Assembly (NCBI GenBank): GCA_965248265.1 | Contig: CBDFJF010000001.1 | Coordinates: forward strand, 416,001-480,000 | DNA length: 64,000 nt | From: Candidatus Latescibacterota bacterium | GTDB taxonomy: Bacteria; Latescibacterota; UBA2968; UBA8231 | Reading direction: 5' to 3' | Shown here: positions 1-64,000 of the stretch, one piece after another | Layout: the number at the start of each line of letters is the position of its first letter | Numbering within the stretch: the first letter of the stretch is position 1 | Notes under the pieces: generated by a model | Told to the model about the DNA's origin: nothing | The model's input: only the letters and a program-made list of their open reading frames with translations | Database searches by the model: none | Translations under genes and position numbers: made by a program

Positions 1-1
1 C

Positions 2-145
2 GACCGACTGGAGGAGGTGGTCACCAACGTCAAGGCGCTGCTGGCCGATGAGGAAGAAAAGATGGCTCGCATTCGCAAGGCCACCAGCGCAGTACAGATC
101 AGGGAAGCCATGAGCGGCCACAGCTATTCAGACGAAAAGAAGTAG
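2..145 (+). CDS. 3' end of a CDS entering from the left (..[30 protein letters not shown]), unknown function, possibly an RraA-like C-terminal helix
   Basis: Open frame from base 2 to TAG at 143-145, 7 nt before the next ATG. Confidence 0.5.
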
Positions 146-152
146 CACGATC

Positions 153-1061
153 ATGCCGGAGTTGCCCGATGTAGAGCTCTACCTGCACGCTCTGCGCAAC
201 TTCATTGGCGGCCACAGTATCGACAGCATTGCGCTCAGAAGTCCGTTCCTAGTGCGCTCGGTGGACCCGCCTCTCGAGAGCGCCGTCGGCAGGCAGGTAG
301 TCGGCCTGCGCCGGATGGGGAAGCGCATCGTCTGGGAACTGGAAGACGACCTGTACCTGGTGTTTCACCTGATGATCGCAGGCCGCTACCATTGGAAGAA
401 GCCGGGTGTCAAGCCGACTCGCAAGGTCGACCTGGCTGCCTTCCACTTTTCTCCGGGCACCTTGATGATGACGGAGGCCAGCTCGAAGAAGCGGGCATCG
501 TTGCACGTCGTCAGCGGTGAGAAAGGGGTGAAGGAGCATGATCCGGGTGGCCTGGAAGTGCTCGAATGCGACGAGGATGAGTTCAAGGCGGCTCTGACCA
601 GGGAGAACCACACTCTCAAACGCACTCTGACGGATCCGCGAGTTTTCAGCGGCATCGGCAACGCGTATTCGGATGAGATCCTGCACGCGGCTCGCCTGTC
701 CCCGGTCAAGTGGACGAGCCGCTTGTCTGGCGCGGAGATCAGCCGCCTCTACGTGGCCACCCGCGACACCATGATCCGGTGGACGGAGATGCTCAAGGCG
801 GAATGCGGTGACGAGCGCTTTCCCGAGAAGGTCACAGCCTTCAAGGAAGGCATGGCTGCTCACGGACGCTACGGCCAGCCATGTCCGGTATGCGACACAC
901 CCATCCAGGAAATCGTCTACGCTTCCAATGAGACGAACTACTGTCCCCGTTGCCAAACGGGCGGCAAGGTTTTGGCAGACCGTCTGTTGTCGCGGCTGCT
1001 GAAGGATGACTGGCCGAAGACGATCGAAGAAGCGGAAGAGCTGCGGGGGAGGATGGAATAG
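153..1061 (+). CDS. Fpg/Nei family DNA glycosylase/AP lyase
   Basis: N-terminal PELPDV, H2TH motif [12 protein letters not shown]-terminal zinc finger CPVC...CPRCQ. Confidence 0.93.
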
Positions 1062-1172
1062 CTCCATTGCCGCAGTCAGTCAACTGCTCTATCTTCACCC
1101 GTTTCGCCAGCAACTGACAAATCTTCAACGAGTTAGGGCTATCCGATCAGGCCACCCTGCCAATTGCGAACT

Positions 1173-2291
1173 ATGATCGAGTACGACGGATACAAGATTG
1201 CGGAGCCGGATGCGCTCGAGACCCCGGCGATGGTCGTCTTCGCTGACAAGCTGGATGACAACATCGCCGCGATGTGTGAAGCCGCAGGTGGCGGTGGCAA
1301 TCTGATGGTGCACGTAAAAACCCACAAAACCGAGGCGATCGTCCGTCGACAGATAGAGGCCGGGATTGCAGGGTTCAAGTGCGCGACACTGAAGGAGTTG
1401 GAAGTGACGATGGAGGCGGGCGCTTCCGAGGCGATCCTGGCCTATCCTCAGGTGCAGCGCCGCAAGGTCGAGCGCCTGGCCAGTCTGACGGACACGTTTC
1501 CGGATTGTCAGGTTCACACCATAGTCAGCGCCGACGAACACGTGGCCGTGTTGCGCGACGTCGCGGGGGAGCAAGAGCAATCCCGATCCTTCAACGTCAT
1601 GATCGATGTCGATGCCGGAATGCATCGTACTGGAGTGTCCTTTAAGGACGCGGAGACACTGTATCGAGTAATCCATGAGGACGATGACCTGGTCGCGACG
1701 GGTATTCACCTATACGACGGCCATGAGCATTTCTCGGACCCAGCGGAGCGCGAAGCAGCCGCCAACAGGCAGATCGCCAGGCTGGAAAAACTGAAGGCGC
1801 AGCTCGAACAGGCCGGCATGTCTGTTCCGCGGATCGCCGCCGGGTGCACCTTTACCTACCCCTACTACGCACGCACCGAGGGCATGCACGGTTCGCCGGG
1901 CACCTGCACCTACTGGGACCTTGGCTACGGCAACACCCTACCGAATCAGCCCTATCAGTTCGCTGCCATGGTGCTGACGCAGGTCGTCGATCGTGATCTC
2001 GGCCATCACACCATAACGACTGATCTGGGCAACAAGGCGATTCCAGCTGATCCCCCCATGCACCGCAGAGCCACGCTGATGGGCCATGAGGATGCCAATC
2101 TCCTCATGCAAAACGAGGAGCACGGGGTCTTCGCCCTGCGCGGCGGCGAGTTGCCCTGTGTGGGCACCTACCTGCTGGCCATTCCCTGGCACGTGTGTCC
2201 GACGGCGACGAAGTACCCTGGCAGCTATCTGCTGGATGACCAGGGCGCGCTGGTAGACTTTCATCCGCACACCGCCCGGGACCGGTATTGA
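1173..2291 (+). CDS. D-threonine aldolase/DSD1-family PLP-dependent enzyme (alanine racemase-like barrel)
   Basis: TPA, HVKTHK (PLP lysine), DVDAGMHRTG, YDGH, EEHG, HVCPT motifs; ATG at 1173 preferred over TTG 1164. Confidence 0.88.
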   Translation: MIEYDGYKIAEPDALETPAMVVFADKLDDNIAAMCEAAGGGGNLMVHVKTHKTEAIVRRQIEAGIAGFKCATLKELEVTMEAGASEAILAYPQVQRRKVERLASLTDTFPDCQVHTIVSADEHVAVLRDVAGEQEQSRSFNVMIDVDAGMHRTGVSFKDAETLYRVIHEDDDLVATGIHLYDGHEHFSDPAEREAAANRQIARLEKLKAQLEQAGMSVPRIAAGCTFTYPYYARTEGMHGSPGTCTYWDLGYGNTLPNQPYQFAAMVLTQVVDRDLGHHTITTDLGNKAIPADPPMHRRATLMGHEDANLLMQNEEHGVFALRGGELPCVGTYLLAIPWHVCPTATKYPGSYLLDDQGALVDFHPHTARDRY

Positions 2292-2345
2292 TGTCTCGCC
2301 GGCGTCCCCACGGCGCGTCCTAGCGCCGCCGATTCCACGCTGAGG

Positions 2346-3032
2346 ATGGGCGGCACCCTCGCACAGTCTCCGTTTTCGGTCAGCTGGCTCGTCCACCGCA
2401 TCACGCGCCAGTACATCGCCGCGGCGGCGAGTAGCCATGCGAAGGGCTTGCTCCTCGACATCGGCTGTGGCCTGCGACCCTATGAACAGTTGCTACTGGG
2501 TTACGCGAGTTCGTATCTGGGTCTCGAAAGCGATCGGGGGCGTTACCGGACGACCCCTCCTGATCTATGGGGTAGCGGATTGAATCTGCCTCTGCGTAGC
2601 GAGAGCGCTGACACCGTCGTCGCCTTTCAGGTGCTCGAGCACGTTCCCGATCCGGCCCAGTTGTTCGCGGAGAGCTGTCGAGTGCTCAAGCCGGGAGGGT
2701 GTCTGATTGTCGCGGCGCCGCACATCTGGGGGGTACACGAGGAACCCGAGGACTACTTCCGGTTCACCGGGTACGGCCTCGCGCACCTGTCCCGTCAGGC
2801 CGGTCTGCGGGTTGACAGTGTGAGGGCGATGGCCGGCTACTGGGTAACGGCCGGCACACGGCTGTGCTACTACCTCCAACACTTCGAGAAAATCGGCCTG
2901 GCCTTCCTCCTACGTCCTCTTTACGCCGTCATCCAGGTTGGCGCCATGGCATTGGATCGACTGCATCGGGTTGAAGGGGACACGTGGAACTTCCTCCTGG
3001 TCGCGAGTAAGACAGATGACGGCGCTGACTGA
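2346..3032 (+). CDS. Class I SAM-dependent methyltransferase
   Basis: LLDIGCG, QVLEHV, LKPGG; HEEPEDYFRFT typical of polysaccharide-locus MTases. Confidence 0.85.
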   Translation: MGGTLAQSPFSVSWLVHRITRQYIAAAASSHAKGLLLDIGCGLRPYEQLLLGYASSYLGLESDRGRYRTTPPDLWGSGLNLPLRSESADTVVAFQVLEHVPDPAQLFAESCRVLKPGGCLIVAAPHIWGVHEEPEDYFRFTGYGLAHLSRQAGLRVDSVRAMAGYWVTAGTRLCYYLQHFEKIGLAFLLRPLYAVIQVGAMALDRLHRVEGDTWNFLLVASKTDDGAD

Positions 3033-4451
3033 GTCCGTTTTCCTTCATCCGGGCAATCGCCGTCTGCTCGCCGGCGTGTGTGTCGTGCTCGTCGGCCTGA
3101 TGGCCGTGCCGATGCTGTGGTCGGTGGGGTACGCGCTGCTGATCGCCCCGACCATGCTGGTGACCGGACTCATCCTGTTTTCCGTGCCACGGACCCTCCT
3201 GGCGGGGGCGGCCGTGACCATTCTGGTTCCGGCTCCATACTACATCCAGATCCAGTTTCCGCTTGATTTCCGTCTGGCCGAGGCCTGCCTGATCGCTGCC
3301 TCGCTGTTCGCCGTAGTCGAGATCACGCACCGAAACGGCTGGAAGTTGAAACCAAGCGCCGTCGACGGAGCCGTAGCCGTGTTTCTGCTGACGGCTGTGG
3401 TGTCCGCTGGGGTGGGCTACTACTACGGCAATGAGACCTCGCTGATTCTGCGCAACCTGCGATTTCCCCTGTACTATTTCGTCTTCTACCTGATCACCCA
3501 ATCCATGGATTCGCCCGCGGCGGCAGCGCGTTCCTTCAGCACTCTGGCGGTTCTCACTGGAGTCGTCATCAGCATTACCTTCATCCTCGAGTTTGTCGAG
3601 CTCATCGACCTTTCCGGGCTTGAGGAGGAAAGCTTTCGCGTGACTCGCCGCCAGGGCATCCTGTTGCCGATCGCTCTGTTGTTGGCGACCAACCAGTTCC
3701 TGCACGATCCCCGGCGCTACGGCCGGCTGCTGCCGGCGGGCGTTTTTCTGGTGACGGGTCTGGGCCTGTCGCTGACGTTGGCGCGCGGCATGATGATCGC
3801 GACCATCTTCGGTTTCGCCGTGGCGGTATGGCTGCGTTACCGGGAACAGTACCGGGCCTGGCGTTCGCTGCTGATGACCCTGTTGGCGCTGTCGCTGCTG
3901 ATGGGAACTGCGTTGATGTTTCAGCGCGTAACCGGCACAGCACTCACGGCCCATGCGGTCGAACGGTCCCGAACCTTCGTCGACTACCAGAGCGACGTCC
4001 TGTTCGTGAGTCGACTGCTCGGCTATAGCGAGGCGCTCGAGGCGATCCAGGAGCGCCCCATTCTTGGAAGCGGACAGGGCAGCACCGTCACCTCCTACAC
4101 CTTCGACATCGACTCGAAGCAGTTCGAACGCTGGATCTCTTGGACGTTGGACAGTTTGTACCTGACGTTGTGGATGAAGATGGGGTTGCCCGGTCTCATT
4201 GCCTTCGTCTATCTGTGCACGAAAATCGTGTCCCTGTCGTCATACACATTGAAACATTCCGAAGACCCACGGCTGAAGGCGTTCGCAGCCAGCACCGTCT
4301 CCATCTTGGCGGCCTTTCTCGTGCTCGGGTTGAGCGACGGCACCATGGTAAACGGGCGCTTCACATTGCTGTTCGGCATGCTGTTCGGTTGCGTTGCCGT
4401 GGTCGCGCGCGTAATCGAACGGCGTCAGTCTTCCGCGTCGAGTGTGAGCAC

Positions 4452-4455
<4 letters not shown>
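3016..4455 (+). CDS. O-antigen ligase/Wzy-like polytopic membrane protein
   Basis: Many hydrophobic segments, ARG motif, RPILGSGQG, DSLYL..WMKMGLPG; ATG 3016 overlaps upstream gene. Confidence 0.75.
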
Positions 4456-5639
<1,184 letters not shown>

Positions 5640-5691
5640 ACGATCGTTTATGAAGGTCCCACTGACTGACATGCAGAAGGGGAGTACCTAG

Positions 5692-8610
5692 ATGACGACG
5701 AACGGTGCGTTTGAGCTGGTTCAGAGCAGGGAAATACCTGAGCTGAACACGCAGGGCTTTCTGTACCGGCATCGGCCCACTGGCGCCGAGTTGCTGTCGC
5801 TCGTCAATGACGATGAGAACAAGGTGTTCGGCGTCACGCTGCGCACACCACCCACCGATTCTACCGGAATAGCGCACATTCTGGAGCATGCTGTGCTCTG
5901 TGGGTCTGAGAAGTACCCGGTGAAGGAGCCCTTCGTCGAGTTACTCAAGGGATCGCTGAAGACCTTCCTCAATGCCTTCACCTACCCCGACCGGACCTGC
6001 TACCCGGTGGCCAGCACCAACCTGCAGGACTTCTACAACCTTGTTGACGTTTATCTCGACGCTGTCTTCAGCCCGCGCCTGACCCCACAAGTCCTAAAGC
6101 AGGAGGGCTGGCACTACGAGTTGGAGCGGACGGAAGATCCACTGACCTACAAGGGTGTTGTCTTCAATGAGATGAAAGGCGCCTACTCCGCTCCTGAGCG
6201 GGTGCTGGCTGAATACGCTCAGCACTCCCTGTTTCCAGACAACACCTATGGTGTGGAATCCGGCGGGCACCCGAGAAGCATCCCCGATCTGACCTTCGAA
6301 CAGTTCGAACGCTTTCACACGACGTTGTACCACCCCTCGAATGCGCGGATTTTCTTTTATGGCGACGACGATCCCGACAAGCGTTTTGGGCTCGTGGAGG
6401 AATACCTGGAGCGCTACCAGCGCCTGGAAGTTGACTCGGCCATCGCCACGCAACAGCCGCTGGACGGCCCACGGTCAACGGAGGCGACGTACGCGGCCAG
6501 CGACGAAGACGAGGGTGGAAGCAAGGGCATGGTGGCAGTGAACTGGCTCCTTCACGGTGATATCGACACGGAGACCGGCCTGGCGCTGCAAATCCTCGAC
6601 TACATCCTGATCGGAACGCCGGCATCACCGCTGCGCAAGGCATTGATCGAGTCGGGGCTGGGCGAGGATCTGGCCGGCGTGGGCATGGAAACGGAACTCA
6701 AGCAATTTTTCTTTTCCACCGGTTTGCGCGGCGTCGAAGCCGATGACGAGGCGGCCGTCGAGGCGCTGGTGATCAGGACCCTGCAGGAGCTGGCCGACGG
6801 CGGTATCGATCCGCAGACGGTGGAGGCTGCCATCAATACGTCGGAGTTTCGGCTGCGTGAGAACAACACGGGGTCATACCCCAGGGGGCTGGTGTTGATG
6901 CTGCGTTCCCTGGCGAGTTGGCTCTACGACAAAGATCCGTTCGAGCCACTCGCCTTCGAGGCTCCGCTGCAGTCCGTGAAGAGCCTCGCGTTAACCGACG
7001 GCTATTTCTCACAGCTGATTCGAACCCACCTGGTAGACAACCCCCACCGCACCACGGTGCTGTTGCGTCCGGACACCAAGCAGGCGGCTCGTGAGGAACA
7101 GGAGGAGCGCGAGCGGCTGGACAACGCTCGCGCACGGATGTCCGCCGCGGATATCGACGACGTCATTGCCCAGACCGCCGAACTCAAGAGGCTGCAAGAG
7201 GCTCCAGATTCTCCGGAGGACCTGGCGAAACTGCCCCGGTTGAGGTTGGAGGATCTGGACACCAAGATCCGCACCGTGCCCATCGACGTTATCGAGCAGG
7301 AGGGCGCCACAGTACTCTATCACGATTTGTTTACGAACGGGATCGCCTACGTCGATGTGAGCTTCGATCTGCGTACCGTGCCCCAGGAGTTGCTGCCTTA
7401 CTTGTCACTGTTCGGGCGGGCTTTGACTGAGATCGGTACCTCGAAGGAAAACTTCGTGCAGCTCTCGCAGCGCATCGGCTCGCGCACGGGCGGCATCTGG
7501 GCGAGCCTGTTTCTGTCCTCGCGACGAGATGACAGCCGTGCCGTGACCCGGCTGTTCCTGCGAGGGAAGGCGATGCGGTCGCAGGTCGACGATCTTCTCG
7601 CCATCATGGGTGACGTACTCCTGGACGTCAACTTCGACAACAGGGAGCGCTTTCTGCAGATGGTGCTGGAAGAGAAGGCCGGTGAGGAGGCCGGCCTGGT
7701 TCCCGGTGGTCACGGGGTGGTCAGCATGCGGTTGCGTTCGCAATTCGATGAAGCCGGGTGGCTGACCGAGCAGATTGAGGGCGTCAGCCACCTGTTTTTT
7801 CTACGGTGTTTAGTCGACGAGATCGAAAACGACTGGGGGGCGGTACGGGCGAAGCTGGAGCAAGTACGGGCGCTGCTGATAAACGGAAGCACCGCCTTGT
7901 GCAACGTGACGATGGCGGCCGCTGACCGCGCGTCATTCGAGGGCAAACTGTCGACCTTGCTGGCCAAACTGCCAAATGCCCCCATCGAGCCGGCCGACTG
8001 GCAGCCGCAGCTGCGCGAGGTGGAAGAAGGCCTGGTGATCCCGGCGCAGGTCAACTATGTGGCCAAGGCGGCGAACCTCTACGACCTGGGTTACCAGCTG
8101 CACGGGTCCGTCGGTGTCATCACCAGGTTCCTGCGCAACACCTGGCTGTGGGATCGAGTGCGCGTCCAGGGAGGGGCGTACGGGGCTTTCTGCGCCTTCG
8201 ACCACTTCTCCGGGGTCATGGCTTTCGCCTCCTACCGTGATCCAAACGTCGTCGCTACCGTCGACAACTACGATGCCTGCGCGACGTTCTTGAAAGATCT
8301 GGACCTGTCCAATGAGGAGCTGACGAAAGCGATCATCGGCACGATCGGCGAGCTGGATTCCTACCAGCTGCCCGATGCCAAGGGCTACACGTCAATGGTT
8401 CGCTACCTGACCGGAGTGACGGACGAGTTTCGGCAACAAATGCGTGATGCGGTGCTGGGAACGTCAGTAGGGGATTTCAAAGCGTTCGCGGAGGTACTCG
8501 ACAGGGCGAGCGCCGCTGGGCGGGTCGTCGCGATGGGCTCGCGCGATGCCCTGGAGGCGGCCAACGAGGGCCGCGGCGGAAACTGGCTCGATATGGTGAG
8601 GGTGCTGTAG
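5692..8610 (+). CDS. M16C metallopeptidase (presequence protease PreP/insulinase family)
   Basis: Inverted zinc motif HILEH, FLNAFTYPDRTCYP, GVVFNEMKG, RVQGGAYG, SYRDP. Confidence 0.93.
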   Translation: MTTNGAFELVQSREIPELNTQGFLYRHRPTGAELLSLVNDDENKVFGVTLRTPPTDSTGIAHILEHAVLCGSEKYPVKEPFVELLKGSLKTFLNAFTYPDRTCYPVASTNLQDFYNLVDVYLDAVFSPRLTPQVLKQEGWHYELERTEDPLTYKGVVFNEMKGAYSAPERVLAEYAQHSLFPDNTYGVESGGHPRSIPDLTFEQFERFHTTLYHPSNARIFFYGDDDPDKRFGLVEEYLERYQRLEVDSAIATQQPLDGPRSTEATYAASDEDEGGSKGMVAVNWLLHGDIDTETGLALQILDYILIGTPASPLRKALIESGLGEDLAGVGMETELKQFFFSTGLRGVEADDEAAVEALVIRTLQELADGGIDPQTVEAAINTSEFRLRENNTGSYPRGLVLMLRSLASWLYDKDPFEPLAFEAPLQSVKSLALTDGYFSQLIRTHLVDNPHRTTVLLRPDTKQAAREEQEERERLDNARARMSAADIDDVIAQTAELKRLQEAPDSPEDLAKLPRLRLEDLDTKIRTVPIDVIEQEGATVLYHDLFTNGIAYVDVSFDLRTVPQELLPYLSLFGRALTEIGTSKENFVQLSQRIGSRTGGIWASLFLSSRRDDSRAVTRLFLRGKAMRSQVDDLLAIMGDVLLDVNFDNRERFLQMVLEEKAGEEAGLVPGGHGVVSMRLRSQFDEAGWLTEQIEGVSHLFFLRCLVDEIENDWGAVRAKLEQVRALLINGSTALCNVTMAAADRASFEGKLSTLLAKLPNAPIEPADWQPQLREVEEGLVIPAQVNYVAKAANLYDLGYQLHGSVGVITRFLRNTWLWDRVRVQGGAYGAFCAFDHFSGVMAFASYRDPNVVATVDNYDACATFLKDLDLSNEELTKAIIGTIGELDSYQLPDAKGYTSMVRYLTGVTDEFRQQMRDAVLGTSVGDFKAFAEVLDRASAAGRVVAMGSRDALEAANEGRGGNWLDMVRVL

Positions 8611-8647
8611 GGGAACGAGAAGGAAAGTGCTGCTTCCTTGCCGGAAC

Positions 8648-8788
8648 TTATATCCCCAGCTCCTCCTCATTCAGCATGTAGGGCTCCGCTGTGTTTTGCC
8701 ACAAGCCACTGAAAAAAGCGGTGACAGCGACAGCCAGAGGGGCCAGAACCAGACCGGACAGCACGAAGATGAGTGTCGTAGCTTTCAT
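8648..8788 (-). CDS. Small single-TM protein (46 aa), CcoS/FixS-like
   Basis: GGGAGG SD upstream of ATG 8788; MKATTLIFVLSGLVLAPLAVAVTAFFSGLWQNTAEPYMLNEEELGI. Confidence 0.55.
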   Translation of the reverse strand: MKATTLIFVLSGLVLAPLAVAVTAFFSGLWQNTAEPYMLNEEELGI

Positions 8789-9028
8789 AGGAATAACCTC
8801 CCATTTATCCCTAGTATCGGACGCGCAGGGATATTCGTTAGGACCAATTGCCACAGTAGGCCGAGCAATCGATGTACCAACTGCCGCGGACGCGCGTAAG
8901 GCGATGCTGGGTGCAAGTGCGGGGAGGTCTGCCAGAATGCGGATCGGGGTGATCTTAATGGCAGTATTAATAATTACTTATCAAGTTTAGCAAATCTTGC
9001 CAAATACGGCAACCGGAGGGGAATTCAA

Positions 9029-10036
9029 TCACTCCACCCACACCTCCTCGAACAGCCGCAGCCAGTTGCGACCCAGAAGCTTCTGGGTCTCCTCATCCGT
9101 ATAACCACGGTCCAGCAGCACCTCCGCCAGGTGGGGAAATTCCGACGGCGTTTCCATTCCCTTCGGTTGAAAGCAAAGCTCGGTGTAGGGCACGGAGGCG
9201 TCGGCAAAGGTTGACGGGAACTTGGTGCCCTGCTGGGCGGCGATATAATGCCAGAACTCCAAAGGCTGGTCCTGAGTGTTATCCGTTCCCACGCCGACGT
9301 GGTCGATGCCGATTCGTTCCACCATGTTGTCGATCGCGTCCACGAAGTCCTCTATAGTCGAATCGTGGCCCTTGGGCAGGAAGGGGGCGAAGGAGCAGGC
9401 GCCGATCACACCGCCTTTCTCTGCAAGTAACTTCAACGACTCCTCAGTGCGATTGCGCGGGTGGTCACAGAAGGAGCGGGCGTTGGCATGCGTGATCGAC
9501 ACTGGTTTGTCCGAAGTCTCGATGGCTTCCAACGTCGTCCGGTCGCCGACGTGGGAGAGGTCGATGAGGATTCCCAGCTGGTTCATCTCGCGCACGGCGT
9601 CGATGCCGAAGTTGCTCAAGCCCTCGTCGCGCCGCTCCCAACAACCATTACCCAGCAGGTTGCGTTCGTGGTAGGTCAGCTGGATCGTGCGCACGCCGAG
9701 GGTATGGAAGAGCCCGAGTCTGTCTAGGTCGTTCTCTATGGGTGACGCGTTCTGAAAACTGAGGATGATGCCCGTTTTGTCCTGGGACTTGGCGGCATGG
9801 ATGCTGTCGATGTCCGTCACCTGCATGATGTCGTCGCGCTCACGAAACCGGCGCATCCAGACCGTGATATGGTCGATCGTCTGCAGGAAATTCTCCCAGG
9901 TGGACACGGTGGCGTTGATGGCGGTGACGTTGCCTGTCCGCAAGCCCTCAAACACTTCGGGGCTCTCCCAGTTGCTGACGTTGAGTCCGTCGATGACGAT
10001 GGCCTGGTCGTACAGCTGTTGCGCTTGCGTCTGCAT
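9029..10036 (-). CDS. Membrane dipeptidase (M19) family protein
   Basis: IQLTYHERN, GILIDLSH, ITHAN, HPRN, GIDHVGVGTD, LGRNWLR; start MQTQ coupled to upstream stop. Confidence 0.9.
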   Translation of the reverse strand: MQTQAQQLYDQAIVIDGLNVSNWESPEVFEGLRTGNVTAINATVSTWENFLQTIDHITVWMRRFRERDDIMQVTDIDSIHAAKSQDKTGIILSFQNASPIENDLDRLGLFHTLGVRTIQLTYHERNLLGNGCWERRDEGLSNFGIDAVREMNQLGILIDLSHVGDRTTLEAIETSDKPVSITHANARSFCDHPRNRTEESLKLLAEKGGVIGACSFAPFLPKGHDSTIEDFVDAIDNMVERIGIDHVGVGTDNTQDQPLEFWHYIAAQQGTKFPSTFADASVPYTELCFQPKGMETPSEFPHLAEVLLDRGYTDEETQKLLGRNWLRLFEEVWVE

Positions 10037-11169
10037 CAGTGTTCTCCTCTGAAGCGGTCGCCGATTCTGAACAGTCTTCCGAGCGGGTTGTCCCGGTCTT
10101 CGACGGCATCGGCGATCACGGGTCCGATGGCGCCGCCGAATTTGAAACCGTGGCCGCAGCCGCAACCGGCGATCAGCACACGACTGGAATCCGGTGCCCA
10201 ATCGACGACGAAATGGTCGTCCGGGGTGTTGGTGTAGAGGCAGGAGCGGCCGCCGACGAGCTCCCCATCGGACAATGCCGGTATGCGCTCAGCAACGAAC
10301 TCCCGGGCCTCAGCCAAGAACCGCTCCGTCGGTTCGCGGTCGCTGTCGGGATCGGCATCCAGTACCTTGTTGTCCTCGGCGACCTTGACGTAACCCTCGT
10401 CGAGGAATGGGAAGCCGTACCAGGCATTGTCCGGCGCCAGAACACTCCATACCGGGAAGACCTCCCGACGGAATTCCTGCGGGTCTGGCGGAACAAAGAA
10501 GGCCATCTGTTGCCGGGTGATCCGCAGATGTCGCTGCAACCCCGGGAATAGCCGGATCAACCAGGGTCCGGCACTGACGATGGCGCGGTCGCAAGAAACG
10601 GTGTCGCCATCCGCACCGACGACGTCGACCCGATCTCTCTTTTCGTCCACCTCCTGAACAGTCATCTGTTCGCGAACCTCGATGCCGTCTGAGCGGGCGA
10701 TGGTGGCCAGCTGTGTCAGCGCTTCGCCACTGCGCAGGTAACCGCTCCAGGGGTCGAAGAAGATGGTATCTTCAGCCTTCACGACGAACTGAGGAAAGCG
10801 CCTTCGGGCCTCATCAGCAGAAAGGGTCTCGATCTCGGCGCCGAGCCGCTTTGTTGTTTCGAAGCCGCTATGGACCTTGCTGTGAGCGGGCAAGTCGTGG
10901 GAGATGCTGAGAAGACCCGGCTGGTGGTAGATAGAGGACCCTGAGCGCTCCTGCCACCGCGCCCACTGCTCAGCGGCTCGAGTCACGAGCTCGACGTACT
11001 CTTCCTCTGGATAGTGAACGCGCCGGATGGCCTTGGAGACATCCGTCGAAGAAGCATCGGGGGCGGGTATGGTTCTGCGCTCGCATAGAGTCACCTGGTG
11101 ACCCCTGGCACGCAACTCGATGGCCGCCGCCATGCCGAAAATTCCTCCTCCTATCACACCCGTGTGCAC
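10036..11169 (-). CDS. FAD-dependent oxidoreductase, sarcosine/N-methyltryptophan oxidase-like
   Basis: GGGIFG Rossmann motif, SSTDVSKAIR, CLYTNTPD, GHGFKF. Confidence 0.88.
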   Translation of the reverse strand: MHTGVIGGGIFGMAAAIELRARGHQVTLCERRTIPAPDASSTDVSKAIRRVHYPEEEYVELVTRAAEQWARWQERSGSSIYHQPGLLSISHDLPAHSKVHSGFETTKRLGAEIETLSADEARRRFPQFVVKAEDTIFFDPWSGYLRSGEALTQLATIARSDGIEVREQMTVQEVDEKRDRVDVVGADGDTVSCDRAIVSAGPWLIRLFPGLQRHLRITRQQMAFFVPPDPQEFRREVFPVWSVLAPDNAWYGFPFLDEGYVKVAEDNKVLDADPDSDREPTERFLAEAREFVAERIPALSDGELVGGRSCLYTNTPDDHFVVDWAPDSSRVLIAGCGCGHGFKFGGAIGPVIADAVEDRDNPLGRLFRIGDRFRGEH

Positions 11170-11237
11170 GACGCATATTCCCCGCGGCTAACAAAATCCC
11201 TTTTTGCCAGAATTATCCCTATTTTATCCCTACATTT

Positions 11238-12539
11238 GTGACTCCATCGATCAAGTTAGGGATTCAGCGAACCCCTTGCGAGAATTTCCAGCCTGAGCGA
11301 TCATTAATGGGGCCTAATTACCCGTCCGGCATGTCTTTAGGGCCCCCAGGCGACAGGATCGCCGTGAGGACAGTCGGCAAGGGAGGGAATACCATCGACG
11401 CATCGCCCCAGACCAAAATCACATTTTCCAATCGTGGTGATTTCAGAAGAGTTCTAGCCCAGCGTGTAGAAGAATACTTCAGAGACCGCAATCTCAAGAC
11501 AACCGGCAACTGGCGGATGTACCTGAAAACGGCTCTCATCCTGATCTGGATGCCGGTTTCCTACGTACTGCTCGTATTCTACGCCGATACTCTGCTCACT
11601 GCCGTCATAGCCGCCTTTGCGCTGGCCCAGGGGTTCATTCTCGTGGGCCTCAACATCATGCACGACGGCAATCACGGCAGCTTTTCGAGCAGTAAGAAAA
11701 TCAACTCGATCATGGGATTTACGCTCGATCTGGCCGGCGGCAGCAACCTGATCTGGCGTCAAAAGCACAACATTATTCATCACACCTACACGAACATCGA
11801 CGGGGTGGATGAGGATCTGCACACGTCAGGTATCCTGCGACTGAGCCCGAACCAGCAGAAACGTCGCTGGCATCGTTTTCAGCATGTCTACGCCGTGCTG
11901 GCGTACGGCTTCCTGACGCTCACCTGGGTCTTAACCAACGACGTTCGAAAGCTCGTGGCCGGGCGCATCTTGGATTATCGCTTACCGCGGGCCTCGCGGT
12001 CTGATCTGGCGGTGCTGTTTCTGGGCAAAGCGATCTACCTCGGCTACATGATCGTCCTGCCGTTGTTCTTCCATCCCTTTCTTTACGTCGTCATCGCCTT
12101 CATCGGCATGCACATTGTGCAGGGTGTCACCCTGTCCCTGGTATTTCAACTGGCTCACGCGATGGGAGAAAACGAATTCCCGGAGCCGGAGCCAGCAAGC
12201 CGATCGATTGAAAACGAATGGGCCGTACACCAGGTCGAAACAACGGCCAATTTTGCGGGGAGCAACAAGCTGGCCACCCTGTACCTGGGCGGCCTGAATT
12301 TCCAGATTGAGCATCACCTCTTTCCCAAAGTCTGCCATGTTCACTATCCGGCGATCGGCAAGATCGTGAAGGAAACGTGCGCGGAGTTTTCGTTACCCTA
12401 CATCACTTATCCCTCGGTAACCTCTGCGATTGCCGCCCATTTTCGCTTTCTGCGGGCGATGGGGATGAGTCAGTTGGCCCCAGCCGTTCCTGCTCGAGGG
12501 CAGGACGTGGTATCACGAGTCCAAAGGAACGAGCATTAA
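11238..12539 (+). CDS. Membrane acyl-CoA/fatty acid desaturase (start uncertain; see findings)
   Basis: Three His boxes HDGNH, HNIIHH, QIEHHLFP. Confidence 0.9.
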   Translation: MTPSIKLGIQRTPCENFQPERSLMGPNYPSGMSLGPPGDRIAVRTVGKGGNTIDASPQTKITFSNRGDFRRVLAQRVEEYFRDRNLKTTGNWRMYLKTALILIWMPVSYVLLVFYADTLLTAVIAAFALAQGFILVGLNIMHDGNHGSFSSSKKINSIMGFTLDLAGGSNLIWRQKHNIIHHTYTNIDGVDEDLHTSGILRLSPNQQKRRWHRFQHVYAVLAYGFLTLTWVLTNDVRKLVAGRILDYRLPRASRSDLAVLFLGKAIYLGYMIVLPLFFHPFLYVVIAFIGMHIVQGVTLSLVFQLAHAMGENEFPEPEPASRSIENEWAVHQVETTANFAGSNKLATLYLGGLNFQIEHHLFPKVCHVHYPAIGKIVKETCAEFSLPYITYPSVTSAIAAHFRFLRAMGMSQLAPAVPARGQDVVSRVQRNEH

Positions 12540-12809
12540 TTGAGAATATGCGTACGGAATCTTCCGTCGGATGCGACTGACGAAGACCTGCGAATCCTGT
12601 TCGAGTTGTTCGGGAAGGTATCTTCGGTGCAGGTCAGAGGCTTGCAGGGACAAGGTTTCGTTGAGATGCCGAGTAAGAGTGCCGCTCGCGATGCCATCGC
12701 TGGGCTCGACAACCAGAACCTGCTTGGCTCCGATATCGAGGTACTCGAAATGCAGGAACGGCGTGGCGGACCGCCGAAGGGTAAACCGCGCCGCCGCCGC
12801 CGCCGCTAA
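12540..12809 (+). CDS. RRM RNA-binding protein
   Basis: ICVRNLP (RNP2), GFVEM (RNP1), Arg-rich tail; TTG start. Confidence 0.85.
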   Translation: MRICVRNLPSDATDEDLRILFELFGKVSSVQVRGLQGQGFVEMPSKSAARDAIAGLDNQNLLGSDIEVLEMQERRGGPPKGKPRRRRRR

Positions 12810-12814
12810 GCCCG

Positions 12815-14746
12815 CTACGGCAGGGCGAAGGCCATGATGCCCGCCGCACCTCCGGCATCGGGAGAGTTGGTCGGAATCGCGATAAACTGCCGTCCATTCA
12901 CTGAATACGTTATCGGGTTTCCTGTCGCGTTGCCGGGCATTGGCAAGCGATCGAGCAGGCGCCCATCCTCCAGATCATAGGCCCACAGATAGCGCTCGGC
13001 ATCGACGTCGAAGGAGTGTCCACCGCCGCGCAGCCATTGAGCGTGCTCGGCGGTGACCAGCAGCGACGTCGGCGTGGCCAGCACGAAGAACCGTCCGCCC
13101 GACCCAAGTGGCGGCAGCGGGCCGAGTGATTTCAGTGCGGGATGGTTCACGGGTCCGGTGCCGGTCGGTACCATCCACATGTGATCCCCCGAGTTCAGGT
13201 CGATGGCGGTGATTCTGCTGTAGGGCGGCTGCATCAATGGCAAGCCTTCGGGGCCATGCAGGGTTTCGTTCCGTTCGGCGAAATAGGTAGTGGTGGAGGA
13301 GTGAGCACCGGTTTCGCCAAGTTGAATCACATCCGGCTTGGTGTGGGATGGGATGTAGAGCCAGCCGGTACCCGCATCGATGGCGCCGCCCGTCCAGTCG
13401 CCTCCACCGACTCCACCAGGCAATGCTACAACCCCTCGTTGCGAGGGAGGGGTGTAGATGACTCCATGGTCGTACTGGGAGATGATCTCCAATGCCTGCT
13501 GCCGCAGAGCGGGGGTGAAATCGATGAGATCCTCTACCATCAGGCCCTGACGGTCGAAGGGGAGAGGGCGTGTCGGGAAGGGTTGGGTGGGCGAGACCTG
13601 TTCGCCCGGAGTCGTCGACGCCGGCACGGGTCGCTCTTGCAGTGGCCACACCGGATCACCGGTGATGCGGTCAAAGACGAAGCAAAAGGCCTGCTTGGTA
13701 ATCTGTGCTACCGCCTTGATGGGCCGTCCGTCAACGACGAGATCAACCAGGATCGGTGGCGCGGGCAGGTCGTAATCCCAGACATCGTGGTGGGTCAGCT
13801 GCTGGTGCCAGATCCGCTGGCCGGTGGCGGCATTCAGGCACACCAGGGACGAGGCAAACAGGTTGTCCCCGGGACGCTCGCCACCGTAATAGACGTTGTT
13901 GGGTCCACCGAAAGGGACGTAGACATATCCCAGCTCCTGATCCGAGCTGATGACGGCCCAGGCGTTGGCACGGCGGCCTCGTGCGAGGGAGTCTTTCTCC
14001 CACGTGTGTGCGCCGAATTCACCTGCTCGGGGTACCGAGTGGAAGGTCCACAGCTGCTCTCCCGTATGCACGTCAAATCCCCTGACATCCCCCGGCGGAG
14101 CAGCCTCGGATGTATGACTATCACCCACCGATGAGCCGACGACGACAACGTCGCGGCAGATCGTCGGCGGCGAATTGAGACTGTACTCGAAACGCTCTAC
14201 AGGAACGTCGAGCCCGTCAGTGAGATCGACACGTCCGGCGATTCCGAATGTTGAATCTGGCAAGCCGGATTTGGCATCGAGGGCGTAGAGGAAGGCGCTG
14301 GCGGTACCGAATAGGATACGGTCGTTACCCTCGCCATCCGACCAATATGCCACTCCCCGATGGGTACTGAAGTGATTGCGTTCCTTCCACGCTTCAGGAT
14401 CAAAACTCCACAACTGTTCACCCGTGGTTGCGTCGAGGGCGGCGACCATGCTCAAGGGGGTGCTGGTGTACAGGATGTCGTCAACGACGAGAGGTGTAGC
14501 GCGGTTGAATATGGGATACAGGCGCAGGTCGTCGCGCTCGAGAATGACTGCATCCGGAGAGCGCCATTGCCAGGCCAGCTCCAGTCGCGACAGGTTAGTG
14601 CCGTCTATCTGACGCAGCCGTGAGTATCTCGTGCTGGCTGGGTCAGCGCCGTAGTAGGCCCAATCGTGGGAGCCGGTCTGTGCGTTTGTAAGGTTGGGCG
14701 GCAGGCACAGGCATGCAACTATCGCGGCTGTGCAGGTAGATTTCAA
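12815..14746 (-). CDS. Secreted PQQ-dependent glucose/quinate dehydrogenase-like beta-propeller protein
   Basis: Signal peptide, WAYYG..STRYS, HHDVWDYD, PYSRITAIDL, PITYSVNGRQFI. Confidence 0.9.
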   Translation of the reverse strand: MKSTCTAAIVACLCLPPNLTNAQTGSHDWAYYGADPASTRYSRLRQIDGTNLSRLELAWQWRSPDAVILERDDLRLYPIFNRATPLVVDDILYTSTPLSMVAALDATTGEQLWSFDPEAWKERNHFSTHRGVAYWSDGEGNDRILFGTASAFLYALDAKSGLPDSTFGIAGRVDLTDGLDVPVERFEYSLNSPPTICRDVVVVGSSVGDSHTSEAAPPGDVRGFDVHTGEQLWTFHSVPRAGEFGAHTWEKDSLARGRRANAWAVISSDQELGYVYVPFGGPNNVYYGGERPGDNLFASSLVCLNAATGQRIWHQQLTHHDVWDYDLPAPPILVDLVVDGRPIKAVAQITKQAFCFVFDRITGDPVWPLQERPVPASTTPGEQVSPTQPFPTRPLPFDRQGLMVEDLIDFTPALRQQALEIISQYDHGVIYTPPSQRGVVALPGGVGGGDWTGGAIDAGTGWLYIPSHTKPDVIQLGETGAHSSTTTYFAERNETLHGPEGLPLMQPPYSRITAIDLNSGDHMWMVPTGTGPVNHPALKSLGPLPPLGSGGRFFVLATPTSLLVTAEHAQWLRGGGHSFDVDAERYLWAYDLEDGRLLDRLPMPGNATGNPITYSVNGRQFIAIPTNSPDAGGAAGIMAFALP

Positions 14747-14753
14747 CGTCAGC

Positions 14754-15434
14754 TCAGGAGGGACCGACCGCCCTGATAGCCAAGAGCATGTCGCCTACGT
14801 ACAACGATTTGATGGCGAACGAGTGAGACTGGAGCAGGCGGGCCATGCCACGCTGGTCCATGTATCGCTTGAACACCTTGAACTTGCGGCCGTCCTTGAT
14901 AACCCGCTCCTCGACACTCTCCTGCTTGCGGTACTTGCTACGGCGCGAATTCCACAGGCTGTCGATGACCATCAGCTCGCCGCCGGGTTGCAGGATCTGC
15001 TTCAGCCGCTCGAAGAAGCCGATTTCCTGGTCGCGGCTGAGGTGGCTGAGCAGGATACTGACAAAAGCCCGGTCGAACACGTCGGTTCCCAGGTCGATGT
15101 CGAAGAAATCGGCGTGTATGAACTTGGGAGGCTTGAGGTTCTGGTCTTTGATTCTGGTTTGCGCCTGACTCAGCATGTTGGCCGACTGATCCAGGCAAGT
15201 GATCTCGTCGCATTTCGAGGCATAGAACGGGGTCCAGTAGGCCGTGCCGCAGGCGATGTCGATCAGGTGTTTGCCACCGAAGTCGGAGACCGCCTCACCG
15301 ATTTGGGCGAAATCCTTGACGTACATGCCGCCATAATGCTGGATGGCTGGCCCCTTGCCCGCGTAGATGTCGTCGTACTCCTCCGCGCGCTCGTCAAAAT
15401 AGAGCAGCATGTCCTTTTGGATGCTGGCATTCAT
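14754..15434 (-). CDS. Class I SAM-dependent methyltransferase
   Basis: DIACGTAYW, LDQSANML, LQPGG. Confidence 0.85.
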   Translation of the reverse strand: MNASIQKDMLLYFDERAEEYDDIYAGKGPAIQHYGGMYVKDFAQIGEAVSDFGGKHLIDIACGTAYWTPFYASKCDEITCLDQSANMLSQAQTRIKDQNLKPPKFIHADFFDIDLGTDVFDRAFVSILLSHLSRDQEIGFFERLKQILQPGGELMVIDSLWNSRRSKYRKQESVEERVIKDGRKFKVFKRYMDQRGMARLLQSHSFAIKSLYVGDMLLAIRAVGPS

Positions 15435-15607
15435 TCGCTGCCTCTATGGTGATCACACTGCAAGGCCGTCTTGTCGCGCAATAGCTGCCTTTGGGGCAGA
15501 AGGACAGCGAAGCGTCTTGGGCCGGTGTAAAGTACACCGACAAGCCGAGATATCAAAGCGGAGTTTGTGCCGCGGGGGTCTCTGAGCTTTGATCTGAAGG
15601 TCGTCTT

Positions 15608-17113
15608 ATGCGTATCGTTGCCAGGATGACTAGCCGTTCACAACTCGTCGTTGGACTTGATCTCGGCACCGCCGGGATTCGCGCGGTCGCCGTAAACGAG
15701 CGCGGAGTGGTTGTGGCGCGCTGGGGTACCGCGCTGGAGCTCAGAACGCAGAGCCTGGCGGCGGGAAGGCACGAGCAGGATCCCGAGGCCTGGTGGAAGG
15801 CCACGATGGAAACGCTGGCCGGGTTGAGCCAGGAGTTGAAGGGCTGCGGATACCACGGCGATGCGATCGTCGCTCTATGCGTCGACGGAACTTCCGGGAC
15901 GCTGGTCTGCACAGGCTCGCAGGGCCAGGCGCTGAGGCCGGCGATCATGCACAATGACCAACGGGCCTTAGAAGAGGCGCAAGCGCTGCGTTCCAGCGCC
16001 GCCTCCACCAGCAGCAAGCTGGGTTACCGCATGGCGCCTTCCTTCGCGGCGGCGAAAATCCTGTGGTTGCAGCGGCACGAGCCCAGCATCTTCGTAGCAA
16101 CCCGCTGGTTCGCCCACCAGGCTGACTTCATCAGTGGCCGCCTATGTGGCGAGTTCGGGGTTACCGACTACAGCAACGCACTCAAGACCGGCTTCGATCT
16201 TGTCGATGAGTGCTGGCCGACCTGGTGGGGGGACTTTGATGGCATCGAGGGGCGACTGCCACGTGTGGTCGCACCGGGCACTCAAATCGGCGTGTTGGAT
16301 GCGACCGTTGCCGATTCCCTGGGATTTCCCTCCGCGGCCGTGGTCAGCGGGGCTACGGATGGCACGGCAGCGTTTCTCGCTTCGGGTGCGTGTGAAGCCG
16401 GCGCTGACAACACAACCCTCGGCACGACTCTGGTTTTCAAGCGATTGTCACGTCAACTGGCGGCCGATGACGACGGCCTGGTGTACAGCCATAAATTGCC
16501 CGGTGGATTCTGGCTGCCAGGGGCTGCCAGCAACACCGGTGGCGAGTGGATCCAGCGGCACCACGGCGAAGCCGATCTGGGCCGGCTCGACCTCCAGAGC
16601 AGCGAGCAATTCCTACCCTGCGACCACGTTGCTTATCCGCTGGTCTCAGTGGGTGAACGCTTCCCGTTCCTGGCCGCGGATGCGCGAGGATTCTGCCATC
16701 CGGAAACGAGCGATCCGGTTGCGCGCTACGCGGCGAACCTGCAGGGGACTGCCTTCGTGGAGCGACTGTGCTACGAGGTTCTCGACCGGGCAACGGGTAC
16801 GGATGGTGGTGACATCTATGCCACGGGTGGAGCCAGCCGCAGCGACATCTGGCTGCAGCTGCGGGCGGATGTCACTGGTCGACGCATTCACCGGCCCGAT
16901 TGTGCGGAATCCGCTTTCGGCAGCGCGGTGATGGCAGCCTCGGCGGTGTGGCACGATGATGTGTGGTGCGCCGCTCGGGATATGGTTCACATCGAGTGTG
17001 CCTTCGAGCCAGACCGCTCACAATCCCAGGAGTATGAGGATCGCTTTCTGCGGTTCCGCGAGTTGATGGAAGAGCGTGGCTACATCCAACCAGTGCACGG
17101 AGTAAACCGATGA
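15608..17113 (+). CDS. FGGY-family carbohydrate kinase
   Basis: GLDLGT, EQDP, DGTSGT, TLGTT, TGGASRS..W.Q.RAD. Confidence 0.9.
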   Translation: MRIVARMTSRSQLVVGLDLGTAGIRAVAVNERGVVVARWGTALELRTQSLAAGRHEQDPEAWWKATMETLAGLSQELKGCGYHGDAIVALCVDGTSGTLVCTGSQGQALRPAIMHNDQRALEEAQALRSSAASTSSKLGYRMAPSFAAAKILWLQRHEPSIFVATRWFAHQADFISGRLCGEFGVTDYSNALKTGFDLVDECWPTWWGDFDGIEGRLPRVVAPGTQIGVLDATVADSLGFPSAAVVSGATDGTAAFLASGACEAGADNTTLGTTLVFKRLSRQLAADDDGLVYSHKLPGGFWLPGAASNTGGEWIQRHHGEADLGRLDLQSSEQFLPCDHVAYPLVSVGERFPFLAADARGFCHPETSDPVARYAANLQGTAFVERLCYEVLDRATGTDGGDIYATGGASRSDIWLQLRADVTGRRIHRPDCAESAFGSAVMAASAVWHDDVWCAARDMVHIECAFEPDRSQSQEYEDRFLRFRELMEERGYIQPVHGVNR

Positions 17114-17784
17114 CAGAGGCCGTAAAAACCCTGGAACAGCTGGTATCGACCGCCAACGAATTGAGCACAGCCGGACTCGTTGCCGGCGCCGGGGGCAATG
17201 TCAGTGCGCGCGAGGGAGCCGGGATGTGGATCTCGCCCAGCGGGTTCTCATTCGGTGACGCCAGGCCGGAAGACTATCCGTGTGTGGCAGTCGAAAGCGG
17301 CGAGATCACACGGGGAGCGCGGCGGCCATCCTCCGAGGTCCTCATGCATCTGGCCATCTACCGGCGACGGCCGGAGGTCGATGCGGTCATACACACGCAT
17401 CCGCGCTATACAATTGCACTCACAGCTGCCGGCCATGATTTGAAACCAATGTTTGCCGATTACTACGTGTATTTGGGGGGGCACGTGCCGCATCTTCCGT
17501 ATATCACGGTAACCACCCCGGAGCTGGCGGAGGCGGTCGGGGTCGAGTTCGAAGATCAACGCTGCGTCGGCGCCGTGCTTCGCAATCACGGTGCGATCAC
17601 CGTCGGAGCTTCGATCCGTGAGGCGCTCTTCCGGACGCTGGCGATGGAAGAGCAGGCCATGATCCAATGGCAGGCACTGCAGGTCGGCACGCCGACCTTT
17701 CTCTCCGATGAGGAATGCGCTCGCCTGGATCAGCTGGGCAGCGAAACCTACCGGCGCCAGCTTCTGGCGGCGATGCGCACGTAG
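17110..17784 (+). CDS. Class II aldolase/adducin family protein
   Basis: GGNVS, PSSE..MH, HTHP, LRNHG. Confidence 0.9.
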   Translation: MTEAVKTLEQLVSTANELSTAGLVAGAGGNVSAREGAGMWISPSGFSFGDARPEDYPCVAVESGEITRGARRPSSEVLMHLAIYRRRPEVDAVIHTHPRYTIALTAAGHDLKPMFADYYVYLGGHVPHLPYITVTTPELAEAVGVEFEDQRCVGAVLRNHGAITVGASIREALFRTLAMEEQAMIQWQALQVGTPTFLSDEECARLDQLGSETYRRQLLAAMRT

Positions 17785-17789
17785 GTGGC

Positions 17790-18500
17790 ATGCACATGGA
17801 AACGATGACTCCCCGCGCCGTCCTTTTCGACCTCGATGACACGCTGTACGGGTATGAACCATGCAATCAGGCGGGGTTGCGAGCGACATCGCGGCTGCTG
17901 GCGCAATTCGCGGCCGGTCTCACCTACGAGCGGTTCATGGCCGTGCACGACGAGGTGCGCGACCAACTGGCCGCCCAACTGGGTGGAACCGCAGCCAGTC
18001 ACAATCGAGCTCTGTTTTTCAACATGATGGTCGAGCGGGTCGCCTGCCAAACCAGCCTGGCCATCGATCTCTATGACCTCTACTGGCAGCAATTCCTTGA
18101 GTACGCACGCGGGGGCGCAGGGGCAGCAGTCAAGGTCCTCACCGAACTAACCGCACGCGGTTACCTGCTCGCTATCGTCTCCAACCATGTAGCGTTGCCC
18201 CAGTTGCGCAAGGTAAGAGCGCTGGGTTTGGAGCCTTACTTCAAGGCCATCGTGACCAGTGAAGAGGCGGGTGCGGAGAAGCCGGAGCCGCGAATCTTCG
18301 GGCAAGCTCTGGACCGGCTGGGAGTCAATGCCGGGGAAGCCGTCTTCATCGGGGACAATCCGGCCGGCGATATCCTCGGTGCTATCGGGGCCGGTATCGG
18401 CATGACTATTCTGACGGTGGAATACTCGGGGTCCGCGGTTTGCGAGGAAGCCGATCACACGGTGTCGAAACTCGGAGAAGTTCTGGAGATACTTCCCTGA
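17790..18500 (+). CDS. HAD-superfamily hydrolase
   Basis: FDLDDTL, VSN, EKP, IGDNPAGDI. Confidence 0.88.
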   Translation: MHMETMTPRAVLFDLDDTLYGYEPCNQAGLRATSRLLAQFAAGLTYERFMAVHDEVRDQLAAQLGGTAASHNRALFFNMMVERVACQTSLAIDLYDLYWQQFLEYARGGAGAAVKVLTELTARGYLLAIVSNHVALPQLRKVRALGLEPYFKAIVTSEEAGAEKPEPRIFGQALDRLGVNAGEAVFIGDNPAGDILGAIGAGIGMTILTVEYSGSAVCEEADHTVSKLGEVLEILP

Positions 18501-18521
18501 CGCGCGGTTTGCTGCACGGTC

Positions 18522-19553
18522 TCAAAAAACGCCGTCGCGAGACTGATATTTCGTTGGCTTGCCCAGGCTACATCCGCCCGTATCCACCCAGTGGGCGACC
18601 CAATCTGCCATCTGCATCAAGGGGGTCGGTGGGGTTCCCAGCAGCTTGAAAAGTTTGCTCGAGTCCCCGAGTAGGGCGGTCTCACTTTCGGTTCCCTCGA
18701 ACACCGGATCGACTCCCAGTCTGTTGCCCAGGGCGTGTGCGATTTCCCGTACGGAGATCACTTCTGGTCCGGTCATGTTGAGGACGGTCGCAGGATCGGT
18801 GGCCTTTGCCACGACGCGCGCGAGGTAAGCATTGGCGTCTCCCTGCCAGATCTGGTTGACATGCCCCATCGTGAGATCGATCGGGGTGTGCGTGACGATG
18901 TTGTGGGCGAGATCGTGGAGGATGCCGTAGCGCAACTCGGTGGCGTAGAACAGGCGAACGATGAGCAATTCAACGTTCAGGCGCTCCGCCATGTAGGTGG
19001 CCAGCCGTTCGCCTCCCAAACGAGACTGCGCGTATTCACCGACCGGATCCAGGATGCCGTCTTCGTCGGCGCCTCCTCCATCCACCGGGGTGTAGGCATA
19101 CACGTTGCCGGAGCTCACGTAGACGATTTTGGTGTCGCGGTAGCGCTCGACGACCCGGGGGGGCAGCAGGGCATTGGCGGCCCAGGTCAGCGTCTGGTTT
19201 CCGGTGGCACCGAATTTGAACCCCGCCATCAGGTAGACGCAGGCTGCGTCCGGCAGGGTTGTGAGGGCGGAGTCGTCGAGCAGGTCGGCCCTGATCGTGT
19301 CCACTCCAATGGCCTGCAGGTGCAGCTCTACGGCCGGTTCGCTGAACCGGGAAACCCCGATGACATGCCTGGCACCTGCCCTGATCAGCAGCTCGGCAAG
19401 GGTCGGCCCCATCTTGCCGGCCACGCCCAGGATGACGATGTCGCCGTCGATGGCGCTGACCGCGCTCTCCACCTCCGGGGTTGGCCTCGTCATGACTTCG
19501 ACGAGGGATTCCTCGGATTCGATCAATGAGGCCATGGGCTGTGGCCGTTTCAT
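18522..19553 (-). CDS. NAD-dependent epimerase/dehydratase
   Basis: LGVAGKMG, SSGNVY, EYAQSRLGGE. Confidence 0.85.
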   Translation of the reverse strand: MKRPQPMASLIESEESLVEVMTRPTPEVESAVSAIDGDIVILGVAGKMGPTLAELLIRAGARHVIGVSRFSEPAVELHLQAIGVDTIRADLLDDSALTTLPDAACVYLMAGFKFGATGNQTLTWAANALLPPRVVERYRDTKIVYVSSGNVYAYTPVDGGGADEDGILDPVGEYAQSRLGGERLATYMAERLNVELLIVRLFYATELRYGILHDLAHNIVTHTPIDLTMGHVNQIWQGDANAYLARVVAKATDPATVLNMTGPEVISVREIAHALGNRLGVDPVFEGTESETALLGDSSKLFKLLGTPPTPLMQMADWVAHWVDTGGCSLGKPTKYQSRDGVF

Positions 19554-20281
19554 GAAAGGTAGCCGAGCACGGTGTCGAAGGCTGCCAATTGCGCGGCGAT
19601 CCGCGTTTCCATCTCAACGCCACTCGGTGTTTCGAACATGACGGCATGGGCTGTGTGGTGGGCCAACACGTAAGTCAGTAATCCCTGCTGGCCCCAGGAT
19701 GGCTGTACGCAGAGAACGCCGGGTGAGACGGGATCGCTGTCCTCACTCTCCTCGCCGTCCGGATCGATCGGTATGATCGCACCGACTCGTTCAATGATGG
19801 CCGGGCCAACCCCGACCCCGCTCTCGCAGGTCTCGTACATATAAAAGCCGGAGGCCTCCCAATCTTCATGGAAGTCGACATGACAGTCGAAGCGCTCGCC
19901 CTTGAGCAGCTGCTTGATGATGCGGACCTCCTCTTCAACGTCCGCCTCGAATGACCGGTTGATATCGACTCCTCTGCTATTCTCTCGCGTGTTGCGCACG
20001 TATCCGGTCGGATTCACGCAGGGCACGACGACAAACTCGAAGCCGGGATAGGCCGGGTGAGCGGATTCAAAAAAACAAAGGACCGCTTCGATCCCGGCCG
20101 GCTCGTCGCCGTGGACGCCGCTGGTCACCAGCAGGCGTTGCGTCCTCGTCGACGAGGAATGCCGCACGAAGCGATGCACGGGCAGGTCTTCCACTGATCC
20201 AATGACGGTAACCTCGGAGTCGGCACGCTCGTCGAGGGTCGTGACACGATCGGTAATGCCGGAATAATCGCGGGAGGTCAT
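19550..20281 (-). CDS. M14 metallocarboxypeptidase / succinylglutamate desuccinylase-aspartoacylase family
   Basis: GVHGDEPAG, VNPTG, DINRSF, DFHED, FETP. Confidence 0.85.
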   Translation of the reverse strand: MTSRDYSGITDRVTTLDERADSEVTVIGSVEDLPVHRFVRHSSSTRTQRLLVTSGVHGDEPAGIEAVLCFFESAHPAYPGFEFVVVPCVNPTGYVRNTRENSRGVDINRSFEADVEEEVRIIKQLLKGERFDCHVDFHEDWEASGFYMYETCESGVGVGPAIIERVGAIIPIDPDGEESEDSDPVSPGVLCVQPSWGQQGLLTYVLAHHTAHAVMFETPSGVEMETRIAAQLAAFDTVLGYLS

Positions 20282-20640
20282 GAATCCTCGGCCGTCGGCA
20301 GTGGGACCTTGACGCCGTCGTCGTCGACGCGCACATAGGTGACTCCGGTCGAAAAGATCGGCTGCGAGTCATCCTCGTTGGCGTTGAACACGTTCACGGT
20401 ATACTGAACCGAACTGGTGCCTACCCGCGCCTGTTGTACCTGGAATCTGAGCACCGTGCCCTGCAGGACGCTCCGGCGGAATTCGACGTGATCGAGGGCG
20501 ACGGTAACCAGATTGCACCGGGGAAAGTCCAGGCTGGCGGCAATGTAGGCGTATTCATCGACCCACTGCAGCATGCGGCCGCCGAACAGGAATCCGTGGT
20601 GGTTCAGGTCCTCGGGCATTACCAGCTTGTAGTTTTCCAA
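20278..20640 (-). CDS. Hotdog-fold acyl-CoA thioesterase (YciA-like)
   Basis: PEDLNHHGFLFGG..L.W.DE, VGTSS. Confidence 0.88.
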   Translation of the reverse strand: MENYKLVMPEDLNHHGFLFGGRMLQWVDEYAYIAASLDFPRCNLVTVALDHVEFRRSVLQGTVLRFQVQQARVGTSSVQYTVNVFNANEDDSQPIFSTGVTYVRVDDDGVKVPLPTAEDS

Positions 20641-20843
20641 AGACGGCGTCTTGCGGTTTGTGAGGGAGGGAATGTGTTCGAGTTGCCGCGAATCAATGTG
20701 GCCAAAACCGGCGTTGTATTCAATAGATCGATTCGGCTACTCGATGTGGCTACTCGATTAAACCCGACTCGCTTGACCCACGGTCGCGGGCGCGGCAGTT
20801 TTCGCCAGACAAGTCAGTTACCCGCAAGCAAGAGAGGCAACAC

Positions 20844-21893
20844 GTGCACTTTTCCGAGCTCGATACTCCGGCACTCGTCGTCGATCTGGACGGACTCGAG
20901 AACAACATTGAGACCTTGCAACGCGCATGCAACGAACTCGGCATCGACCTGCGTGTTCACACGAAAACGCACAAGACGCCCGAGATCGCGCGGATGCAGG
21001 TGGCTGCTGGAGCCATCGGCATCGTCAGCCAGAAACTGGGCGAGGCGGAAGCCATGGCCGCCGCGGGGATGGAAGACATTCTCATCGTCTACAACATCGT
21101 CGGCAAGCCGAAGCTCGAACGCCTGACCCGCCTGGTGAAAAGCGGCACGACGATGCTGACGCTGGCCGCGGATTCGGCGGCGACGGTGGAGGGGATCTCA
21201 CGGCAGGCTTCCGCCGAAGGATGCAGTGTGCGGTTGATTGTCGAGATGGACACGGGCAATCACCGCTGCGGCGTGCAATCGCCGCAGGAGACCCTCGAGC
21301 TGGCGCAACTCATAGACCGTCTTCCCGGCCTGGAGTTCATGGGAGTGATGACCTACGCCCACAACGACGGCGTCGGTCCTTTCATCGACGAGGTGCGTGA
21401 TCTGACCCAGAAATCCGGCCTGCCGCTACACATCGTCAGCGGCGGTGGTACCGGTAGCGAGTTGTTCTGCAAGAAGATCGGTTGCACGGAGACCCGCATA
21501 GGCTCTTACGCCTATGAGGGCATGACCAGGGTAAGCGAGCGTGCGCACCTGCAGCCACAACGCTGCCCACTGCGCATGGTCGTTACCGTGGTCAGCACCG
21601 CCGTGCCAGGACAGATCATCATCGACGCCGGCATGAAGGCCTTTGCCAGCTATCCGCCCATTCCGTACGGCTACTGCATCGAACATCCCGAAATCGAGAT
21701 CAAAATGATGTCCGTCGAGCATGGTCACGTCGACGTGACGGCCTCATCTCACGAGTTCCAGGTCGGAGAGGTGCTGTCCTTCATCCCCCTTCACGGCGGC
21801 ATGACGACGAACCTGCACGATCGCCTCTACCCGATGCGCGATGGCGAAGTGGGGGATCCGTGGATGGTGGCAGGACGGGGAAAGGCCCAGTAA
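20844..21893 (+). CDS. Second D-threonine aldolase/DSD1-family PLP-dependent enzyme
   Basis: LDTPAL, HTKTHK, EMDTGNHRCG, SGGGT, DAGMK, SVEHG. Confidence 0.88.
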   Translation: MHFSELDTPALVVDLDGLENNIETLQRACNELGIDLRVHTKTHKTPEIARMQVAAGAIGIVSQKLGEAEAMAAAGMEDILIVYNIVGKPKLERLTRLVKSGTTMLTLAADSAATVEGISRQASAEGCSVRLIVEMDTGNHRCGVQSPQETLELAQLIDRLPGLEFMGVMTYAHNDGVGPFIDEVRDLTQKSGLPLHIVSGGGTGSELFCKKIGCTETRIGSYAYEGMTRVSERAHLQPQRCPLRMVVTVVSTAVPGQIIIDAGMKAFASYPPIPYGYCIEHPEIEIKMMSVEHGHVDVTASSHEFQVGEVLSFIPLHGGMTTNLHDRLYPMRDGEVGDPWMVAGRGKAQ

Positions 21894-21907
21894 AACGGGA
21901 GCCCAGA

Positions 21908-22357
21908 TCACTGAGGGGCGGGCTGGAACAACTCCATGGTGATGCCATCGGGGTCGACGACGTAGGCTCCCCAGGCCTCGGTGTTGGCACCGACATCGAT
22001 TCTCACCGGCGGGGACTTGAAGTGAACACCCTTGGCACTGAGCTCTTCGTAGGCGGCCTGCAGGTCCTCGACGATGAAAGCGACGTGGGAGTTGCCCGGG
22101 TTGTTCGTGCTCATGTCGACGGTCTGGCCACGTGGGTGCGCGTACTCGAACAGCTCGAGAATGTGGTCGGACCCGGGAATGCGCAGCTCCACCGCCTTGA
22201 CGACGCTGTCGGAGAAGGCGACGATGTCACGGAAATATTGGTCCGTGATCTCCCGTTCCCAGATGATCTCGCAGCCGAGCAGGTCGCGGTAAAACGCTAA
22301 GGAGCGTTCCATGTTGGACACGGTGTAGCTGGTATGATGGACGCCGCTGACCTTCAT
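21908..22357 (-). CDS. VOC/glyoxalase family protein
   Basis: HHTSYTVSN..RSL.FY, LELFEY, HVAF, DPDG..ELF. Confidence 0.88.
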   Translation of the reverse strand: MKVSGVHHTSYTVSNMERSLAFYRDLLGCEIIWEREITDQYFRDIVAFSDSVVKAVELRIPGSDHILELFEYAHPRGQTVDMSTNNPGNSHVAFIVEDLQAAYEELSAKGVHFKSPPVRIDVGANTEAWGAYVVDPDGITMELFQPAPQ

Positions 22358-22391
22358 CGGGTTTTTCCTCCTTCAGTTTCAGATCCCAGTT

Positions 22392-23165
22392 TCAAAATAG
22401 TTGGTAGGCCGTCCAGCCACCGTCGACGCGCAGGGTCTCCGCGGTTATGTAGGAGGCCTCGTCGCTGGCCAGATAGAGCACGGCATCCGCCACTTCGTCG
22501 GGTGTCCCGAGCCGCCCCATTGGTGTGCGGCGTTCGTAGGTGTCGAGGCTGGCCGTGCCCTCTTCCAGTCCTTTGCGGACCATTTCCGTCATGACGACCG
22601 CTGGAGCCACACCGACGACGCGAACGCCGCGCTGCGCCCATTCGATACCCAGCGCCTCGGTCAGCATGATGAGCCCGGCCTTGGCTGTACCGTAGGCGAC
22701 TCGGCCTTCGATCGGATGGCATCCGATAATCGAGGCGATGTTGACGATGACGCCCTGGCCGCGGGCCAGCATGGGGCGGGACACGGCCTGGCTGCAGTAG
22801 AAGGCGCCCGACAGCATCACGTCGATGGTCTCACGCCACTGGTCAGCCGGGAGCAGCTCGGCGGCAGCCTTGTGGGCGACGCCGGCGTTGTTCACCCACA
22901 CGTCAACGGCTCCACACTCTTCCACGAGCCGCTCAACCAGAGCCGCGCTCTCCTCCGGGGAACGGACGTCGAGAAGCTCGAAGCGAGCATCCGTGCCCTG
23001 GTCGCGAAGGATCTCGGCGGCACCCTCTCCCTGCTCGGCATTGATGTCGGTGAGGACAACGCGGGCTTGTGCTGCTCCAAAGCGGCGACCCATCTCCAGA
23101 CCGAGACCGCGGGAGCTACCCGTGATTACTACTGTATAGCCGGAGAAATCGGTTGGCGCGGCCAT
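22392..23165 (-). CDS. Short-chain dehydrogenase/reductase
   Basis: TGSSRGLG, NNAG, YGTAK. Confidence 0.9.
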   Translation of the reverse strand: MAAPTDFSGYTVVITGSSRGLGLEMGRRFGAAQARVVLTDINAEQGEGAAEILRDQGTDARFELLDVRSPEESAALVERLVEECGAVDVWVNNAGVAHKAAAELLPADQWRETIDVMLSGAFYCSQAVSRPMLARGQGVIVNIASIIGCHPIEGRVAYGTAKAGLIMLTEALGIEWAQRGVRVVGVAPAVVMTEMVRKGLEEGTASLDTYERRTPMGRLGTPDEVADAVLYLASDEASYITAETLRVDGGWTAYQLF

Positions 23166-23986
23166 TAATCCTCCTTCTCCGGAAAACCGGTGGCATCCAG
23201 GTTGCCCCAGGCCACCCAGCCGCCATCGGCGCGCAGGTTCTGACCGGTGATGTAGCTTGCCCGGTCCGAGGCCAGAAACAGCACGACGTCGGCGATCTCG
23301 TCGACCTCGGCGATACGACCCATCGGCGTGCGCCTGTTGTACTGTTCCAGACTGGTCAGTCCGCCGCGGACCGCCTCGGCTACCATTTCAGTACGGGTCA
23401 CTCCTGGTGAAACGCAGTTGAGACGGATGTTGTACTGGGCCCATTCGGTGGCCAGCATTTCGTTCAGCTTAATCACGCCGGCCTTGGCGGCCGTGTAGGC
23501 GGAACGCATCGGCCAGCCACCCATTCCGGTGATCGAGGCCAGTTGGACGACGCTGCCGCTGCACTGTGGGATCATCGATTCGCGCGCGACCGCCTGAGTC
23601 ATCAGGAAGACCCCCGTCAGCAACACATCGATCTGCAGGCGCCAGTCCTCCTCACGGACATCCTCCGACTTGCCCGGCACGAAGACGCCGACGCTGTTGA
23701 CGAGCAGGTCGATGCGGCCATGCTCGGCGACGACCTGCCTGGCCAGAATGGCACAGGATTCTCCCTGGGTGATGTCGAGCTGGATGGCCTGGGCTCGCAA
23801 GCCCTCGGACCGCAGACGAGCTGCCGCCGCCTCGCCGCGTTCAGAGACCAGCTCAGCGATCACGACCACCGCGCCTTCGCGGGCGAATCTCTGGGCAATT
23901 GCTTCCCCGATGCCCTGGCCGGCACCGGTGATGATGGCGACGCGGTCCTGGAGTTGCAAGTCGTCGATGGCGGGGACTTCAGGCAT
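23165..23986 (-). CDS. Short-chain dehydrogenase/reductase
   Basis: TGAGQGIG, YTAAK, SYITGQ. Confidence 0.9.
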   Translation of the reverse strand: MPEVPAIDDLQLQDRVAIITGAGQGIGEAIAQRFAREGAVVVIAELVSERGEAAAARLRSEGLRAQAIQLDITQGESCAILARQVVAEHGRIDLLVNSVGVFVPGKSEDVREEDWRLQIDVLLTGVFLMTQAVARESMIPQCSGSVVQLASITGMGGWPMRSAYTAAKAGVIKLNEMLATEWAQYNIRLNCVSPGVTRTEMVAEAVRGGLTSLEQYNRRTPMGRIAEVDEIADVVLFLASDRASYITGQNLRADGGWVAWGNLDATGFPEKED

Positions 23987-24078
23987 GCTCGAGAGTGGCT
24001 CCTGTGGAACGGGAGGTCACGCAGTGGCTATCATTATAGGCAGCACGGCATGCTGACACGAGGGATGATTGGATCGGA

Positions 24079-24342
24079 ATGGCAAAAAAGGGCGACCCGG
24101 AGCGCCGGACCATTGGGATACACTGCGCTGGATGCCGGAGTCTGCTGTACAAGTATCGGAAAGGGGGCACCGGCGGTCTGGTCAAATGTTTCGTAGAGCG
24201 GATCGTCGAAGACCACACCGAGGGCAACCTGCATTGCCCGCAATGCGGTCAGGAATTCGCGCGTGAGCGAATGTTTAATGGCAAGCCGGCCCACAAGATC
24301 ATCCAGGGCAAGGTCTTCGTCCGCGGGATGAGGCGCAAATGA
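24079..24342 (+). CDS. Small zinc-ribbon hypothetical protein
   Basis: CAGC and CPQC pairs; overlaps next ATG. Confidence 0.7.
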   Translation: MAKKGDPERRTIGIHCAGCRSLLYKYRKGGTGGLVKCFVERIVEDHTEGNLHCPQCGQEFARERMFNGKPAHKIIQGKVFVRGMRRK

Positions 24343-24947
24343 GGGAATCACACACAGGAGTGACCCGTTCAACCTACGATCGCATTTCAAGAGAGTTCCT
24401 CGAGCGTACCGTGGATCGACGAGGGGTCCGTCACATGAGAAGGCAGTTCATGACTGCCCTGCCGCGCGATGCTCTGATCCTCGACATCGGATGTGGTCCT
24501 GGTTTTGACGTCGACCACTTTCGCGCCGAAGGCCACGGTGCCATTGGCATCGATCTTTCGCATGGTATGTTGCGACTGGCCAGCGAGGAATACGGAGCGG
24601 GCGCCTATGTGCAGGCGGACATGCGTCATCTGCCCTGCGGCCGTACGGCGGACGGCATTTGGGCTTGTGCGTCCATGTTGCATCTTGAACGGGAGGACTT
24701 TCCTGACGCACTTTCAGGTTTTGGGAAGGCGTTGAAACCAGGGGGTATTCTGTGTTTCAGCCTAAAGGCGGGTGAAGGCGATGAGTGGGATACGCGCTAC
24801 GGTGCTGACTGTCGGCGGTGGTTTACGTTCTGGTCTGAAGCAGACGTCGACGGACATCTGCGGGAGCATGGCTTTGAAATCCTTGACCCGGAACAAGACC
24901 GCCCTGACAGGCCCAGCTGGATCCGTCGACTGGCGCGGCGGCGGTGA
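24339..24947 (+). CDS. Class I SAM-dependent methyltransferase
   Basis: LDIGCGPG, IWACASMLH, LKPGG. Confidence 0.87.
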   Translation: MRESHTGVTRSTYDRISREFLERTVDRRGVRHMRRQFMTALPRDALILDIGCGPGFDVDHFRAEGHGAIGIDLSHGMLRLASEEYGAGAYVQADMRHLPCGRTADGIWACASMLHLEREDFPDALSGFGKALKPGGILCFSLKAGEGDEWDTRYGADCRRWFTFWSEADVDGHLREHGFEILDPEQDRPDRPSWIRRLARRR

Positions 24948-25009
24948 AAAGCCCAAGCGTCACCCCCGCCTGCCCCTGCACGAGGCCGTCCTCTGGGTCC
25001 GCTACTCGT

Positions 25010-27340
25010 TCACATGGCGTACTGGATCTCGAACACGCTCAAGCGACCAATCCGCGGCCCCGTGAGAAATTCTCGGTGTCGGTTGCCAAGCAGGTTCTGC
25101 ACCGAGATCCGGTAATGGATGCCGTGAGTCGCCTCGTAGATCAACCCGAGATCGACGACGGTGTAAGAAGGCACGGTCCCACCGAATTGAGCCTCGCGAA
25201 AATCGTGCTCAGCCACGTACCGCGCCGACAGGTCGACGGCCGTTCTCGGAAAAACGAGATCGTTGGCTGACACCCCGAAGTTGACGATGGCACCAGGGGT
25301 ATTGAACGGTACCTCCATGCCGCCATCATCCTTGAGGGTGCCGGCATCGATCAAGGAGGTGTTGCCGCGCAGGACGATCCGCTCCGTGAGGTAGGCGCTG
25401 GCGCCAAGGTCGAAGCCGATGACAGCCAGCTTGCCGAAGTTTACTGTCGTCAATGTTTTTTCGCCGGAGCGTAGTTCGCCGTTCTCGTCGAGGGTGACTA
25501 TTCCCGCCTCAAAATCTCCAATCGGCGTTGTGAAGGGACTGCTGAAATTCTCGTGCCGGCTTCTGTAACCGCTGATGTCGATGAAGAGCCGATCCGAGAG
25601 TGCTCCCTTGAGGCCGAGTTCGACCGTCGTGTTCTGTTCCGGCTCGAGGGCGGCGATGCCGTTTTCGAACTGGGCAGGCAAGGGGTCGCCAGACAGCGAA
25701 CCGAAGCGGAACCCGTCGCGATTCCCTCTGATCACTTCTGGAGGTATTCGCGGAATCAGGATATGCTGTTCGAGCACGGTAGGACTCTTGAAGGCGCGGT
25801 TGACTGAGGCCCGCACAGCCATCTTCCTGTCCAGCGGAGAATACACCAGGGCAATCCGGGGGCTGAGTTGGCTGCCGTATTCTTCGTGCCAATCAAAGCG
25901 CGATGCCAGGATCCCCTTGAGCGCCCGTGTTATCGTGGCTTCGGCGTAACTGAACACGCCGACCTGATTGAGCGTGACCTGGCCGCCTCTGACGAAGTTG
26001 CTCTTTTGATATTGCTGGCGCCAAGCGGACCCGATGATGAAACGGGTACGCGGCCATGCTGCCACGCCGAAGCGGTACCGCGCCTCGACCTCTCGCAGTG
26101 CGGATTTCCCCCTGATCATGGCACTCTGGCGAGCTTGCTGTGGGGGCAGGCCATATAGAAGGCGCAGGTTCGCCTCCTGGTCAAGGAGGAAGGAGTCTCC
26201 GACGTCAGCGCCGGTGTTGTAAGCGCTCAGATAGAGGCTGGGGGTCTCATAGGCAACCTGCTGGTAGTGGTAATAGCTGTCGATGACCTGGACCCGGCCG
26301 GTGAGCGTCGATTGTGAAATGCCGTTGACGCGCGTGGCCCCCGCGGTTGCCCGAACCGTGGTGCCGTCGTCCGGATAATAGTACAAGCCGATTCCGCCGA
26401 CGATGATGTCGGTGTCGAAATCCGGCGTCTCGGTCACCGAAGATGTGCCGTCGGTGTAGGTATTGGCCAGTTCGAAATCGCGGCCGCTTTGGTACTCGCC
26501 GGAAGCTTTCCAACCCCATTTCCCGTTGAAGAGTTCGGCATGACGGACGCGCCCCTTGAACACCTCGCGGGTACCTCCCGAAATCGCCGCAGTAGTGCTC
26601 TGGTCGGTCCGTGGATCACTGGATCGCAGGCTGATGATGCCGGACACCGCATCTGGTCCGTAGAGGGCGGATCCAGGGCCGGTGATGACCTCCATGTCAC
26701 GCACGTCGTCTTTGGTTGTGGCCGGGTTGTAATAGGGACTTCCCCCCAAGCTCTCCGTCACCCGGCCGTCCGTTATCAACAGCATGCGTTTGTTGAAGGC
26801 GGCGTTGAGTCCACGTGCCGCGAAGCGCTCCTGGAACAGACCGAGTTGCTGATAGTCGATGCCTCGGACATGGCGCAGGTCGTTGATGTAGGAGTGCCCG
26901 CCAGCGTTGCGCCGTATTTGTGCTGCATCAATCCGGGTCACGGATACCGGCGCCTCGAGGATGCTTTCGGGCAGGCGGCTGCCGGAAACGACGGTTTCGT
27001 CGAGTTCAAGCGGTCGAGTCACCATCTGCAGCAACAGGATCGCCGGGTTCCCGGCCGTGATGCTGACCTCGCGTGGAGTTGAGCGGTAGCCGATGTAGGT
27101 CGCCGATACTGAATAGGTTCCTGGCGTCAGGCCGTCGAAAGCGAAGTGGCCTTCGGCATCACTGACCGTGCCGAAGGTCCCGGACGTGGCCAAGTCACTG
27201 ACTATCACATTGGCCGCAGCCAGTGGTTGGCCCGTGTCGACAGAGATCACCTGGCCACTGATGCGAGCTCCATCCGCCATTGATGAGGAAGACAACACCA
27301 GGAGGAAAAGGAGAGCGCGGAACAAGGGTCTACCGTCCAT
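25010..27340 (-). CDS. TonB-dependent receptor with N-terminal carboxypeptidase-regulatory-like domain
   Basis: Signal peptide, PLAAANV, plug motif GPGSALYG, LEPE, NLLG, beta-barrel C-terminus. Confidence 0.9.
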   Translation of the reverse strand: MDGRPLFRALLFLLVLSSSSMADGARISGQVISVDTGQPLAAANVIVSDLATSGTFGTVSDAEGHFAFDGLTPGTYSVSATYIGYRSTPREVSITAGNPAILLLQMVTRPLELDETVVSGSRLPESILEAPVSVTRIDAAQIRRNAGGHSYINDLRHVRGIDYQQLGLFQERFAARGLNAAFNKRMLLITDGRVTESLGGSPYYNPATTKDDVRDMEVITGPGSALYGPDAVSGIISLRSSDPRTDQSTTAAISGGTREVFKGRVRHAELFNGKWGWKASGEYQSGRDFELANTYTDGTSSVTETPDFDTDIIVGGIGLYYYPDDGTTVRATAGATRVNGISQSTLTGRVQVIDSYYHYQQVAYETPSLYLSAYNTGADVGDSFLLDQEANLRLLYGLPPQQARQSAMIRGKSALREVEARYRFGVAAWPRTRFIIGSAWRQQYQKSNFVRGGQVTLNQVGVFSYAEATITRALKGILASRFDWHEEYGSQLSPRIALVYSPLDRKMAVRASVNRAFKSPTVLEQHILIPRIPPEVIRGNRDGFRFGSLSGDPLPAQFENGIAALEPEQNTTVELGLKGALSDRLFIDISGYRSRHENFSSPFTTPIGDFEAGIVTLDENGELRSGEKTLTTVNFGKLAVIGFDLGASAYLTERIVLRGNTSLIDAGTLKDDGGMEVPFNTPGAIVNFGVSANDLVFPRTAVDLSARYVAEHDFREAQFGGTVPSYTVVDLGLIYEATHGIHYRISVQNLLGNRHREFLTGPRIGRLSVFEIQYAM

Positions 27341-27342
27341 CT

Positions 27343-27730
27343 TCACCACCAGCCTTCCTTGCGACCACTCCGTACACGGTCGCCGGGTTGTCGTGGAAAC
27401 AGGTCTTGGGCAACATCGATGGCCGTCGACGGAGAGGTCGAGCCTTCCTCGATCATCTCGGCCAGCACTGCGGCGAAGTTACGACGTGCCATCTGCAGGT
27501 GACGTAGATGGTACCCAAAAATGGCATCCAAGTGCACCAGGTCGTCGCCGAAGGCGATAATTTATCACACGGAACCATGCGCAACCACTCCTCTCAGCGC
27601 GATGCGGCGATGGGTGAGATATCACGGTCAAGGCACTTGTGGCTGCCACTGACGAACAAGGTGCCGCTATCTCCGGGCAAGCGCATCAAGCCGCTGCCGT
27701 TGTGAGTGTGGAAACGACCGACACCAGGTT
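27343..27730 (-). pseudogene. Degraded amidohydrolase-family gene remnant
   Basis: Fragments in shifting frames: ISPIAA / EWLRMVPCDK / IAFGDD..FG..HLQMARRNFAAVLAEMIEEG; left boundary approximate. Confidence 0.55.
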
Positions 27731-27995
27731 CGCGCACATGGAGAGGTCATCTCCATGCGAAAATCCCTGGCACTCTCGCTCATTACCGCTGGCACCACGA
27801 TCCAGCCCTGGTGGTCTCCTCGATAGCCTGGCATAACTAATTGATTTTACTCGGCATGTGCAAGGTGGTCCCGCGCGGTCCCGTCAGCGGCAATACTCGG
27901 GGGAGTGACACTTTTGGACGCTCGGGGTGTCGAAACAGGGCAGGAACGACATATTCATCCCCGTGGCGAGAGTTCTGTCGTCCGATCTGGAGACT

Positions 27996-28847
27996 ATGAT
28001 GAAAACGATACAGTGGTGTGCAATCGGAATCGTGAGCGCTGTCACAGCCGGTTTCTCCGAGCCCGTGGACACGCGGTTCGGGTTTGATGAGACGGCCTCG
28101 ATCGAGTGGATCACGGGTGAGCGGATCGAAATCGAATGGAATGAGATATCAGATTCGCGTTGCGCCACGGGCGCGACCTGCGTCTGGGAAGGCCAGGTTA
28201 CCGTGTCCGTCGATGTCGTCGTCGACGGCGCGCGCACTGAAGATATCGAAATCACCCTCCACGGTGAGGAGTTCGAGCGTGCCGTGGCGACGGTTGCGGG
28301 CTTTCGCATTCAATTGGCGGCCGTGGGGCCGTACCCGGTGCTGGACGAGCCGACCGAGCGTTCCAGCTATCGCGCTACCGTGGTTGTGTCACCGGTCACG
28401 AACACCGAGTTGCGCCACGGAATGGCGGGGCTCAACAGTCGATGGCGTCTCGAATTCTTCGGCCTGATAGGTAAAGAGGCGCCGGCGTTGGAGAGCACGG
28501 AGGTTACCGTCCTGTTCGAGTTGTCCGATTCCGGAGTGGGAACAGTTTCGGGATCCGGTGGATGCAACGGCTTCACCGGTAGTGTTCAGGTTGCGCCGAT
28601 CGGTGCGATCGCGTTGAGCGACCTTGGTTTTACCGACATGGCCTGCGACGGTCCTGGTCTGATGGAGCAGGAGGATCGATTCTTCACCGAGTTGCCCAAC
28701 GTCATCGGCTTTACGATGACGGAAACCCGGCTGGTCCTGCCGTACGCAGGGGGAGATACAATTGGCACCATGATCTTCGGCCGAATGGACGGCATCCCAA
28801 CTGCGGTCGAAGTGAAATCGTGGGGCCAGGTAAAGGCCGGTTCATGA
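27996..28847 (+). CDS. Secreted META (HslJ-like) domain protein with C-terminal TAVEVKSWGQVK tail
   Basis: Signal peptide, DSRC..G..CVWEG, GSGGCNGFTG, TDMAC..MEQE. Confidence 0.82.
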   Translation: MMKTIQWCAIGIVSAVTAGFSEPVDTRFGFDETASIEWITGERIEIEWNEISDSRCATGATCVWEGQVTVSVDVVVDGARTEDIEITLHGEEFERAVATVAGFRIQLAAVGPYPVLDEPTERSSYRATVVVSPVTNTELRHGMAGLNSRWRLEFFGLIGKEAPALESTEVTVLFELSDSGVGTVSGSGGCNGFTGSVQVAPIGAIALSDLGFTDMACDGPGLMEQEDRFFTELPNVIGFTMTETRLVLPYAGGDTIGTMIFGRMDGIPTAVEVKSWGQVKAGS

Positions 28848-29599
28848 GGCGTGCCCGCCACCAGTTGATCGCAGCCGCTGTCGTGCTGCAAGCCTCAGTG
28901 CTCGCTGCTGAAAGCAATCCGCCCCTGCCGGGATTCGATGAGGCTGGATCGGATCCCCGGGCGATCGAAATCGCCGATGCCGTGATGGAGCGGCTCGGTG
29001 GGCGTGCCAACTGGGATACCACGCGCTACATCACCTGGCGTTTCTTCGGCCGACGCCTGCATGTGTGGGATAAGTGGACGGGCGACCTGCGCTTTGAACA
29101 GAGTGATCTGGTCGTGCTCATGAACATCCATTCGCGAGAGGGCAGGGCATGGAAAGAGGGACAGCTGGTTGTTGATGCCGATACCCTGGCAGCCAGATTG
29201 GACGATGCCTACCGCGCCTGGATCAACGACAGCTACTGGGTAGTGATGCCCTACAAGCTCAAGGACAGCGGGGTCACACTGAGGCACAAAGGCAGTGGCG
29301 AGACGGTAGGTGGATTGTCATGTGAGGTTCTCGAACTCACCTTTACAGATGTCGGTGTAACGCCGCAAAACAAGTACGATGTCTACGTCGATTCGCAAGA
29401 GCACCTGGTGCGCCAATGGGTGTTCTACGCCAACGCCGACGACGAAGAGCCGAGGTTCGTTAGTCCATGGTCAAACTGGAAGCTGTATGGCAGGATCTGG
29501 TTGGCTGACGATCACGGCAGGAACCGACACACGGATGTCTCCGTCCTCGAGGAGGTACCCCACGCGACGTTCGAAGATCCCGCGGTCGGACAGTGGTGA
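28844..29599 (+). CDS. Conserved secreted hypothetical protein
   Basis: Signal peptide; ATGA overlap; WDKWTG, WINDSYW..PYKLKDSGV. Confidence 0.75.
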   Translation: MRRARHQLIAAAVVLQASVLAAESNPPLPGFDEAGSDPRAIEIADAVMERLGGRANWDTTRYITWRFFGRRLHVWDKWTGDLRFEQSDLVVLMNIHSREGRAWKEGQLVVDADTLAARLDDAYRAWINDSYWVVMPYKLKDSGVTLRHKGSGETVGGLSCEVLELTFTDVGVTPQNKYDVYVDSQEHLVRQWVFYANADDEEPRFVSPWSNWKLYGRIWLADDHGRNRHTDVSVLEEVPHATFEDPAVGQW

Positions 29600-29621
29600 G
29601 GGTTGAGCGAGTACTGACCGC

Positions 29622-29984
29622 TCAGCCACCTTCAACATACTGCATGATCCCGAACAGGTTTCCCTCCGTATCCTGGCAGTAGGCGAGCAGGCCGACAGAC
29701 GGGATCTCCTGTTTGGGGACCACACATTTCCCACCGGCCGCTTCGATTTTGGTGACGAACTCGTCGACGGAAGGTACATCGATTGTATTGCACGCCCCCC
29801 CATGTGTTCCTGAGCGTTGCACAAGGGCCCCATTGATGCCGGGATCCGCGTCGCTTCCCGTCGTGACTACGGGCCGGTAACTTTCCGACCACCGGTCGGT
29901 TTGCCAACCGAAAACGTCCGTGTAGAATGAGATGGCCCGCGACAGGTCATCGGCGGGGATCTCGAAATGGATGACTCCTGGCAT
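29622..29984 (-). CDS. VOC/glyoxalase family protein
   Basis: HFEIPADD..RA..FY, GINGAL, DTEGNLFG. Confidence 0.88.
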   Translation of the reverse strand: MPGVIHFEIPADDLSRAISFYTDVFGWQTDRWSESYRPVVTTGSDADPGINGALVQRSGTHGGACNTIDVPSVDEFVTKIEAAGGKCVVPKQEIPSVGLLAYCQDTEGNLFGIMQYVEGG

Positions 29985-30007
29985 TTGAACCTCTCAGTGG
30001 CTAGCCG

Positions 30008-30733
30008 TCACCGAACCGCATCCTTGCCGAAGCGGCAAAAGCCTTCGGCAAAGGTACACTCGGTCATGCCGGCGGTGAGTTGGGCTTCGAAAGCCCGGTA
30101 GCGGGCCAGTATTTCGTATTGCGTTGGCAGCAAGGGTTGCGCGGCCAGCGCTTTCATGGCCTCGATCTTGCGCTCGATCGTGCTGTCGATATCGACGAAA
30201 AAATCAGGCAGAAACTTGGTGACTGGGCTGGCCCCAAGTTGCGTCTCATAGCACACGTATTCGGGCGATGGGCAGGGTCCGTTCGCTGTTTCGATGCCGG
30301 GGGTGCCACAATATCGTGCTGCCCACAGGACGCCTTGTGCCGCTTCAACGTGATCGGGGTGAAGGAAGTCGTCTATCCAGTGGCACAGTACGACGTCCGG
30401 CGCGAAGGCACGGATCGCGTCCATGACTTCCAGTCGGCGTTCCGGTCCCAACAGCAGCGGGCCATCGCCGTAGTCGAAGCAGTCGATGGTCGCTCCTAAG
30501 ATGCCTGCCGCCGCCTTCATTTCTTCCTGGCGGATGGCTTTTATCACGCCGATGGGCGGTGGGGGATTCTGGTCCCACAGGGCAGGAGATTCCATTATCT
30601 CCCCGAAGGTGAAGTCGTGGATATGCACGGTTGCTCCAGCATCGGTGAAGCGGGCGATGGTTCCCCCCGCCCGCGAGCAGAAATCCGCGGCGTGAGCGCT
30701 GAATACGAGCACCTTCTTGTGGTCCAGGAACAT
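30008..30733 (-). CDS. PIG-L/LmbE family deacetylase
   Basis: SAHAADF, GGTIA, HPDH, PDFFVDI. Confidence 0.85.
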   Translation of the reverse strand: MFLDHKKVLVFSAHAADFCSRAGGTIARFTDAGATVHIHDFTFGEIMESPALWDQNPPPPIGVIKAIRQEEMKAAAGILGATIDCFDYGDGPLLLGPERRLEVMDAIRAFAPDVVLCHWIDDFLHPDHVEAAQGVLWAARYCGTPGIETANGPCPSPEYVCYETQLGASPVTKFLPDFFVDIDSTIERKIEAMKALAAQPLLPTQYEILARYRAFEAQLTAGMTECTFAEGFCRFGKDAVR

Positions 30734-30817
30734 GGTCGCTCTCCAGGGTCTTGTTGGTGTGCTCGGCAAGATGCAGCAAATTAGCCGTACAGGTCAACCA
30801 GAAGTGATTGTGATTTG

Positions 30818-31537
30818 CTATGGCAGAGAGATGCCCAGCGTGGCGAGCTGTTTTTCCACCTGTTCAGCCCAACCGCGATTGGCGGCAGGGCTCGCCGGCG
30901 AGGGATGCAGGATGGTGCCGACTGTAATCCCATCGCCGGCAGCCTGCCGTGCCCGTGCCTCGGCGAACTTGCCAACTCCCAGAACATGCGTTGGACCGAT
31001 GAAGTCGATGAGCGCCCTCAGGGCGCGGTCACAGGCCTCGAACAGTGGCGCACGCTCTTGGGGAGGTAGCTTGTCGGGTGTGCGATTGCGGCCGGAGTCT
31101 TCGAGAAAGGCCAGGGGGCAGTAATTCCAGACGAAAAATCGCTCGAAGAATGATTCGGGTGATCCGAAACGGTCGCGTGCCCAACCCCACAGACGTTGTC
31201 CGCTGACCTCACTGCGGCGGCAGTCGAAACCATCGATTGGCCGCTTGGGGTGTTCGGCCGCTGGTTTGCGGATCGCAGCGCTGATGCCGAGCCAATCTTT
31301 GACGAGATTCACTTCACCAAAGGGTACGCCGGTTTGTGCCATTCCCCAGGGCCCGGGGTTCATACCCAGAAGCAGGGTACTCACGCGCGGTCGGCAATAG
31401 CGCGCAAGGTAGGCCGCATGAGCCTCGGCAGCATAGTCGAGGGGGTTGTAGACATGCGCAACCGGATCGTCGAAACGCAGGCGGTTCACTTCTTCACTGA
31501 GGGTGCGCGCGATCTGCAGCGGCACGGAACCGGGCAT
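30818..31537 (-). CDS. SMUG1-type (family 3) uracil-DNA glycosylase
   Basis: YNPLDYA, GMNPGPWGMAQTGVPFG, EVSG.R.W, NYCPL, HPSPASP. Confidence 0.92.
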   Translation of the reverse strand: MPGSVPLQIARTLSEEVNRLRFDDPVAHVYNPLDYAAEAHAAYLARYCRPRVSTLLLGMNPGPWGMAQTGVPFGEVNLVKDWLGISAAIRKPAAEHPKRPIDGFDCRRSEVSGQRLWGWARDRFGSPESFFERFFVWNYCPLAFLEDSGRNRTPDKLPPQERAPLFEACDRALRALIDFIGPTHVLGVGKFAEARARQAAGDGITVGTILHPSPASPAANRGWAEQVEKQLATLGISLP

Positions 31538-31560
31538 CTATGGCTGTCGCACGACGCTCA

Positions 31561-32841
31561 TCACCGCGTCATCGCAAACCGGTTGGGTTCGAACAGGGCT
31601 TCCAGGGTGCGGGTGATGCCGGCACGGGTTACGGCTCGTCCGCCGCGATGCAGGTCCAGGTACTTGTCGGCCAGGACCTTCGACAGAATCTCGCGAAACC
31701 GTTTCCACTTCGGAACCAGGTTCTCCATGACTCGGGCATCCGAGTTGAAGGCGATGAAGCGGGCGCCCATCATTTCCAGGCGCATGCGCAAGTCGGCTTC
31801 CACCAGGCCGGGGTGCAGGTTGAACCACCAGTGACCGACGACGATGACGTTGTCGAAGTGACAGGTCATGACGCTGGCGTCGTACTGATTGGCGTTGTGC
31901 AGAGGGGTGATGAAGAAGGCGTTGCGCGGGTGTTGCTGGATCAGTTGCTGATAGGGGCTCATGTCGCACAGACCGACGCCATCTCCGGCATCGCCCCAGG
32001 CCGGCGACAGCTGACGGATGGGCCCGGGCATCATGAAAAAGGGCAATTTCAGCTCTGCCAGAAATGGCAACACCGCGTGATGGAGGATGGAGCCCTCCTG
32101 GGTCTGGGTATCGTTGACTCGACAAGTGGGAGGGAAGGAGCAGGCGCCGTAGACGACGTTGTGAAGCTTGCCGTGCCAGTCTGACAGAAAGCGACGGATC
32201 TCCGCCACCGAAGTGGCGGATGCCGGATCGTCGTCGACTTCATAACCCCAGGATTTCAATTTGGGGACGGCACGCGGATAGTGCAGGACGAGCTCATCCA
32301 GGCGAAAAGCAGAGTAGTATCGATCGTCCCATTCGCCGCTCTCGTAGAACTCGCGCTCATCGTCATTGAACACATCCTGGGTGCCGACGATACGGTTGAC
32401 GCCAGCCAGTTGCATGCAGCGCTGCTGGATCGTTTCCGGGTCCGTGTCAGCGTAAAATTCGCGCGCTTCCGTCAAGGTCGACGCATTGGGGTCCAGGCCG
32501 AGCTCCCTCATCGCCACACTCACCCCGTGACAACCCTCGTCAAAGCCGTCGGAAGGGGCGTCCACGAACAGCGTCTGCCAGGTAAAATCGCCCTGTTTTT
32601 CGAGATCCCAGCTGCCGAACTCCGCAGGGGAGACATGTCCTCCCGCGAAGAGCTTGCGTCTCACGTAATGGTACGTGAGCAGACGGTCCACTCCATGCAG
32701 GGACAGTGAGGGACCGGCGAGGGGGCTCAACAGGTGGGTATGCCAGTCATCGACGATCAACCGTTGCGGTCCCGCTTCCTCTTCTACGACGGCAGCAATC
32801 TCATCGGCCGTGAGCGGGGCGTCATCTGGTGATGCGCTCAC
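31561..32841 (-). CDS. Uronate (glucuronate) isomerase-like amidohydrolase
   Basis: DWHTHL, LLTYHY, WWF, SDARV; GTG start. Confidence 0.78.
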   Translation of the reverse strand: MSASPDDAPLTADEIAAVVEEEAGPQRLIVDDWHTHLLSPLAGPSLSLHGVDRLLTYHYVRRKLFAGGHVSPAEFGSWDLEKQGDFTWQTLFVDAPSDGFDEGCHGVSVAMRELGLDPNASTLTEAREFYADTDPETIQQRCMQLAGVNRIVGTQDVFNDDEREFYESGEWDDRYYSAFRLDELVLHYPRAVPKLKSWGYEVDDDPASATSVAEIRRFLSDWHGKLHNVVYGACSFPPTCRVNDTQTQEGSILHHAVLPFLAELKLPFFMMPGPIRQLSPAWGDAGDGVGLCDMSPYQQLIQQHPRNAFFITPLHNANQYDASVMTCHFDNVIVVGHWWFNLHPGLVEADLRMRLEMMGARFIAFNSDARVMENLVPKWKRFREILSKVLADKYLDLHRGGRAVTRAGITRTLEALFEPNRFAMTR

Positions 32842-32853
32842 GTCGCAGTATCC

Positions 32854-33198
32854 TCATTCAACGTCGTCCTCCTCTTCATCATTTTCCAAACCAGGTGGTC
32901 CAGGGAGCTTCTCGCCGCGCAAGTGCTGGTACAGCTTCTCGAGATCGTCGTAGACCGATTCCAGCAGGTGTCCGATCGAGGACTGTCTCCCCTGCGCTCG
33001 TGACATGGCCTCGTTGATCTGACTCTTCGTCTTCTGCAAATTTTCGATCTGCTGTTCAAGCCCGCGTTCCTGATTGCGCAGCGACATCAGAGCGGTCCGC
33101 ATGCGGGCAAGCCTCACTTCAGTAGTTTCACGAAGCACCAGGCAGCCGATGAGCAAAGCTATTCCAACGCCGCCGAATATGAGAAGTTGAGGATCCAC
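32854..33198 (-). CDS. Membrane-anchored coiled-coil hypothetical protein
   Basis: N-terminal TM helix, heptad region, acidic tail. Confidence 0.7.
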   Translation of the reverse strand: MDPQLLIFGGVGIALLIGCLVLRETTEVRLARMRTALMSLRNQERGLEQQIENLQKTKSQINEAMSRAQGRQSSIGHLLESVYDDLEKLYQHLRGEKLPGPPGLENDEEEDDVE

Positions 33199-33740
33199 TA
33201 CTTGCTTTCAATCTTCTCGCCGGAGCTGAGTCTGGACGCTGTGTGCTGAATGATCTCGATGTCGCGGCGAATGCCACTCATGTAGTCATGGGCGTCTTCG
33301 AGCTCGTGGCGGATAGACTGAACCAACTCCACTGGATGTACTCGGTCGCTGTCGAGATCGACCGTGTATAGTCCGCCGACCTTGCCGATGATGCCGTCCC
33401 CCATCCCCTCCTCCTCCTCCTCCTCCTCCTCTTCCGCGTCAGGCTCTTCAACTCCCTGGGCCTCGTGCGCCTCGGCGTCCAGTTCGGCGGCGGTATTGCC
33501 GGCGTAGCCGCAGCGAACCGTCTGCTCGGCCATCAGCTTTTCCAGCTTGGAGACGCCTTCTTCACTCGATCCGCGTATCTGTTGACCGAGCTCCTGCAGG
33601 TTGTCCTTGTGTTTCTTGATACGCTGGTTCAGGGGATCCTGCACCAGAAACATGCGGTGGGCCCTCGTGCGATAGCTCATCAGAAGCTTCAGCAATATGA
33701 CCACTTCGCATACCAGTACGACCACGATGATCCAGATCAT
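33198..33740 (-). CDS. Membrane-anchored coiled-coil hypothetical protein with poly-Glu tract
   Basis: N-terminal TM helix; stop abuts next start; E9 run. Confidence 0.7.
   Translation of the reverse strand: MIWIIVVVLVCEVVILLKLLMSYRTRAHRMFLVQDPLNQRIKKHKDNLQELGQQIRGSSEEGVSKLEKLMAEQTVRCGYAGNTAAELDAEAHEAQGVEEPDAEEEEEEEEEGMGDGIIGKVGGLYTVDLDSDRVHPVELVQSIRHELEDAHDYMSGIRRDIEIIQHTASRLSSGEKIESK
33408..33431. repeat. (CTC)8 trinucleotide tract, in frame (poly-Glu on minus strand)
   Basis: ctcctcctcctcctcctcctcctc. Confidence 0.85.
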
Positions 33741-33936
33741 GATACACTGCCCACGTCAGTATGGAGATCAGAGGTTTCGATCGTGATACGGTTTTTCATG
33801 TTCGGGCCTGGTTGCTGAACCCTCAATTGCGAGAGCCGTTGCAGGGAAAATCTCCGAGTACCATCAAAAATAGCGATTGCAGGTGTAGTCTGCGACTCGG
33901 AATCTGCAGGGCAGAGGGAGGTTGAAGGAACCGTCC

Positions 33937-34701
33937 TCAGCGGACGCAGCCGGGATAGCTCTTTCCCTTGATGGGAAAATACTCGGGTTCCTCACCATCG
34001 CCGCTGTAGTGCGCTCGGGCCGACATGTACGACAAGGCGATGGCGCGACGCCAGGCGGAGGAGCGGTTCGGAGCCGTGTAGTGGGGCAGGAGCGAGTGGA
34101 AGAACACGCCACCGCCTGCCCGCACCGGTGCCATGACCATGTCATCGAAATCGAACTGGCCATCCTCGACGACGAAATCGTCCGTCACCGACACGTGGGG
34201 CAGTGCACCCTTCTTGTGCCATCCGGGGATGACACCGAGGCAGCCATTCTCCTCAGTCGCGTCATCCAGGGCGAACCAACAGGAGCACAGGTCCATCGGC
34301 TCGATGGGCCAGTACGGAGAGTCCTGGTGCATGCCCTTCTGAGAGCCAACCTGCGGCGGCTTCAGCAGTAAGGCGTTCCTGAACATCTTGAGGTCGGAAC
34401 CCAGAATCTGCTCGAGGATGCCGACGATGTTGGGATTCAACCCGAGGGCATGGAACAGGTCATCCCCTTCTACAAGGCCGCTGACCTTGCGAACGCCGTC
34501 GCCGGGATGTGCCACCTCCAGTTCACCGCGTGAGACGCGGGGTTCGGCCTGAAGGGTCACTGCGTCGGAGCGTCGATCTCCGTGGGTGTATTCACGCAGG
34601 CGCACGCCCAGAGCCTCGACATCCTCATCCGGAAGCAGGTTCTCAACCACGAAAAAACCATCGTGGTGGTAGGCGTCAAGTTGATCTTGGGATAAGGTCA
34701 T
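33937..34701 (-). CDS. Phytanoyl-CoA dioxygenase (PhyH) family 2OG-Fe(II) oxygenase
   Basis: HQDSPYW, WFALDD...NGCL, H...NRS...RRA. Confidence 0.9.
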   Translation of the reverse strand: MTLSQDQLDAYHHDGFFVVENLLPDEDVEALGVRLREYTHGDRRSDAVTLQAEPRVSRGELEVAHPGDGVRKVSGLVEGDDLFHALGLNPNIVGILEQILGSDLKMFRNALLLKPPQVGSQKGMHQDSPYWPIEPMDLCSCWFALDDATEENGCLGVIPGWHKKGALPHVSVTDDFVVEDGQFDFDDMVMAPVRAGGGVFFHSLLPHYTAPNRSSAWRRAIALSYMSARAHYSGDGEEPEYFPIKGKSYPGCVR

Positions 34702-34915
34702 TGGGGTTAAAGCTGACGAATATTTCTCGGAAAGCAACCCTGATTCCGCTCGCTCCTAAGGTTGCGATTTCGCGGCATGCCGATTCATGCGCATTGCAAC
34801 CGATGGGCCTACGCACTAACCTGATCCTTGTTCGAACGCAGACAACACGTGTGGGCACGTAGACACATGGTATTCGCACGTAGACTTCCATCCGTCGCCG
34901 GAGTTTTTCGATACG

Positions 34916-35698
34916 ATGTACCAGACAATGCACAAATTTCGTGAGATGCTCGACTCGGGTCGCCTTTGTCTCGGCTCAGGAATCACCCTCTCCGATATCG
35001 CCGTGACCGAGGCCCTGGGTCCGAGTGTGGATTTCTTCTGGATAGACACCGAGCACTCTCCGATCGGTTATGAGGCGCTGGCAGCTCATCTGGTGGCGGC
35101 GCGAGCAACCGGGACGCCGGCGCTGGTGCGCACTCCCAGTTCAGAGAAATCGCTCGTCAAACGAGTCCTCGATGTCGGGGCACCCGGCGTGATAGTCCCT
35201 CAGGTCGAATCGGCCGATGAGGTGCGTCAGTTCGTTCGGGAGTGCCGTTACCCGCCCGAGGGTCGCCGTGGATTCGGACCACGCCGTCCATCAAACTACG
35301 GGCGTGAGGGCGGACGGCAGTTTCTGGACGAGGCGAATCGCGGCGTCTTCGTGGTGGCGCAGATCGAGCGTGTGGCGGCAGTGCAACAGCTGGATGAGAT
35401 CCTGGCGATTCCGGGATTGGACTCGATCGTTCTGGGTGGCCACGACCTGGCTCACGACATGGGCCATGCCGGCGATGAGTCGAATGTTGAAGTGCGTAAG
35501 ACCATCGAAGATGTGGTGACTCGTGGCCGCAAGGCCGGTCTTTACGTTGGCATGGGGATGGATGAAGACCCCGAACAGATTGTGTGGGCGGCGGGTATCG
35601 GAATTCAGTGGGTTCAACCGGGCGGGGATTGCAGCTACATGGTGTCCGGATGCGATGCGTTGTTCACGACCGTTCGCCAGGCGCTGGGCGAGAGGTAA
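34916..35698 (+). CDS. HpcH/HpaI aldolase family protein
   Basis: IDTEH, LDVGA.G..VP, RYPPEG.RG, AQIE, G..DL. Confidence 0.9.
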   Translation: MYQTMHKFREMLDSGRLCLGSGITLSDIAVTEALGPSVDFFWIDTEHSPIGYEALAAHLVAARATGTPALVRTPSSEKSLVKRVLDVGAPGVIVPQVESADEVRQFVRECRYPPEGRRGFGPRRPSNYGREGGRQFLDEANRGVFVVAQIERVAAVQQLDEILAIPGLDSIVLGGHDLAHDMGHAGDESNVEVRKTIEDVVTRGRKAGLYVGMGMDEDPEQIVWAAGIGIQWVQPGGDCSYMVSGCDALFTTVRQALGER

Positions 35699-35743
35699 GG
35701 GAGGAATTACCTCAGTCGAGTACGGCGCGGATGTGGGCGATCT

Positions 35744-36361
35744 TCACGGCGACATCAGGCGGATCAGGGAGTCTTTCGGATCCAGGTGGGGGATCACCTT
35801 CTCGAGGAAGGTGGCCAGCAGTTGCTCGGGCGATAAATCCGAAGTGTCGATTTCCAGACGGCGATGGATCCAGGACTGCTGCACCTCCTCCCGGAAGCGT
35901 TGGAGGATCTCGTCTACATCGGAAGAGGGCACCAGCGGTTTCGGGTGTGGCGCTCTCTCCATGCGCTGCTGGATGACTTCGGTCCGGGCGTGCAGATGAA
36001 CCAGTATCACATCATCGGGCAACTCTGGTTCGTACTGACGGACTTCGACGCTCATACCCGGGTAATAATAACGCGGTCCGTAAACGGCCTCCTCGATGTG
36101 AAAACCACCAAGCAGGCAGTGCTGGTGCCGGTCTAACACGCGGATGTGGTAGACGATCTGAAAACGCTGGAAGCGTTCCTTAATGGCCGGTAACATCTCC
36201 ATCATGGCCTGCTGCTCCTCAGCGACGAGGTGGTAGGCATCCGGGATCGTGAAGTGGTCGTCGAGGTGGTGGTGGATTCCCCTGCTTTTACCCCACTGAT
36301 CGATCTGGTCGATCAGGGTGCTGACACCGGAATACTCGCAGCCGACGGCGACGATGCGCAT
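35744..36361 (-). CDS. Hypothetical protein with nucleotide-kinase-like fold and degenerate P-loop
   Basis: MRIVAVGCEYSGVSTL, C-terminal IDTS. Confidence 0.7.
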   Translation of the reverse strand: MRIVAVGCEYSGVSTLIDQIDQWGKSRGIHHHLDDHFTIPDAYHLVAEEQQAMMEMLPAIKERFQRFQIVYHIRVLDRHQHCLLGGFHIEEAVYGPRYYYPGMSVEVRQYEPELPDDVILVHLHARTEVIQQRMERAPHPKPLVPSSDVDEILQRFREEVQQSWIHRRLEIDTSDLSPEQLLATFLEKVIPHLDPKDSLIRLMSP

Positions 36362-36483
36362 GGGCGGGCTCCCGTTGGGTTCGGTTGTGCGCGGATTCGT
36401 CAAACACGGACAGAATCGTAATGCATCTCACACGAGCGAGCCAGCAGGTTCAGCCGGGACTCCGCCATCGTGGGATCGACTGC

Positions 36484-37938
36484 CTATCTGATAGTCGCTT
36501 TGACGGCGCCCCAGCTGGTGGCTCGAATGGCTGTGCCCTGTCCGTCGGCGGCGGCCTCCTCTTGCGAGTCGAGTGCCTGGGTCAACTCGTCCCAGGCCTC
36601 ACTGCTCGAGAGTCCATCGTCATCGACGCGTGAGGCCAGGTTGCTGCGCAGGGCCAGCAATACTCCGCTGTCCGCAGCATCCCTTTCTGACACGTGTTCG
36701 GGGGCGCCGGAATCAGGAGCGCCAAAGGGGATGTCCCAGCCCTGTTCTCCGGCCACCGCTGCCAGTCGTTCCCAGGCCTCTTGCGGGGTCAAATCGCCGT
36801 TTTCTATCAGCACGGCCAGCTCGCGCAACAGTTCCATCATCTCCAGCTCTGCCGGGGTCGGCTTGTACTCCGGAGGCATTGGCCGCGGTTCGGTAGGTGA
36901 AGTATCCGGTCCGGGCAGGATGACGATGGTTCCATCCTCGTCAATCAATCCCAGCTCGTCGGCCGCGTCGTAAAACAGCTGCTTGGCTTCTTCTTCCGTC
37001 AACGTGCCCTCTTGGACCTGGCGGTTGAGATCTTCGCGCAATGCCAACAGCTTCTCCTCGTCCGGGTTTGGCTGCGGCTCAGGATCGATGGGGGTGATCT
37101 CGCTCCCTTCGATGATGCCGAGGGACCTGGCTATGTGTAGCAATTCCTCCTGAAGATCCTTTACCTCAAACTCGTCTGCCGCGTACCACATGCTGAAGTC
37201 CCGTGCCATGTACACGAGTTCGGCCTGATCCATCGACAGGTTCATCTCCGGATTGGGCTGGATCTCAACGTTCTCGCCATTTTCGAGGAACTCGGCGAAG
37301 GCGGTAACCTGCTCCCGCACCTGTTCCGTCGTTAACGCCTCGTTCTGCGCCAGAAATCCCAATATCTCTTCGAAGCGCCGGAGTGACGTTTCGGGATCGA
37401 CCTGCGGCATCGGTCGCGGCTCCTCCGGTTCCACCGGGCGCCCGTCGATGGTCTCAATCAATCCCAATTCGATCATGAAATCGATCAACTGGGCGTCTGC
37501 TTCATCAGCAGATAGCTCACCGGACTGTACCTGCGAATCCAATTCCTCAAGGAAGTCCTCCAGTAACCGTTCGCGCTCGTCGATTTCATCGATGTCGATG
37601 TCGATGACGTCATCGGGTTCACGGCCAAAGCCGAGGCTCTCCGCCAGTTCTTCAAACAGTACCAGCGCCTCATCCCACGTCAACTCGCCGGCTTCGACGC
37701 GTTCGGCCAACTCGGCGCGAAAGGCGATCAGCTCTTCTTCTTCCGGACTCACCTCCTGTCCCGGTTCCGGGGCAGGTTGGAAACCTCCGTCACCGTCCGG
37801 CTCCCGCTCGTCTGTGCCGGTAACCACAGAGGAAGAGCTGCCCGAGCCTTCAGTCGGAGAATCGCCGTCGGCCGCAACCTGCGCCATGGCCAGTCCCGGG
37901 ATCATCAACAATGACAAGATCAAGAGCCGTTTCATCAC
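36484..37938 (-). CDS. Secreted acidic helical-repeat protein with C-terminal TAIRATSWGAVK tail
   Basis: GAGGAG SD, signal peptide ending AMA, repeated ..V..G.LT..EA units. Confidence 0.8.
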   Translation of the reverse strand: MMKRLLILSLLMIPGLAMAQVAADGDSPTEGSGSSSSVVTGTDEREPDGDGGFQPAPEPGQEVSPEEEELIAFRAELAERVEAGELTWDEALVLFEELAESLGFGREPDDVIDIDIDEIDERERLLEDFLEELDSQVQSGELSADEADAQLIDFMIELGLIETIDGRPVEPEEPRPMPQVDPETSLRRFEEILGFLAQNEALTTEQVREQVTAFAEFLENGENVEIQPNPEMNLSMDQAELVYMARDFSMWYAADEFEVKDLQEELLHIARSLGIIEGSEITPIDPEPQPNPDEEKLLALREDLNRQVQEGTLTEEEAKQLFYDAADELGLIDEDGTIVILPGPDTSPTEPRPMPPEYKPTPAELEMMELLRELAVLIENGDLTPQEAWERLAAVAGEQGWDIPFGAPDSGAPEHVSERDAADSGVLLALRSNLASRVDDDGLSSSEAWDELTQALDSQEEAAADGQGTAIRATSWGAVKATIR

Positions 37939-38088
37939 TTATCTCCTCAATCTCAAGTAGCCGGTTCGTGCGGTGCGTCGGGGGAAGCAGTCGCAAAGAC
38001 ACCAACCATCCCTTGCACCTGTTCGTTTCTATGGAACACCCATCACGGCTGAAAGTGTCACTTGGAAGGGGCGACTATGCCCGGCGGA

Positions 38089-39363
38089 TTACGACATACA
38101 GGACACGATCGACAGGGTTTTGTCGATGACGAGGCGCTCCACGTCCTTCGTGAACGGAGCCGGGCGCAGGAAGTAGCGGTACGAGCCGTCGACCTCATAG
38201 CCGCCAAGGTCATAGGCGTTTTCGCTGGGTACGTAACCGATGAGGCCATTGCTGTACCCGGCGGTCACGGTGTGTGCCGGCTGCAGCCGGTGCTTGAGGT
38301 GCATGCCGATTTCGGAGAGAATTTCGCCGCCGAGGAAGACAACGCGCAACTCAGGATTCAGTTGCAGAATCTGGATTTCCTGCACACAGGAGGAGGGTAT
38401 GCCGCCGGCCTTGTCCAGCGACAGCATGGCCCGGGCCCACTTGCGAAAGTTGGGGTCAGATCCGGCCTCTGCCTCAGACATCGATTCACGAGAAGGTAAA
38501 TCGGTGTAGGGCAGGTTGTGGTAGTCGCTGGCGAGCTGGAGGTCGCCGGCATCAATCTCCGCGGCTCCGTCACGGCTGGCCAGGACGTCGTCGGCCATTT
38601 CAACGCCGACCGCTTCGAGCTCGGCGAGCGAGGGTCTGCTGAAGTCCTTGCCGGCATCTTTGGTGTACCAGGGCTTGACGTCCCCTCCGCAACCGGCGGC
38701 AAAGAATGCGGGCGCGCCCGTGGCCTGTTCGAGCGCCGTGCACAGGTAACCGGGATAGTCAGGGCCGACCATGTGATCACCCAGGCTGGTGGCGTGGCAG
38801 CCGAATACGGTAAGCGTTCCAAGAAGGCCGCCGTCGCTCGCGGCAAACCACAGGGTGTCCAGGTCCCGGTCGATGGAGCCGTCGGGGTACGGCGCAAATT
38901 CGACACCGCCTCTGCCATCGGGCAGGCGCCGGTTCACGCCAAATTCCGAGCGTCCCCGAGAGCATCGGATGCCACCATCCACCGCATTGGCACATGCCCC
39001 AATCGCTATCTCGACGAGGCGTTTTTCCAAGAATTGGGCATAGTCGGACTCGATTTCACCCGGCAGCCCCCAGGGGTAGAAGTAGGGCCCGCCATGGGTG
39101 TGCGTGGCCGTCAGTACGATCTGGCGCGGCAACAGACCGGTCACCTCGCCGATCCGCAACTTGATCCGGGCAGCCGTGGGCAGGTCGAAACCGATGAGGT
39201 CGGCGGTGATGATCAAACCGGCATCGATCTGACCTTTGAGATAGACGGCCCCAGCCCGCAGGGGGTGATAGACACCTTCCGACTTGTGGTCTCGGTGCCC
39301 GTACCCGGTGAGCCAAACAGATTCGCCGGGCGTTATATCACCGCGTGCGACCCCGACCTTCAT
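38089..39363 (-). CDS. Neutral/alkaline ceramidase-like hydrolase
   Basis: DITP..V.L.GY, ATHTHGGP, GVNRR, CHAT, DYPG, GYSNG..GYVP. Confidence 0.82.
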   Translation of the reverse strand: MKVGVARGDITPGESVWLTGYGHRDHKSEGVYHPLRAGAVYLKGQIDAGLIITADLIGFDLPTAARIKLRIGEVTGLLPRQIVLTATHTHGGPYFYPWGLPGEIESDYAQFLEKRLVEIAIGACANAVDGGIRCSRGRSEFGVNRRLPDGRGGVEFAPYPDGSIDRDLDTLWFAASDGGLLGTLTVFGCHATSLGDHMVGPDYPGYLCTALEQATGAPAFFAAGCGGDVKPWYTKDAGKDFSRPSLAELEAVGVEMADDVLASRDGAAEIDAGDLQLASDYHNLPYTDLPSRESMSEAEAGSDPNFRKWARAMLSLDKAGGIPSSCVQEIQILQLNPELRVVFLGGEILSEIGMHLKHRLQPAHTVTAGYSNGLIGYVPSENAYDLGGYEVDGSYRYFLRPAPFTKDVERLVIDKTLSIVSCMS

Positions 39364-40580
39364 AGCTTGTCCGCGTGCTCTCGGGTTTTGGCGATGGCAT
39401 TGGCGATGTCGCGGGTATCACCTTCTTCGCCCAGCAGCAGATTCTGGGTGAGCCAGACGGACTCTTCGGCACAGATGCGCTCGGTTACGGGGTACTCGAA
39501 GCGGCTGTAATCCGGCTTGCCGGAAAAATAGGGTGTCTCGAGGGGGTAGTCGGTGAACGAATTGGTGAAAGCCGCCTCTCGATACAGCGGTCGGTACCCG
39601 GACGCGCACGGTATGCCCTCGGCATTCAGGGCTTCGAGGAAGCGCTCTCTTACAACTCCGCCGAAACCTTCCGAGTCGAAGCGCAAGATGTAGAGATGAT
39701 AGGCGTGCGTCGTCACCCGGTCGTCCGTTCTATACGGCGTGACGCCCTCGATACCGGCAAGCAGGGAGGTGAGCATCTGGGCATTTCGCGTGCGTGTTGC
39801 CATCTGCTCATCCAGGTGCTGCAGCTGGGACAGCAACAAGGCAGCATGGAATTCGGACATACGGTAGTTGCTCCCCAGGCGGGGGTGTTCGTACCAGGCT
39901 CCCGCGCGCGAGCGGCCACAGTTGTGGTACGACCAAGCCCGGTCGGCGAGCTCACGGTCGTTGCTGATGACAGCCCCACCTTCTCCTGCAGTCAGGTTCT
40001 TGCTGGCCTGGAAGCTGAAGGTGCCGAGATCGCCAATAGCCCCGACCTTGCGGCCTTTCCAGGCAGCACCGTGCGCTTGAGCCGCGTCTTCGATGAGGGC
40101 GATATCGCGATCCTTGAGGAGCTCCCCGAGGGCGTCGAGATCGGCCGGTTGGCCGCCGATGTGGACGGCAATGACGGCTCGAGTTCGCTCCGTCAGTGCC
40201 TCCTGAGCGCTCGCGGGGTCGATGTTGTAGGTGTCATTGAGGATGTCGACGAAAATGGGTACGCCACCGACGGCGGCTACCGCGGATGCTGTCGCCACGA
40301 AGGTGTAGGATGGTACGATCACCTCATCGCCGGGGCCGACTCCAACGGCGGACAAAGCTACCTGCAGCGCCGTGGTGCCACTGTTGAGAGAGATGCCGTA
40401 CTCTGCTTCCTGGAAGGCGGCAAAGGTGGCTTCGAACTCGTCGATTCGATCGGCCATGCCCCATCGTCCGGAATGGAGCACTCCGGCAACGGCCCCCTCG
40501 TCGGTTTTACCAAATTGTGGCCAGGAGGGGAAGGGCGTCGTCCTGGTGGGGGATCCACCGTTGACGGCGAGGTCAGTCAT
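39360..40580 (-). CDS. DegT/DnrJ/EryC1/StrS PLP aminotransferase
   Basis: NSGTTAL, GDEVIVP, EDAAQAHGA, FSFQASKNL..GEGG. Confidence 0.93.
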   Translation of the reverse strand: MTDLAVNGGSPTRTTPFPSWPQFGKTDEGAVAGVLHSGRWGMADRIDEFEATFAAFQEAEYGISLNSGTTALQVALSAVGVGPGDEVIVPSYTFVATASAVAAVGGVPIFVDILNDTYNIDPASAQEALTERTRAVIAVHIGGQPADLDALGELLKDRDIALIEDAAQAHGAAWKGRKVGAIGDLGTFSFQASKNLTAGEGGAVISNDRELADRAWSYHNCGRSRAGAWYEHPRLGSNYRMSEFHAALLLSQLQHLDEQMATRTRNAQMLTSLLAGIEGVTPYRTDDRVTTHAYHLYILRFDSEGFGGVVRERFLEALNAEGIPCASGYRPLYREAAFTNSFTDYPLETPYFSGKPDYSRFEYPVTERICAEESVWLTQNLLLGEEGDTRDIANAIAKTREHADKL

Positions 40581-40667
40581 CGTGTTTCTCCGGTTATGGT
40601 CGGCGCGAGTTACATCTTCAAGATGTACTCGTGTCCATCAATATAACCGGGTCAACGGAGGGTTCAA

Positions 40668-41873
40668 TCAGGCGGCGAGATCCTCTTCGATAGCGACGTC
40701 TTCGCCAAACATCTCCCGCAGAATTTCCCGCTGCTCTGCGTAGGTGCGCATCTCGTAAGCCTCAGGGCGCAATTCTTCGTGCGTGACGAGATACTCAGTC
40801 CACGTCGGTATCTCTTCGCCTTCATCATCGGTGGCGGCCCCATCACCGGTGGCGGCCTCATCGCTGGATTGACCGAGGATCTCCGCGTCCAGTTCTGCCT
40901 GCAGCTCTACCTCATCGACCGGAGCAACCGCCGGTTGCAGGGTTTCGGCCCATTGGACGCAGAACTCTTCGACTGCCTGGGTAACAGCATTACCGTGAAT
41001 GCTGCGTTCAAAGGTAGAGGCAATTACGTGGGCGGACAGCCGATCGAGATCCGGGGAAGTCTCTTCGAGAATGACTTCAACCAGTTCGTGCAAGATCAGG
41101 GTCTCGAAGATGGTGAACCCTTTCTTGGTGCGGCCCCCTTCCTCACCGTCGCCGGCCTGCCATTCATCCATGTACTCATGCAGACCACCGAGCAGGTGAA
41201 TGGCCCCCTCGCGTTCGTAGGCGACGCTTCGGGACTCGAGCAGCGGATACTGAACACTGTGATCGGCTTTGTCTATCACTCTCGTAAAGATCGACAAACG
41301 TGTCTGGTGCCCCGGGTCCAGGCGTTTGGCCATCGTCCGACCAACTTCGACCGGCCTGTTGATGATGGAATCCAGCAAGCTGTCAGCGCGCGGGCTCCAG
41401 ATCTCCATCAGCCGACGTACCTGCTGGGTGCAGGCTACCTCATCAGCCTCATCAGCCGGGTCCGCGACTACGGCCTGCAGCTTGGTTTTTCGGGCTTCGG
41501 CCGACTCTCCTCGGCGAAAATGGAAGGAACCTGTGTGCTTCAACACGGCGAGGCGATCCACCGGAGTTTCGCAGAATCTAGCCAATGCATTCAGCAGCTG
41601 GTACAGTCTCTTTTCGGGATTTGGCGCCGACCGCATGGCGGCTTGAGGCTGCAGGCCGAGCAGTTGGCTGCGCAGCCGCGTCATCATGTTCACCCATGGA
41701 CCGATCTGCCTTCCCGCTTCCTGATCGTAGGCGCATCGCGGATTGGGATCGGCGGCCTCGAGCTCCTCGAGTGCTGCCGTCTCTGGCATCGCTGTGCCGC
41801 CATACCAGAATCTAGGTGCCGCCAATGCCTTGCTGTCGCGGTTCTGGGAAGTTGATGTGATCGAATCGGCCAT
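40668..41873 (-). CDS. Hypothetical protein (HELVE motif, acidic C-terminus)
   Basis: 401-aa ORF with plausible RBS and an AT-rich upstream region. Confidence 0.65.
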   Translation of the reverse strand: MADSITSTSQNRDSKALAAPRFWYGGTAMPETAALEELEAADPNPRCAYDQEAGRQIGPWVNMMTRLRSQLLGLQPQAAMRSAPNPEKRLYQLLNALARFCETPVDRLAVLKHTGSFHFRRGESAEARKTKLQAVVADPADEADEVACTQQVRRLMEIWSPRADSLLDSIINRPVEVGRTMAKRLDPGHQTRLSIFTRVIDKADHSVQYPLLESRSVAYEREGAIHLLGGLHEYMDEWQAGDGEEGGRTKKGFTIFETLILHELVEVILEETSPDLDRLSAHVIASTFERSIHGNAVTQAVEEFCVQWAETLQPAVAPVDEVELQAELDAEILGQSSDEAATGDGAATDDEGEEIPTWTEYLVTHEELRPEAYEMRTYAEQREILREMFGEDVAIEEDLAA

Positions 41874-42173
41874 GTCGTATCCCTTTTCGGGGTGGTATCA
41901 TTTTGCGGTGAAAAACACCGCATCCTGTTTCCTTTATCGGCCGATTCAACGAAAAACGAGTGAATTTCATCACAATTGTGCAAATAACCCATTTTCTACT
42001 TAACTAATGTATTCACATATGCTTATGTGATATACCGAAATCGCGCTCTCTGGTGAGTCCTGTTTGGGAAACAGGAGCCGCCTCAAACAAGCGCCCATTG
42101 CCTGACCGGGGGAATTCCGCGTGATTCTCCCCGGGTTTTCTCGAACAGGATGAGCCACACGGCATAGATAGCG

Positions 42174-43634
42174 ATGGCATCAGAGCACCAACCCAACGTG
42201 CTGTTGATAACGGCCGATCATTGGGCAGGACACCTGTTGGGGGTGGAGGGTCATCCTTGCATCCAGACCCCCACCCTGGATGAACTGTCGCGTTCGGGGA
42301 CCCGTTTCACGCGGGCCTACACCGAGTCTCCCGTGTGCGTGGCGGCCCGTCGCAACCTGATGACCGGATGCCCTCAGCGTCACAATGGGGGCCGAGTGTG
42401 GCAGGCGACCGCAGAAATGGCGACCGTGCCGACGCTGGCTCAAACCTTCCGCGATGCAGGGTATCAGGCCTACGGCGTGGGCAAGTTGCATGTCTATCCA
42501 CAGCGGGATCGCATCGGGTTTGATGACGTGATCCTGTCCGAAGAGGGACGCACGCAGTTCGGTGTTGTAGACGATTACGAGATGTACCTGGCCGAGCAGG
42601 GCCACCCCGGTCAGTATTTCACCCACGGGATGAGCAACAACGAGTACGTGACACGACCCTGGCACCTGGCCGAGGAGCATCACGTCACCAACTGGGCGAC
42701 ACGGGAGATGGTGCGGACGATCGTGCGCCGCGACCCTACCCGCCCCGCTTTCTGGTACCTGTCGTTCGTGCATCCGCATCCCCCGCTGGTGCCACTGCAG
42801 GCCTATCTCGACATCTACCGGGAGATGCAGATCGACATGCCTGCTGTCGGAGAGTGGGCGGCGGATGTGGACTCACTGCCGTATGCACTACGCCGCGCCC
42901 GCGCCCATGGCGAGCGTATCAGCGATCACCAGATGCGGGCGGCGAGGCGCGCCTTTTATGCCCTGTGCACGCACATCGACCATCAGCTGCGCGTCGTCAT
43001 CGGCACGCTGCGTGAGCACGGGCTGCTCGACAACACCATCATCCTGTTTTCTGCCGACCATGGAGACATGCTGGGCAAGCACGGGTTGTGGAAGAAGCAA
43101 GTGCACTACGAGGAGTCGGCCCGGGTGCCGATGATCCTGCTCGGACCGGAAGGTGACTCGCGGGTCAGGCATGACCGGGTCGACGATCGCCTGGTCGGAC
43201 TCCAGGACGTGATGCCAACCTTGCTGGATCTGGCTGGCGTCGACATTCCGGACTCCGTCAAGGGACAGTCGATGGTATCTTCTCAGCGTCGGGAGCATCT
43301 GTTCTGCGAGCACTCGGAAGGCGGCTCGGCGACACGGATGGTGCACGACGGCCGGTTCAAGCTGATTTATTATCCCACTGGCAACCGCTTGCAGCTGTTC
43401 GATATGGAGGACGATCCCGAAGAGCTCGTGGATCTTCATTCATCAGAGAAACACCTCTCGGATAGGGAGAGGCTGACATCCCTGTTGGCGGGGGAGCTCT
43501 ACGGCAGCGATCTCACATTCATCCAGGACGGGAAATTGGTCGGTGATGCGGATATGGTTTACGAAGAGGGACCCAATCGCGGCCTGACAACCCAACGCGG
43601 AGGGCACTGGCCGCTACCGCCCGTCACTGATTGA
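42174..43634 (+). CDS. Sulfatase (formylglycine-dependent; choline/aryl-sulfatase-like)
   Basis: CVAAR (CxxxR), GKLH, PHPP, ADHG, RVPMI. Confidence 0.92.
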   Translation: MASEHQPNVLLITADHWAGHLLGVEGHPCIQTPTLDELSRSGTRFTRAYTESPVCVAARRNLMTGCPQRHNGGRVWQATAEMATVPTLAQTFRDAGYQAYGVGKLHVYPQRDRIGFDDVILSEEGRTQFGVVDDYEMYLAEQGHPGQYFTHGMSNNEYVTRPWHLAEEHHVTNWATREMVRTIVRRDPTRPAFWYLSFVHPHPPLVPLQAYLDIYREMQIDMPAVGEWAADVDSLPYALRRARAHGERISDHQMRAARRAFYALCTHIDHQLRVVIGTLREHGLLDNTIILFSADHGDMLGKHGLWKKQVHYEESARVPMILLGPEGDSRVRHDRVDDRLVGLQDVMPTLLDLAGVDIPDSVKGQSMVSSQRREHLFCEHSEGGSATRMVHDGRFKLIYYPTGNRLQLFDMEDDPEELVDLHSSEKHLSDRERLTSLLAGELYGSDLTFIQDGKLVGDADMVYEEGPNRGLTTQRGGHWPLPPVTD

Positions 43635-43691
43635 CCAACCGCGTACGCGTCCACCGCCATCAACGAACACGCAGATGAAGGGCCATTTCTA

Positions 43692-44315
43692 GTGAACAAG
43701 GCGTTAACAATCGTGCTGCTGTCGTTTTTCCTTGTCCCGGAAGCGCGGTCCCAGGATACGGCGCTGGAACTGCCGTTGTCCGGTCAATACGTGAGTCTGA
43801 TTTCCGTCACCGGCGGCCCGTGGTTGGCAACGGAGCCGGGGCAGCAGGTGAATTTGATCTTCACAGCTGATGGACTCGTCGACGTCAAGCAGTTCGATTT
43901 TCTCGTTCGCCTGGATCCACCCGAGGCTTTCGACATTACCGGCGCCATCTTCCGCACGGATAATCCGTTTCTGAATCCCTTTCCCGGCGGTGTGGACCTG
44001 CTCTCTGATACGGAAATCAAGATGGGTGCCGCCATCCTCGGTACGAGCGTCGTGAATGGGGAGAGAATCCTCGGTACCCTGTCGATACCGACCAGTGAGA
44101 CGTTCACGAGGTCGCAACCAGCGCGGCTGGTGATACAGTCGTTTTCCGTCGGTCCATCCTCCTTCGATCGCGACACCTACGGCGAAACGGATTTGGAGCT
44201 TAGCATCGTCGTCAGCGATGCGCCCGTCGACCCAACCGTGGTGGATGTCGGTTCCTGGGGATCGGTGAAGGCACTGCAGGACGAGGAGGAGGAAGGAGAG
44301 GCCGATGCTGATTGA
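43692..44315 (+). CDS. Secreted beta-sandwich (cohesin-like) protein with TVVDVGSWGSVK tail
   Basis: Signal peptide; beta-rich; tail motif shared with two other proteins in the window. Confidence 0.7.
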   Translation: MNKALTIVLLSFFLVPEARSQDTALELPLSGQYVSLISVTGGPWLATEPGQQVNLIFTADGLVDVKQFDFLVRLDPPEAFDITGAIFRTDNPFLNPFPGGVDLLSDTEIKMGAAILGTSVVNGERILGTLSIPTSETFTRSQPARLVIQSFSVGPSSFDRDTYGETDLELSIVVSDAPVDPTVVDVGSWGSVKALQDEEEEGEADAD

Positions 44316-45414
44316 TCGCCTGGATGTCTACTACGTCGTCATGCCATTGCTCTATCCCTGGCGCACCGCCTACGGCGAGGATGCCGACATTCACTCGGTA
44401 CTGATCAAGGCGACGACCAGGGACGGGGCTGAAGCCTGGTCGGAGAGCACATCCTTTTTCGCCCCGACTTATCTGTCCGAGAGTGCCGGTTCCGTGTTCT
44501 ACCATGTCAGCGAGGTGTTCGGGCCTTACATCGTAGGCAGGGAGTACGAGACGGCAGCTGAGCTCAACACCAGATTGCAGGTCTTCAAGGGCAACAGCTT
44601 CGCCAAGGCGGCCATCGAGATCGCCTGGTGGACGCTGCAGAGTCGGATCACCGCCACCCCGCTGCACCGGCTGCTGGGGGGTCAGACCCGCGACGTGGTC
44701 GCCGGCGCTGATTTTGGCATCCAGGACTCCTTCGACATGCTGGTCGGCAATATCCAGAAGGCCGTCGATGCCGGGTTTCCCCGGATCAAGCTGAAAGCGG
44801 GACCGGGGTGGGATCTCGAGATGCTGAAAGTCGTTACCACGACTTTTCCGGAGACGACCTTCCACATCGATTGCAACTCCGGCTACACCCTGGATGACCT
44901 GCCGTTTTTCAAGGCCATAGACGACATGGGGCTGGCTTTCATCGAGCAACCCCTGCACCACACGGATATTCTCGACCATGCGGAGTTGGCAAAGCAGATT
45001 CAGACGCCGATCTGCCTGGACGAATCGATCATCGATGTCCGTTGCGCCGAACAGGCCATCCACGTCGGTGCATGCCGCTACATCAATATCAAACCTGGAA
45101 GAATAGGCGGACTGTCTAACGCGCTCGCCGTGCATGATCTGGCGCGCGACGCTGGAATTCCGGTGTGGATTGGTGGGATGTTGGAGAGCGCTGTGGGTGG
45201 GTCGATCTGCGTGGAGCTGGCGACCCTGGACAACTTTACCTATCCCGGCGACCTGTTCCCGTCATCCAGATTCTATCAGCAGGATCTGGCAGATCCTGCC
45301 TTGGAACTCAGCCCCGGTTGCGTGTTCAAACCCTTTGCCGGGGAGTTGCCCGTTCCCAATCCTGACAGACTTCAGCAACAGACCCTGCGCCATCAGGTCG
45401 TGACCTCGGACTAG
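44305..45414 (+). CDS. Enolase-superfamily o-succinylbenzoate synthase / N-succinylamino acid racemase
   Basis: KLK, DCN, IEQP, CLDES, NIKPGRIGG, GGMLE. Confidence 0.88.
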   Translation: MLIDRLDVYYVVMPLLYPWRTAYGEDADIHSVLIKATTRDGAEAWSESTSFFAPTYLSESAGSVFYHVSEVFGPYIVGREYETAAELNTRLQVFKGNSFAKAAIEIAWWTLQSRITATPLHRLLGGQTRDVVAGADFGIQDSFDMLVGNIQKAVDAGFPRIKLKAGPGWDLEMLKVVTTTFPETTFHIDCNSGYTLDDLPFFKAIDDMGLAFIEQPLHHTDILDHAELAKQIQTPICLDESIIDVRCAEQAIHVGACRYINIKPGRIGGLSNALAVHDLARDAGIPVWIGGMLESAVGGSICVELATLDNFTYPGDLFPSSRFYQQDLADPALELSPGCVFKPFAGELPVPNPDRLQQQTLRHQVVTSD

Positions 45415-45430
45415 GAGCCCGTGGCCGGGC

Positions 45431-46600
45431 TTATTCCGTATTCGTCATGATGTGGTGGTAGATCTCGACTGCTTCGAGTACCTGCTCACATTCCACCCAT
45501 TCAACGGCACCATGCGCCTGGTCGATACTGCCGGGCCCCAGGACGATGGCCGGGACTCCTGCGTCAGCGAACGGACTGCCATCCGTGCCGTAAGGGACGC
45601 CGGCGATGGTGGCGTCGCCGAGAACGGCCCGGCAGGCAGCGACGGAGCTGTTGACGATGGGCGCATCCTCGGCCGTGCCCATCGCTCCACAGGCAAACAT
45701 CAACGGTCTCTCGATGCGGGCGTCCAACTTGGAGTCCTCGGCACCGGCGGCTGAGATGATCTGCTCGAATGCACCGACGACGCTCTCAGGCGTGTCTCCG
45801 GGCAGGATGCGGCAGTCCACGGCAGCGCGGCAGCTGTCGGGGACGAAGTTGATCTGAGCGCCTCCTTCGACGATGCCGACATTGAATGTGGGGTTGCCCA
45901 GGAGAGGGTCGCTCCTGGACTCGTACTGCGGACCCAGTTCATCCTCGAGGCGGACGATGAGCCGCGCCATCTTGTTGATGGCGTTAACTCCCAGGTACGG
46001 CTTGGAACTGTGCGCCGCCTTGCCGTTGACGATGATATGGAAGCGGATGACGCCTTTGTGGCCGCGGATAACTTCGAGATCCGTGGGTTCGGCGATGACG
46101 GCGGCTTCCGCATTCACCAGCGGAGCCATGTGCCTGGCGCCACGCATCAGGTGCTCTTCATCCACGGCGCCGGCATAGGCGATCGACATGGGCGGCACGG
46201 TGCCAGTCTCAACCAGTCGTTTCATGGCATGAATCATGGCAACGCCGCCAGCCTTGGTGTCGCATGAGCCACGGCCATAGAGCAGGCCATCGCGGATGTG
46301 CGGCTCAAACGGGGGGATGGTCATGACTTCGGCTGATGCCGTATCCATGTGGCATTCGAACAGCAGGATGCGATCAGGATTCTGGCCTTGTAGTGTGGCG
46401 ACAATGTTGTTGCGTCCCGGCAGCGCTTCTGACAACTGGTAGGGAATATTCAAGTCGGTGAAAAATCCGGCCAGGTAGTCGACCATGCCGGCCTCGCCTC
46501 GGTCCTTGCCCCCTGGAAGCGAGGGATTGACGCTGTCGATGGCGACGACCTCTTGCAGGGTTGCGAGAATCTCGTTTTCACTGCGCGTCCAGGTAGCCAT
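45431..46600 (-). CDS. M20 ArgE/DapE-family deacylase
   Basis: HMDT, GRGSCDTK, DEE, EPT, GKAAHSS, GPG..QAH. Confidence 0.9.
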   Translation of the reverse strand: MATWTRSENEILATLQEVVAIDSVNPSLPGGKDRGEAGMVDYLAGFFTDLNIPYQLSEALPGRNNIVATLQGQNPDRILLFECHMDTASAEVMTIPPFEPHIRDGLLYGRGSCDTKAGGVAMIHAMKRLVETGTVPPMSIAYAGAVDEEHLMRGARHMAPLVNAEAAVIAEPTDLEVIRGHKGVIRFHIIVNGKAAHSSKPYLGVNAINKMARLIVRLEDELGPQYESRSDPLLGNPTFNVGIVEGGAQINFVPDSCRAAVDCRILPGDTPESVVGAFEQIISAAGAEDSKLDARIERPLMFACGAMGTAEDAPIVNSSVAACRAVLGDATIAGVPYGTDGSPFADAGVPAIVLGPGSIDQAHGAVEWVECEQVLEAVEIYHHIMTNTE

Positions 46601-46606
46601 GAGCAA

Positions 46607-47082
46607 TCACAGAATCCTGAGGACTGAGTTGACGAATGTGGCGAACACGTCGATGCCGAAGAATAGCCTGAGGAGCTCGTGGACCGCCAGCGGTGAGGCC
46701 AGCAAGAAAGCCAGTGGCAGGCTGCTGTGCAGGGAAAACTTCTCGCGGTTTGCGTGAAACCAGGCCCACAGGATGATCAGCAGTGACGCCCCGATGATCA
46801 GGCCACCCAGCAGGTTGAGAATCCAGACCAGAGCAACCGGAAGGCCCCAGATCGAACCGATGATGTTGTAGGAAAATGGCAACAAATTCGCCCAGAACAG
46901 GCGGTGGTCACGGAGGCCCCGTAGACGAGAACGCCGACGCTCAGACTGCCTCCGGCCAGAGCAAACAGGTCGAGTGGCTGGCGCATTGCGGCGTGCCACC
47001 ACGTCACCGTGGCGATGTGGAGCCACATAAAGAACAGCGCCAGGAAGAGGGCCCTGGCATGATTCGGGGGAGTGAAGGACAT
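46607..47082 (-). pseudogene. Multi-pass membrane protein split by a 1-nt frameshift near 46917-46920
   Basis: N-terminal half (MSFTPP..VLVYG) and C-terminal half (GLRDHRLFW..LRIL) are hydrophobic and join at a G4 run. Confidence 0.65.
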
Positions 47083-47102
47083 GGGTGTCGGTTTTTGGCG
47101 AG

Positions 47103-47648
47103 TCAGTTGCTCTGAGGCATCTCTTCGAGTGGAATCTCCTTGACCAGTTTCTCTATTTGCCGGGCCTGTAACTCGCCCAAATCAGCCTTCCTGTCCTCCG
47201 CACCATGTCTACTCACAAACGCGCGCATCTCCCGCATCAATCGCATATGCAGACCCGCCAGCAGACTGCCGCTTTCGACATCCCTGGCAATGTGCTGGTC
47301 AAAGAAGCGCTCCGCCGCCTGACGCACGTCGGGGTCGTTGTATATCTGGAGGTGGTCTTGCTGGACGGGAGACAGGGTGAGTGACACCAGCTGTTCGATG
47401 AAGCGCTCGCGAAAACCGGACATGTCGGGCCGGTTGGGCTCATAGGAGATAAGCTCGCCGATGTGGCGGCATCCCAGTGCCGTGTAGATGCGATCGAGCG
47501 TTTTCAGGTCGATGCGCTCGATGTCGCCGTTCACCAACCGATTAATCTGCTGCCGTGGCACACCGATCTTGCGCGCCAACTCGGCCTGACTGGGTGAGCC
47601 GGGCCGCTCAAGAAGGTCCTTCAGTCTGAACTTCATCATAGTGGTCAT
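47103..47648 (-). CDS. XRE/Cro-C1 HTH transcriptional regulator with helical C-terminal domain
   Basis: LKDLL..SQAELARKIGVPRQQINRL..IDLKTLDRI; true start may be the ATG at 47639. Confidence 0.85.
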   Translation of the reverse strand: MTTMMKFRLKDLLERPGSPSQAELARKIGVPRQQINRLVNGDIERIDLKTLDRIYTALGCRHIGELISYEPNRPDMSGFRERFIEQLVSLTLSPVQQDHLQIYNDPDVRQAAERFFDQHIARDVESGSLLAGLHMRLMREMRAFVSRHGAEDRKADLGELQARQIEKLVKEIPLEEMPQSN

Positions 47649-47690
47649 CCACGTTCCATGTTATTTACCCACCTTCCGTGGCTTTTGCAC

Positions 47691-47778
47691 AACTTACAAC
47701 TCTACAAATATCGAGTCAACAGATTTATGCACATATGTCATCAAAAGAGTTGACATTCGTAAACACATAAATTACCTT
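47691..47778. promoter_or_regulatory. Back-to-back sigma70-like promoters with candidate operator
   Basis: + strand TTGACA(47750-55)-N17-TACCTT; - strand TTGACT(47719-14)-N17-TAAGTT; inverted repeat ATGTCA-N10-TGACAT (47735-47756). Confidence 0.6.
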
Positions 47779-47849
47779 GAGCGCGAAATTCATCCATCCC
47801 ATGAAACTTTGTGGGTTATTGTTTTACTATTTGACACTAAGGAGCGCTC

Positions 47850-48157
47850 ATGTTTCAGACCAGCTTGCGCTACGGCATTCAAAAGGCGATGGAGTCCGAC
47901 GTAGAGCCGGAGCAGTTGCGCACAACGGTAGGGCAGCAAAGGTAGGGCAGCAAATCGAGTATTTGCTGGACGAGTCAGATGATCCGCAGGTAACCGCACA
48001 GATTCGCCAGGCCCTGCGGGATCCACAGGCCACGATCGAAGTGAAGTCTGGAAGCCAGATTCAGACGGCTACTCCCAACATGCCTCTGCGTGAATTGTTG
48101 CCACCCAACAGCGAGAAGATCGAGATCACGGTTAGCCAGCCACACGCGGGAGGCTGA
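47850..48157 (+). pseudogene. Ubiquitin-like (beta-grasp) protein ending in Gly-Gly, frameshifted by a 14-bp tandem duplication (97 aa when restored)
   Basis: SD AAGGAG 47839-44, ATG 47850; GGTAGGGCAGCAAA x2 gives TAG at 47943; removing one copy reads through to ..KIEITVSQPHAGG*. Confidence 0.78.
47927..47954 (+). repeat. Exact 14-bp tandem duplication GGTAGGGCAGCAAA x2
   Basis: 47927-47940 identical to 47941-47954. Confidence 0.95.
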
Positions 48158-48164
48158 TTCACCC

Positions 48165-49550
48165 GTGAATGGTGGTCCCACAGTGCGTCGCCTCCACCGT
48201 GAACGGGAGGCTCGGATCGTGCAAGCACGGATCACGCAACCGTACGGGAGACAACGCACTACAAGGCGGCCGCGGGCCCACAACGGGAGGGCCAACACGC
48301 CAGAGATCGAGCCCGGGTATTTGCACCACGGATTGGTGCCGCACCCGGAGCTGGTCGTTCCCGCGGCTGCATCGCCGAAGGCTCCATTCCCGCTCAGCAT
48401 CGTCAGCGTGCTCGGGGCCACGGGCAATTGTGATGGCGTGTTCGTCCTCGACGGTCAACTGGGACGCTTGTCCCAGCACAAGCAGTCCCCGACAGACCTG
48501 TTTGTCGAATACGGCGGCATCAGGCAGTACATCCACTTCCAAGCAAGCGTTGAGGAGCGACTCGGAGAGACCGTACGTGCGCGGCTGCCCAGCATCTGGC
48601 AGTGGTTCAGCCAGGCGGGAGCTCGGCGCTATGCCGAACTGGATGGTTGGAGCACGCCGCTGTCGGCTGTGGCGGTCGATCGGGTTGACGGATTCGTCGC
48701 GGAGCGGCTGATCCCCTTCATTGAGGAGCACGTCGAGGAACAGGGTGCACTGGAGCAACAACCGAGCGCGTTTTCGTTCGAGTCCGTGGTTGATCGAGTG
48801 ATGCCAGGCCTGGCAGGCTCCTTCGCCTTTCTCGCTGGCCGCTGGATGCGTTTGATTCCCTTCTTCGGCAGGCCCAGGCCAGGACAGCCACTGCTTCGGG
48901 TGGGCAACGAATACCTGGTCGGCATACAATCGCAGCCTTCAGCCGTTGCCGTGGCGACCTACGATACCGCGCTGCGAGATGCCGTGTGCGCCGCCTGCGC
49001 GGCGGCGGCACGCGATGGTGATCACAGCGACACCCGCAGCGGAGGCGATCTCTACAGACAGGAGCCCTACGCCGTGATCCGCACGCCGCGCGGCCGCTGT
49101 TTTGTGTGTCAGCGCCTGCCGCCGTACGTGGTGGAGGGAATGGACAAGAAGCTCTACTACTTCGATGGCGCCGAGATCGGCATTCACGTGACAACGACCC
49201 AGGTGCAGAGCGTCATCACCTGCGCCTGTGTCCAGGTGCTGCATTCCTACAAACACATGTTCGTGGGCACACTGGGCACCGGCAACTTTATCTGCATGCC
49301 TCGAGATCATTCCTACTACCAGGCCCTCAACCGGGAACCGCTCGAGCGCGCTCTCATCGAGCATCTGGAGTCGGCGCGTATGACCCTGTGTGCCGGCTAC
49401 CAACCAGTCAACTCATCAGTCCACCGTATCCAGAGCGTGGGACGTCGGACGATCAGTCTGTCCGAAGTCCGCAGGAGAAACCTGCCCGTCTACTGGTATT
49501 ACGAACCACGCCGGAGCGCGCGCTCGAAAGTCATGTCGATGTTCGTGTGA
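48165..49550 (+). CDS. Large protein with putative C-terminal E2/UBC-like domain
   Basis: YKHMFVGTLGTGNFICM resembles the UBC Y.HPN....G.ICL motif; lies between Ubl and E1; start GTG 48165 or GTG 48219 (both with GGGAGG SD). Confidence 0.6.
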   Translation: MNGGPTVRRLHREREARIVQARITQPYGRQRTTRRPRAHNGRANTPEIEPGYLHHGLVPHPELVVPAAASPKAPFPLSIVSVLGATGNCDGVFVLDGQLGRLSQHKQSPTDLFVEYGGIRQYIHFQASVEERLGETVRARLPSIWQWFSQAGARRYAELDGWSTPLSAVAVDRVDGFVAERLIPFIEEHVEEQGALEQQPSAFSFESVVDRVMPGLAGSFAFLAGRWMRLIPFFGRPRPGQPLLRVGNEYLVGIQSQPSAVAVATYDTALRDAVCAACAAAARDGDHSDTRSGGDLYRQEPYAVIRTPRGRCFVCQRLPPYVVEGMDKKLYYFDGAEIGIHVTTTQVQSVITCACVQVLHSYKHMFVGTLGTGNFICMPRDHSYYQALNREPLERALIEHLESARMTLCAGYQPVNSSVHRIQSVGRRTISLSEVRRRNLPVYWYYEPRRSARSKVMSMFV

Positions 49551-50869
49551 TGGAGCGATACGCACGACAAACCGTCATCGAAGGATGGGATCAGAGCCGA
49601 TTATCGGCGGCGACCGTCGCCATCGCGGGGACCGGCCCCACCGCTTTCATGTGTGCTCTGCTCTCCGTGGCCATGGGCTTCGGTAGGGTAGTGCTGATCG
49701 GCAAGGCCAAATCAACCGAGGCCGCCACCAAAGATCTTCCCGCACTGATGCAGTCATCGAATGACCTCTGGGTTGAGTTTCTGGGGCAAGTTAATCCGCA
49801 GGTGCGCATCTACCCGGTAAGTCGAACATGCTCACCGGAGTTGATTCGCCGATTGCCGCAGCTGGATGGCCTCGTGGTTGCCGGGAATGATGCGCGGGCG
49901 CTCGGGGTTGGCTGTCAGGTGGCGAGTGACGGCGCGGTTCCCGTGGTCGCCGGAGGTAGTGCCGGGCCTGTCGGTGTATGGGGTGCACCACAACTCGACG
50001 GCCTTACGAGCAAGTTGTCGAGATATCCCGAATCGCCGTTGACGGCCCAGATCATCGCCGCGTTGCTAGTGGAGGAGATCCGTAAGGATCTGCTACCCCT
50101 GTCGAATGAGGCGGGCCGTTCCTCGACCAGGAGGATTGTCGCCCTCTCGCGGCTGGCTCCAGAGAAGGCCAACGGTCGAGACCGGCTGTTCAGACTGACG
50201 ACGGACCAACTGCACATCGTCGGAGCAGGGGCCCTGGGAACCTGGTTCGGCATTGGCCTGGGCCTGGCCGGAGTGCGGGCTCAACTACATATCTTCGACG
50301 GGGATCACGTCGAGGAGACCAACCTCAATCGCCAGGTCCTGTTCGCCGGCGCCGTGGGAAAGCCTAAAGCGACCGTGCTGGCTGCCCGCCTGCAGGATCT
50401 GTTTCCGACGCTGCGGACCAACGGCTACGGGACCAGAGTCGCCGCCGACACGGAAGAGATGATGGAAGGGTCAGGCGTGGTCGCCGCGTGTCCGGACAAC
50501 TTCCAGGTGCGCGCCTTTCTCGCCAGTATGGCCATGCGCCGCAGGCAGACGCTTCTCAACGGAGGCACCAGCGCCGTCGGCGGATCCTGCACCGCTTACG
50601 TACCCGGGCACACCAGCTGCCTGTCGTGTCTGATGGACATCGAGCGCCTCGCCCTGCAGGAGATGGCGCCAACCGGTTGCGCCCAGCAGGTGGAGTCGTC
50701 AGTGGTTACGAGCAATGCCGCCATCGGCGCGCTGATGGCCTGGAGCTTCAAGGAGATGAGGTGTGGCCGGGTGCATCCGGGAATCTGGGAATACGACGGG
50801 CGGTCGCACGGTGAGCGCATCGGGGTGCACTCGGTGAGGCCGGCGTGCGAGTGTCATATGAAGGATTGA
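49550..50869 (+). CDS. Tandem ThiF/E1-like activating enzyme (degenerate + active adenylation domains), 439 aa
   Basis: N-terminal RYARQ..GW.Q..L..A.V.I.G.G; second domain VGAGALG, DGDHVEETNLNRQ, GKPKA, CPDN, CLSC, GC, terminal CEC; TGATG coupling. Confidence 0.85.
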   Translation: MERYARQTVIEGWDQSRLSAATVAIAGTGPTAFMCALLSVAMGFGRVVLIGKAKSTEAATKDLPALMQSSNDLWVEFLGQVNPQVRIYPVSRTCSPELIRRLPQLDGLVVAGNDARALGVGCQVASDGAVPVVAGGSAGPVGVWGAPQLDGLTSKLSRYPESPLTAQIIAALLVEEIRKDLLPLSNEAGRSSTRRIVALSRLAPEKANGRDRLFRLTTDQLHIVGAGALGTWFGIGLGLAGVRAQLHIFDGDHVEETNLNRQVLFAGAVGKPKATVLAARLQDLFPTLRTNGYGTRVAADTEEMMEGSGVVAACPDNFQVRAFLASMAMRRRQTLLNGGTSAVGGSCTAYVPGHTSCLSCLMDIERLALQEMAPTGCAQQVESSVVTSNAAIGALMAWSFKEMRCGRVHPGIWEYDGRSHGERIGVHSVRPACECHMKD

Positions 50870-50941
50870 CGCTGAAGTTCATGACGGGAAACAGGCACCT
50901 ACGTTGCCATCACGTAATTACCTGTTTATCGCAAACAAACA

Positions 50942-50989
50942 TGGTGGCTCCTCGCGGAATCGAACCGCGGACACGGGGATTTTCGGTCC
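50942..50989 (-). mobile_element. Duplicated 3' half of tRNA-Phe (att-like site)
   Basis: 48 nt matching 52862-52909 with 3 mismatches, ending in CCA; lacks the 5' half. Confidence 0.8.
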
Positions 50990-51192
50990 GGTCCCGAAGA
51001 AAACAAGATCAACCTCTAACACGCATTAAGACACTAGTGGACACCTGCTTGATCATGCTGGGGATGATCTAACCGCCCCGTGCTTGGTCCACCCTCCGAA
51101 TCTCCGTACCCTATCGATCAACCCTGAGCCGATATCCATGCGATCTATTCGAACTCCCCCTGTGTCGGGGTGTTCGGGAAGCCTCATGATGC

Positions 51193-52584
51193 ATGACGAG
51201 TGACAAGAACAAGACAAAGGCGCAACTGCTGGTTGAGGTGAAAGAGTTACGTGAGGCGCGCGCAACCAGTGAATCAGCGGAACGCATTCGAGAGGCAGTG
51301 CTGTCGATGCGGCACAGTGATGACTTGATGAACGTAATGGGGTTGATGGTTGTGGAGTTGAGGCAGCTCGGAATAGAAGATATATGTTGCGGCATCAGTT
51401 TTTTCGATGAAGAGAGCGATCTCCGAATCGATTATTACGGTTGGGACAATCCACGCCATTACGGCATTTCCTGGACCTCGTCTGCGGTGAGGGAGATAAC
51501 CGACACGGTAGCGGGTTACAAATTTGAGCGGAAACTATCGGAGAGTCCCTCGAAAACATTTGAAATCTGGCGCCGGGGCAAGGTGCACCACGGCGGAGAG
51601 GGGATGAAATATTGGATTGAACGGACCAGTCGCGAGTTTGTGGAACGGTTCGGGTTCAGCCGTCCTCTACCTTGGTTTGATCGGGAGGATGTGAACGTGA
51701 CATACGTGCCTTTCGAACATGGAATAGTTCACGCTCTTGGCAGTACGTTGTCAGCTTCCGAGGTGGGGTTCGTAAAACACTTCACTACAGCTCTATCCCT
51801 GGGGTACGTCCGCTTTCGCGACTTCCAGTGCCTTGAGGAAAGAGCACGCCAGCTAGAACAGGAACTGGAGACAGCCCGCGATCTGCAGATGGCGCTCATG
51901 CCAACGGATTCTCCGGCTATCGAGGGACTACAGATTGCAGCTCGTTGCATCCCCGCCACACAGGTAGGTGGTGATTTCTTCCAATACTTCCACACTGACG
52001 ATCGCCTCTCCATTTCCATAGCAGACGTGACCGGCCACGCGATGGAAGCCGCCATCCCCGTAGTCATGTTCGAGGGTGTACTGTCCAGCCAAATGCGTAT
52101 CGGACCGGATCTGGAGAGCCTGTTCACTGCCCTCAATGACGTAATGGCCGATAGGCTCACAGGCCGCACCCATGTCTGTTTCTCCATGGCTCAGATCGAT
52201 ATCAACACCAGAGCAGTTCGCTTCGCCAATGCCGGTTGCCCGTATCCCTACCATTACAACGCGATCTCAGAGACCGTCACCGAGCTTGAGGCCAACGCAT
52301 ATCCTTTTGGTGTACGCGCAGGCACGACCTACCAAGCCGTCGAGGCCCAATTGGAACCAGGCGATCGACTCGTGTTCTGCTCTGACGGCATCATGGAGGC
52401 CAGGAACCCTGAGGGTGAGATGTATGGTTTCGACCAGACGGCTGAGACGGTCCGCCAGGGCTGCCAGGACGGTCTGGCCTCGGAGGCGTTGCTGGATCGT
52501 ATTGTCGTCGACGTGCGATCCTTCAGCGGCGAGCAGCCCCAAGAGGACGATCAGACTATCGTAATTATAGGCGTTGAATCTTGA
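51193..52584 (+). CDS. PP2C/SpoIIE (RsbU-like) phosphatase with N-terminal sensory region
   Basis: A..LQ..LMP, VGGDFF, ADVTGH, NAGCP, SDGIMEA, QEDDQT. Confidence 0.9.
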   Translation: MTSDKNKTKAQLLVEVKELREARATSESAERIREAVLSMRHSDDLMNVMGLMVVELRQLGIEDICCGISFFDEESDLRIDYYGWDNPRHYGISWTSSAVREITDTVAGYKFERKLSESPSKTFEIWRRGKVHHGGEGMKYWIERTSREFVERFGFSRPLPWFDREDVNVTYVPFEHGIVHALGSTLSASEVGFVKHFTTALSLGYVRFRDFQCLEERARQLEQELETARDLQMALMPTDSPAIEGLQIAARCIPATQVGGDFFQYFHTDDRLSISIADVTGHAMEAAIPVVMFEGVLSSQMRIGPDLESLFTALNDVMADRLTGRTHVCFSMAQIDINTRAVRFANAGCPYPYHYNAISETVTELEANAYPFGVRAGTTYQAVEAQLEPGDRLVFCSDGIMEARNPEGEMYGFDQTAETVRQGCQDGLASEALLDRIVVDVRSFSGEQPQEDDQTIVIIGVES

Positions 52585-52813
52585 CGTTAGGGTGGACCTG
52601 ACCACGAATGAATCGACTGATTAGACAGGCCGTTCTGATGCTCGATCTGTTCTGCGGGTAAGCCATTGCGTCTTCTGCAACAAGGAAGGGCTCAATAACG
52701 CCGCGGAGAGAGCAGGTACCCAAGTCTCACATGACCACGAAAAGAGTGCGATCCAACAGCTTCGGTACCAAGATAGTCGCCACAAGACGCAAAAGACTGC
52801 ATAACAAAAAAAA

Positions 52814-52848
52814 GGCACCTACGTTGCTATCACGTAAGTGCCTGTTTA
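52814..52848. terminator. Hairpin downstream of tRNA-Phe (terminator or att-arm-like), repeated near 50890-50928
   Basis: AGGCAC-CTACGT..ACGTAA-GTGCCT next to an A9 run (U-tract on the minus strand). Confidence 0.55.
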
Positions 52849-52861
52849 CATTAAAGAAATA

Positions 52862-52937
52862 TGGTGGCTCCTCGCAGAATCGAACTGCGGACACGGGGAT
52901 TTTCAGTCCCCTGCTCTACCGACTGAGCTAAAGAGCC
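52862..52937 (-). tRNA. tRNA-Phe (GAA)
   Basis: GGCTCTTTAGCTCAGTCGGTAGAGCAGGGGACTGAAAATCCCCGTGTCCGCAGTTCGATTCTGCGAGGAGCCACCA, 76 nt cloverleaf with encoded CCA. Confidence 0.96.
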
Positions 52938-52990
52938 ACCAAGTCCAAAAAAATAGTACCCCCGGCCACATTCACTGTCAAGAGAATGGC

Positions 52991-53563
52991 ATGAGCGTCA
53001 CGCTAATACCGTTCAGCATGCCTGAACCGATGGAGATCCCCGAACACATTGTCGCCTCTCTGCGGGCGATGGCCCCCGATGAGGCCGTGCTCAAGGGCAT
53101 GGAGTTGCTGGCGCAGATCGACGCCGCCGAGCTGTTGGTTTACGACAAGGTCGTCGACGAACGACTGATGCTTGGCTCGGTGTACTCCAAAAATGGCGAT
53201 GGGTCAGAGCTGCAGCAGAAGCTGAAAAGTGAAGCCTGCTACGGTCAGGCGCTCGACGCCGATAGTTCTCTGGCAGGCAGTGCCTTCGCCCAGGGTTCGG
53301 CGCTGCTGGTAATGGGACAAGCCGAGGAAGGAGAAGAAGCCGGACCGTTTCCTCAAACCCTGAAGGAAGCCATCCTGAATGGCGCGTCCAGCGGCGATGT
53401 CGGCTTCAATTATGTATTGACGTTCAAGGGTCAGGATGGACGCGCGCTCGGGGCACTGACGTTGATGCGGCCGCACGGCAGTGGCCCCCTGAACCACGAA
53501 CAGCCGAACATAACGGAAGGGTTACGTCGGCTGCTCGGTGATATACTGCAGGATGGTGCCTGA
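52991..53563 (+). CDS. Hypothetical protein, possibly GAF-like
   Basis: SLAGSAF, GRALGALTL pattern; start 52991 or 53018 (ORF-track start overlaps the tRNA). Confidence 0.6.
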   Translation: MSVTLIPFSMPEPMEIPEHIVASLRAMAPDEAVLKGMELLAQIDAAELLVYDKVVDERLMLGSVYSKNGDGSELQQKLKSEACYGQALDADSSLAGSAFAQGSALLVMGQAEEGEEAGPFPQTLKEAILNGASSGDVGFNYVLTFKGQDGRALGALTLMRPHGSGPLNHEQPNITEGLRRLLGDILQDGA

Positions 53564-53570
53564 GACTCTA

Positions 53571-53840
53571 CTAACTGGCCACTGTCTCAATAACACCGTT
53601 TTCAATCAACCAGGTTTCCACTTCTTCGCCACTGACATCCGCGAGCATCTGGTCGTTGACGACGACGCATGGAGACAGAGGCTGTCCGCTCTTCTGAACC
53701 ATTTCGGCATAATTCTCAGGATTGTTGATGATGTCCTTGTCTTCGTATGCCAGATCGTATTTGGAGAAGACTTCGCGGACACCTGCGCTCCAGCCGCAAA
53801 CCGGTTTCAAGAAGGCGGTGATCTTCGGTGCGTCAGCCAT
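53571..53840 (-). CDS. Monothiol glutaredoxin-like protein
   Basis: KPVCGWS, SGQPLSP.V. Confidence 0.85.
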   Translation of the reverse strand: MADAPKITAFLKPVCGWSAGVREVFSKYDLAYEDKDIINNPENYAEMVQKSGQPLSPCVVVNDQMLADVSGEEVETWLIENGVIETVAS

Positions 53841-54108
53841 CGGAATTCCCTTTTCGAAAATGGTGGTCTGATGTACTGGCCCGACGTACTGCCATGACGG
53901 GCCATTCATGGTGCTTGGCGCTAATATAGGAAGCCGTATCTATCTGTCAAGCCAACCTGTTACGACGCAAAACGACAATTGACGGAAACGCTCCATCGCC
54001 GTACATTGGGCACGCAATTTTCGCAGTCCCTAGCGACCATATTGTGACCTTTCTCCATGCCTTCCCCGAACCCAATCCAGATACGCGAACCTCAATAGCG
54101 AGTACATC

Positions 54109-55380
54109 ATGGCGGCTGAAGAAGCTCTGTACATAGAGGGGGGCAAACCGCTCAGCGGCGAAACCGAGATCCAGGGCTCGAAAAATGCGGCCCTGCCGAT
54201 GATCGCAGCATCGCTACTGGCCGAGGAGGGCCAAACCGTCCTGCATCGGATACCGCCTGTGAAGGATGTCCTGGTCGCACTGGAAATACTGCGGCAGTTG
54301 GGCGCCAAGGTTGACTACGATGCCACCGAGGGAGTGGCGGTCATCGACGCCGTCGGCGTCGAGCGCACTGACCTGTCTCCAGAACTGTCCGGTCGCCTGC
54401 GGGCATCGCTGCTGTTCGTTGGCGCTCTGTTGAGCCGGTTTCACCGGGTCACTGTCGCCGAGGTTGGTGGCTGTAACATCGGCGAGCGCTCGACGGATTA
54501 TCACTACCGAGGTTTCGCCCGCATGGGGGCCAAAGTCACGGGTACCGGTACGGGCTACGACGTCACAGCGGACACGTTGCGTGGCGCCAACATGTATTGC
54601 GACCTGCCCAGTCACACGGGGACGGAGAATCTCACGATGGCAGCCAGTCTGGCTGAAGGCGAGTCAACGATCGTTAATGCCGGCTCTGACCCAGAGATTT
54701 CCGATCTGGCGCGGTTGCTCAAGAAAATGGGAGCCGACATCGATGGTGTCGGAACGCGCACGGTGCGTATTCGCGGTGTGAAAAAGCTTCGGGGCGCGGA
54801 GCACACGGTCATGTACGATCGCCTGGATGCCGCCACCATGATGATGGCAGGCACGATCACGGCCGGCGATATTCGCTTGAAGGGCGTCAATCGCCATCAT
54901 CTGCAGATCTTCGAAGCCAAGCTGTTGCAGATGGGGGTCCATATCGAGCAGGTTGGAGGCGAATGGATTCATCTTCAGAGCCCGGAGAAACTGCACCCGA
55001 TCAACGTCGTCAGTACTTACTACCCGGGTTTTCCGACTGACCTGCAGCCCAGCATCACCGCACTGGCTTGCCGGGCGGAGGGGGACAGCTACATCCGTGA
55101 GACGGTTTTCGAGGACCGTTTCGGACACGTCAAGATGCTCAGAGCATTCGGGGCGACCCTCTCTCCGGAGAAGGACCAACTCCTGATCGTACCCGGGCCG
55201 CAGCAGTTCAAGGCTGCCCGCGTTCGCGCCAGTGACATACGTGCGGGCGCCACCTGCGTCCTGGCGGGCCTCTCCGCGCAGGGCAAGACCAGCATCTCCA
55301 ACCTGTATCAGCTCGATCGCGGTCTCACGGACCTCGTCGGAAGGTTGACTGAGTTGGGTGCCGACGTAGAGAGAATCTGA
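54109..55380 (+). CDS. murA: UDP-N-acetylglucosamine 1-carboxyvinyltransferase
   Basis: GSKNAALP, LRAS, GGCNIGER (catalytic Cys), YPGFPTDLQ, FEDRF, DIRAG. Confidence 0.93.
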   Translation: MAAEEALYIEGGKPLSGETEIQGSKNAALPMIAASLLAEEGQTVLHRIPPVKDVLVALEILRQLGAKVDYDATEGVAVIDAVGVERTDLSPELSGRLRASLLFVGALLSRFHRVTVAEVGGCNIGERSTDYHYRGFARMGAKVTGTGTGYDVTADTLRGANMYCDLPSHTGTENLTMAASLAEGESTIVNAGSDPEISDLARLLKKMGADIDGVGTRTVRIRGVKKLRGAEHTVMYDRLDAATMMMAGTITAGDIRLKGVNRHHLQIFEAKLLQMGVHIEQVGGEWIHLQSPEKLHPINVVSTYYPGFPTDLQPSITALACRAEGDSYIRETVFEDRFGHVKMLRAFGATLSPEKDQLLIVPGPQQFKAARVRASDIRAGATCVLAGLSAQGKTSISNLYQLDRGLTDLVGRLTELGADVERI

Positions 55381-55415
55381 GTCCCGGGCGAATCCCCGCC
55401 CCCTCGATCGTCAAC

Positions 55416-55763
55416 ATGACAGCGGCGCCGAGCAAGAGCCTCAGCGATTACCAGCGCGATGTCGATGACTGGGTTCGCACGATCGGTGTCCGCTACTTCT
55501 CCGAACTGACCAACACAGCCATCTTGATGGAAGAGGTCGGCGAAGTTGCCCGCTTGATGGCGCGCCAATTCGGCGACCAGAGTTTCAAACCGGGTCGAGA
55601 GCAGGATGCCGATCTGGGCATGGAAATGGCCGATGTGCTTTTCGTTCTGATCTGTCTGGCGAATCAGACAGGCGTCGACCTGGAGGAGGCCTTCGCACGC
55701 GCCATGGAGAAGAAGACGTCCCGGGATCGCGAGCGCCACGGTTCGAACCCAAAATTGAAATGA
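55416..55763 (+). CDS. MazG-like nucleotide pyrophosphohydrolase (YpjD-like)
   Basis: LMEEVGEVAR, EMADVLFV, DLEEAF. Confidence 0.88.
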   Translation: MTAAPSKSLSDYQRDVDDWVRTIGVRYFSELTNTAILMEEVGEVARLMARQFGDQSFKPGREQDADLGMEMADVLFVLICLANQTGVDLEEAFARAMEKKTSRDRERHGSNPKLK

Positions 55764-57142
55764 AATCCTTTTCACGCATGCGATTGAATGCCATCCTCGT
55801 GCTTTCGTTGACTTCTGCCTGCGACCTGATTAATCCAGCCAACAGTCAGGATTACAATCCGAGCCGGCTCCCCGTCGGGGAGTTGACCCTGTCTACGTGG
55901 TTGCCGGCGGGCCTTCCTGAATTTCGCCTCACAGAACAGGACGAGTCCAACCTGGCCAATCTTGGGCTCACCGAAATCGAATGGCTGCAACGAACGGGCA
56001 ACGGTGACAGCACCGCCGAGGAACTGGCGATGGCCTTCTGCGACCGCGCAGGCTTAAGGATGCCAGTATATTACGAGCCTCCTGGTTTTTCGCCGTACGA
56101 CAAATTGCACAACTGGGCGACGAAGCCGGAGGTCGGCCCCGACTTCGAGGAGGCCGTGCGCGAGAGGGTGCTCGGGCTGAAATCGCGTTGGATGGGATCA
56201 GCGGGTTTCGGTGGCTACCTGATCGGTCACGAGGACTACTCAAACCGATTCTACGAGGCGCTGGGGCGAACGGTTTCCGTGCTGCGTTCCGAGGATCCGG
56301 GACGGCCCGCCGTCACGGTCGGTAGTATCGACCACTACTCACAGGTAGATCGATTCCTTGACGCGTTCTTCGATGAAGAAGGGGTTCCCAACATCTTCCA
56401 ACACGAGCACTACGTGTTCAGGGCTTCCACCCCCACCAGCGGTCGTGGTCTGCAACGGAACCTGGACGATCTGGTCGCTGGCTATGGCAGAGTTGCGCGC
56501 CATTTACAAGATAGGCTCGGTCGTTGGCACGCCATCGTGCAGGTTCAGAGCGAAACCCGGGACGGGAACGGGGAACAGGGGCTGTATTACCGCAAACCGA
56601 CGGGCGCTGAGATCGGCGTGCAAGCTGGAATGGCGCTGGCTCGAGGCGCGTCCGGCATCGTCTACTTCCTGTACAGCTCCGGGAACGAAGAGGTCCGCGA
56701 CGGCGACGGCGATCTGCTCCAGCTGCGCAGGTACCAGGGCATCGTCGATACCGATGGAACGGCTACTCCGACCTATTCAGCGGTGCAGCGAATCAACACA
56801 CAGCTGCGCTCGCTGAGTCCTTACCTGGCACCACTTCATTTCCACGGCGGCTACGCCTCTTCCCGTGGCCTGCCCGATGAGGCACCCGTGGTCAGCGCGG
56901 ACGATGACCTGGAGTTGGGGTTCTTCGGTAATCGAGAGATCGAGACGCACGTTCTGGTGGTCAACCGCCGGCCCGAGCAAGCACGAGAGGTGCGCCTGGT
57001 GGTCACAGCCCAGGGCGTACAGGATGCACTGTCGGGTGTTGCGCTCGCGGTCGTTGAAGGAACGGTCACGCTCAATCTTGAGGCAGGCGGGATGCAGTTG
57101 ATCGAGCTAATTCAATCAGTCGGTAGCGAGTCGGGCGGCTAA
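55760..57142 (+). CDS. Hypothetical lipoprotein, possible glycoside hydrolase-like barrel
   Basis: Lipobox-like LTSAC; GYLIGHE, ALARGASGIVYF.Y pattern. Confidence 0.65.
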   Translation: MKSFSRMRLNAILVLSLTSACDLINPANSQDYNPSRLPVGELTLSTWLPAGLPEFRLTEQDESNLANLGLTEIEWLQRTGNGDSTAEELAMAFCDRAGLRMPVYYEPPGFSPYDKLHNWATKPEVGPDFEEAVRERVLGLKSRWMGSAGFGGYLIGHEDYSNRFYEALGRTVSVLRSEDPGRPAVTVGSIDHYSQVDRFLDAFFDEEGVPNIFQHEHYVFRASTPTSGRGLQRNLDDLVAGYGRVARHLQDRLGRWHAIVQVQSETRDGNGEQGLYYRKPTGAEIGVQAGMALARGASGIVYFLYSSGNEEVRDGDGDLLQLRRYQGIVDTDGTATPTYSAVQRINTQLRSLSPYLAPLHFHGGYASSRGLPDEAPVVSADDDLELGFFGNREIETHVLVVNRRPEQAREVRLVVTAQGVQDALSGVALAVVEGTVTLNLEAGGMQLIELIQSVGSESGG

Positions 57143-57175
57143 AAGCCGGGCCACTGAAGTCGGTCAACAGAAGAA

Positions 57176-57541
57176 TCAAAAATCGAGGACCTGTTTCAGG
57201 CACAATTCAACAATCCGCATCAGCTGCAATGAGGCCGGCGCCAAGCGTTTGATGGGCTTGCCAGAATCCGCATCATACAAACGCCGATTGTCGATCGCCC
57301 TGATCTGGTCGATCAGAATGTCGGACGGTTTGAGGCCCTTTGTGCGCGCAGGAACCCGAACCCTAAGGGGTTCGGCGTCGTCCACTATGCGAGTTGTGAG
57401 AGGAACCACGATCGTCGAAGGATGTCCCGTGCGGCTCAGGAGATCGCTCTGCAGAACCAGGACAGGACGCGTTTTTCCTGGCTCCGTTCCGCGACGGGGG
57501 CGCAAGTCCGCCAGATAGAACCAACCGCGTTCGATTTGCAT
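57176..57541 (-). CDS. mazF: PemK/MazF family toxin
   Basis: RG..YLADL.P..GTEPGKTRPVLVLQ, VVPLTT, DQIRAIDNRRL. Confidence 0.9.
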   Translation of the reverse strand: MQIERGWFYLADLRPRRGTEPGKTRPVLVLQSDLLSRTGHPSTIVVPLTTRIVDDAEPLRVRVPARTKGLKPSDILIDQIRAIDNRRLYDADSGKPIKRLAPASLQLMRIVELCLKQVLDF

Positions 57542-57558
57542 CGTCGTAACGCCAGTCG

Positions 57559-57813
57559 TCAACGCCGGGATTCGATTTCCTCGTCGATATCGAACTCGGC
57601 CGCTTCCATCTCCCGGTTGACCTCGAGGTTTTTTCCTCGGCACTTCATGGAGGCATCGAGAAATTTGCTGGCCAGCACCTCCCTCTCGACAATGGTATTG
57701 TACTGCGCGATGGCTTCACGGATGTATGATGTACGCGTCGTAGATCGGCACCCGGCCAGGTAATCGGTCTTCGCCAGCTGTTCTGAGTCGAGCTTGAGGT
57801 TAATCTGAGCCAT
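57559..57813 (-). CDS. Ribbon-helix-helix (CopG-like) antitoxin
   Basis: INLKLD...RTSYIREAI; directly upstream of the toxin. Confidence 0.82.
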   Translation of the reverse strand: MAQINLKLDSEQLAKTDYLAGCRSTTRTSYIREAIAQYNTIVEREVLASKFLDASMKCRGKNLEVNREMEAAEFDIDEEIESRR

Positions 57814-57824
57814 ATCGCACCATC

Positions 57825-57860
57825 ATGAACATAAGATATGAACATATATTGTATATATTA
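57825..57860. promoter_or_regulatory. AT-rich TA/top6 divergent promoter with candidate operator repeats
   Basis: ATGAACATA x2 (57825-33, 57838-46) and ATATAT-TGT-ATATAT palindrome. Confidence 0.45.
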
Positions 57861-57946
57861 AAAGAATACGTAATTTCAATACTTTCGCAAGTTCGGACCA
57901 TTCCTCCCCTGAACAAGCTCCGTACCCGATCGTAAAGGGAGAGATC

Positions 57947-59641
57947 ATGGCGTCATCGACCAAGGCCGCATCCAGGAAGAAGGGCAAGGCCCCTGCCAAG
58001 TCCAAGCGTCCGCGCGGATCCGGAAAGCCGGCCGCCGTCGAGGCAACGGCGGATTCGTCCAAACCACCGAAGCCCAAAACCAGCGGCAACGGCAAGGCCA
58101 CTGCGCAAACCATGGCGCTCAAGCAGCGCGAGATTTCCGTCTCCGAGTTCTTCAGTCGCAACCGTCATCTGCTCGGCTTCGACAATCCGCGGCGCGCCCT
58201 GTTGACCGGGGTCAAGGAAGCGGTCGACAAGAGCCTCGACGCCTGCGAAGAGGCTGGCATCCTGCCGCAGCTCATGGTCGAAATCGAATCAACCGCCGAA
58301 GACCGTTACATCATGCGGGTTCAGGACAACGGACCCGGAATCGTGAAGACGCAGATTCCGAATATCTTCGGTAAGCTGCTATACGGTTCGAAGTTCCATC
58401 GTCTGCGCATGTCACGTGGTCAGCAGGGGATCGGCATCTCGGCCGCCAGCATGTACGGCCAACTCACCACGGGTAAACCGACGCGGATCATTTCCCGCAT
58501 CAGCACCCGCCGGCCGGCACACCAGTACGAGATCGTCATCAACACGACCAAGAACAAACCCGAAGTCATCCGTGATATAGAGATCGAAGGTGATGAGTAC
58601 CGGCGGGGCACGATGGTAGAGATAGAAATGGAGGCGCGCTATCTCAAGGGGCGGCAGTCCGTCGACGAGTACCTCAGGCAGACGGTGTTGACGAATCCCC
58701 ATATGGAGTTGCTCTTCCGGGCTCCTGACGGCACGGAGACAGTCTACGAGCGCTCAACCAGGGACCTGCCGCAGGAGACGATCGAAGTAAAGCCGCATCC
58801 ACATGGAGTTGAGCTGGGTGCACTGATGAAGATGATGCAGGATACGCCATCCCGCACCGTGCAAGCGTTTCTGACCAGCGAATTCTGCAGGGTGTCGACA
58901 AGGGTCGCAAAAGAGTTCTGCGACACGGCACAGATTCGGCCCACGGCTCGCCCCAAGAGCATAGCCCGAGAGGAGACGGACCGCCTCTACAAGGCGATCA
59001 ACAATACGAAACTGATGAAGCCGCCGACCAATTGTATCGTACCGATTGGAGAAGAGCTGGTGTTGAGCAGTCTTCAGCAGAACGTCGAGGCCGAGTTCTT
59101 CACCTCGACGACGAGGCCACCGGCCGTGTACCGTGGCAATCCGTTTCAAATTGAAGTGGCGATGGCCTACGGTGGCGACATCGATCCCGAGGGGACGCTG
59201 ACGCTGATGCGTTTCGCCAACCGCGTCCCTCTACTGTATCAACAGGCCGCGTGTGCGATAACGAAGAGTGTGATTGACGTGGACTGGCGCAAGTACCGGA
59301 TGAGCCAGAGCGGCAACGCGTTGCCGACGGGTCCCCTGGTGGTACTCGTGCACATGGCCTCGGTGTGGGTGCCGTTCACCTCCGAAAGCAAGGAAGCCGT
59401 CGCCCATTATCCGGAGATCATCAAGGAGATTCGCCTGGCACTGCAGGAGTGCGGGCGGAGAGTGGGTGAGCATTTGGGTCGCCAGCGCCGAGCCGAGGAA
59501 GCCGAGCGCAAGCGCGATTACATTCAGAGTTACATCGGCCACATAGCTGACGCTATTCAGGAGATTACCGGCGACAGCGAGCGCAAACGCAACACCGTGG
59601 AAAAGTCGTTGCGTACGATTTTGGAGAGGAGCCGCTCATGA
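57947..59641 (+). CDS. top6B: DNA topoisomerase VI subunit B
   Basis: [52 protein letters not shown]. Confidence 0.95.
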
Positions 59642-60723
59642 GCGCGCTGGTGAAGAGGATCGAGAAGGAAGCGAAGAGCATTCGTGACAAGATTCTGAAG
59701 AAGCAGAAGCCGTCGATGAAGTTTCCTCTGCGCAGCCTGAGCAACGTGCGTTTCGATCCCAAGGCCGGGTACTTCGAGATGGGACGCAAGACGAAGGAGC
59801 GTACGCTGGCGGTGGCCAGCGTTAAGACGTTCGCGCAGTCTCTCAAGATGGTGTCTCTGTCGAAGAGATTGATCGAGACCGACGACATAGCAACGAAGAG
59901 AGAGGCCTATTACGTCGCCAAGGGCTGGGATCCAGAGATGCGCTTCAGTGAGCAAGATGAGTCGGATACTGTCCTCGACGACATCGAGGCCTTTCTTCGT
60001 GTCAATCGAGAGCAGTTGGGGTTCGTACCCGAGGAAAAGGGTGGTGAGGTCGCCGGCAATTTGACCGTCATTGACCAGGACAGTGATAGCGGAGACGAGC
60101 TCGAGATCGACTGCACGAAGTTCGGGTCCGGGGCTTACTCGATCCCGATCTCGGTCGAGCACCTGGGTTTTCGCTCAGACGCCAAGTTCGTCCTCGCGAT
60201 CGAGACCGCCGGCATGTTTCAGCGCCTGTGCAAGCATAACTACTGGCGCACGGCCGAGTGCATCCTGGTGTCCATGGGAGGAGTGCCGACGCGGGCGACG
60301 CGCCGGTTCATCCGGCGTCTGTCCGACGAGCTCAAGATTCCGGTTTACGCATTCGTCGACTGCGACCCCTACGGCATCTGCAACATCTACCGCACGCTGA
60401 AGGTGGGCTCAGGCAACGCCGCCCACCTGAACGAGTTTTTCTGTGTGCCCAAAGCCCGTTTTCTCGGAGTGACCCCCGACGATATCGATACCTACAGTCT
60501 GCCGACGCATCCGATGACGGAGGTCGACATCAAGCGGATTGATGACGCCCTCAAGAATGATCCGTTCGTTCAACACTACAAGCGATGGCAGGAGGCATTG
60601 ACGGGGCTCAAGCAGCGAGGGGAGCGTGCGGAACAACAGGCGTTCGCGGTGCATGATCTGAATCATGTGATTAATACTTATTTACCGGAGAAATTGGAGA
60701 GTGCTGGGGCGTTTTTGCCGTAG
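59638..60723 (+). CDS. top6A: DNA topoisomerase VI subunit A (Spo11 homolog)
   Basis: TKREAYY (catalytic Tyr), EQDESD, TOPRIM IETAG, G.P.RATR, DCDPYG, AEQQ. Confidence 0.95.
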
Positions 60724-61165
60724 GAGGGAGCGTCGTGTGTGACGACTGCGCTTAACCTCGGCGATCCATCCATGGATCGCCGAGCATCGGCTGTTGCCTC
60801 GCTTCGCAGTCCTGCTACGCGAGGCAACAGAGCGACGCTTCGTCGTCACACACGACGCTCCCCATCGCAAAAGCTCGGGGGCACTGTACGGGAAAGCTGA
60901 ACCAAGCCAAACCAAACCAAAGGCAAACCAACCCAGCCGAATTCCTCCAGCCGACAACCAGACAAGGAACCAAAACGAAGAGCCTGAAACCACACCAAGA
61001 CCCAAAACCAAACCAGAACCAAGACCAACCTGAGCGAACTACAGGGTCGAGCTACCCAACCCAAAAGTACACAACACCATGGAGCATCGTGACCAACACA
61101 GGCGCCCCAAAGGCCCCCAACGAGGTTCCATGCCTGATAGTGGTATTTCATGCAGGTAAACTCTG

Positions 61166-61624
61166 ATGGTGACGGCACACACATTCTTGGTGGCTTCGAG
61201 TGTGGTAGTTGTGGTGGTCATGGGTTGCGGATCTTTCGCGGGGGTACCGGAGGCCGAGGAGTTTACAATTTCTTTCGGAACGGGAGGTGGGTTCGTGGGG
61301 TTGTATGAGGGGTGCCGATTGCATTCTTCTGGAGCGGCAGAGCGTTGGAGGAAGGTGGGGGCTGGTGAGGAGCAGGTTCTGTGGAGTGGGGATGTGTCGG
61401 TTGAAACAGCAGCTGGGTGGCGGGATAGATTGGTGGAGGGTGGGGCGTTGCAGGTGGTGGAGCGAGGGACCGGCAACATGACAACGCGGGTGACCTACAC
61501 GCGCGGCGACACTACCTTGGGCTGGTCGTGGCCGGTAACGGCAGGCGAGGATGGGCAGGTGCAACCACTTCGACAATGGCACCAAGAGTTCGCCGAGTTT
61601 TGCAGGAATTTGAGTGAGGAATAG
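61166..61624 (+). CDS. Hypothetical lipoprotein
   Basis: Hydrophobic leader ending VVMGC; ISFGTGGGFVG. Confidence 0.6.
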   Translation: MVTAHTFLVASSVVVVVVMGCGSFAGVPEAEEFTISFGTGGGFVGLYEGCRLHSSGAAERWRKVGAGEEQVLWSGDVSVETAAGWRDRLVEGGALQVVERGTGNMTTRVTYTRGDTTLGWSWPVTAGEDGQVQPLRQWHQEFAEFCRNLSEE

Positions 61625-61627
61625 CTA

Positions 61628-64000
61628 ATGCCGGAATGGTCTCGAACCAGATCCAGCTTGAGTGGTCGTCGACAGAGTCTGACAACGCTTCGCCTGGGTG
61701 GAATAGCATTGATGCTGGTGGTGGGCATGATACCATCTGGCGTTTTCGGGGCCTGGAAAGTCAAGCCGGCCCTGTACGAAGCGAATAGTGGTCAGTCGGT
61801 TTCGCGCCATGAGCTGGTCAGGGCGAGCTCGCTGCTGCGGGAGCAGATCGCAGCGGGTCAAAGACGTGCTTTCATGGCAGGCAAGCAGCTGGCACCTCGG
61901 CCGTCGCAGTTGTCGAGTGTCGTTGGCAACGGCCGTGGCCAGAGCTTGAGGTTGCCCGGAGTGGTGGCCGAGGGTTGGGACATCGTCTGGAACGAGCGGA
62001 ACGGGACACCCGTTTTCATCTCGACTTCCGGTGCCGGCGGGATCGCTGGAAAGGCACTAGGAGATGGGACTCCAGGAGCCGCTCCCGACCATGCCGCACT
62101 GGAATTCATTCATGAGAACAGAAAGCTCTTCCGCCTTGACAACCCACTCGATGAGTTGTCCGTCGCCGCCATCAACACCGATCGATTCGGCAAACAGCAC
62201 ATCAGGTTCCGGCAGCAATACCAGGGTGTGCCAATGTGGAATCAGGAGATCGTCGCACATGTGGCGCCGACCGGGGTTGTGTACGCGATCAACGGTCGTT
62301 ACGTACCGACTCCGCGCGGATTGCCGGCAGTGGATTCGGTGATCACGGCGCCGGAAGCGATCGATGTGGCACGGGGGGAGCTGGGGTCGCGGAGTCGCAT
62401 CAGCGACCTGAGTCCGAAATCAATGGCGTTGTTACAATACGATGGACCCAAGGCCGGTCAGTGTATCTGGGTGCATCCCGACACCGATAAGCCTCACCTG
62501 GTGTGGCATGTAGTCATTCGGCCGAATCTCCGAGATCGCTGGTACTACTTTGTGGATGCCCACACTGGCGAGATTTTGCAGCGCTACAATGCCACCGCAA
62601 CCGAGGGACCGACGACGGCGCAAGCTAGCGATCTTTTCGGGAATACTCAGACGTTGCAGGTATACGAGGTGTCCGACGCGTTCGTCATGATCGACGCATC
62701 CCGGCCGATGTTTCAGGAAGTGCAGCCGAACATCCTCAACAATCCCCTCGGAGTGATCTGGACACTGGATGCGCAAGGTACGGACCTGGGTGCGCGCAAC
62801 GAGGTCTTCCACGTGTTCACCGAAGACAACGTGTGGACGGACGCAACCGCTGTCTCCGCCCACACTAACACGGCGCAGGTGTTCGAGTACTTTCTGAACA
62901 CGCATGGCCGTCTGGGTATCGATGGCGTCGGTGGTACGATGATCTCGATTGTGCATGTGACGGAGGAAGGCGAGCCCATGGAAAACGCCTTCTGGAATGG
63001 CATAGTCATGGCCTACGGTGATGGCGACGTGGTGTTTTCGCCGTTAGCCGGTGCCCGTGATGTCGCCGGACACGAAATGACGCACGGTGTCATCGAGCGC
63101 ACCGTGAACCTGGAGTACGCTTTTCAGTCGGGTGCGTTGAACGAATCGTTCGCGGATGTGTTCGGGGCTATGGTCGACCGTGAAGACTGGCAGATAGGCG
63201 AGGACATCACCAACCCCAGTTTTTTCAGTACCGGTGCACTGCGCGATCTATCCAATCCAAACAACGGCGGTAGTCGCGGCGACAATGGCTGGCAGCCGGC
63301 CCACATGGATGAGTTCGTCGAGCTCGACATCGATACGGATAACGGCGGTGTGCATGTCAACAGTGGCATCCCCAATCGGGCCTGCTTTCTGATCGCGGAC
63401 GCCATCGGTCGCGAGAAGACAGAGCAGATCTACTACCGCATTCTGGACGCGCGCTACCTGAATTCGAGGGCAAACTTCTTCGACATGCGCCTGGCGGCAA
63501 GGCGCGCCGCCGCCGAACTGTTCGGCGATCCCTCCGCCGAGCTCGATGCCGTCGAGTCCGCCTTCGACGCGGTCGGAATCGAGGGTTTCGAGGGGCTGCA
63601 GGCTCCCGAGGACATCGCGCCGCGGGAAGGCGAGCGACGCATAGCCTTCGTCAATTCCGAGGACGGCAACACGCTCTACCTGGCGAGTTCCGAGGCATCC
63701 GGAGAAGACGTGTTGATCAAGCTATCCGATACCGAAGTGTCGACGGTAAGTGGCAACCCGGTCACCGTTTCCGCCGACGGGTCCCTAATCCTGTTTGTCG
63801 ATGCCGATTTTAATCTGCGTCTGGTGCGCTCGGACGGCAGTCGCGAGCTGATCGTCAGTGACACCGGTACCTGGCGGTCGTTGGCGTTGTCTCCGGACGG
63901 GCGCAAACTGGCAACGACGACGGTTTTCGCGGACACGACCATTTTCATCCTCGACCTCGTCGACCCGGATGCCACTCAGTCGATCAAGCTATCCAGTCCG
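61628..64000 (+). CDS. M4 (thermolysin/bacillolysin) metallopeptidase with FTP/PepSY propeptide and a C-terminal TolB/WD40-like region; runs off the window
   Basis: Open frame from ATG 61628; RFRQQYQGVP, VDAHTGEI, NAFWNG, HEMTH at 63071, ALNESFAD, DNGGVHVNSGI; absent from the ORF track because no stop lies in the window. Confidence 0.9.
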   Translation, partial: MPEWSRTRSSLSGRRQSLTTLRLGGIALMLVVGMIPSGVFGAWKVKPALYEANSGQSVSRHELVRASSLLREQIAAGQRRAFMAGKQLAPRPSQLSSVVGNGRGQSLRLPGVVAEGWDIVWNERNGTPVFISTSGAGGIAGKALGDGTPGAAPDHAALEFIHENRKLFRLDNPLDELSVAAINTDRFGKQHIRFRQQYQGVPMWNQEIVAHVAPTGVVYAINGRYVPTPRGLPAVDSVITAPEAIDVARGELGSRSRISDLSPKSMALLQYDGPKAGQCIWVHPDTDKPHLVWHVVIRPNLRDRWYYFVDAHTGEILQRYNATATEGPTTAQASDLFGNTQTLQVYEVSDAFVMIDASRPMFQEVQPNILNNPLGVIWTLDAQGTDLGARNEVFHVFTEDNVWTDATAVSAHTNTAQVFEYFLNTHGRLGIDGVGGTMISIVHVTEEGEPMENAFWNGIVMAYGDGDVVFSPLAGARDVAGHEMTHGVIERTVNLEYAFQSGALNESFADVFGAMVDREDWQIGEDITNPSFFSTGALRDLSNPNNGGSRGDNGWQPAHMDEFVELDIDTDNGGVHVNSGIPNRACFLIADAIGREKTEQIYYRILDARYLNSRANFFDMRLAARRAAAELFGDPSAELDAVESAFDAVGIEGFEGLQAPEDIAPREGERRIAFVNSEDGNTLYLASSEASGEDVLIKLSDTEVSTVSGNPVTVSADGSLILFVDADFNLRLVRSDGSRELIVSDTGTWRSLALSPDGRKLATTTVFADTTIFILDLVDPDATQSIKLSSP

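Follow-up and report, generated by a model that had tools for sequence, protein, structure and literature searches.

Probable ubiquitin-like conjugation in bacteria by a rare, uncatalogued operon family built on a minimal Ubl-E2-E1 core, likely inactive in a Latescibacterota genome

We identified a three-gene module in a 64,000-nucleotide stretch of a Candidatus Latescibacterota genome (hereafter the window) that, in our assessment, is probably a member of a rare, uncatalogued operon family for ubiquitin-like conjugation in bacteria, consisting of a minimal core of ubiquitin-like protein (Ubl), E2 and E1 and probably switched off in this genome. Its genes are genuine and occur together as a conserved unit. 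This explanation stands on observed gene order, conservation, motifs and fold predictions, from which we infer how the proteins dock and each of the chemical steps. The original prediction had proposed a module of different architecture, with an already mature Ubl, no JAB peptidase and a large E2. Since the fold, docking-model and neighbourhood checks were on the whole favourable, this proposal stands as a computational inference.

Research on ubiquitin-like conjugation in bacteria is young: the systems CBASS Cap2, Bil and Bub have reportedly all been worked out since 2022, and to our knowledge each new bacterial Ubl operon family has so far come with a different chemistry or architecture. If our reading is correct, the module would be a fourth layout, in which the Ubl is already mature and neither a peptidase nor an E3 takes part. 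The E1 would bridge ThiF/MoeB and the Bil/eukaryotic E1s, and the E2 would carry an inbuilt region for docking and for recognising targets. With a core of only three genes, reconstitution should be straightforward. The finding matters less for this genome, because the tag gene is broken.

Module layout and the state of its genes

The module and its surroundings comprise the following features, given in window positions.

46607 to 47082, minus strand: small multi-pass membrane protein gene, out of frame because a single base is missing near 46907
47103 to 47648, minus strand: XRE/Cro-C1-type HTH regulator of 181 aa (Pfam HTH_26, HTH_3), whose C-terminal half is uncharacterised
47649 to 47849: divergent intergenic region of ~200 bp with lower GC and a Shine-Dalgarno sequence AAGGAG before the Ubl ATG, read from the sequence
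47850 to 48157, plus strand: gene for the Ubl, a beta-grasp protein ending Gly-Gly-stop, split by a 14-bp tandem duplication at 47927-47954
48165 to 49550, plus strand: E2-like middle protein (E2L), 461 aa, described from alignments, a structure model and VIA-align fold matches
49550 to 50869, plus strand: E1, 439 aa, with an inactive N half and an active ThiF half bearing the Zn site and loop C377
50880 to 50989, minus strand: repeat of 52800-52909 (85% identity), comprising 48 nt from the 3' end of tRNA-Phe together with the 62 nt that follow downstream
51193 to 52584: SpoIIE/PP2C phosphatase gene, the sole gene of a 1.9-kb segment bracketed by the repeat and tRNA-Phe
52862 to 52937, minus strand: intact tRNA-Phe(GAA)

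The triad runs Ubl, E2L, E1 on the plus strand (47850-50869) with spacing near zero: the E2L GTG start lies 7 nt past the Ubl stop and the E1 ATG overlaps the E2L stop, in agreement with the three co-directional, tightly spaced genes of the original prediction. The same triad is kept in every examined locus with enough sequence. No JAB peptidase occurs in the window module or in the other loci read. Likewise, a scan of the ORFs around the window and around loci L009, L013, L015, L018 and L019 found no ThiG, MoaE, rhodanese-type, CysM or desulfurase gene conserved beside the triad. The expected lack of a deubiquitinase and of thiamine, Moco or sulfur-relay partners therefore holds across the loci examined.

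The predicted divergent XRE regulator is present at 47103-47648 and matches Pfam HTH_26 (E 5.2e-14) and HTH_3 (E 2.7e-8). In six of ten distinct loci an orthologue of it is transcribed away from the Ubl gene, and in six of ten the regulator and the small membrane protein face the triad. Membrane-protein orthologues of 156-158 aa adjoin the HTH gene in L019, L010, L016, L006 and L009. When the window was searched by tblastn with the L010 orthologue, the membrane gene split into two frames at ~46905-46915, and a related contig (run X4) has an additional A behind 46907. GC falls to 0.51 in the 47600-48199 bin, compared with ~0.62 in the flanking genes, and a promoter scan of the divergent region returned only weak consensus matches. 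The Ubl system is probably controlled by the regulator and the membrane protein, or else serves them.

The Ubl gene itself is broken. The unit GGTAGGGCAGCAAA is present twice in tandem (47927-47940 and 47941-47954), and because of this doubling the frame that starts from the Shine-Dalgarno sequence and ATG at 47850 ends after 31 codons. The C-terminal 71 codons lie in a different frame and end ..SQPHAGG, with AGG followed by the stop; no intact ~97-aa Ubl ORF exists in the window. Both fragments are collinear with the 24 aligned relatives, every one of which is 96-97 aa long. The ~97-aa protein ending in GG that had been predicted is thus upheld in its Gly-Gly end and 97-codon length, but the ORF is frameshifted here. 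G96 and G97 are invariant and directly followed by the stop in all 24 relatives, which bears out the claim that the Ubl is mature as encoded. The duplication recurs in independent contigs from three runs of one sample, and both changes, the Ubl duplication and the base loss in the membrane gene, are shown by independent contigs of that sample. Moreover, rpoB, rpoC and two dnaE-type genes (~15 kb) are unbroken in the same assembly, which is therefore not riddled with indels. Since the Ubl gene and the co-conserved membrane gene are both frameshifted, the module is probably not working in this genome, and the pathway, judging from the sequence, is most likely switched off or decaying.

The three proteins and their modelled complex

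The Ubl structure was modelled on an intact, 95%-identical relative rather than on the broken window gene (pLDDT 86.7; secondary-structure order b-b-a-a-b-b-b). In a Foldseek search against the PDB, the matches listed were ubiquitin, NEDD8, SUMO, MoaD and other beta-grasp entries, with a best E of 8.6e-3 (prob 0.98), TM of 0.45-0.58 and none reaching E 1e-3. Caldiarchaeum ubiquitin (6fnn_C) was the top structural match and MoaD ranked 39th. The predicted structure and this search thus favour a beta-grasp fold for the small protein, as proposed.

E2L begins with a conserved basic helix (GGPTVRRxHRER) and a disordered linker, followed in the model (pLDDT 78.7) by two alpha/beta domains and a C-terminal UBC-like domain. 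The string H..V.....G..IC noted in the original prediction is present exactly, as H364-M-F-V-x5-G-x-F-I-C377. H364-x12-C377 is invariant in 21 of 21 E2L sequences and occupies the secondary-structure position of the E2 HPN...Cys motif; in the alignments R380, E402, R405 and a second cysteine, C409, are also invariant in this domain. VIA-align returned E2, UEV or RWD folds in 47 of the 50 rows listed (45 by entry title, and two others taken as UEV-like). Its best match, Pex4p (2y9m_A; rmsd 4.3, 136 aligned), has Z 7.7, below the caution line of Z 8, and the bacterial E2s BubB (9eav_D, Z 6.3) and Cap2 (7to3_A, Z 4.9) were also among the matches. A Foldseek search with the E2L model gave no match, and no Pfam family matched E2L at E<=1. 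Among 47 distant relatives, Pfam gave nothing at E<=0.01 pointing to an E2 (UQ_con, Prok-E2), and no PDB chain matched the sequence at E<=10 apart from a chance bZIP match. The predicted structure is suggestive of a UBC-like fold around the conserved His and Cys. Judged by the motif, its conservation and a rough interpolation, C377 would be the E2 catalytic cysteine.

The E1 matches Pfam ThiF (PF00899) with 127 bits against a cut-off of 28.1 over residues 209-416. In 26 of 26 aligned relatives, the nucleotide-binding residues (GAGALG 225-230, D250, D252, NLNRQ 258-262, K273, D316), the Zn cysteines C357/C360/C433/C435 and loop C377 are invariant; their roles are assigned by analogy with ThiF/MoeB structures. 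The adenylation, Zn and Cys motifs are therefore intact, as stated in the original prediction. The active ThiF half (residues ~210-439) is preceded by a Rossmann-like, inactive half (residues 1-~200) with invariant R3, R6 and Q7. The tandem-ThiF description holds insofar as the N half matches the C half in an hhalign profile-profile comparison (probability 85.6%, E 5.6e-6, 128 columns), but Pfam detects no ThiF signal in the N half. The loop from C360 to the next helix spans ~24 residues, and the E1 has no inserted CYS domain, UFD or rhodanese. All 22 listed NCBIfam equivalog families stay below cut-off, the best matches being ThiF/MoeB models (TIGR02356, 94.9 vs 275.25 bits), and with the E1-E2 models of PADLOC the match is confined to the adenylation core (residues ~200-360).

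A three-chain model of E1, Ubl and E2L supported E2L binding above its controls by a small margin: ipSAE was 0.86 against 0.64 for the best control, a difference of +0.22 that lies just over the mark. Of the solved complexes, 58 of 80 attain this mark, as do 2 of 110 mismatched pairs; these counts transfer only approximately to a three-chain model built with custom alignments. Two partner-replaced controls scored 0.00. The E1-replaced control still reached 0.64, so that part of the score is not specific to E1; we presume that this part comes from the E2L-Ubl contact. Across runs, at least 38% of contacts agreed and partner pLDDT was at least 66. In the modelled docking, a conserved E2L middle-domain strand (L-I/V-P-F-x-G, residues 229-236) lies against E1 residues 289-295.

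Relation to known systems and a proposed pathway

Classes 6C/6D of Iyer et al. 2006 are reportedly grouped with Type I/II BilABCD. According to PMC10557695, the BilD E1 fuses inactive and active adenylation domains (IAD-AAD) with an inserted ~80-aa CYS domain and has Zn cysteines (C340/C343/C491/C493) that lie partly in the crossover loop and partly at the C-terminus. The module described here is similar in its separate Ubl, E2-like and E1 genes, its expected cysteine chemistry and its inactive-active E1 fusion with a four-Cys Zn site (C357/C360/C433/C435). However, it has no JAB/BilC peptidase and its Ubl is born with a free Gly-Gly; its E1 lacks the ~80-aa CYS domain and bears an invariant Cys on the ~24-residue crossover loop. 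In addition, E2L is three times larger and matches no PDB chain, Bil entries included, and E1-E2 docking is predicted to proceed through an extra E2L domain.

Bub systems, according to PMC11601596, use Ser/Tyr oxyesters and Ubl-E2 or E2-E1 fusions and always encode a serine protease, BubE (DUF6527); a JAB peptidase is usually missing from Type II Bub. The present module shares with Bub (6E/DUF6527) a bacterial Ubl, E2 and E1, the JAB-free state of Type II and BubB among the E2L fold matches (Z 6.3), whereas it has invariant cysteines, separate genes and no detected DUF6527. The features of Type II CBASS Cap2/Cap3 are likewise absent here, with no E2-E1 fusion, CD-NTase or JAB peptidase. The Caldiarchaeum subterraneum operon (PMC5654768) is likewise reported to be compact and prokaryotic with separate Ubl, E1 and E2, but its E2 is of the canonical UQ_con type and it also encodes a RING E3 and an Rpn11-type DUB; none of these is detectable here.

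In the pathway that we propose, the single-chain E1 would fold as a pseudo-dimer, in which the Arg/Gln motif conserved at the N-terminus would come from the inactive N half. The active half would bind ATP/Mg and adenylate the free Gly-Gly end of the 97-aa beta-grasp Ubl, and E1 C377, on the short crossover loop, would accept the Ubl as a thioester. E2L may then dock onto the active half through its modelled middle-domain strand (229-236), and the Ubl would move to E2L C377, downstream of the E2-like His364 motif. E2L would itself hand the Ubl over to a target, no separate E3 being involved, and its large N-terminal part would probably select that target; a peptidase for processing or removal does not belong to the module. 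The E1 may be an evolutionary intermediate, being a fused pseudo-dimer as in eukaryotic and Bil enzymes with its catalytic Cys remaining on a short ThiF-type crossover loop. To recruit the E2, the E1 may rely on a dedicated docking domain of E2L, which would extend the active adenylation domain by a strand, rather than on a UFD. The chromosomal position amid housekeeping genes, together with the regulator and the membrane protein, would point to a cellular role rather than phage defence. A peptidase-free and E3-free pathway of this kind, with an intermediate E1, a docking-domain E2 and a stress- or membrane-linked cellular role, is a tentative proposal, somewhat less likely than not to be right.

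Distribution, genomic setting and alternative explanations

Neither the Ubl nor E2L matched Pfam, NCBIfam, PADLOC or PDB sequences, and each has 26 cluster representatives among 5.8 billion proteins. Six strong matches were found in 168 genomes of the phylum, a patchy distribution, and IS elements adjoin two module copies. The host taxa are Latescibacterota and, by source labels, Gemmatimonadota. A literature text search on ubiquitin-like systems in Latescibacter found nothing pertinent, and we know of no cultured model organisms in the phyla concerned and of no search for such systems there. As a separate observation, the Ubl gene of G099 and the E2L genes of G098 and G101 are broken as assembled, with assembly error a possible source.

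The att-like tRNA-Phe fragment reported beside the module is a real repeat (85% identity), but it is not evidence of a mobile island. We rejected that interpretation because no integrase was seen near the module and because in L019, a diverged relative, the module occupies the corresponding position, next to tRNA-Phe and to genes for a glutaredoxin and an EPSP-synthase-family (MurA-like) protein.

Anti-phage defence of the Bil/Bub kind, in which the Ubl would be conjugated to phage proteins and the XRE regulator would repress the operon until infection, appears unlikely. The analogy with Bil and Bub (PMC11601596) would suggest it, as would the divergent XRE regulator, the patchy distribution, the IS elements, the recurrent gene breakage and the variable tRNA-Phe spot next to the module, where L019 has a HepT-like toxin gene 3 kb away. 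However, the triad's neighbours in the window and in relatives are ordinary metabolic or housekeeping genes. Apart from that one HepT-like gene, no known defence, integrase or phage gene occurs among 25 window ORFs or 26 ORFs of relatives. PADLOC gives only generic E1 matches and nothing for the Ubl or E2L, a pattern scan of 2.9 million viral contigs found no relative, and the module's location is syntenic between diverged genomes. The suggested defence role thus found no support.

A sulfur-carrier or biosynthetic system, with a thiocarboxylated ThiS/MoaD-type Ubl and with E2L as a Cys-dependent small-molecule transferase rather than a protein-conjugating E2, is in our view improbable. ThiF/MoeB E1s work with sulfur-transfer partners and without an E2. 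The module shares with ThiF/MoeB and ThiS/MoaD the ThiF-family domain, the Zn site, a short-loop Cys and a beta-grasp partner ending in Gly-Gly. The same reading is favoured by the ThiF/MoeB models as best NCBIfam matches of the E1, MoaD among the structural matches of the Ubl, the absence of both peptidase and E3, the metabolic chromosomal neighbours and the two invariant cysteines of E2L. However, the known bacterial E1-like proteins other than BilD (ThiF, MoeB, Cap2) are homodimers according to PMC10557695, whereas the E1 here is a fused pseudo-dimer like BilD and is accompanied by an E2-fold protein. Furthermore, the equivalog scores are far under their cut-offs (94.9 vs 275 bits), none of the loci examined has a rhodanese, ThiG, MoaE, CysM or desulfurase gene conserved next to the triad, and the fold matches of E2L are E2s.

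Finally, it is very unlikely that the middle protein is a UEV/RWD-like adaptor or scaffold, or a Cys-His peptidase, with the E1 alone conjugating the Ubl as in archaeal SAMP/UbaA: E2-free conjugation is known from SAMP/UbaA and Urm1, UEV and RWD domains occur among the E2L fold matches (rows 33, 35 and 40) and E2L has no sequence family link to any E2, but UEV/RWD domains lack the E2 cysteine, whereas all 21 E2L sequences keep His364 and Cys377 with the spacing and secondary-structure position of E2 HPN...Cys, and a His-then-Cys order 13 residues apart does not suit papain-like peptidases.

Layout, conservation and classification of the triad

We examined a module whose core is a triad of genes for a predicted ubiquitin-like tag (Ubl), an E2-like protein (E2L) and a ThiF-type activating enzyme (E1). 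The best-supported reading, on wholly computational evidence, is a Ubl conjugation system, and we consider it rather likely to be the right one. The region comprises five genes in two divergent units:

46607-47082, minus strand, small multi-pass membrane protein gene, downstream of the HTH gene
47103-47648, minus strand, XRE/Cro-C1-type HTH gene (Pfam HTH_26, E 5.2e-14)
47850-48157, plus strand, Ubl gene, read from the sequence, from SD and ATG to ..SQPHAGG-TGA
48165 onward, plus strand, E2L gene, GTG start 7 nt past the Ubl end, 461 codons
49550 onward, plus strand, E1 gene, ATG overlapping the E2L stop, 439 codons

The two units are separated by a 200-bp spacer (GC 0.51 in the 47600-48199 bin versus about 0.62). 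The GC profile contains no compositional island, and a promoter and terminator scan gave signal no better than shuffled sequences. The host genome measures 7.3 Mb in 2 contigs. The original observation of three tightly spaced co-directional genes holds, except that the Ubl frame is broken here by a 14-nt duplication.

A search of 168 genomes of the phylum gave 6 strong matches, and one weak match that was discounted; a further 11 loci come from metagenomes. Wherever one of these loci has enough sequence, Ubl, E2L and E1 are kept together in one order. Members of the three families also share identical longest-contig values in the protein database, an indirect sign of co-location. Of 10 distinct loci, 6 (the window, L009, L016, L010, L006 and L019) carry the HTH and membrane pair opposite the triad. 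Its place is taken by a 537-aa unknown protein in L015, an IS3 element in L011, and unrelated genes in L013 and L018. As originally claimed for the window, no JAB or sulfur-relay partner accompanies the triad in the examined loci, which likewise have no conserved peptidase of any other kind beside it and no accompanying sulfur-transfer gene.

As described in PMC11601596 and PMC10557695, Bil operons encode a Ubl and an E2 together with a JAB peptidase and an E1 of IAD-AAD-CYS layout; Bub operons have the BubE protease, proteins that are fused, and oxyester chemistry on Ser/Tyr; and CBASS uses Cap2, an E2-E1 fusion. Classes 6a-6e, as listed by Iyer et al. 2006 (PMC1779556), all contain a JAB domain somewhere. 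The family shares with Bil a Ubl, a putative E2 fold and an IAD-AAD E1, but the JAB and CYS-domain features that define Bil are absent from it, and it has none of the defining features of Bub. We did not find it described in the article texts searched; a member could be listed in the supplementary operon tables of the Bil and Bub papers. It is best called a bacterial ubiquitin-like conjugation family of undescribed variant layout.

The three proteins and their predicted complex

Pfam ThiF matches E1 at 127 bits over residues 209-416, while every score against NCBIfam equivalogs (ThiF, MoeB, UbaA and others) falls far under its cut-off. Among PDB sequences, E1 is best matched by the active adenylation domains of UBA7, UBA1 and UBA3, then by ThiF. 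Across 26 aligned full-length relatives, the invariant positions include GAGALG 225-230, D250, D252, NLNRQ 258-262, K273 and D316, the four zinc cysteines (C357, C360, C433 and C435), C377 on a crossover loop of about 24 residues, and the N-terminal R3, R6 and Q7. The intact adenylation, zinc and cysteine motifs first seen in E1 are thus confirmed as invariant among its relatives. Pfam matches nothing in the N-terminal 200 residues. Because this half aligns to the C-terminal half in a profile-to-profile comparison (hhalign probability 85.6%, E 5.6e-6, 128 columns) and has no nucleotide motifs, it is predicted from sequence to be an inactive adenylation domain. An inserted CYS domain, a UFD and a rhodanese domain are all absent from E1.

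The Ubl family, searched with an intact relative as query, comprises 26 proteins, 23 of 96-97 aa and three shorter entries of 73-92 aa, and the C-terminus is Gly-Gly in all 24 aligned sequences. We modelled a 95%-identical intact relative in place of the window gene, from an alignment of 24 sequences (pLDDT 86.7). Its order, strand-strand-helix-helix-strand-strand-strand, is that of the beta-grasp, and the PDB matches listed by Foldseek include ubiquitin, NEDD8, SUMO, FAT10, MoaD and other beta-grasp proteins. None of the listed matches reached E 1e-3; the best was Caldiarchaeum ubiquitin (E 8.6e-3, probability 0.98). The beta-grasp fold proposed for the small protein is therefore upheld by strand order and by the matches listed, at a best E of only 8.6e-3.

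E2L has only 26 relatives among 5.8 billion clustered proteins, and searches of Pfam, NCBIfam, PADLOC and PDB sequences gave no match to it. When 1.84 billion representatives were searched with an HMM, 117 matched at E<=1e-3, 56 of them at E<=1e-30. A match to P0221, a 2794-aa phage-like polyprotein, looks spurious. In a Pfam scan of 47 relatives, hand-chosen from the weaker, mostly full-length matches, none carried an E2 or other informative family. In the alignment of 21 sequences, the basic N-terminus (GGPTVRRxHRER) is conserved and the linker after it varies; conservation is strong in the C-terminal third, where H364, C377, R380, E402, R405 and C409 are invariant. Within residues 1-70 (48165-48380), the GGPTVRRxHRER motif is almost invariant across the family and is followed by a poorly conserved linker of about 45 residues with low model confidence. 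We would guess that the motif serves in binding E1 or nucleic acid; it lies outside the confident contacts of the complex model.

In the AlphaFold model of E2L (pLDDT 78.7), two alpha/beta domains precede a meander-plus-helices domain. The E2 fold attributed to this protein in the original prediction found support in one structural search but not in another. Foldseek with the whole model returned no PDB match at E<=0.001, and its top rows, polo-box and MbtI, are meaningless at a TM of about 0.1. In the exhaustive VIA-align comparison, 47 of the 50 listed rows were E2, UEV or RWD (45 by entry title; the FTS and VPS37A rows we take to be UEV-like). The top match was Pex4p (Z 7.7, rmsd 4.3, 136 aligned residues, model 171-429), and the list also included the bacterial E2s BubB (Z 6.3) and Cap2 (Z 4.9). 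The tool calls Z values under 8 middling; the case for the fold lies in how uniform the list is. In a compact match, residues 34-117 of 2a7l_B lie on model residues 311-410 (rmsd 3.0); by interpolation rather than superposition, this places the E2 active-site region near residues 365-385. H364-x12-C377 would thus fall in the region interpolated as the active site. Two further hits were set aside: the c-Fos basic region from a PDB profile search with the E2L alignment, a chance match at E 3.2, and the best ESM Atlas result for residues 290-450 (0.89, Cas_CXXC_CXXC clusters), which is under the tool's 0.9 line and was not used.

The originally suggested check by complex modelling came out in favour of binding. 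With E2L as the scored partner of E1 and Ubl, the three-chain model gave ipSAE values of 0.86, 0.85 and 0.86, against 0.00 in two controls with E2L replaced and 0.64 with E1 replaced. Contacts agreed by at least 38% between runs, and partner pLDDT was at least 66. Among 80 solved complexes, 58 reach the mark used, as do 2 of 110 mismatched pairs; this calibration holds only roughly for an unlike three-chain job. The model supports, rather than demonstrates, binding of E2L. The confident interface pairs E1 272-304, in the active domain and with the near-invariant G292 of GYG, with E2L 229-255, where the middle domain has its conserved L-I/V-P-F-x-G strand. Since the control with E1 replaced still scored 0.64, the modelling points to E2L-Ubl contact as a source of part of the signal.

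Disrupted genes in the source genome

From its ATG, the Ubl frame runs for 31 codons to a TAG, and the remaining 71 codons lie in another frame. The split results from an exact 14-nt tandem duplication, GGTAGGGCAGCAAA, at 47927-47940 and 47941-47954 (Tandem Repeats Finder, period 14). The two fragments are collinear with relatives and overlap in the duplicated VGQQ; removing one repeat copy would give 97 codons, as in the Ubl family. The duplication is not an artefact of the window's assembly, because three runs of one sample yielded independently built contigs that agree with 46500-48400 without a difference or a gap. The same runs contain a second contig of lower depth, about 87% identical and exactly 14 nt shorter over 47849-48158. 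A contig about 92% identical from run X4, of another sample, has 2 extra nt at 47938/47939 in the duplicated 14-mer region instead of a 14-nt loss, and a 15-nt in-frame deletion within the E2L linker (48220). Programmed -1 frameshifting across the duplication was rejected: a canonical slippery heptamer is absent, close relatives carry an uninterrupted 97-codon gene, and the ~87%-identical contig from the same runs has exactly 14 nt fewer.

The reading frame of the membrane gene is likewise disrupted. A tblastn match with the L010 orthologue as query changes frame at about 46905-46915, and the ~92%-identical contig from the other sample has one extra A behind 46907; there is no homopolymer at the site. 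In the source genome, some 15 kb of coding sequence in rpoB, rpoC and two dnaE-type genes has no break in frame, and therefore the two frameshifts within the 4.3-kb module are probably biological. The Ubl system is probably off in the source strain.

Apparent breakage, from real mutation or assembly indel, was also seen in other genomes. Ubl is split over two frames in G099 (L004/L010), E2L is in two pieces in G098 (L006 and L008), and in G101 (L002/L009) the conserved 81 N-terminal E2L codons lie in a different frame from the rest.

Genomic neighbourhood and variant loci

The defence role raised in the original prediction is unsupported: PADLOC matched only the generic adenylation core of the module, and a scan of viral contigs gave 56 pattern matches and 0 confirmed copies. 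Window neighbours are a sulfatase, an aminotransferase, an aldolase, an enolase-superfamily enzyme, an M20 peptidase, a SpoIIE phosphatase, an EPSP-synthase-family (MurA-like) protein and topoisomerase VI.

The nearby tRNA-Phe fragment, first described as att-like, is part of a direct repeat of 110 nt (85% identical), in which the 3' 48 nt of tRNA-Phe are joined to 62 nt of downstream flank. The two copies, within 50880-52909, bound a 1.9-kb segment that holds only a SpoIIE/PP2C-type phosphatase gene (51193-52584; Pfam SpoIIE, E 6.9e-42). A reading of the fragment as the att site of an island carrying the module was rejected, since the module lies outside this segment, 62 nt of each repeat copy are flank and not tRNA, the phosphatase gene alone is enclosed, and 0 integrases were found. 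The segment itself has the look of a small insertion, or of a segmental duplication, at the tRNA-Phe spot and lacks an integrase. In L019, whose E2L is 40% identical, the module keeps its position with respect to tRNA-Phe, a 183-aa gene, a glutaredoxin gene and a MurA-like gene, and the genes between module and tRNA-Phe landmarks differ from those of the window. The module therefore sits beside a variable spot, in a position common to diverged genomes. In L019, the variable stretch from the module to tRNA-Phe contains a HepT-like (toxin-type nucleotidyltransferase-partner) gene at 13615-14337.

A distant variant occurs in L011 of genome G042 (8087-10154), in the order Ubl, a 253-aa ORF with RLHRER, a 264-nt gap, a 224-aa E2-only ORF with the motif DHPFVF...GRLCMG, and a 495-aa E1; an IS3-family transposase pair occupies the regulator position. 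In two unrelated copies of the module, L015 (11100-12737) and L009 (9672-10223), the opposite strand immediately downstream of E1 carries a caspase-family (Peptidase_C14) gene, which in L015 is fused to an FGE-sulfatase domain. The arrangement may be chance, or the gene may encode a peptidase loosely linked to the module. The topoisomerase VI B and A genes of the window are adjacent in this bacterial genome, at 57947-60723 (Topo-VIb_trans, E 1.5e-59; TOP6A Toprim, E 1.9e-59).
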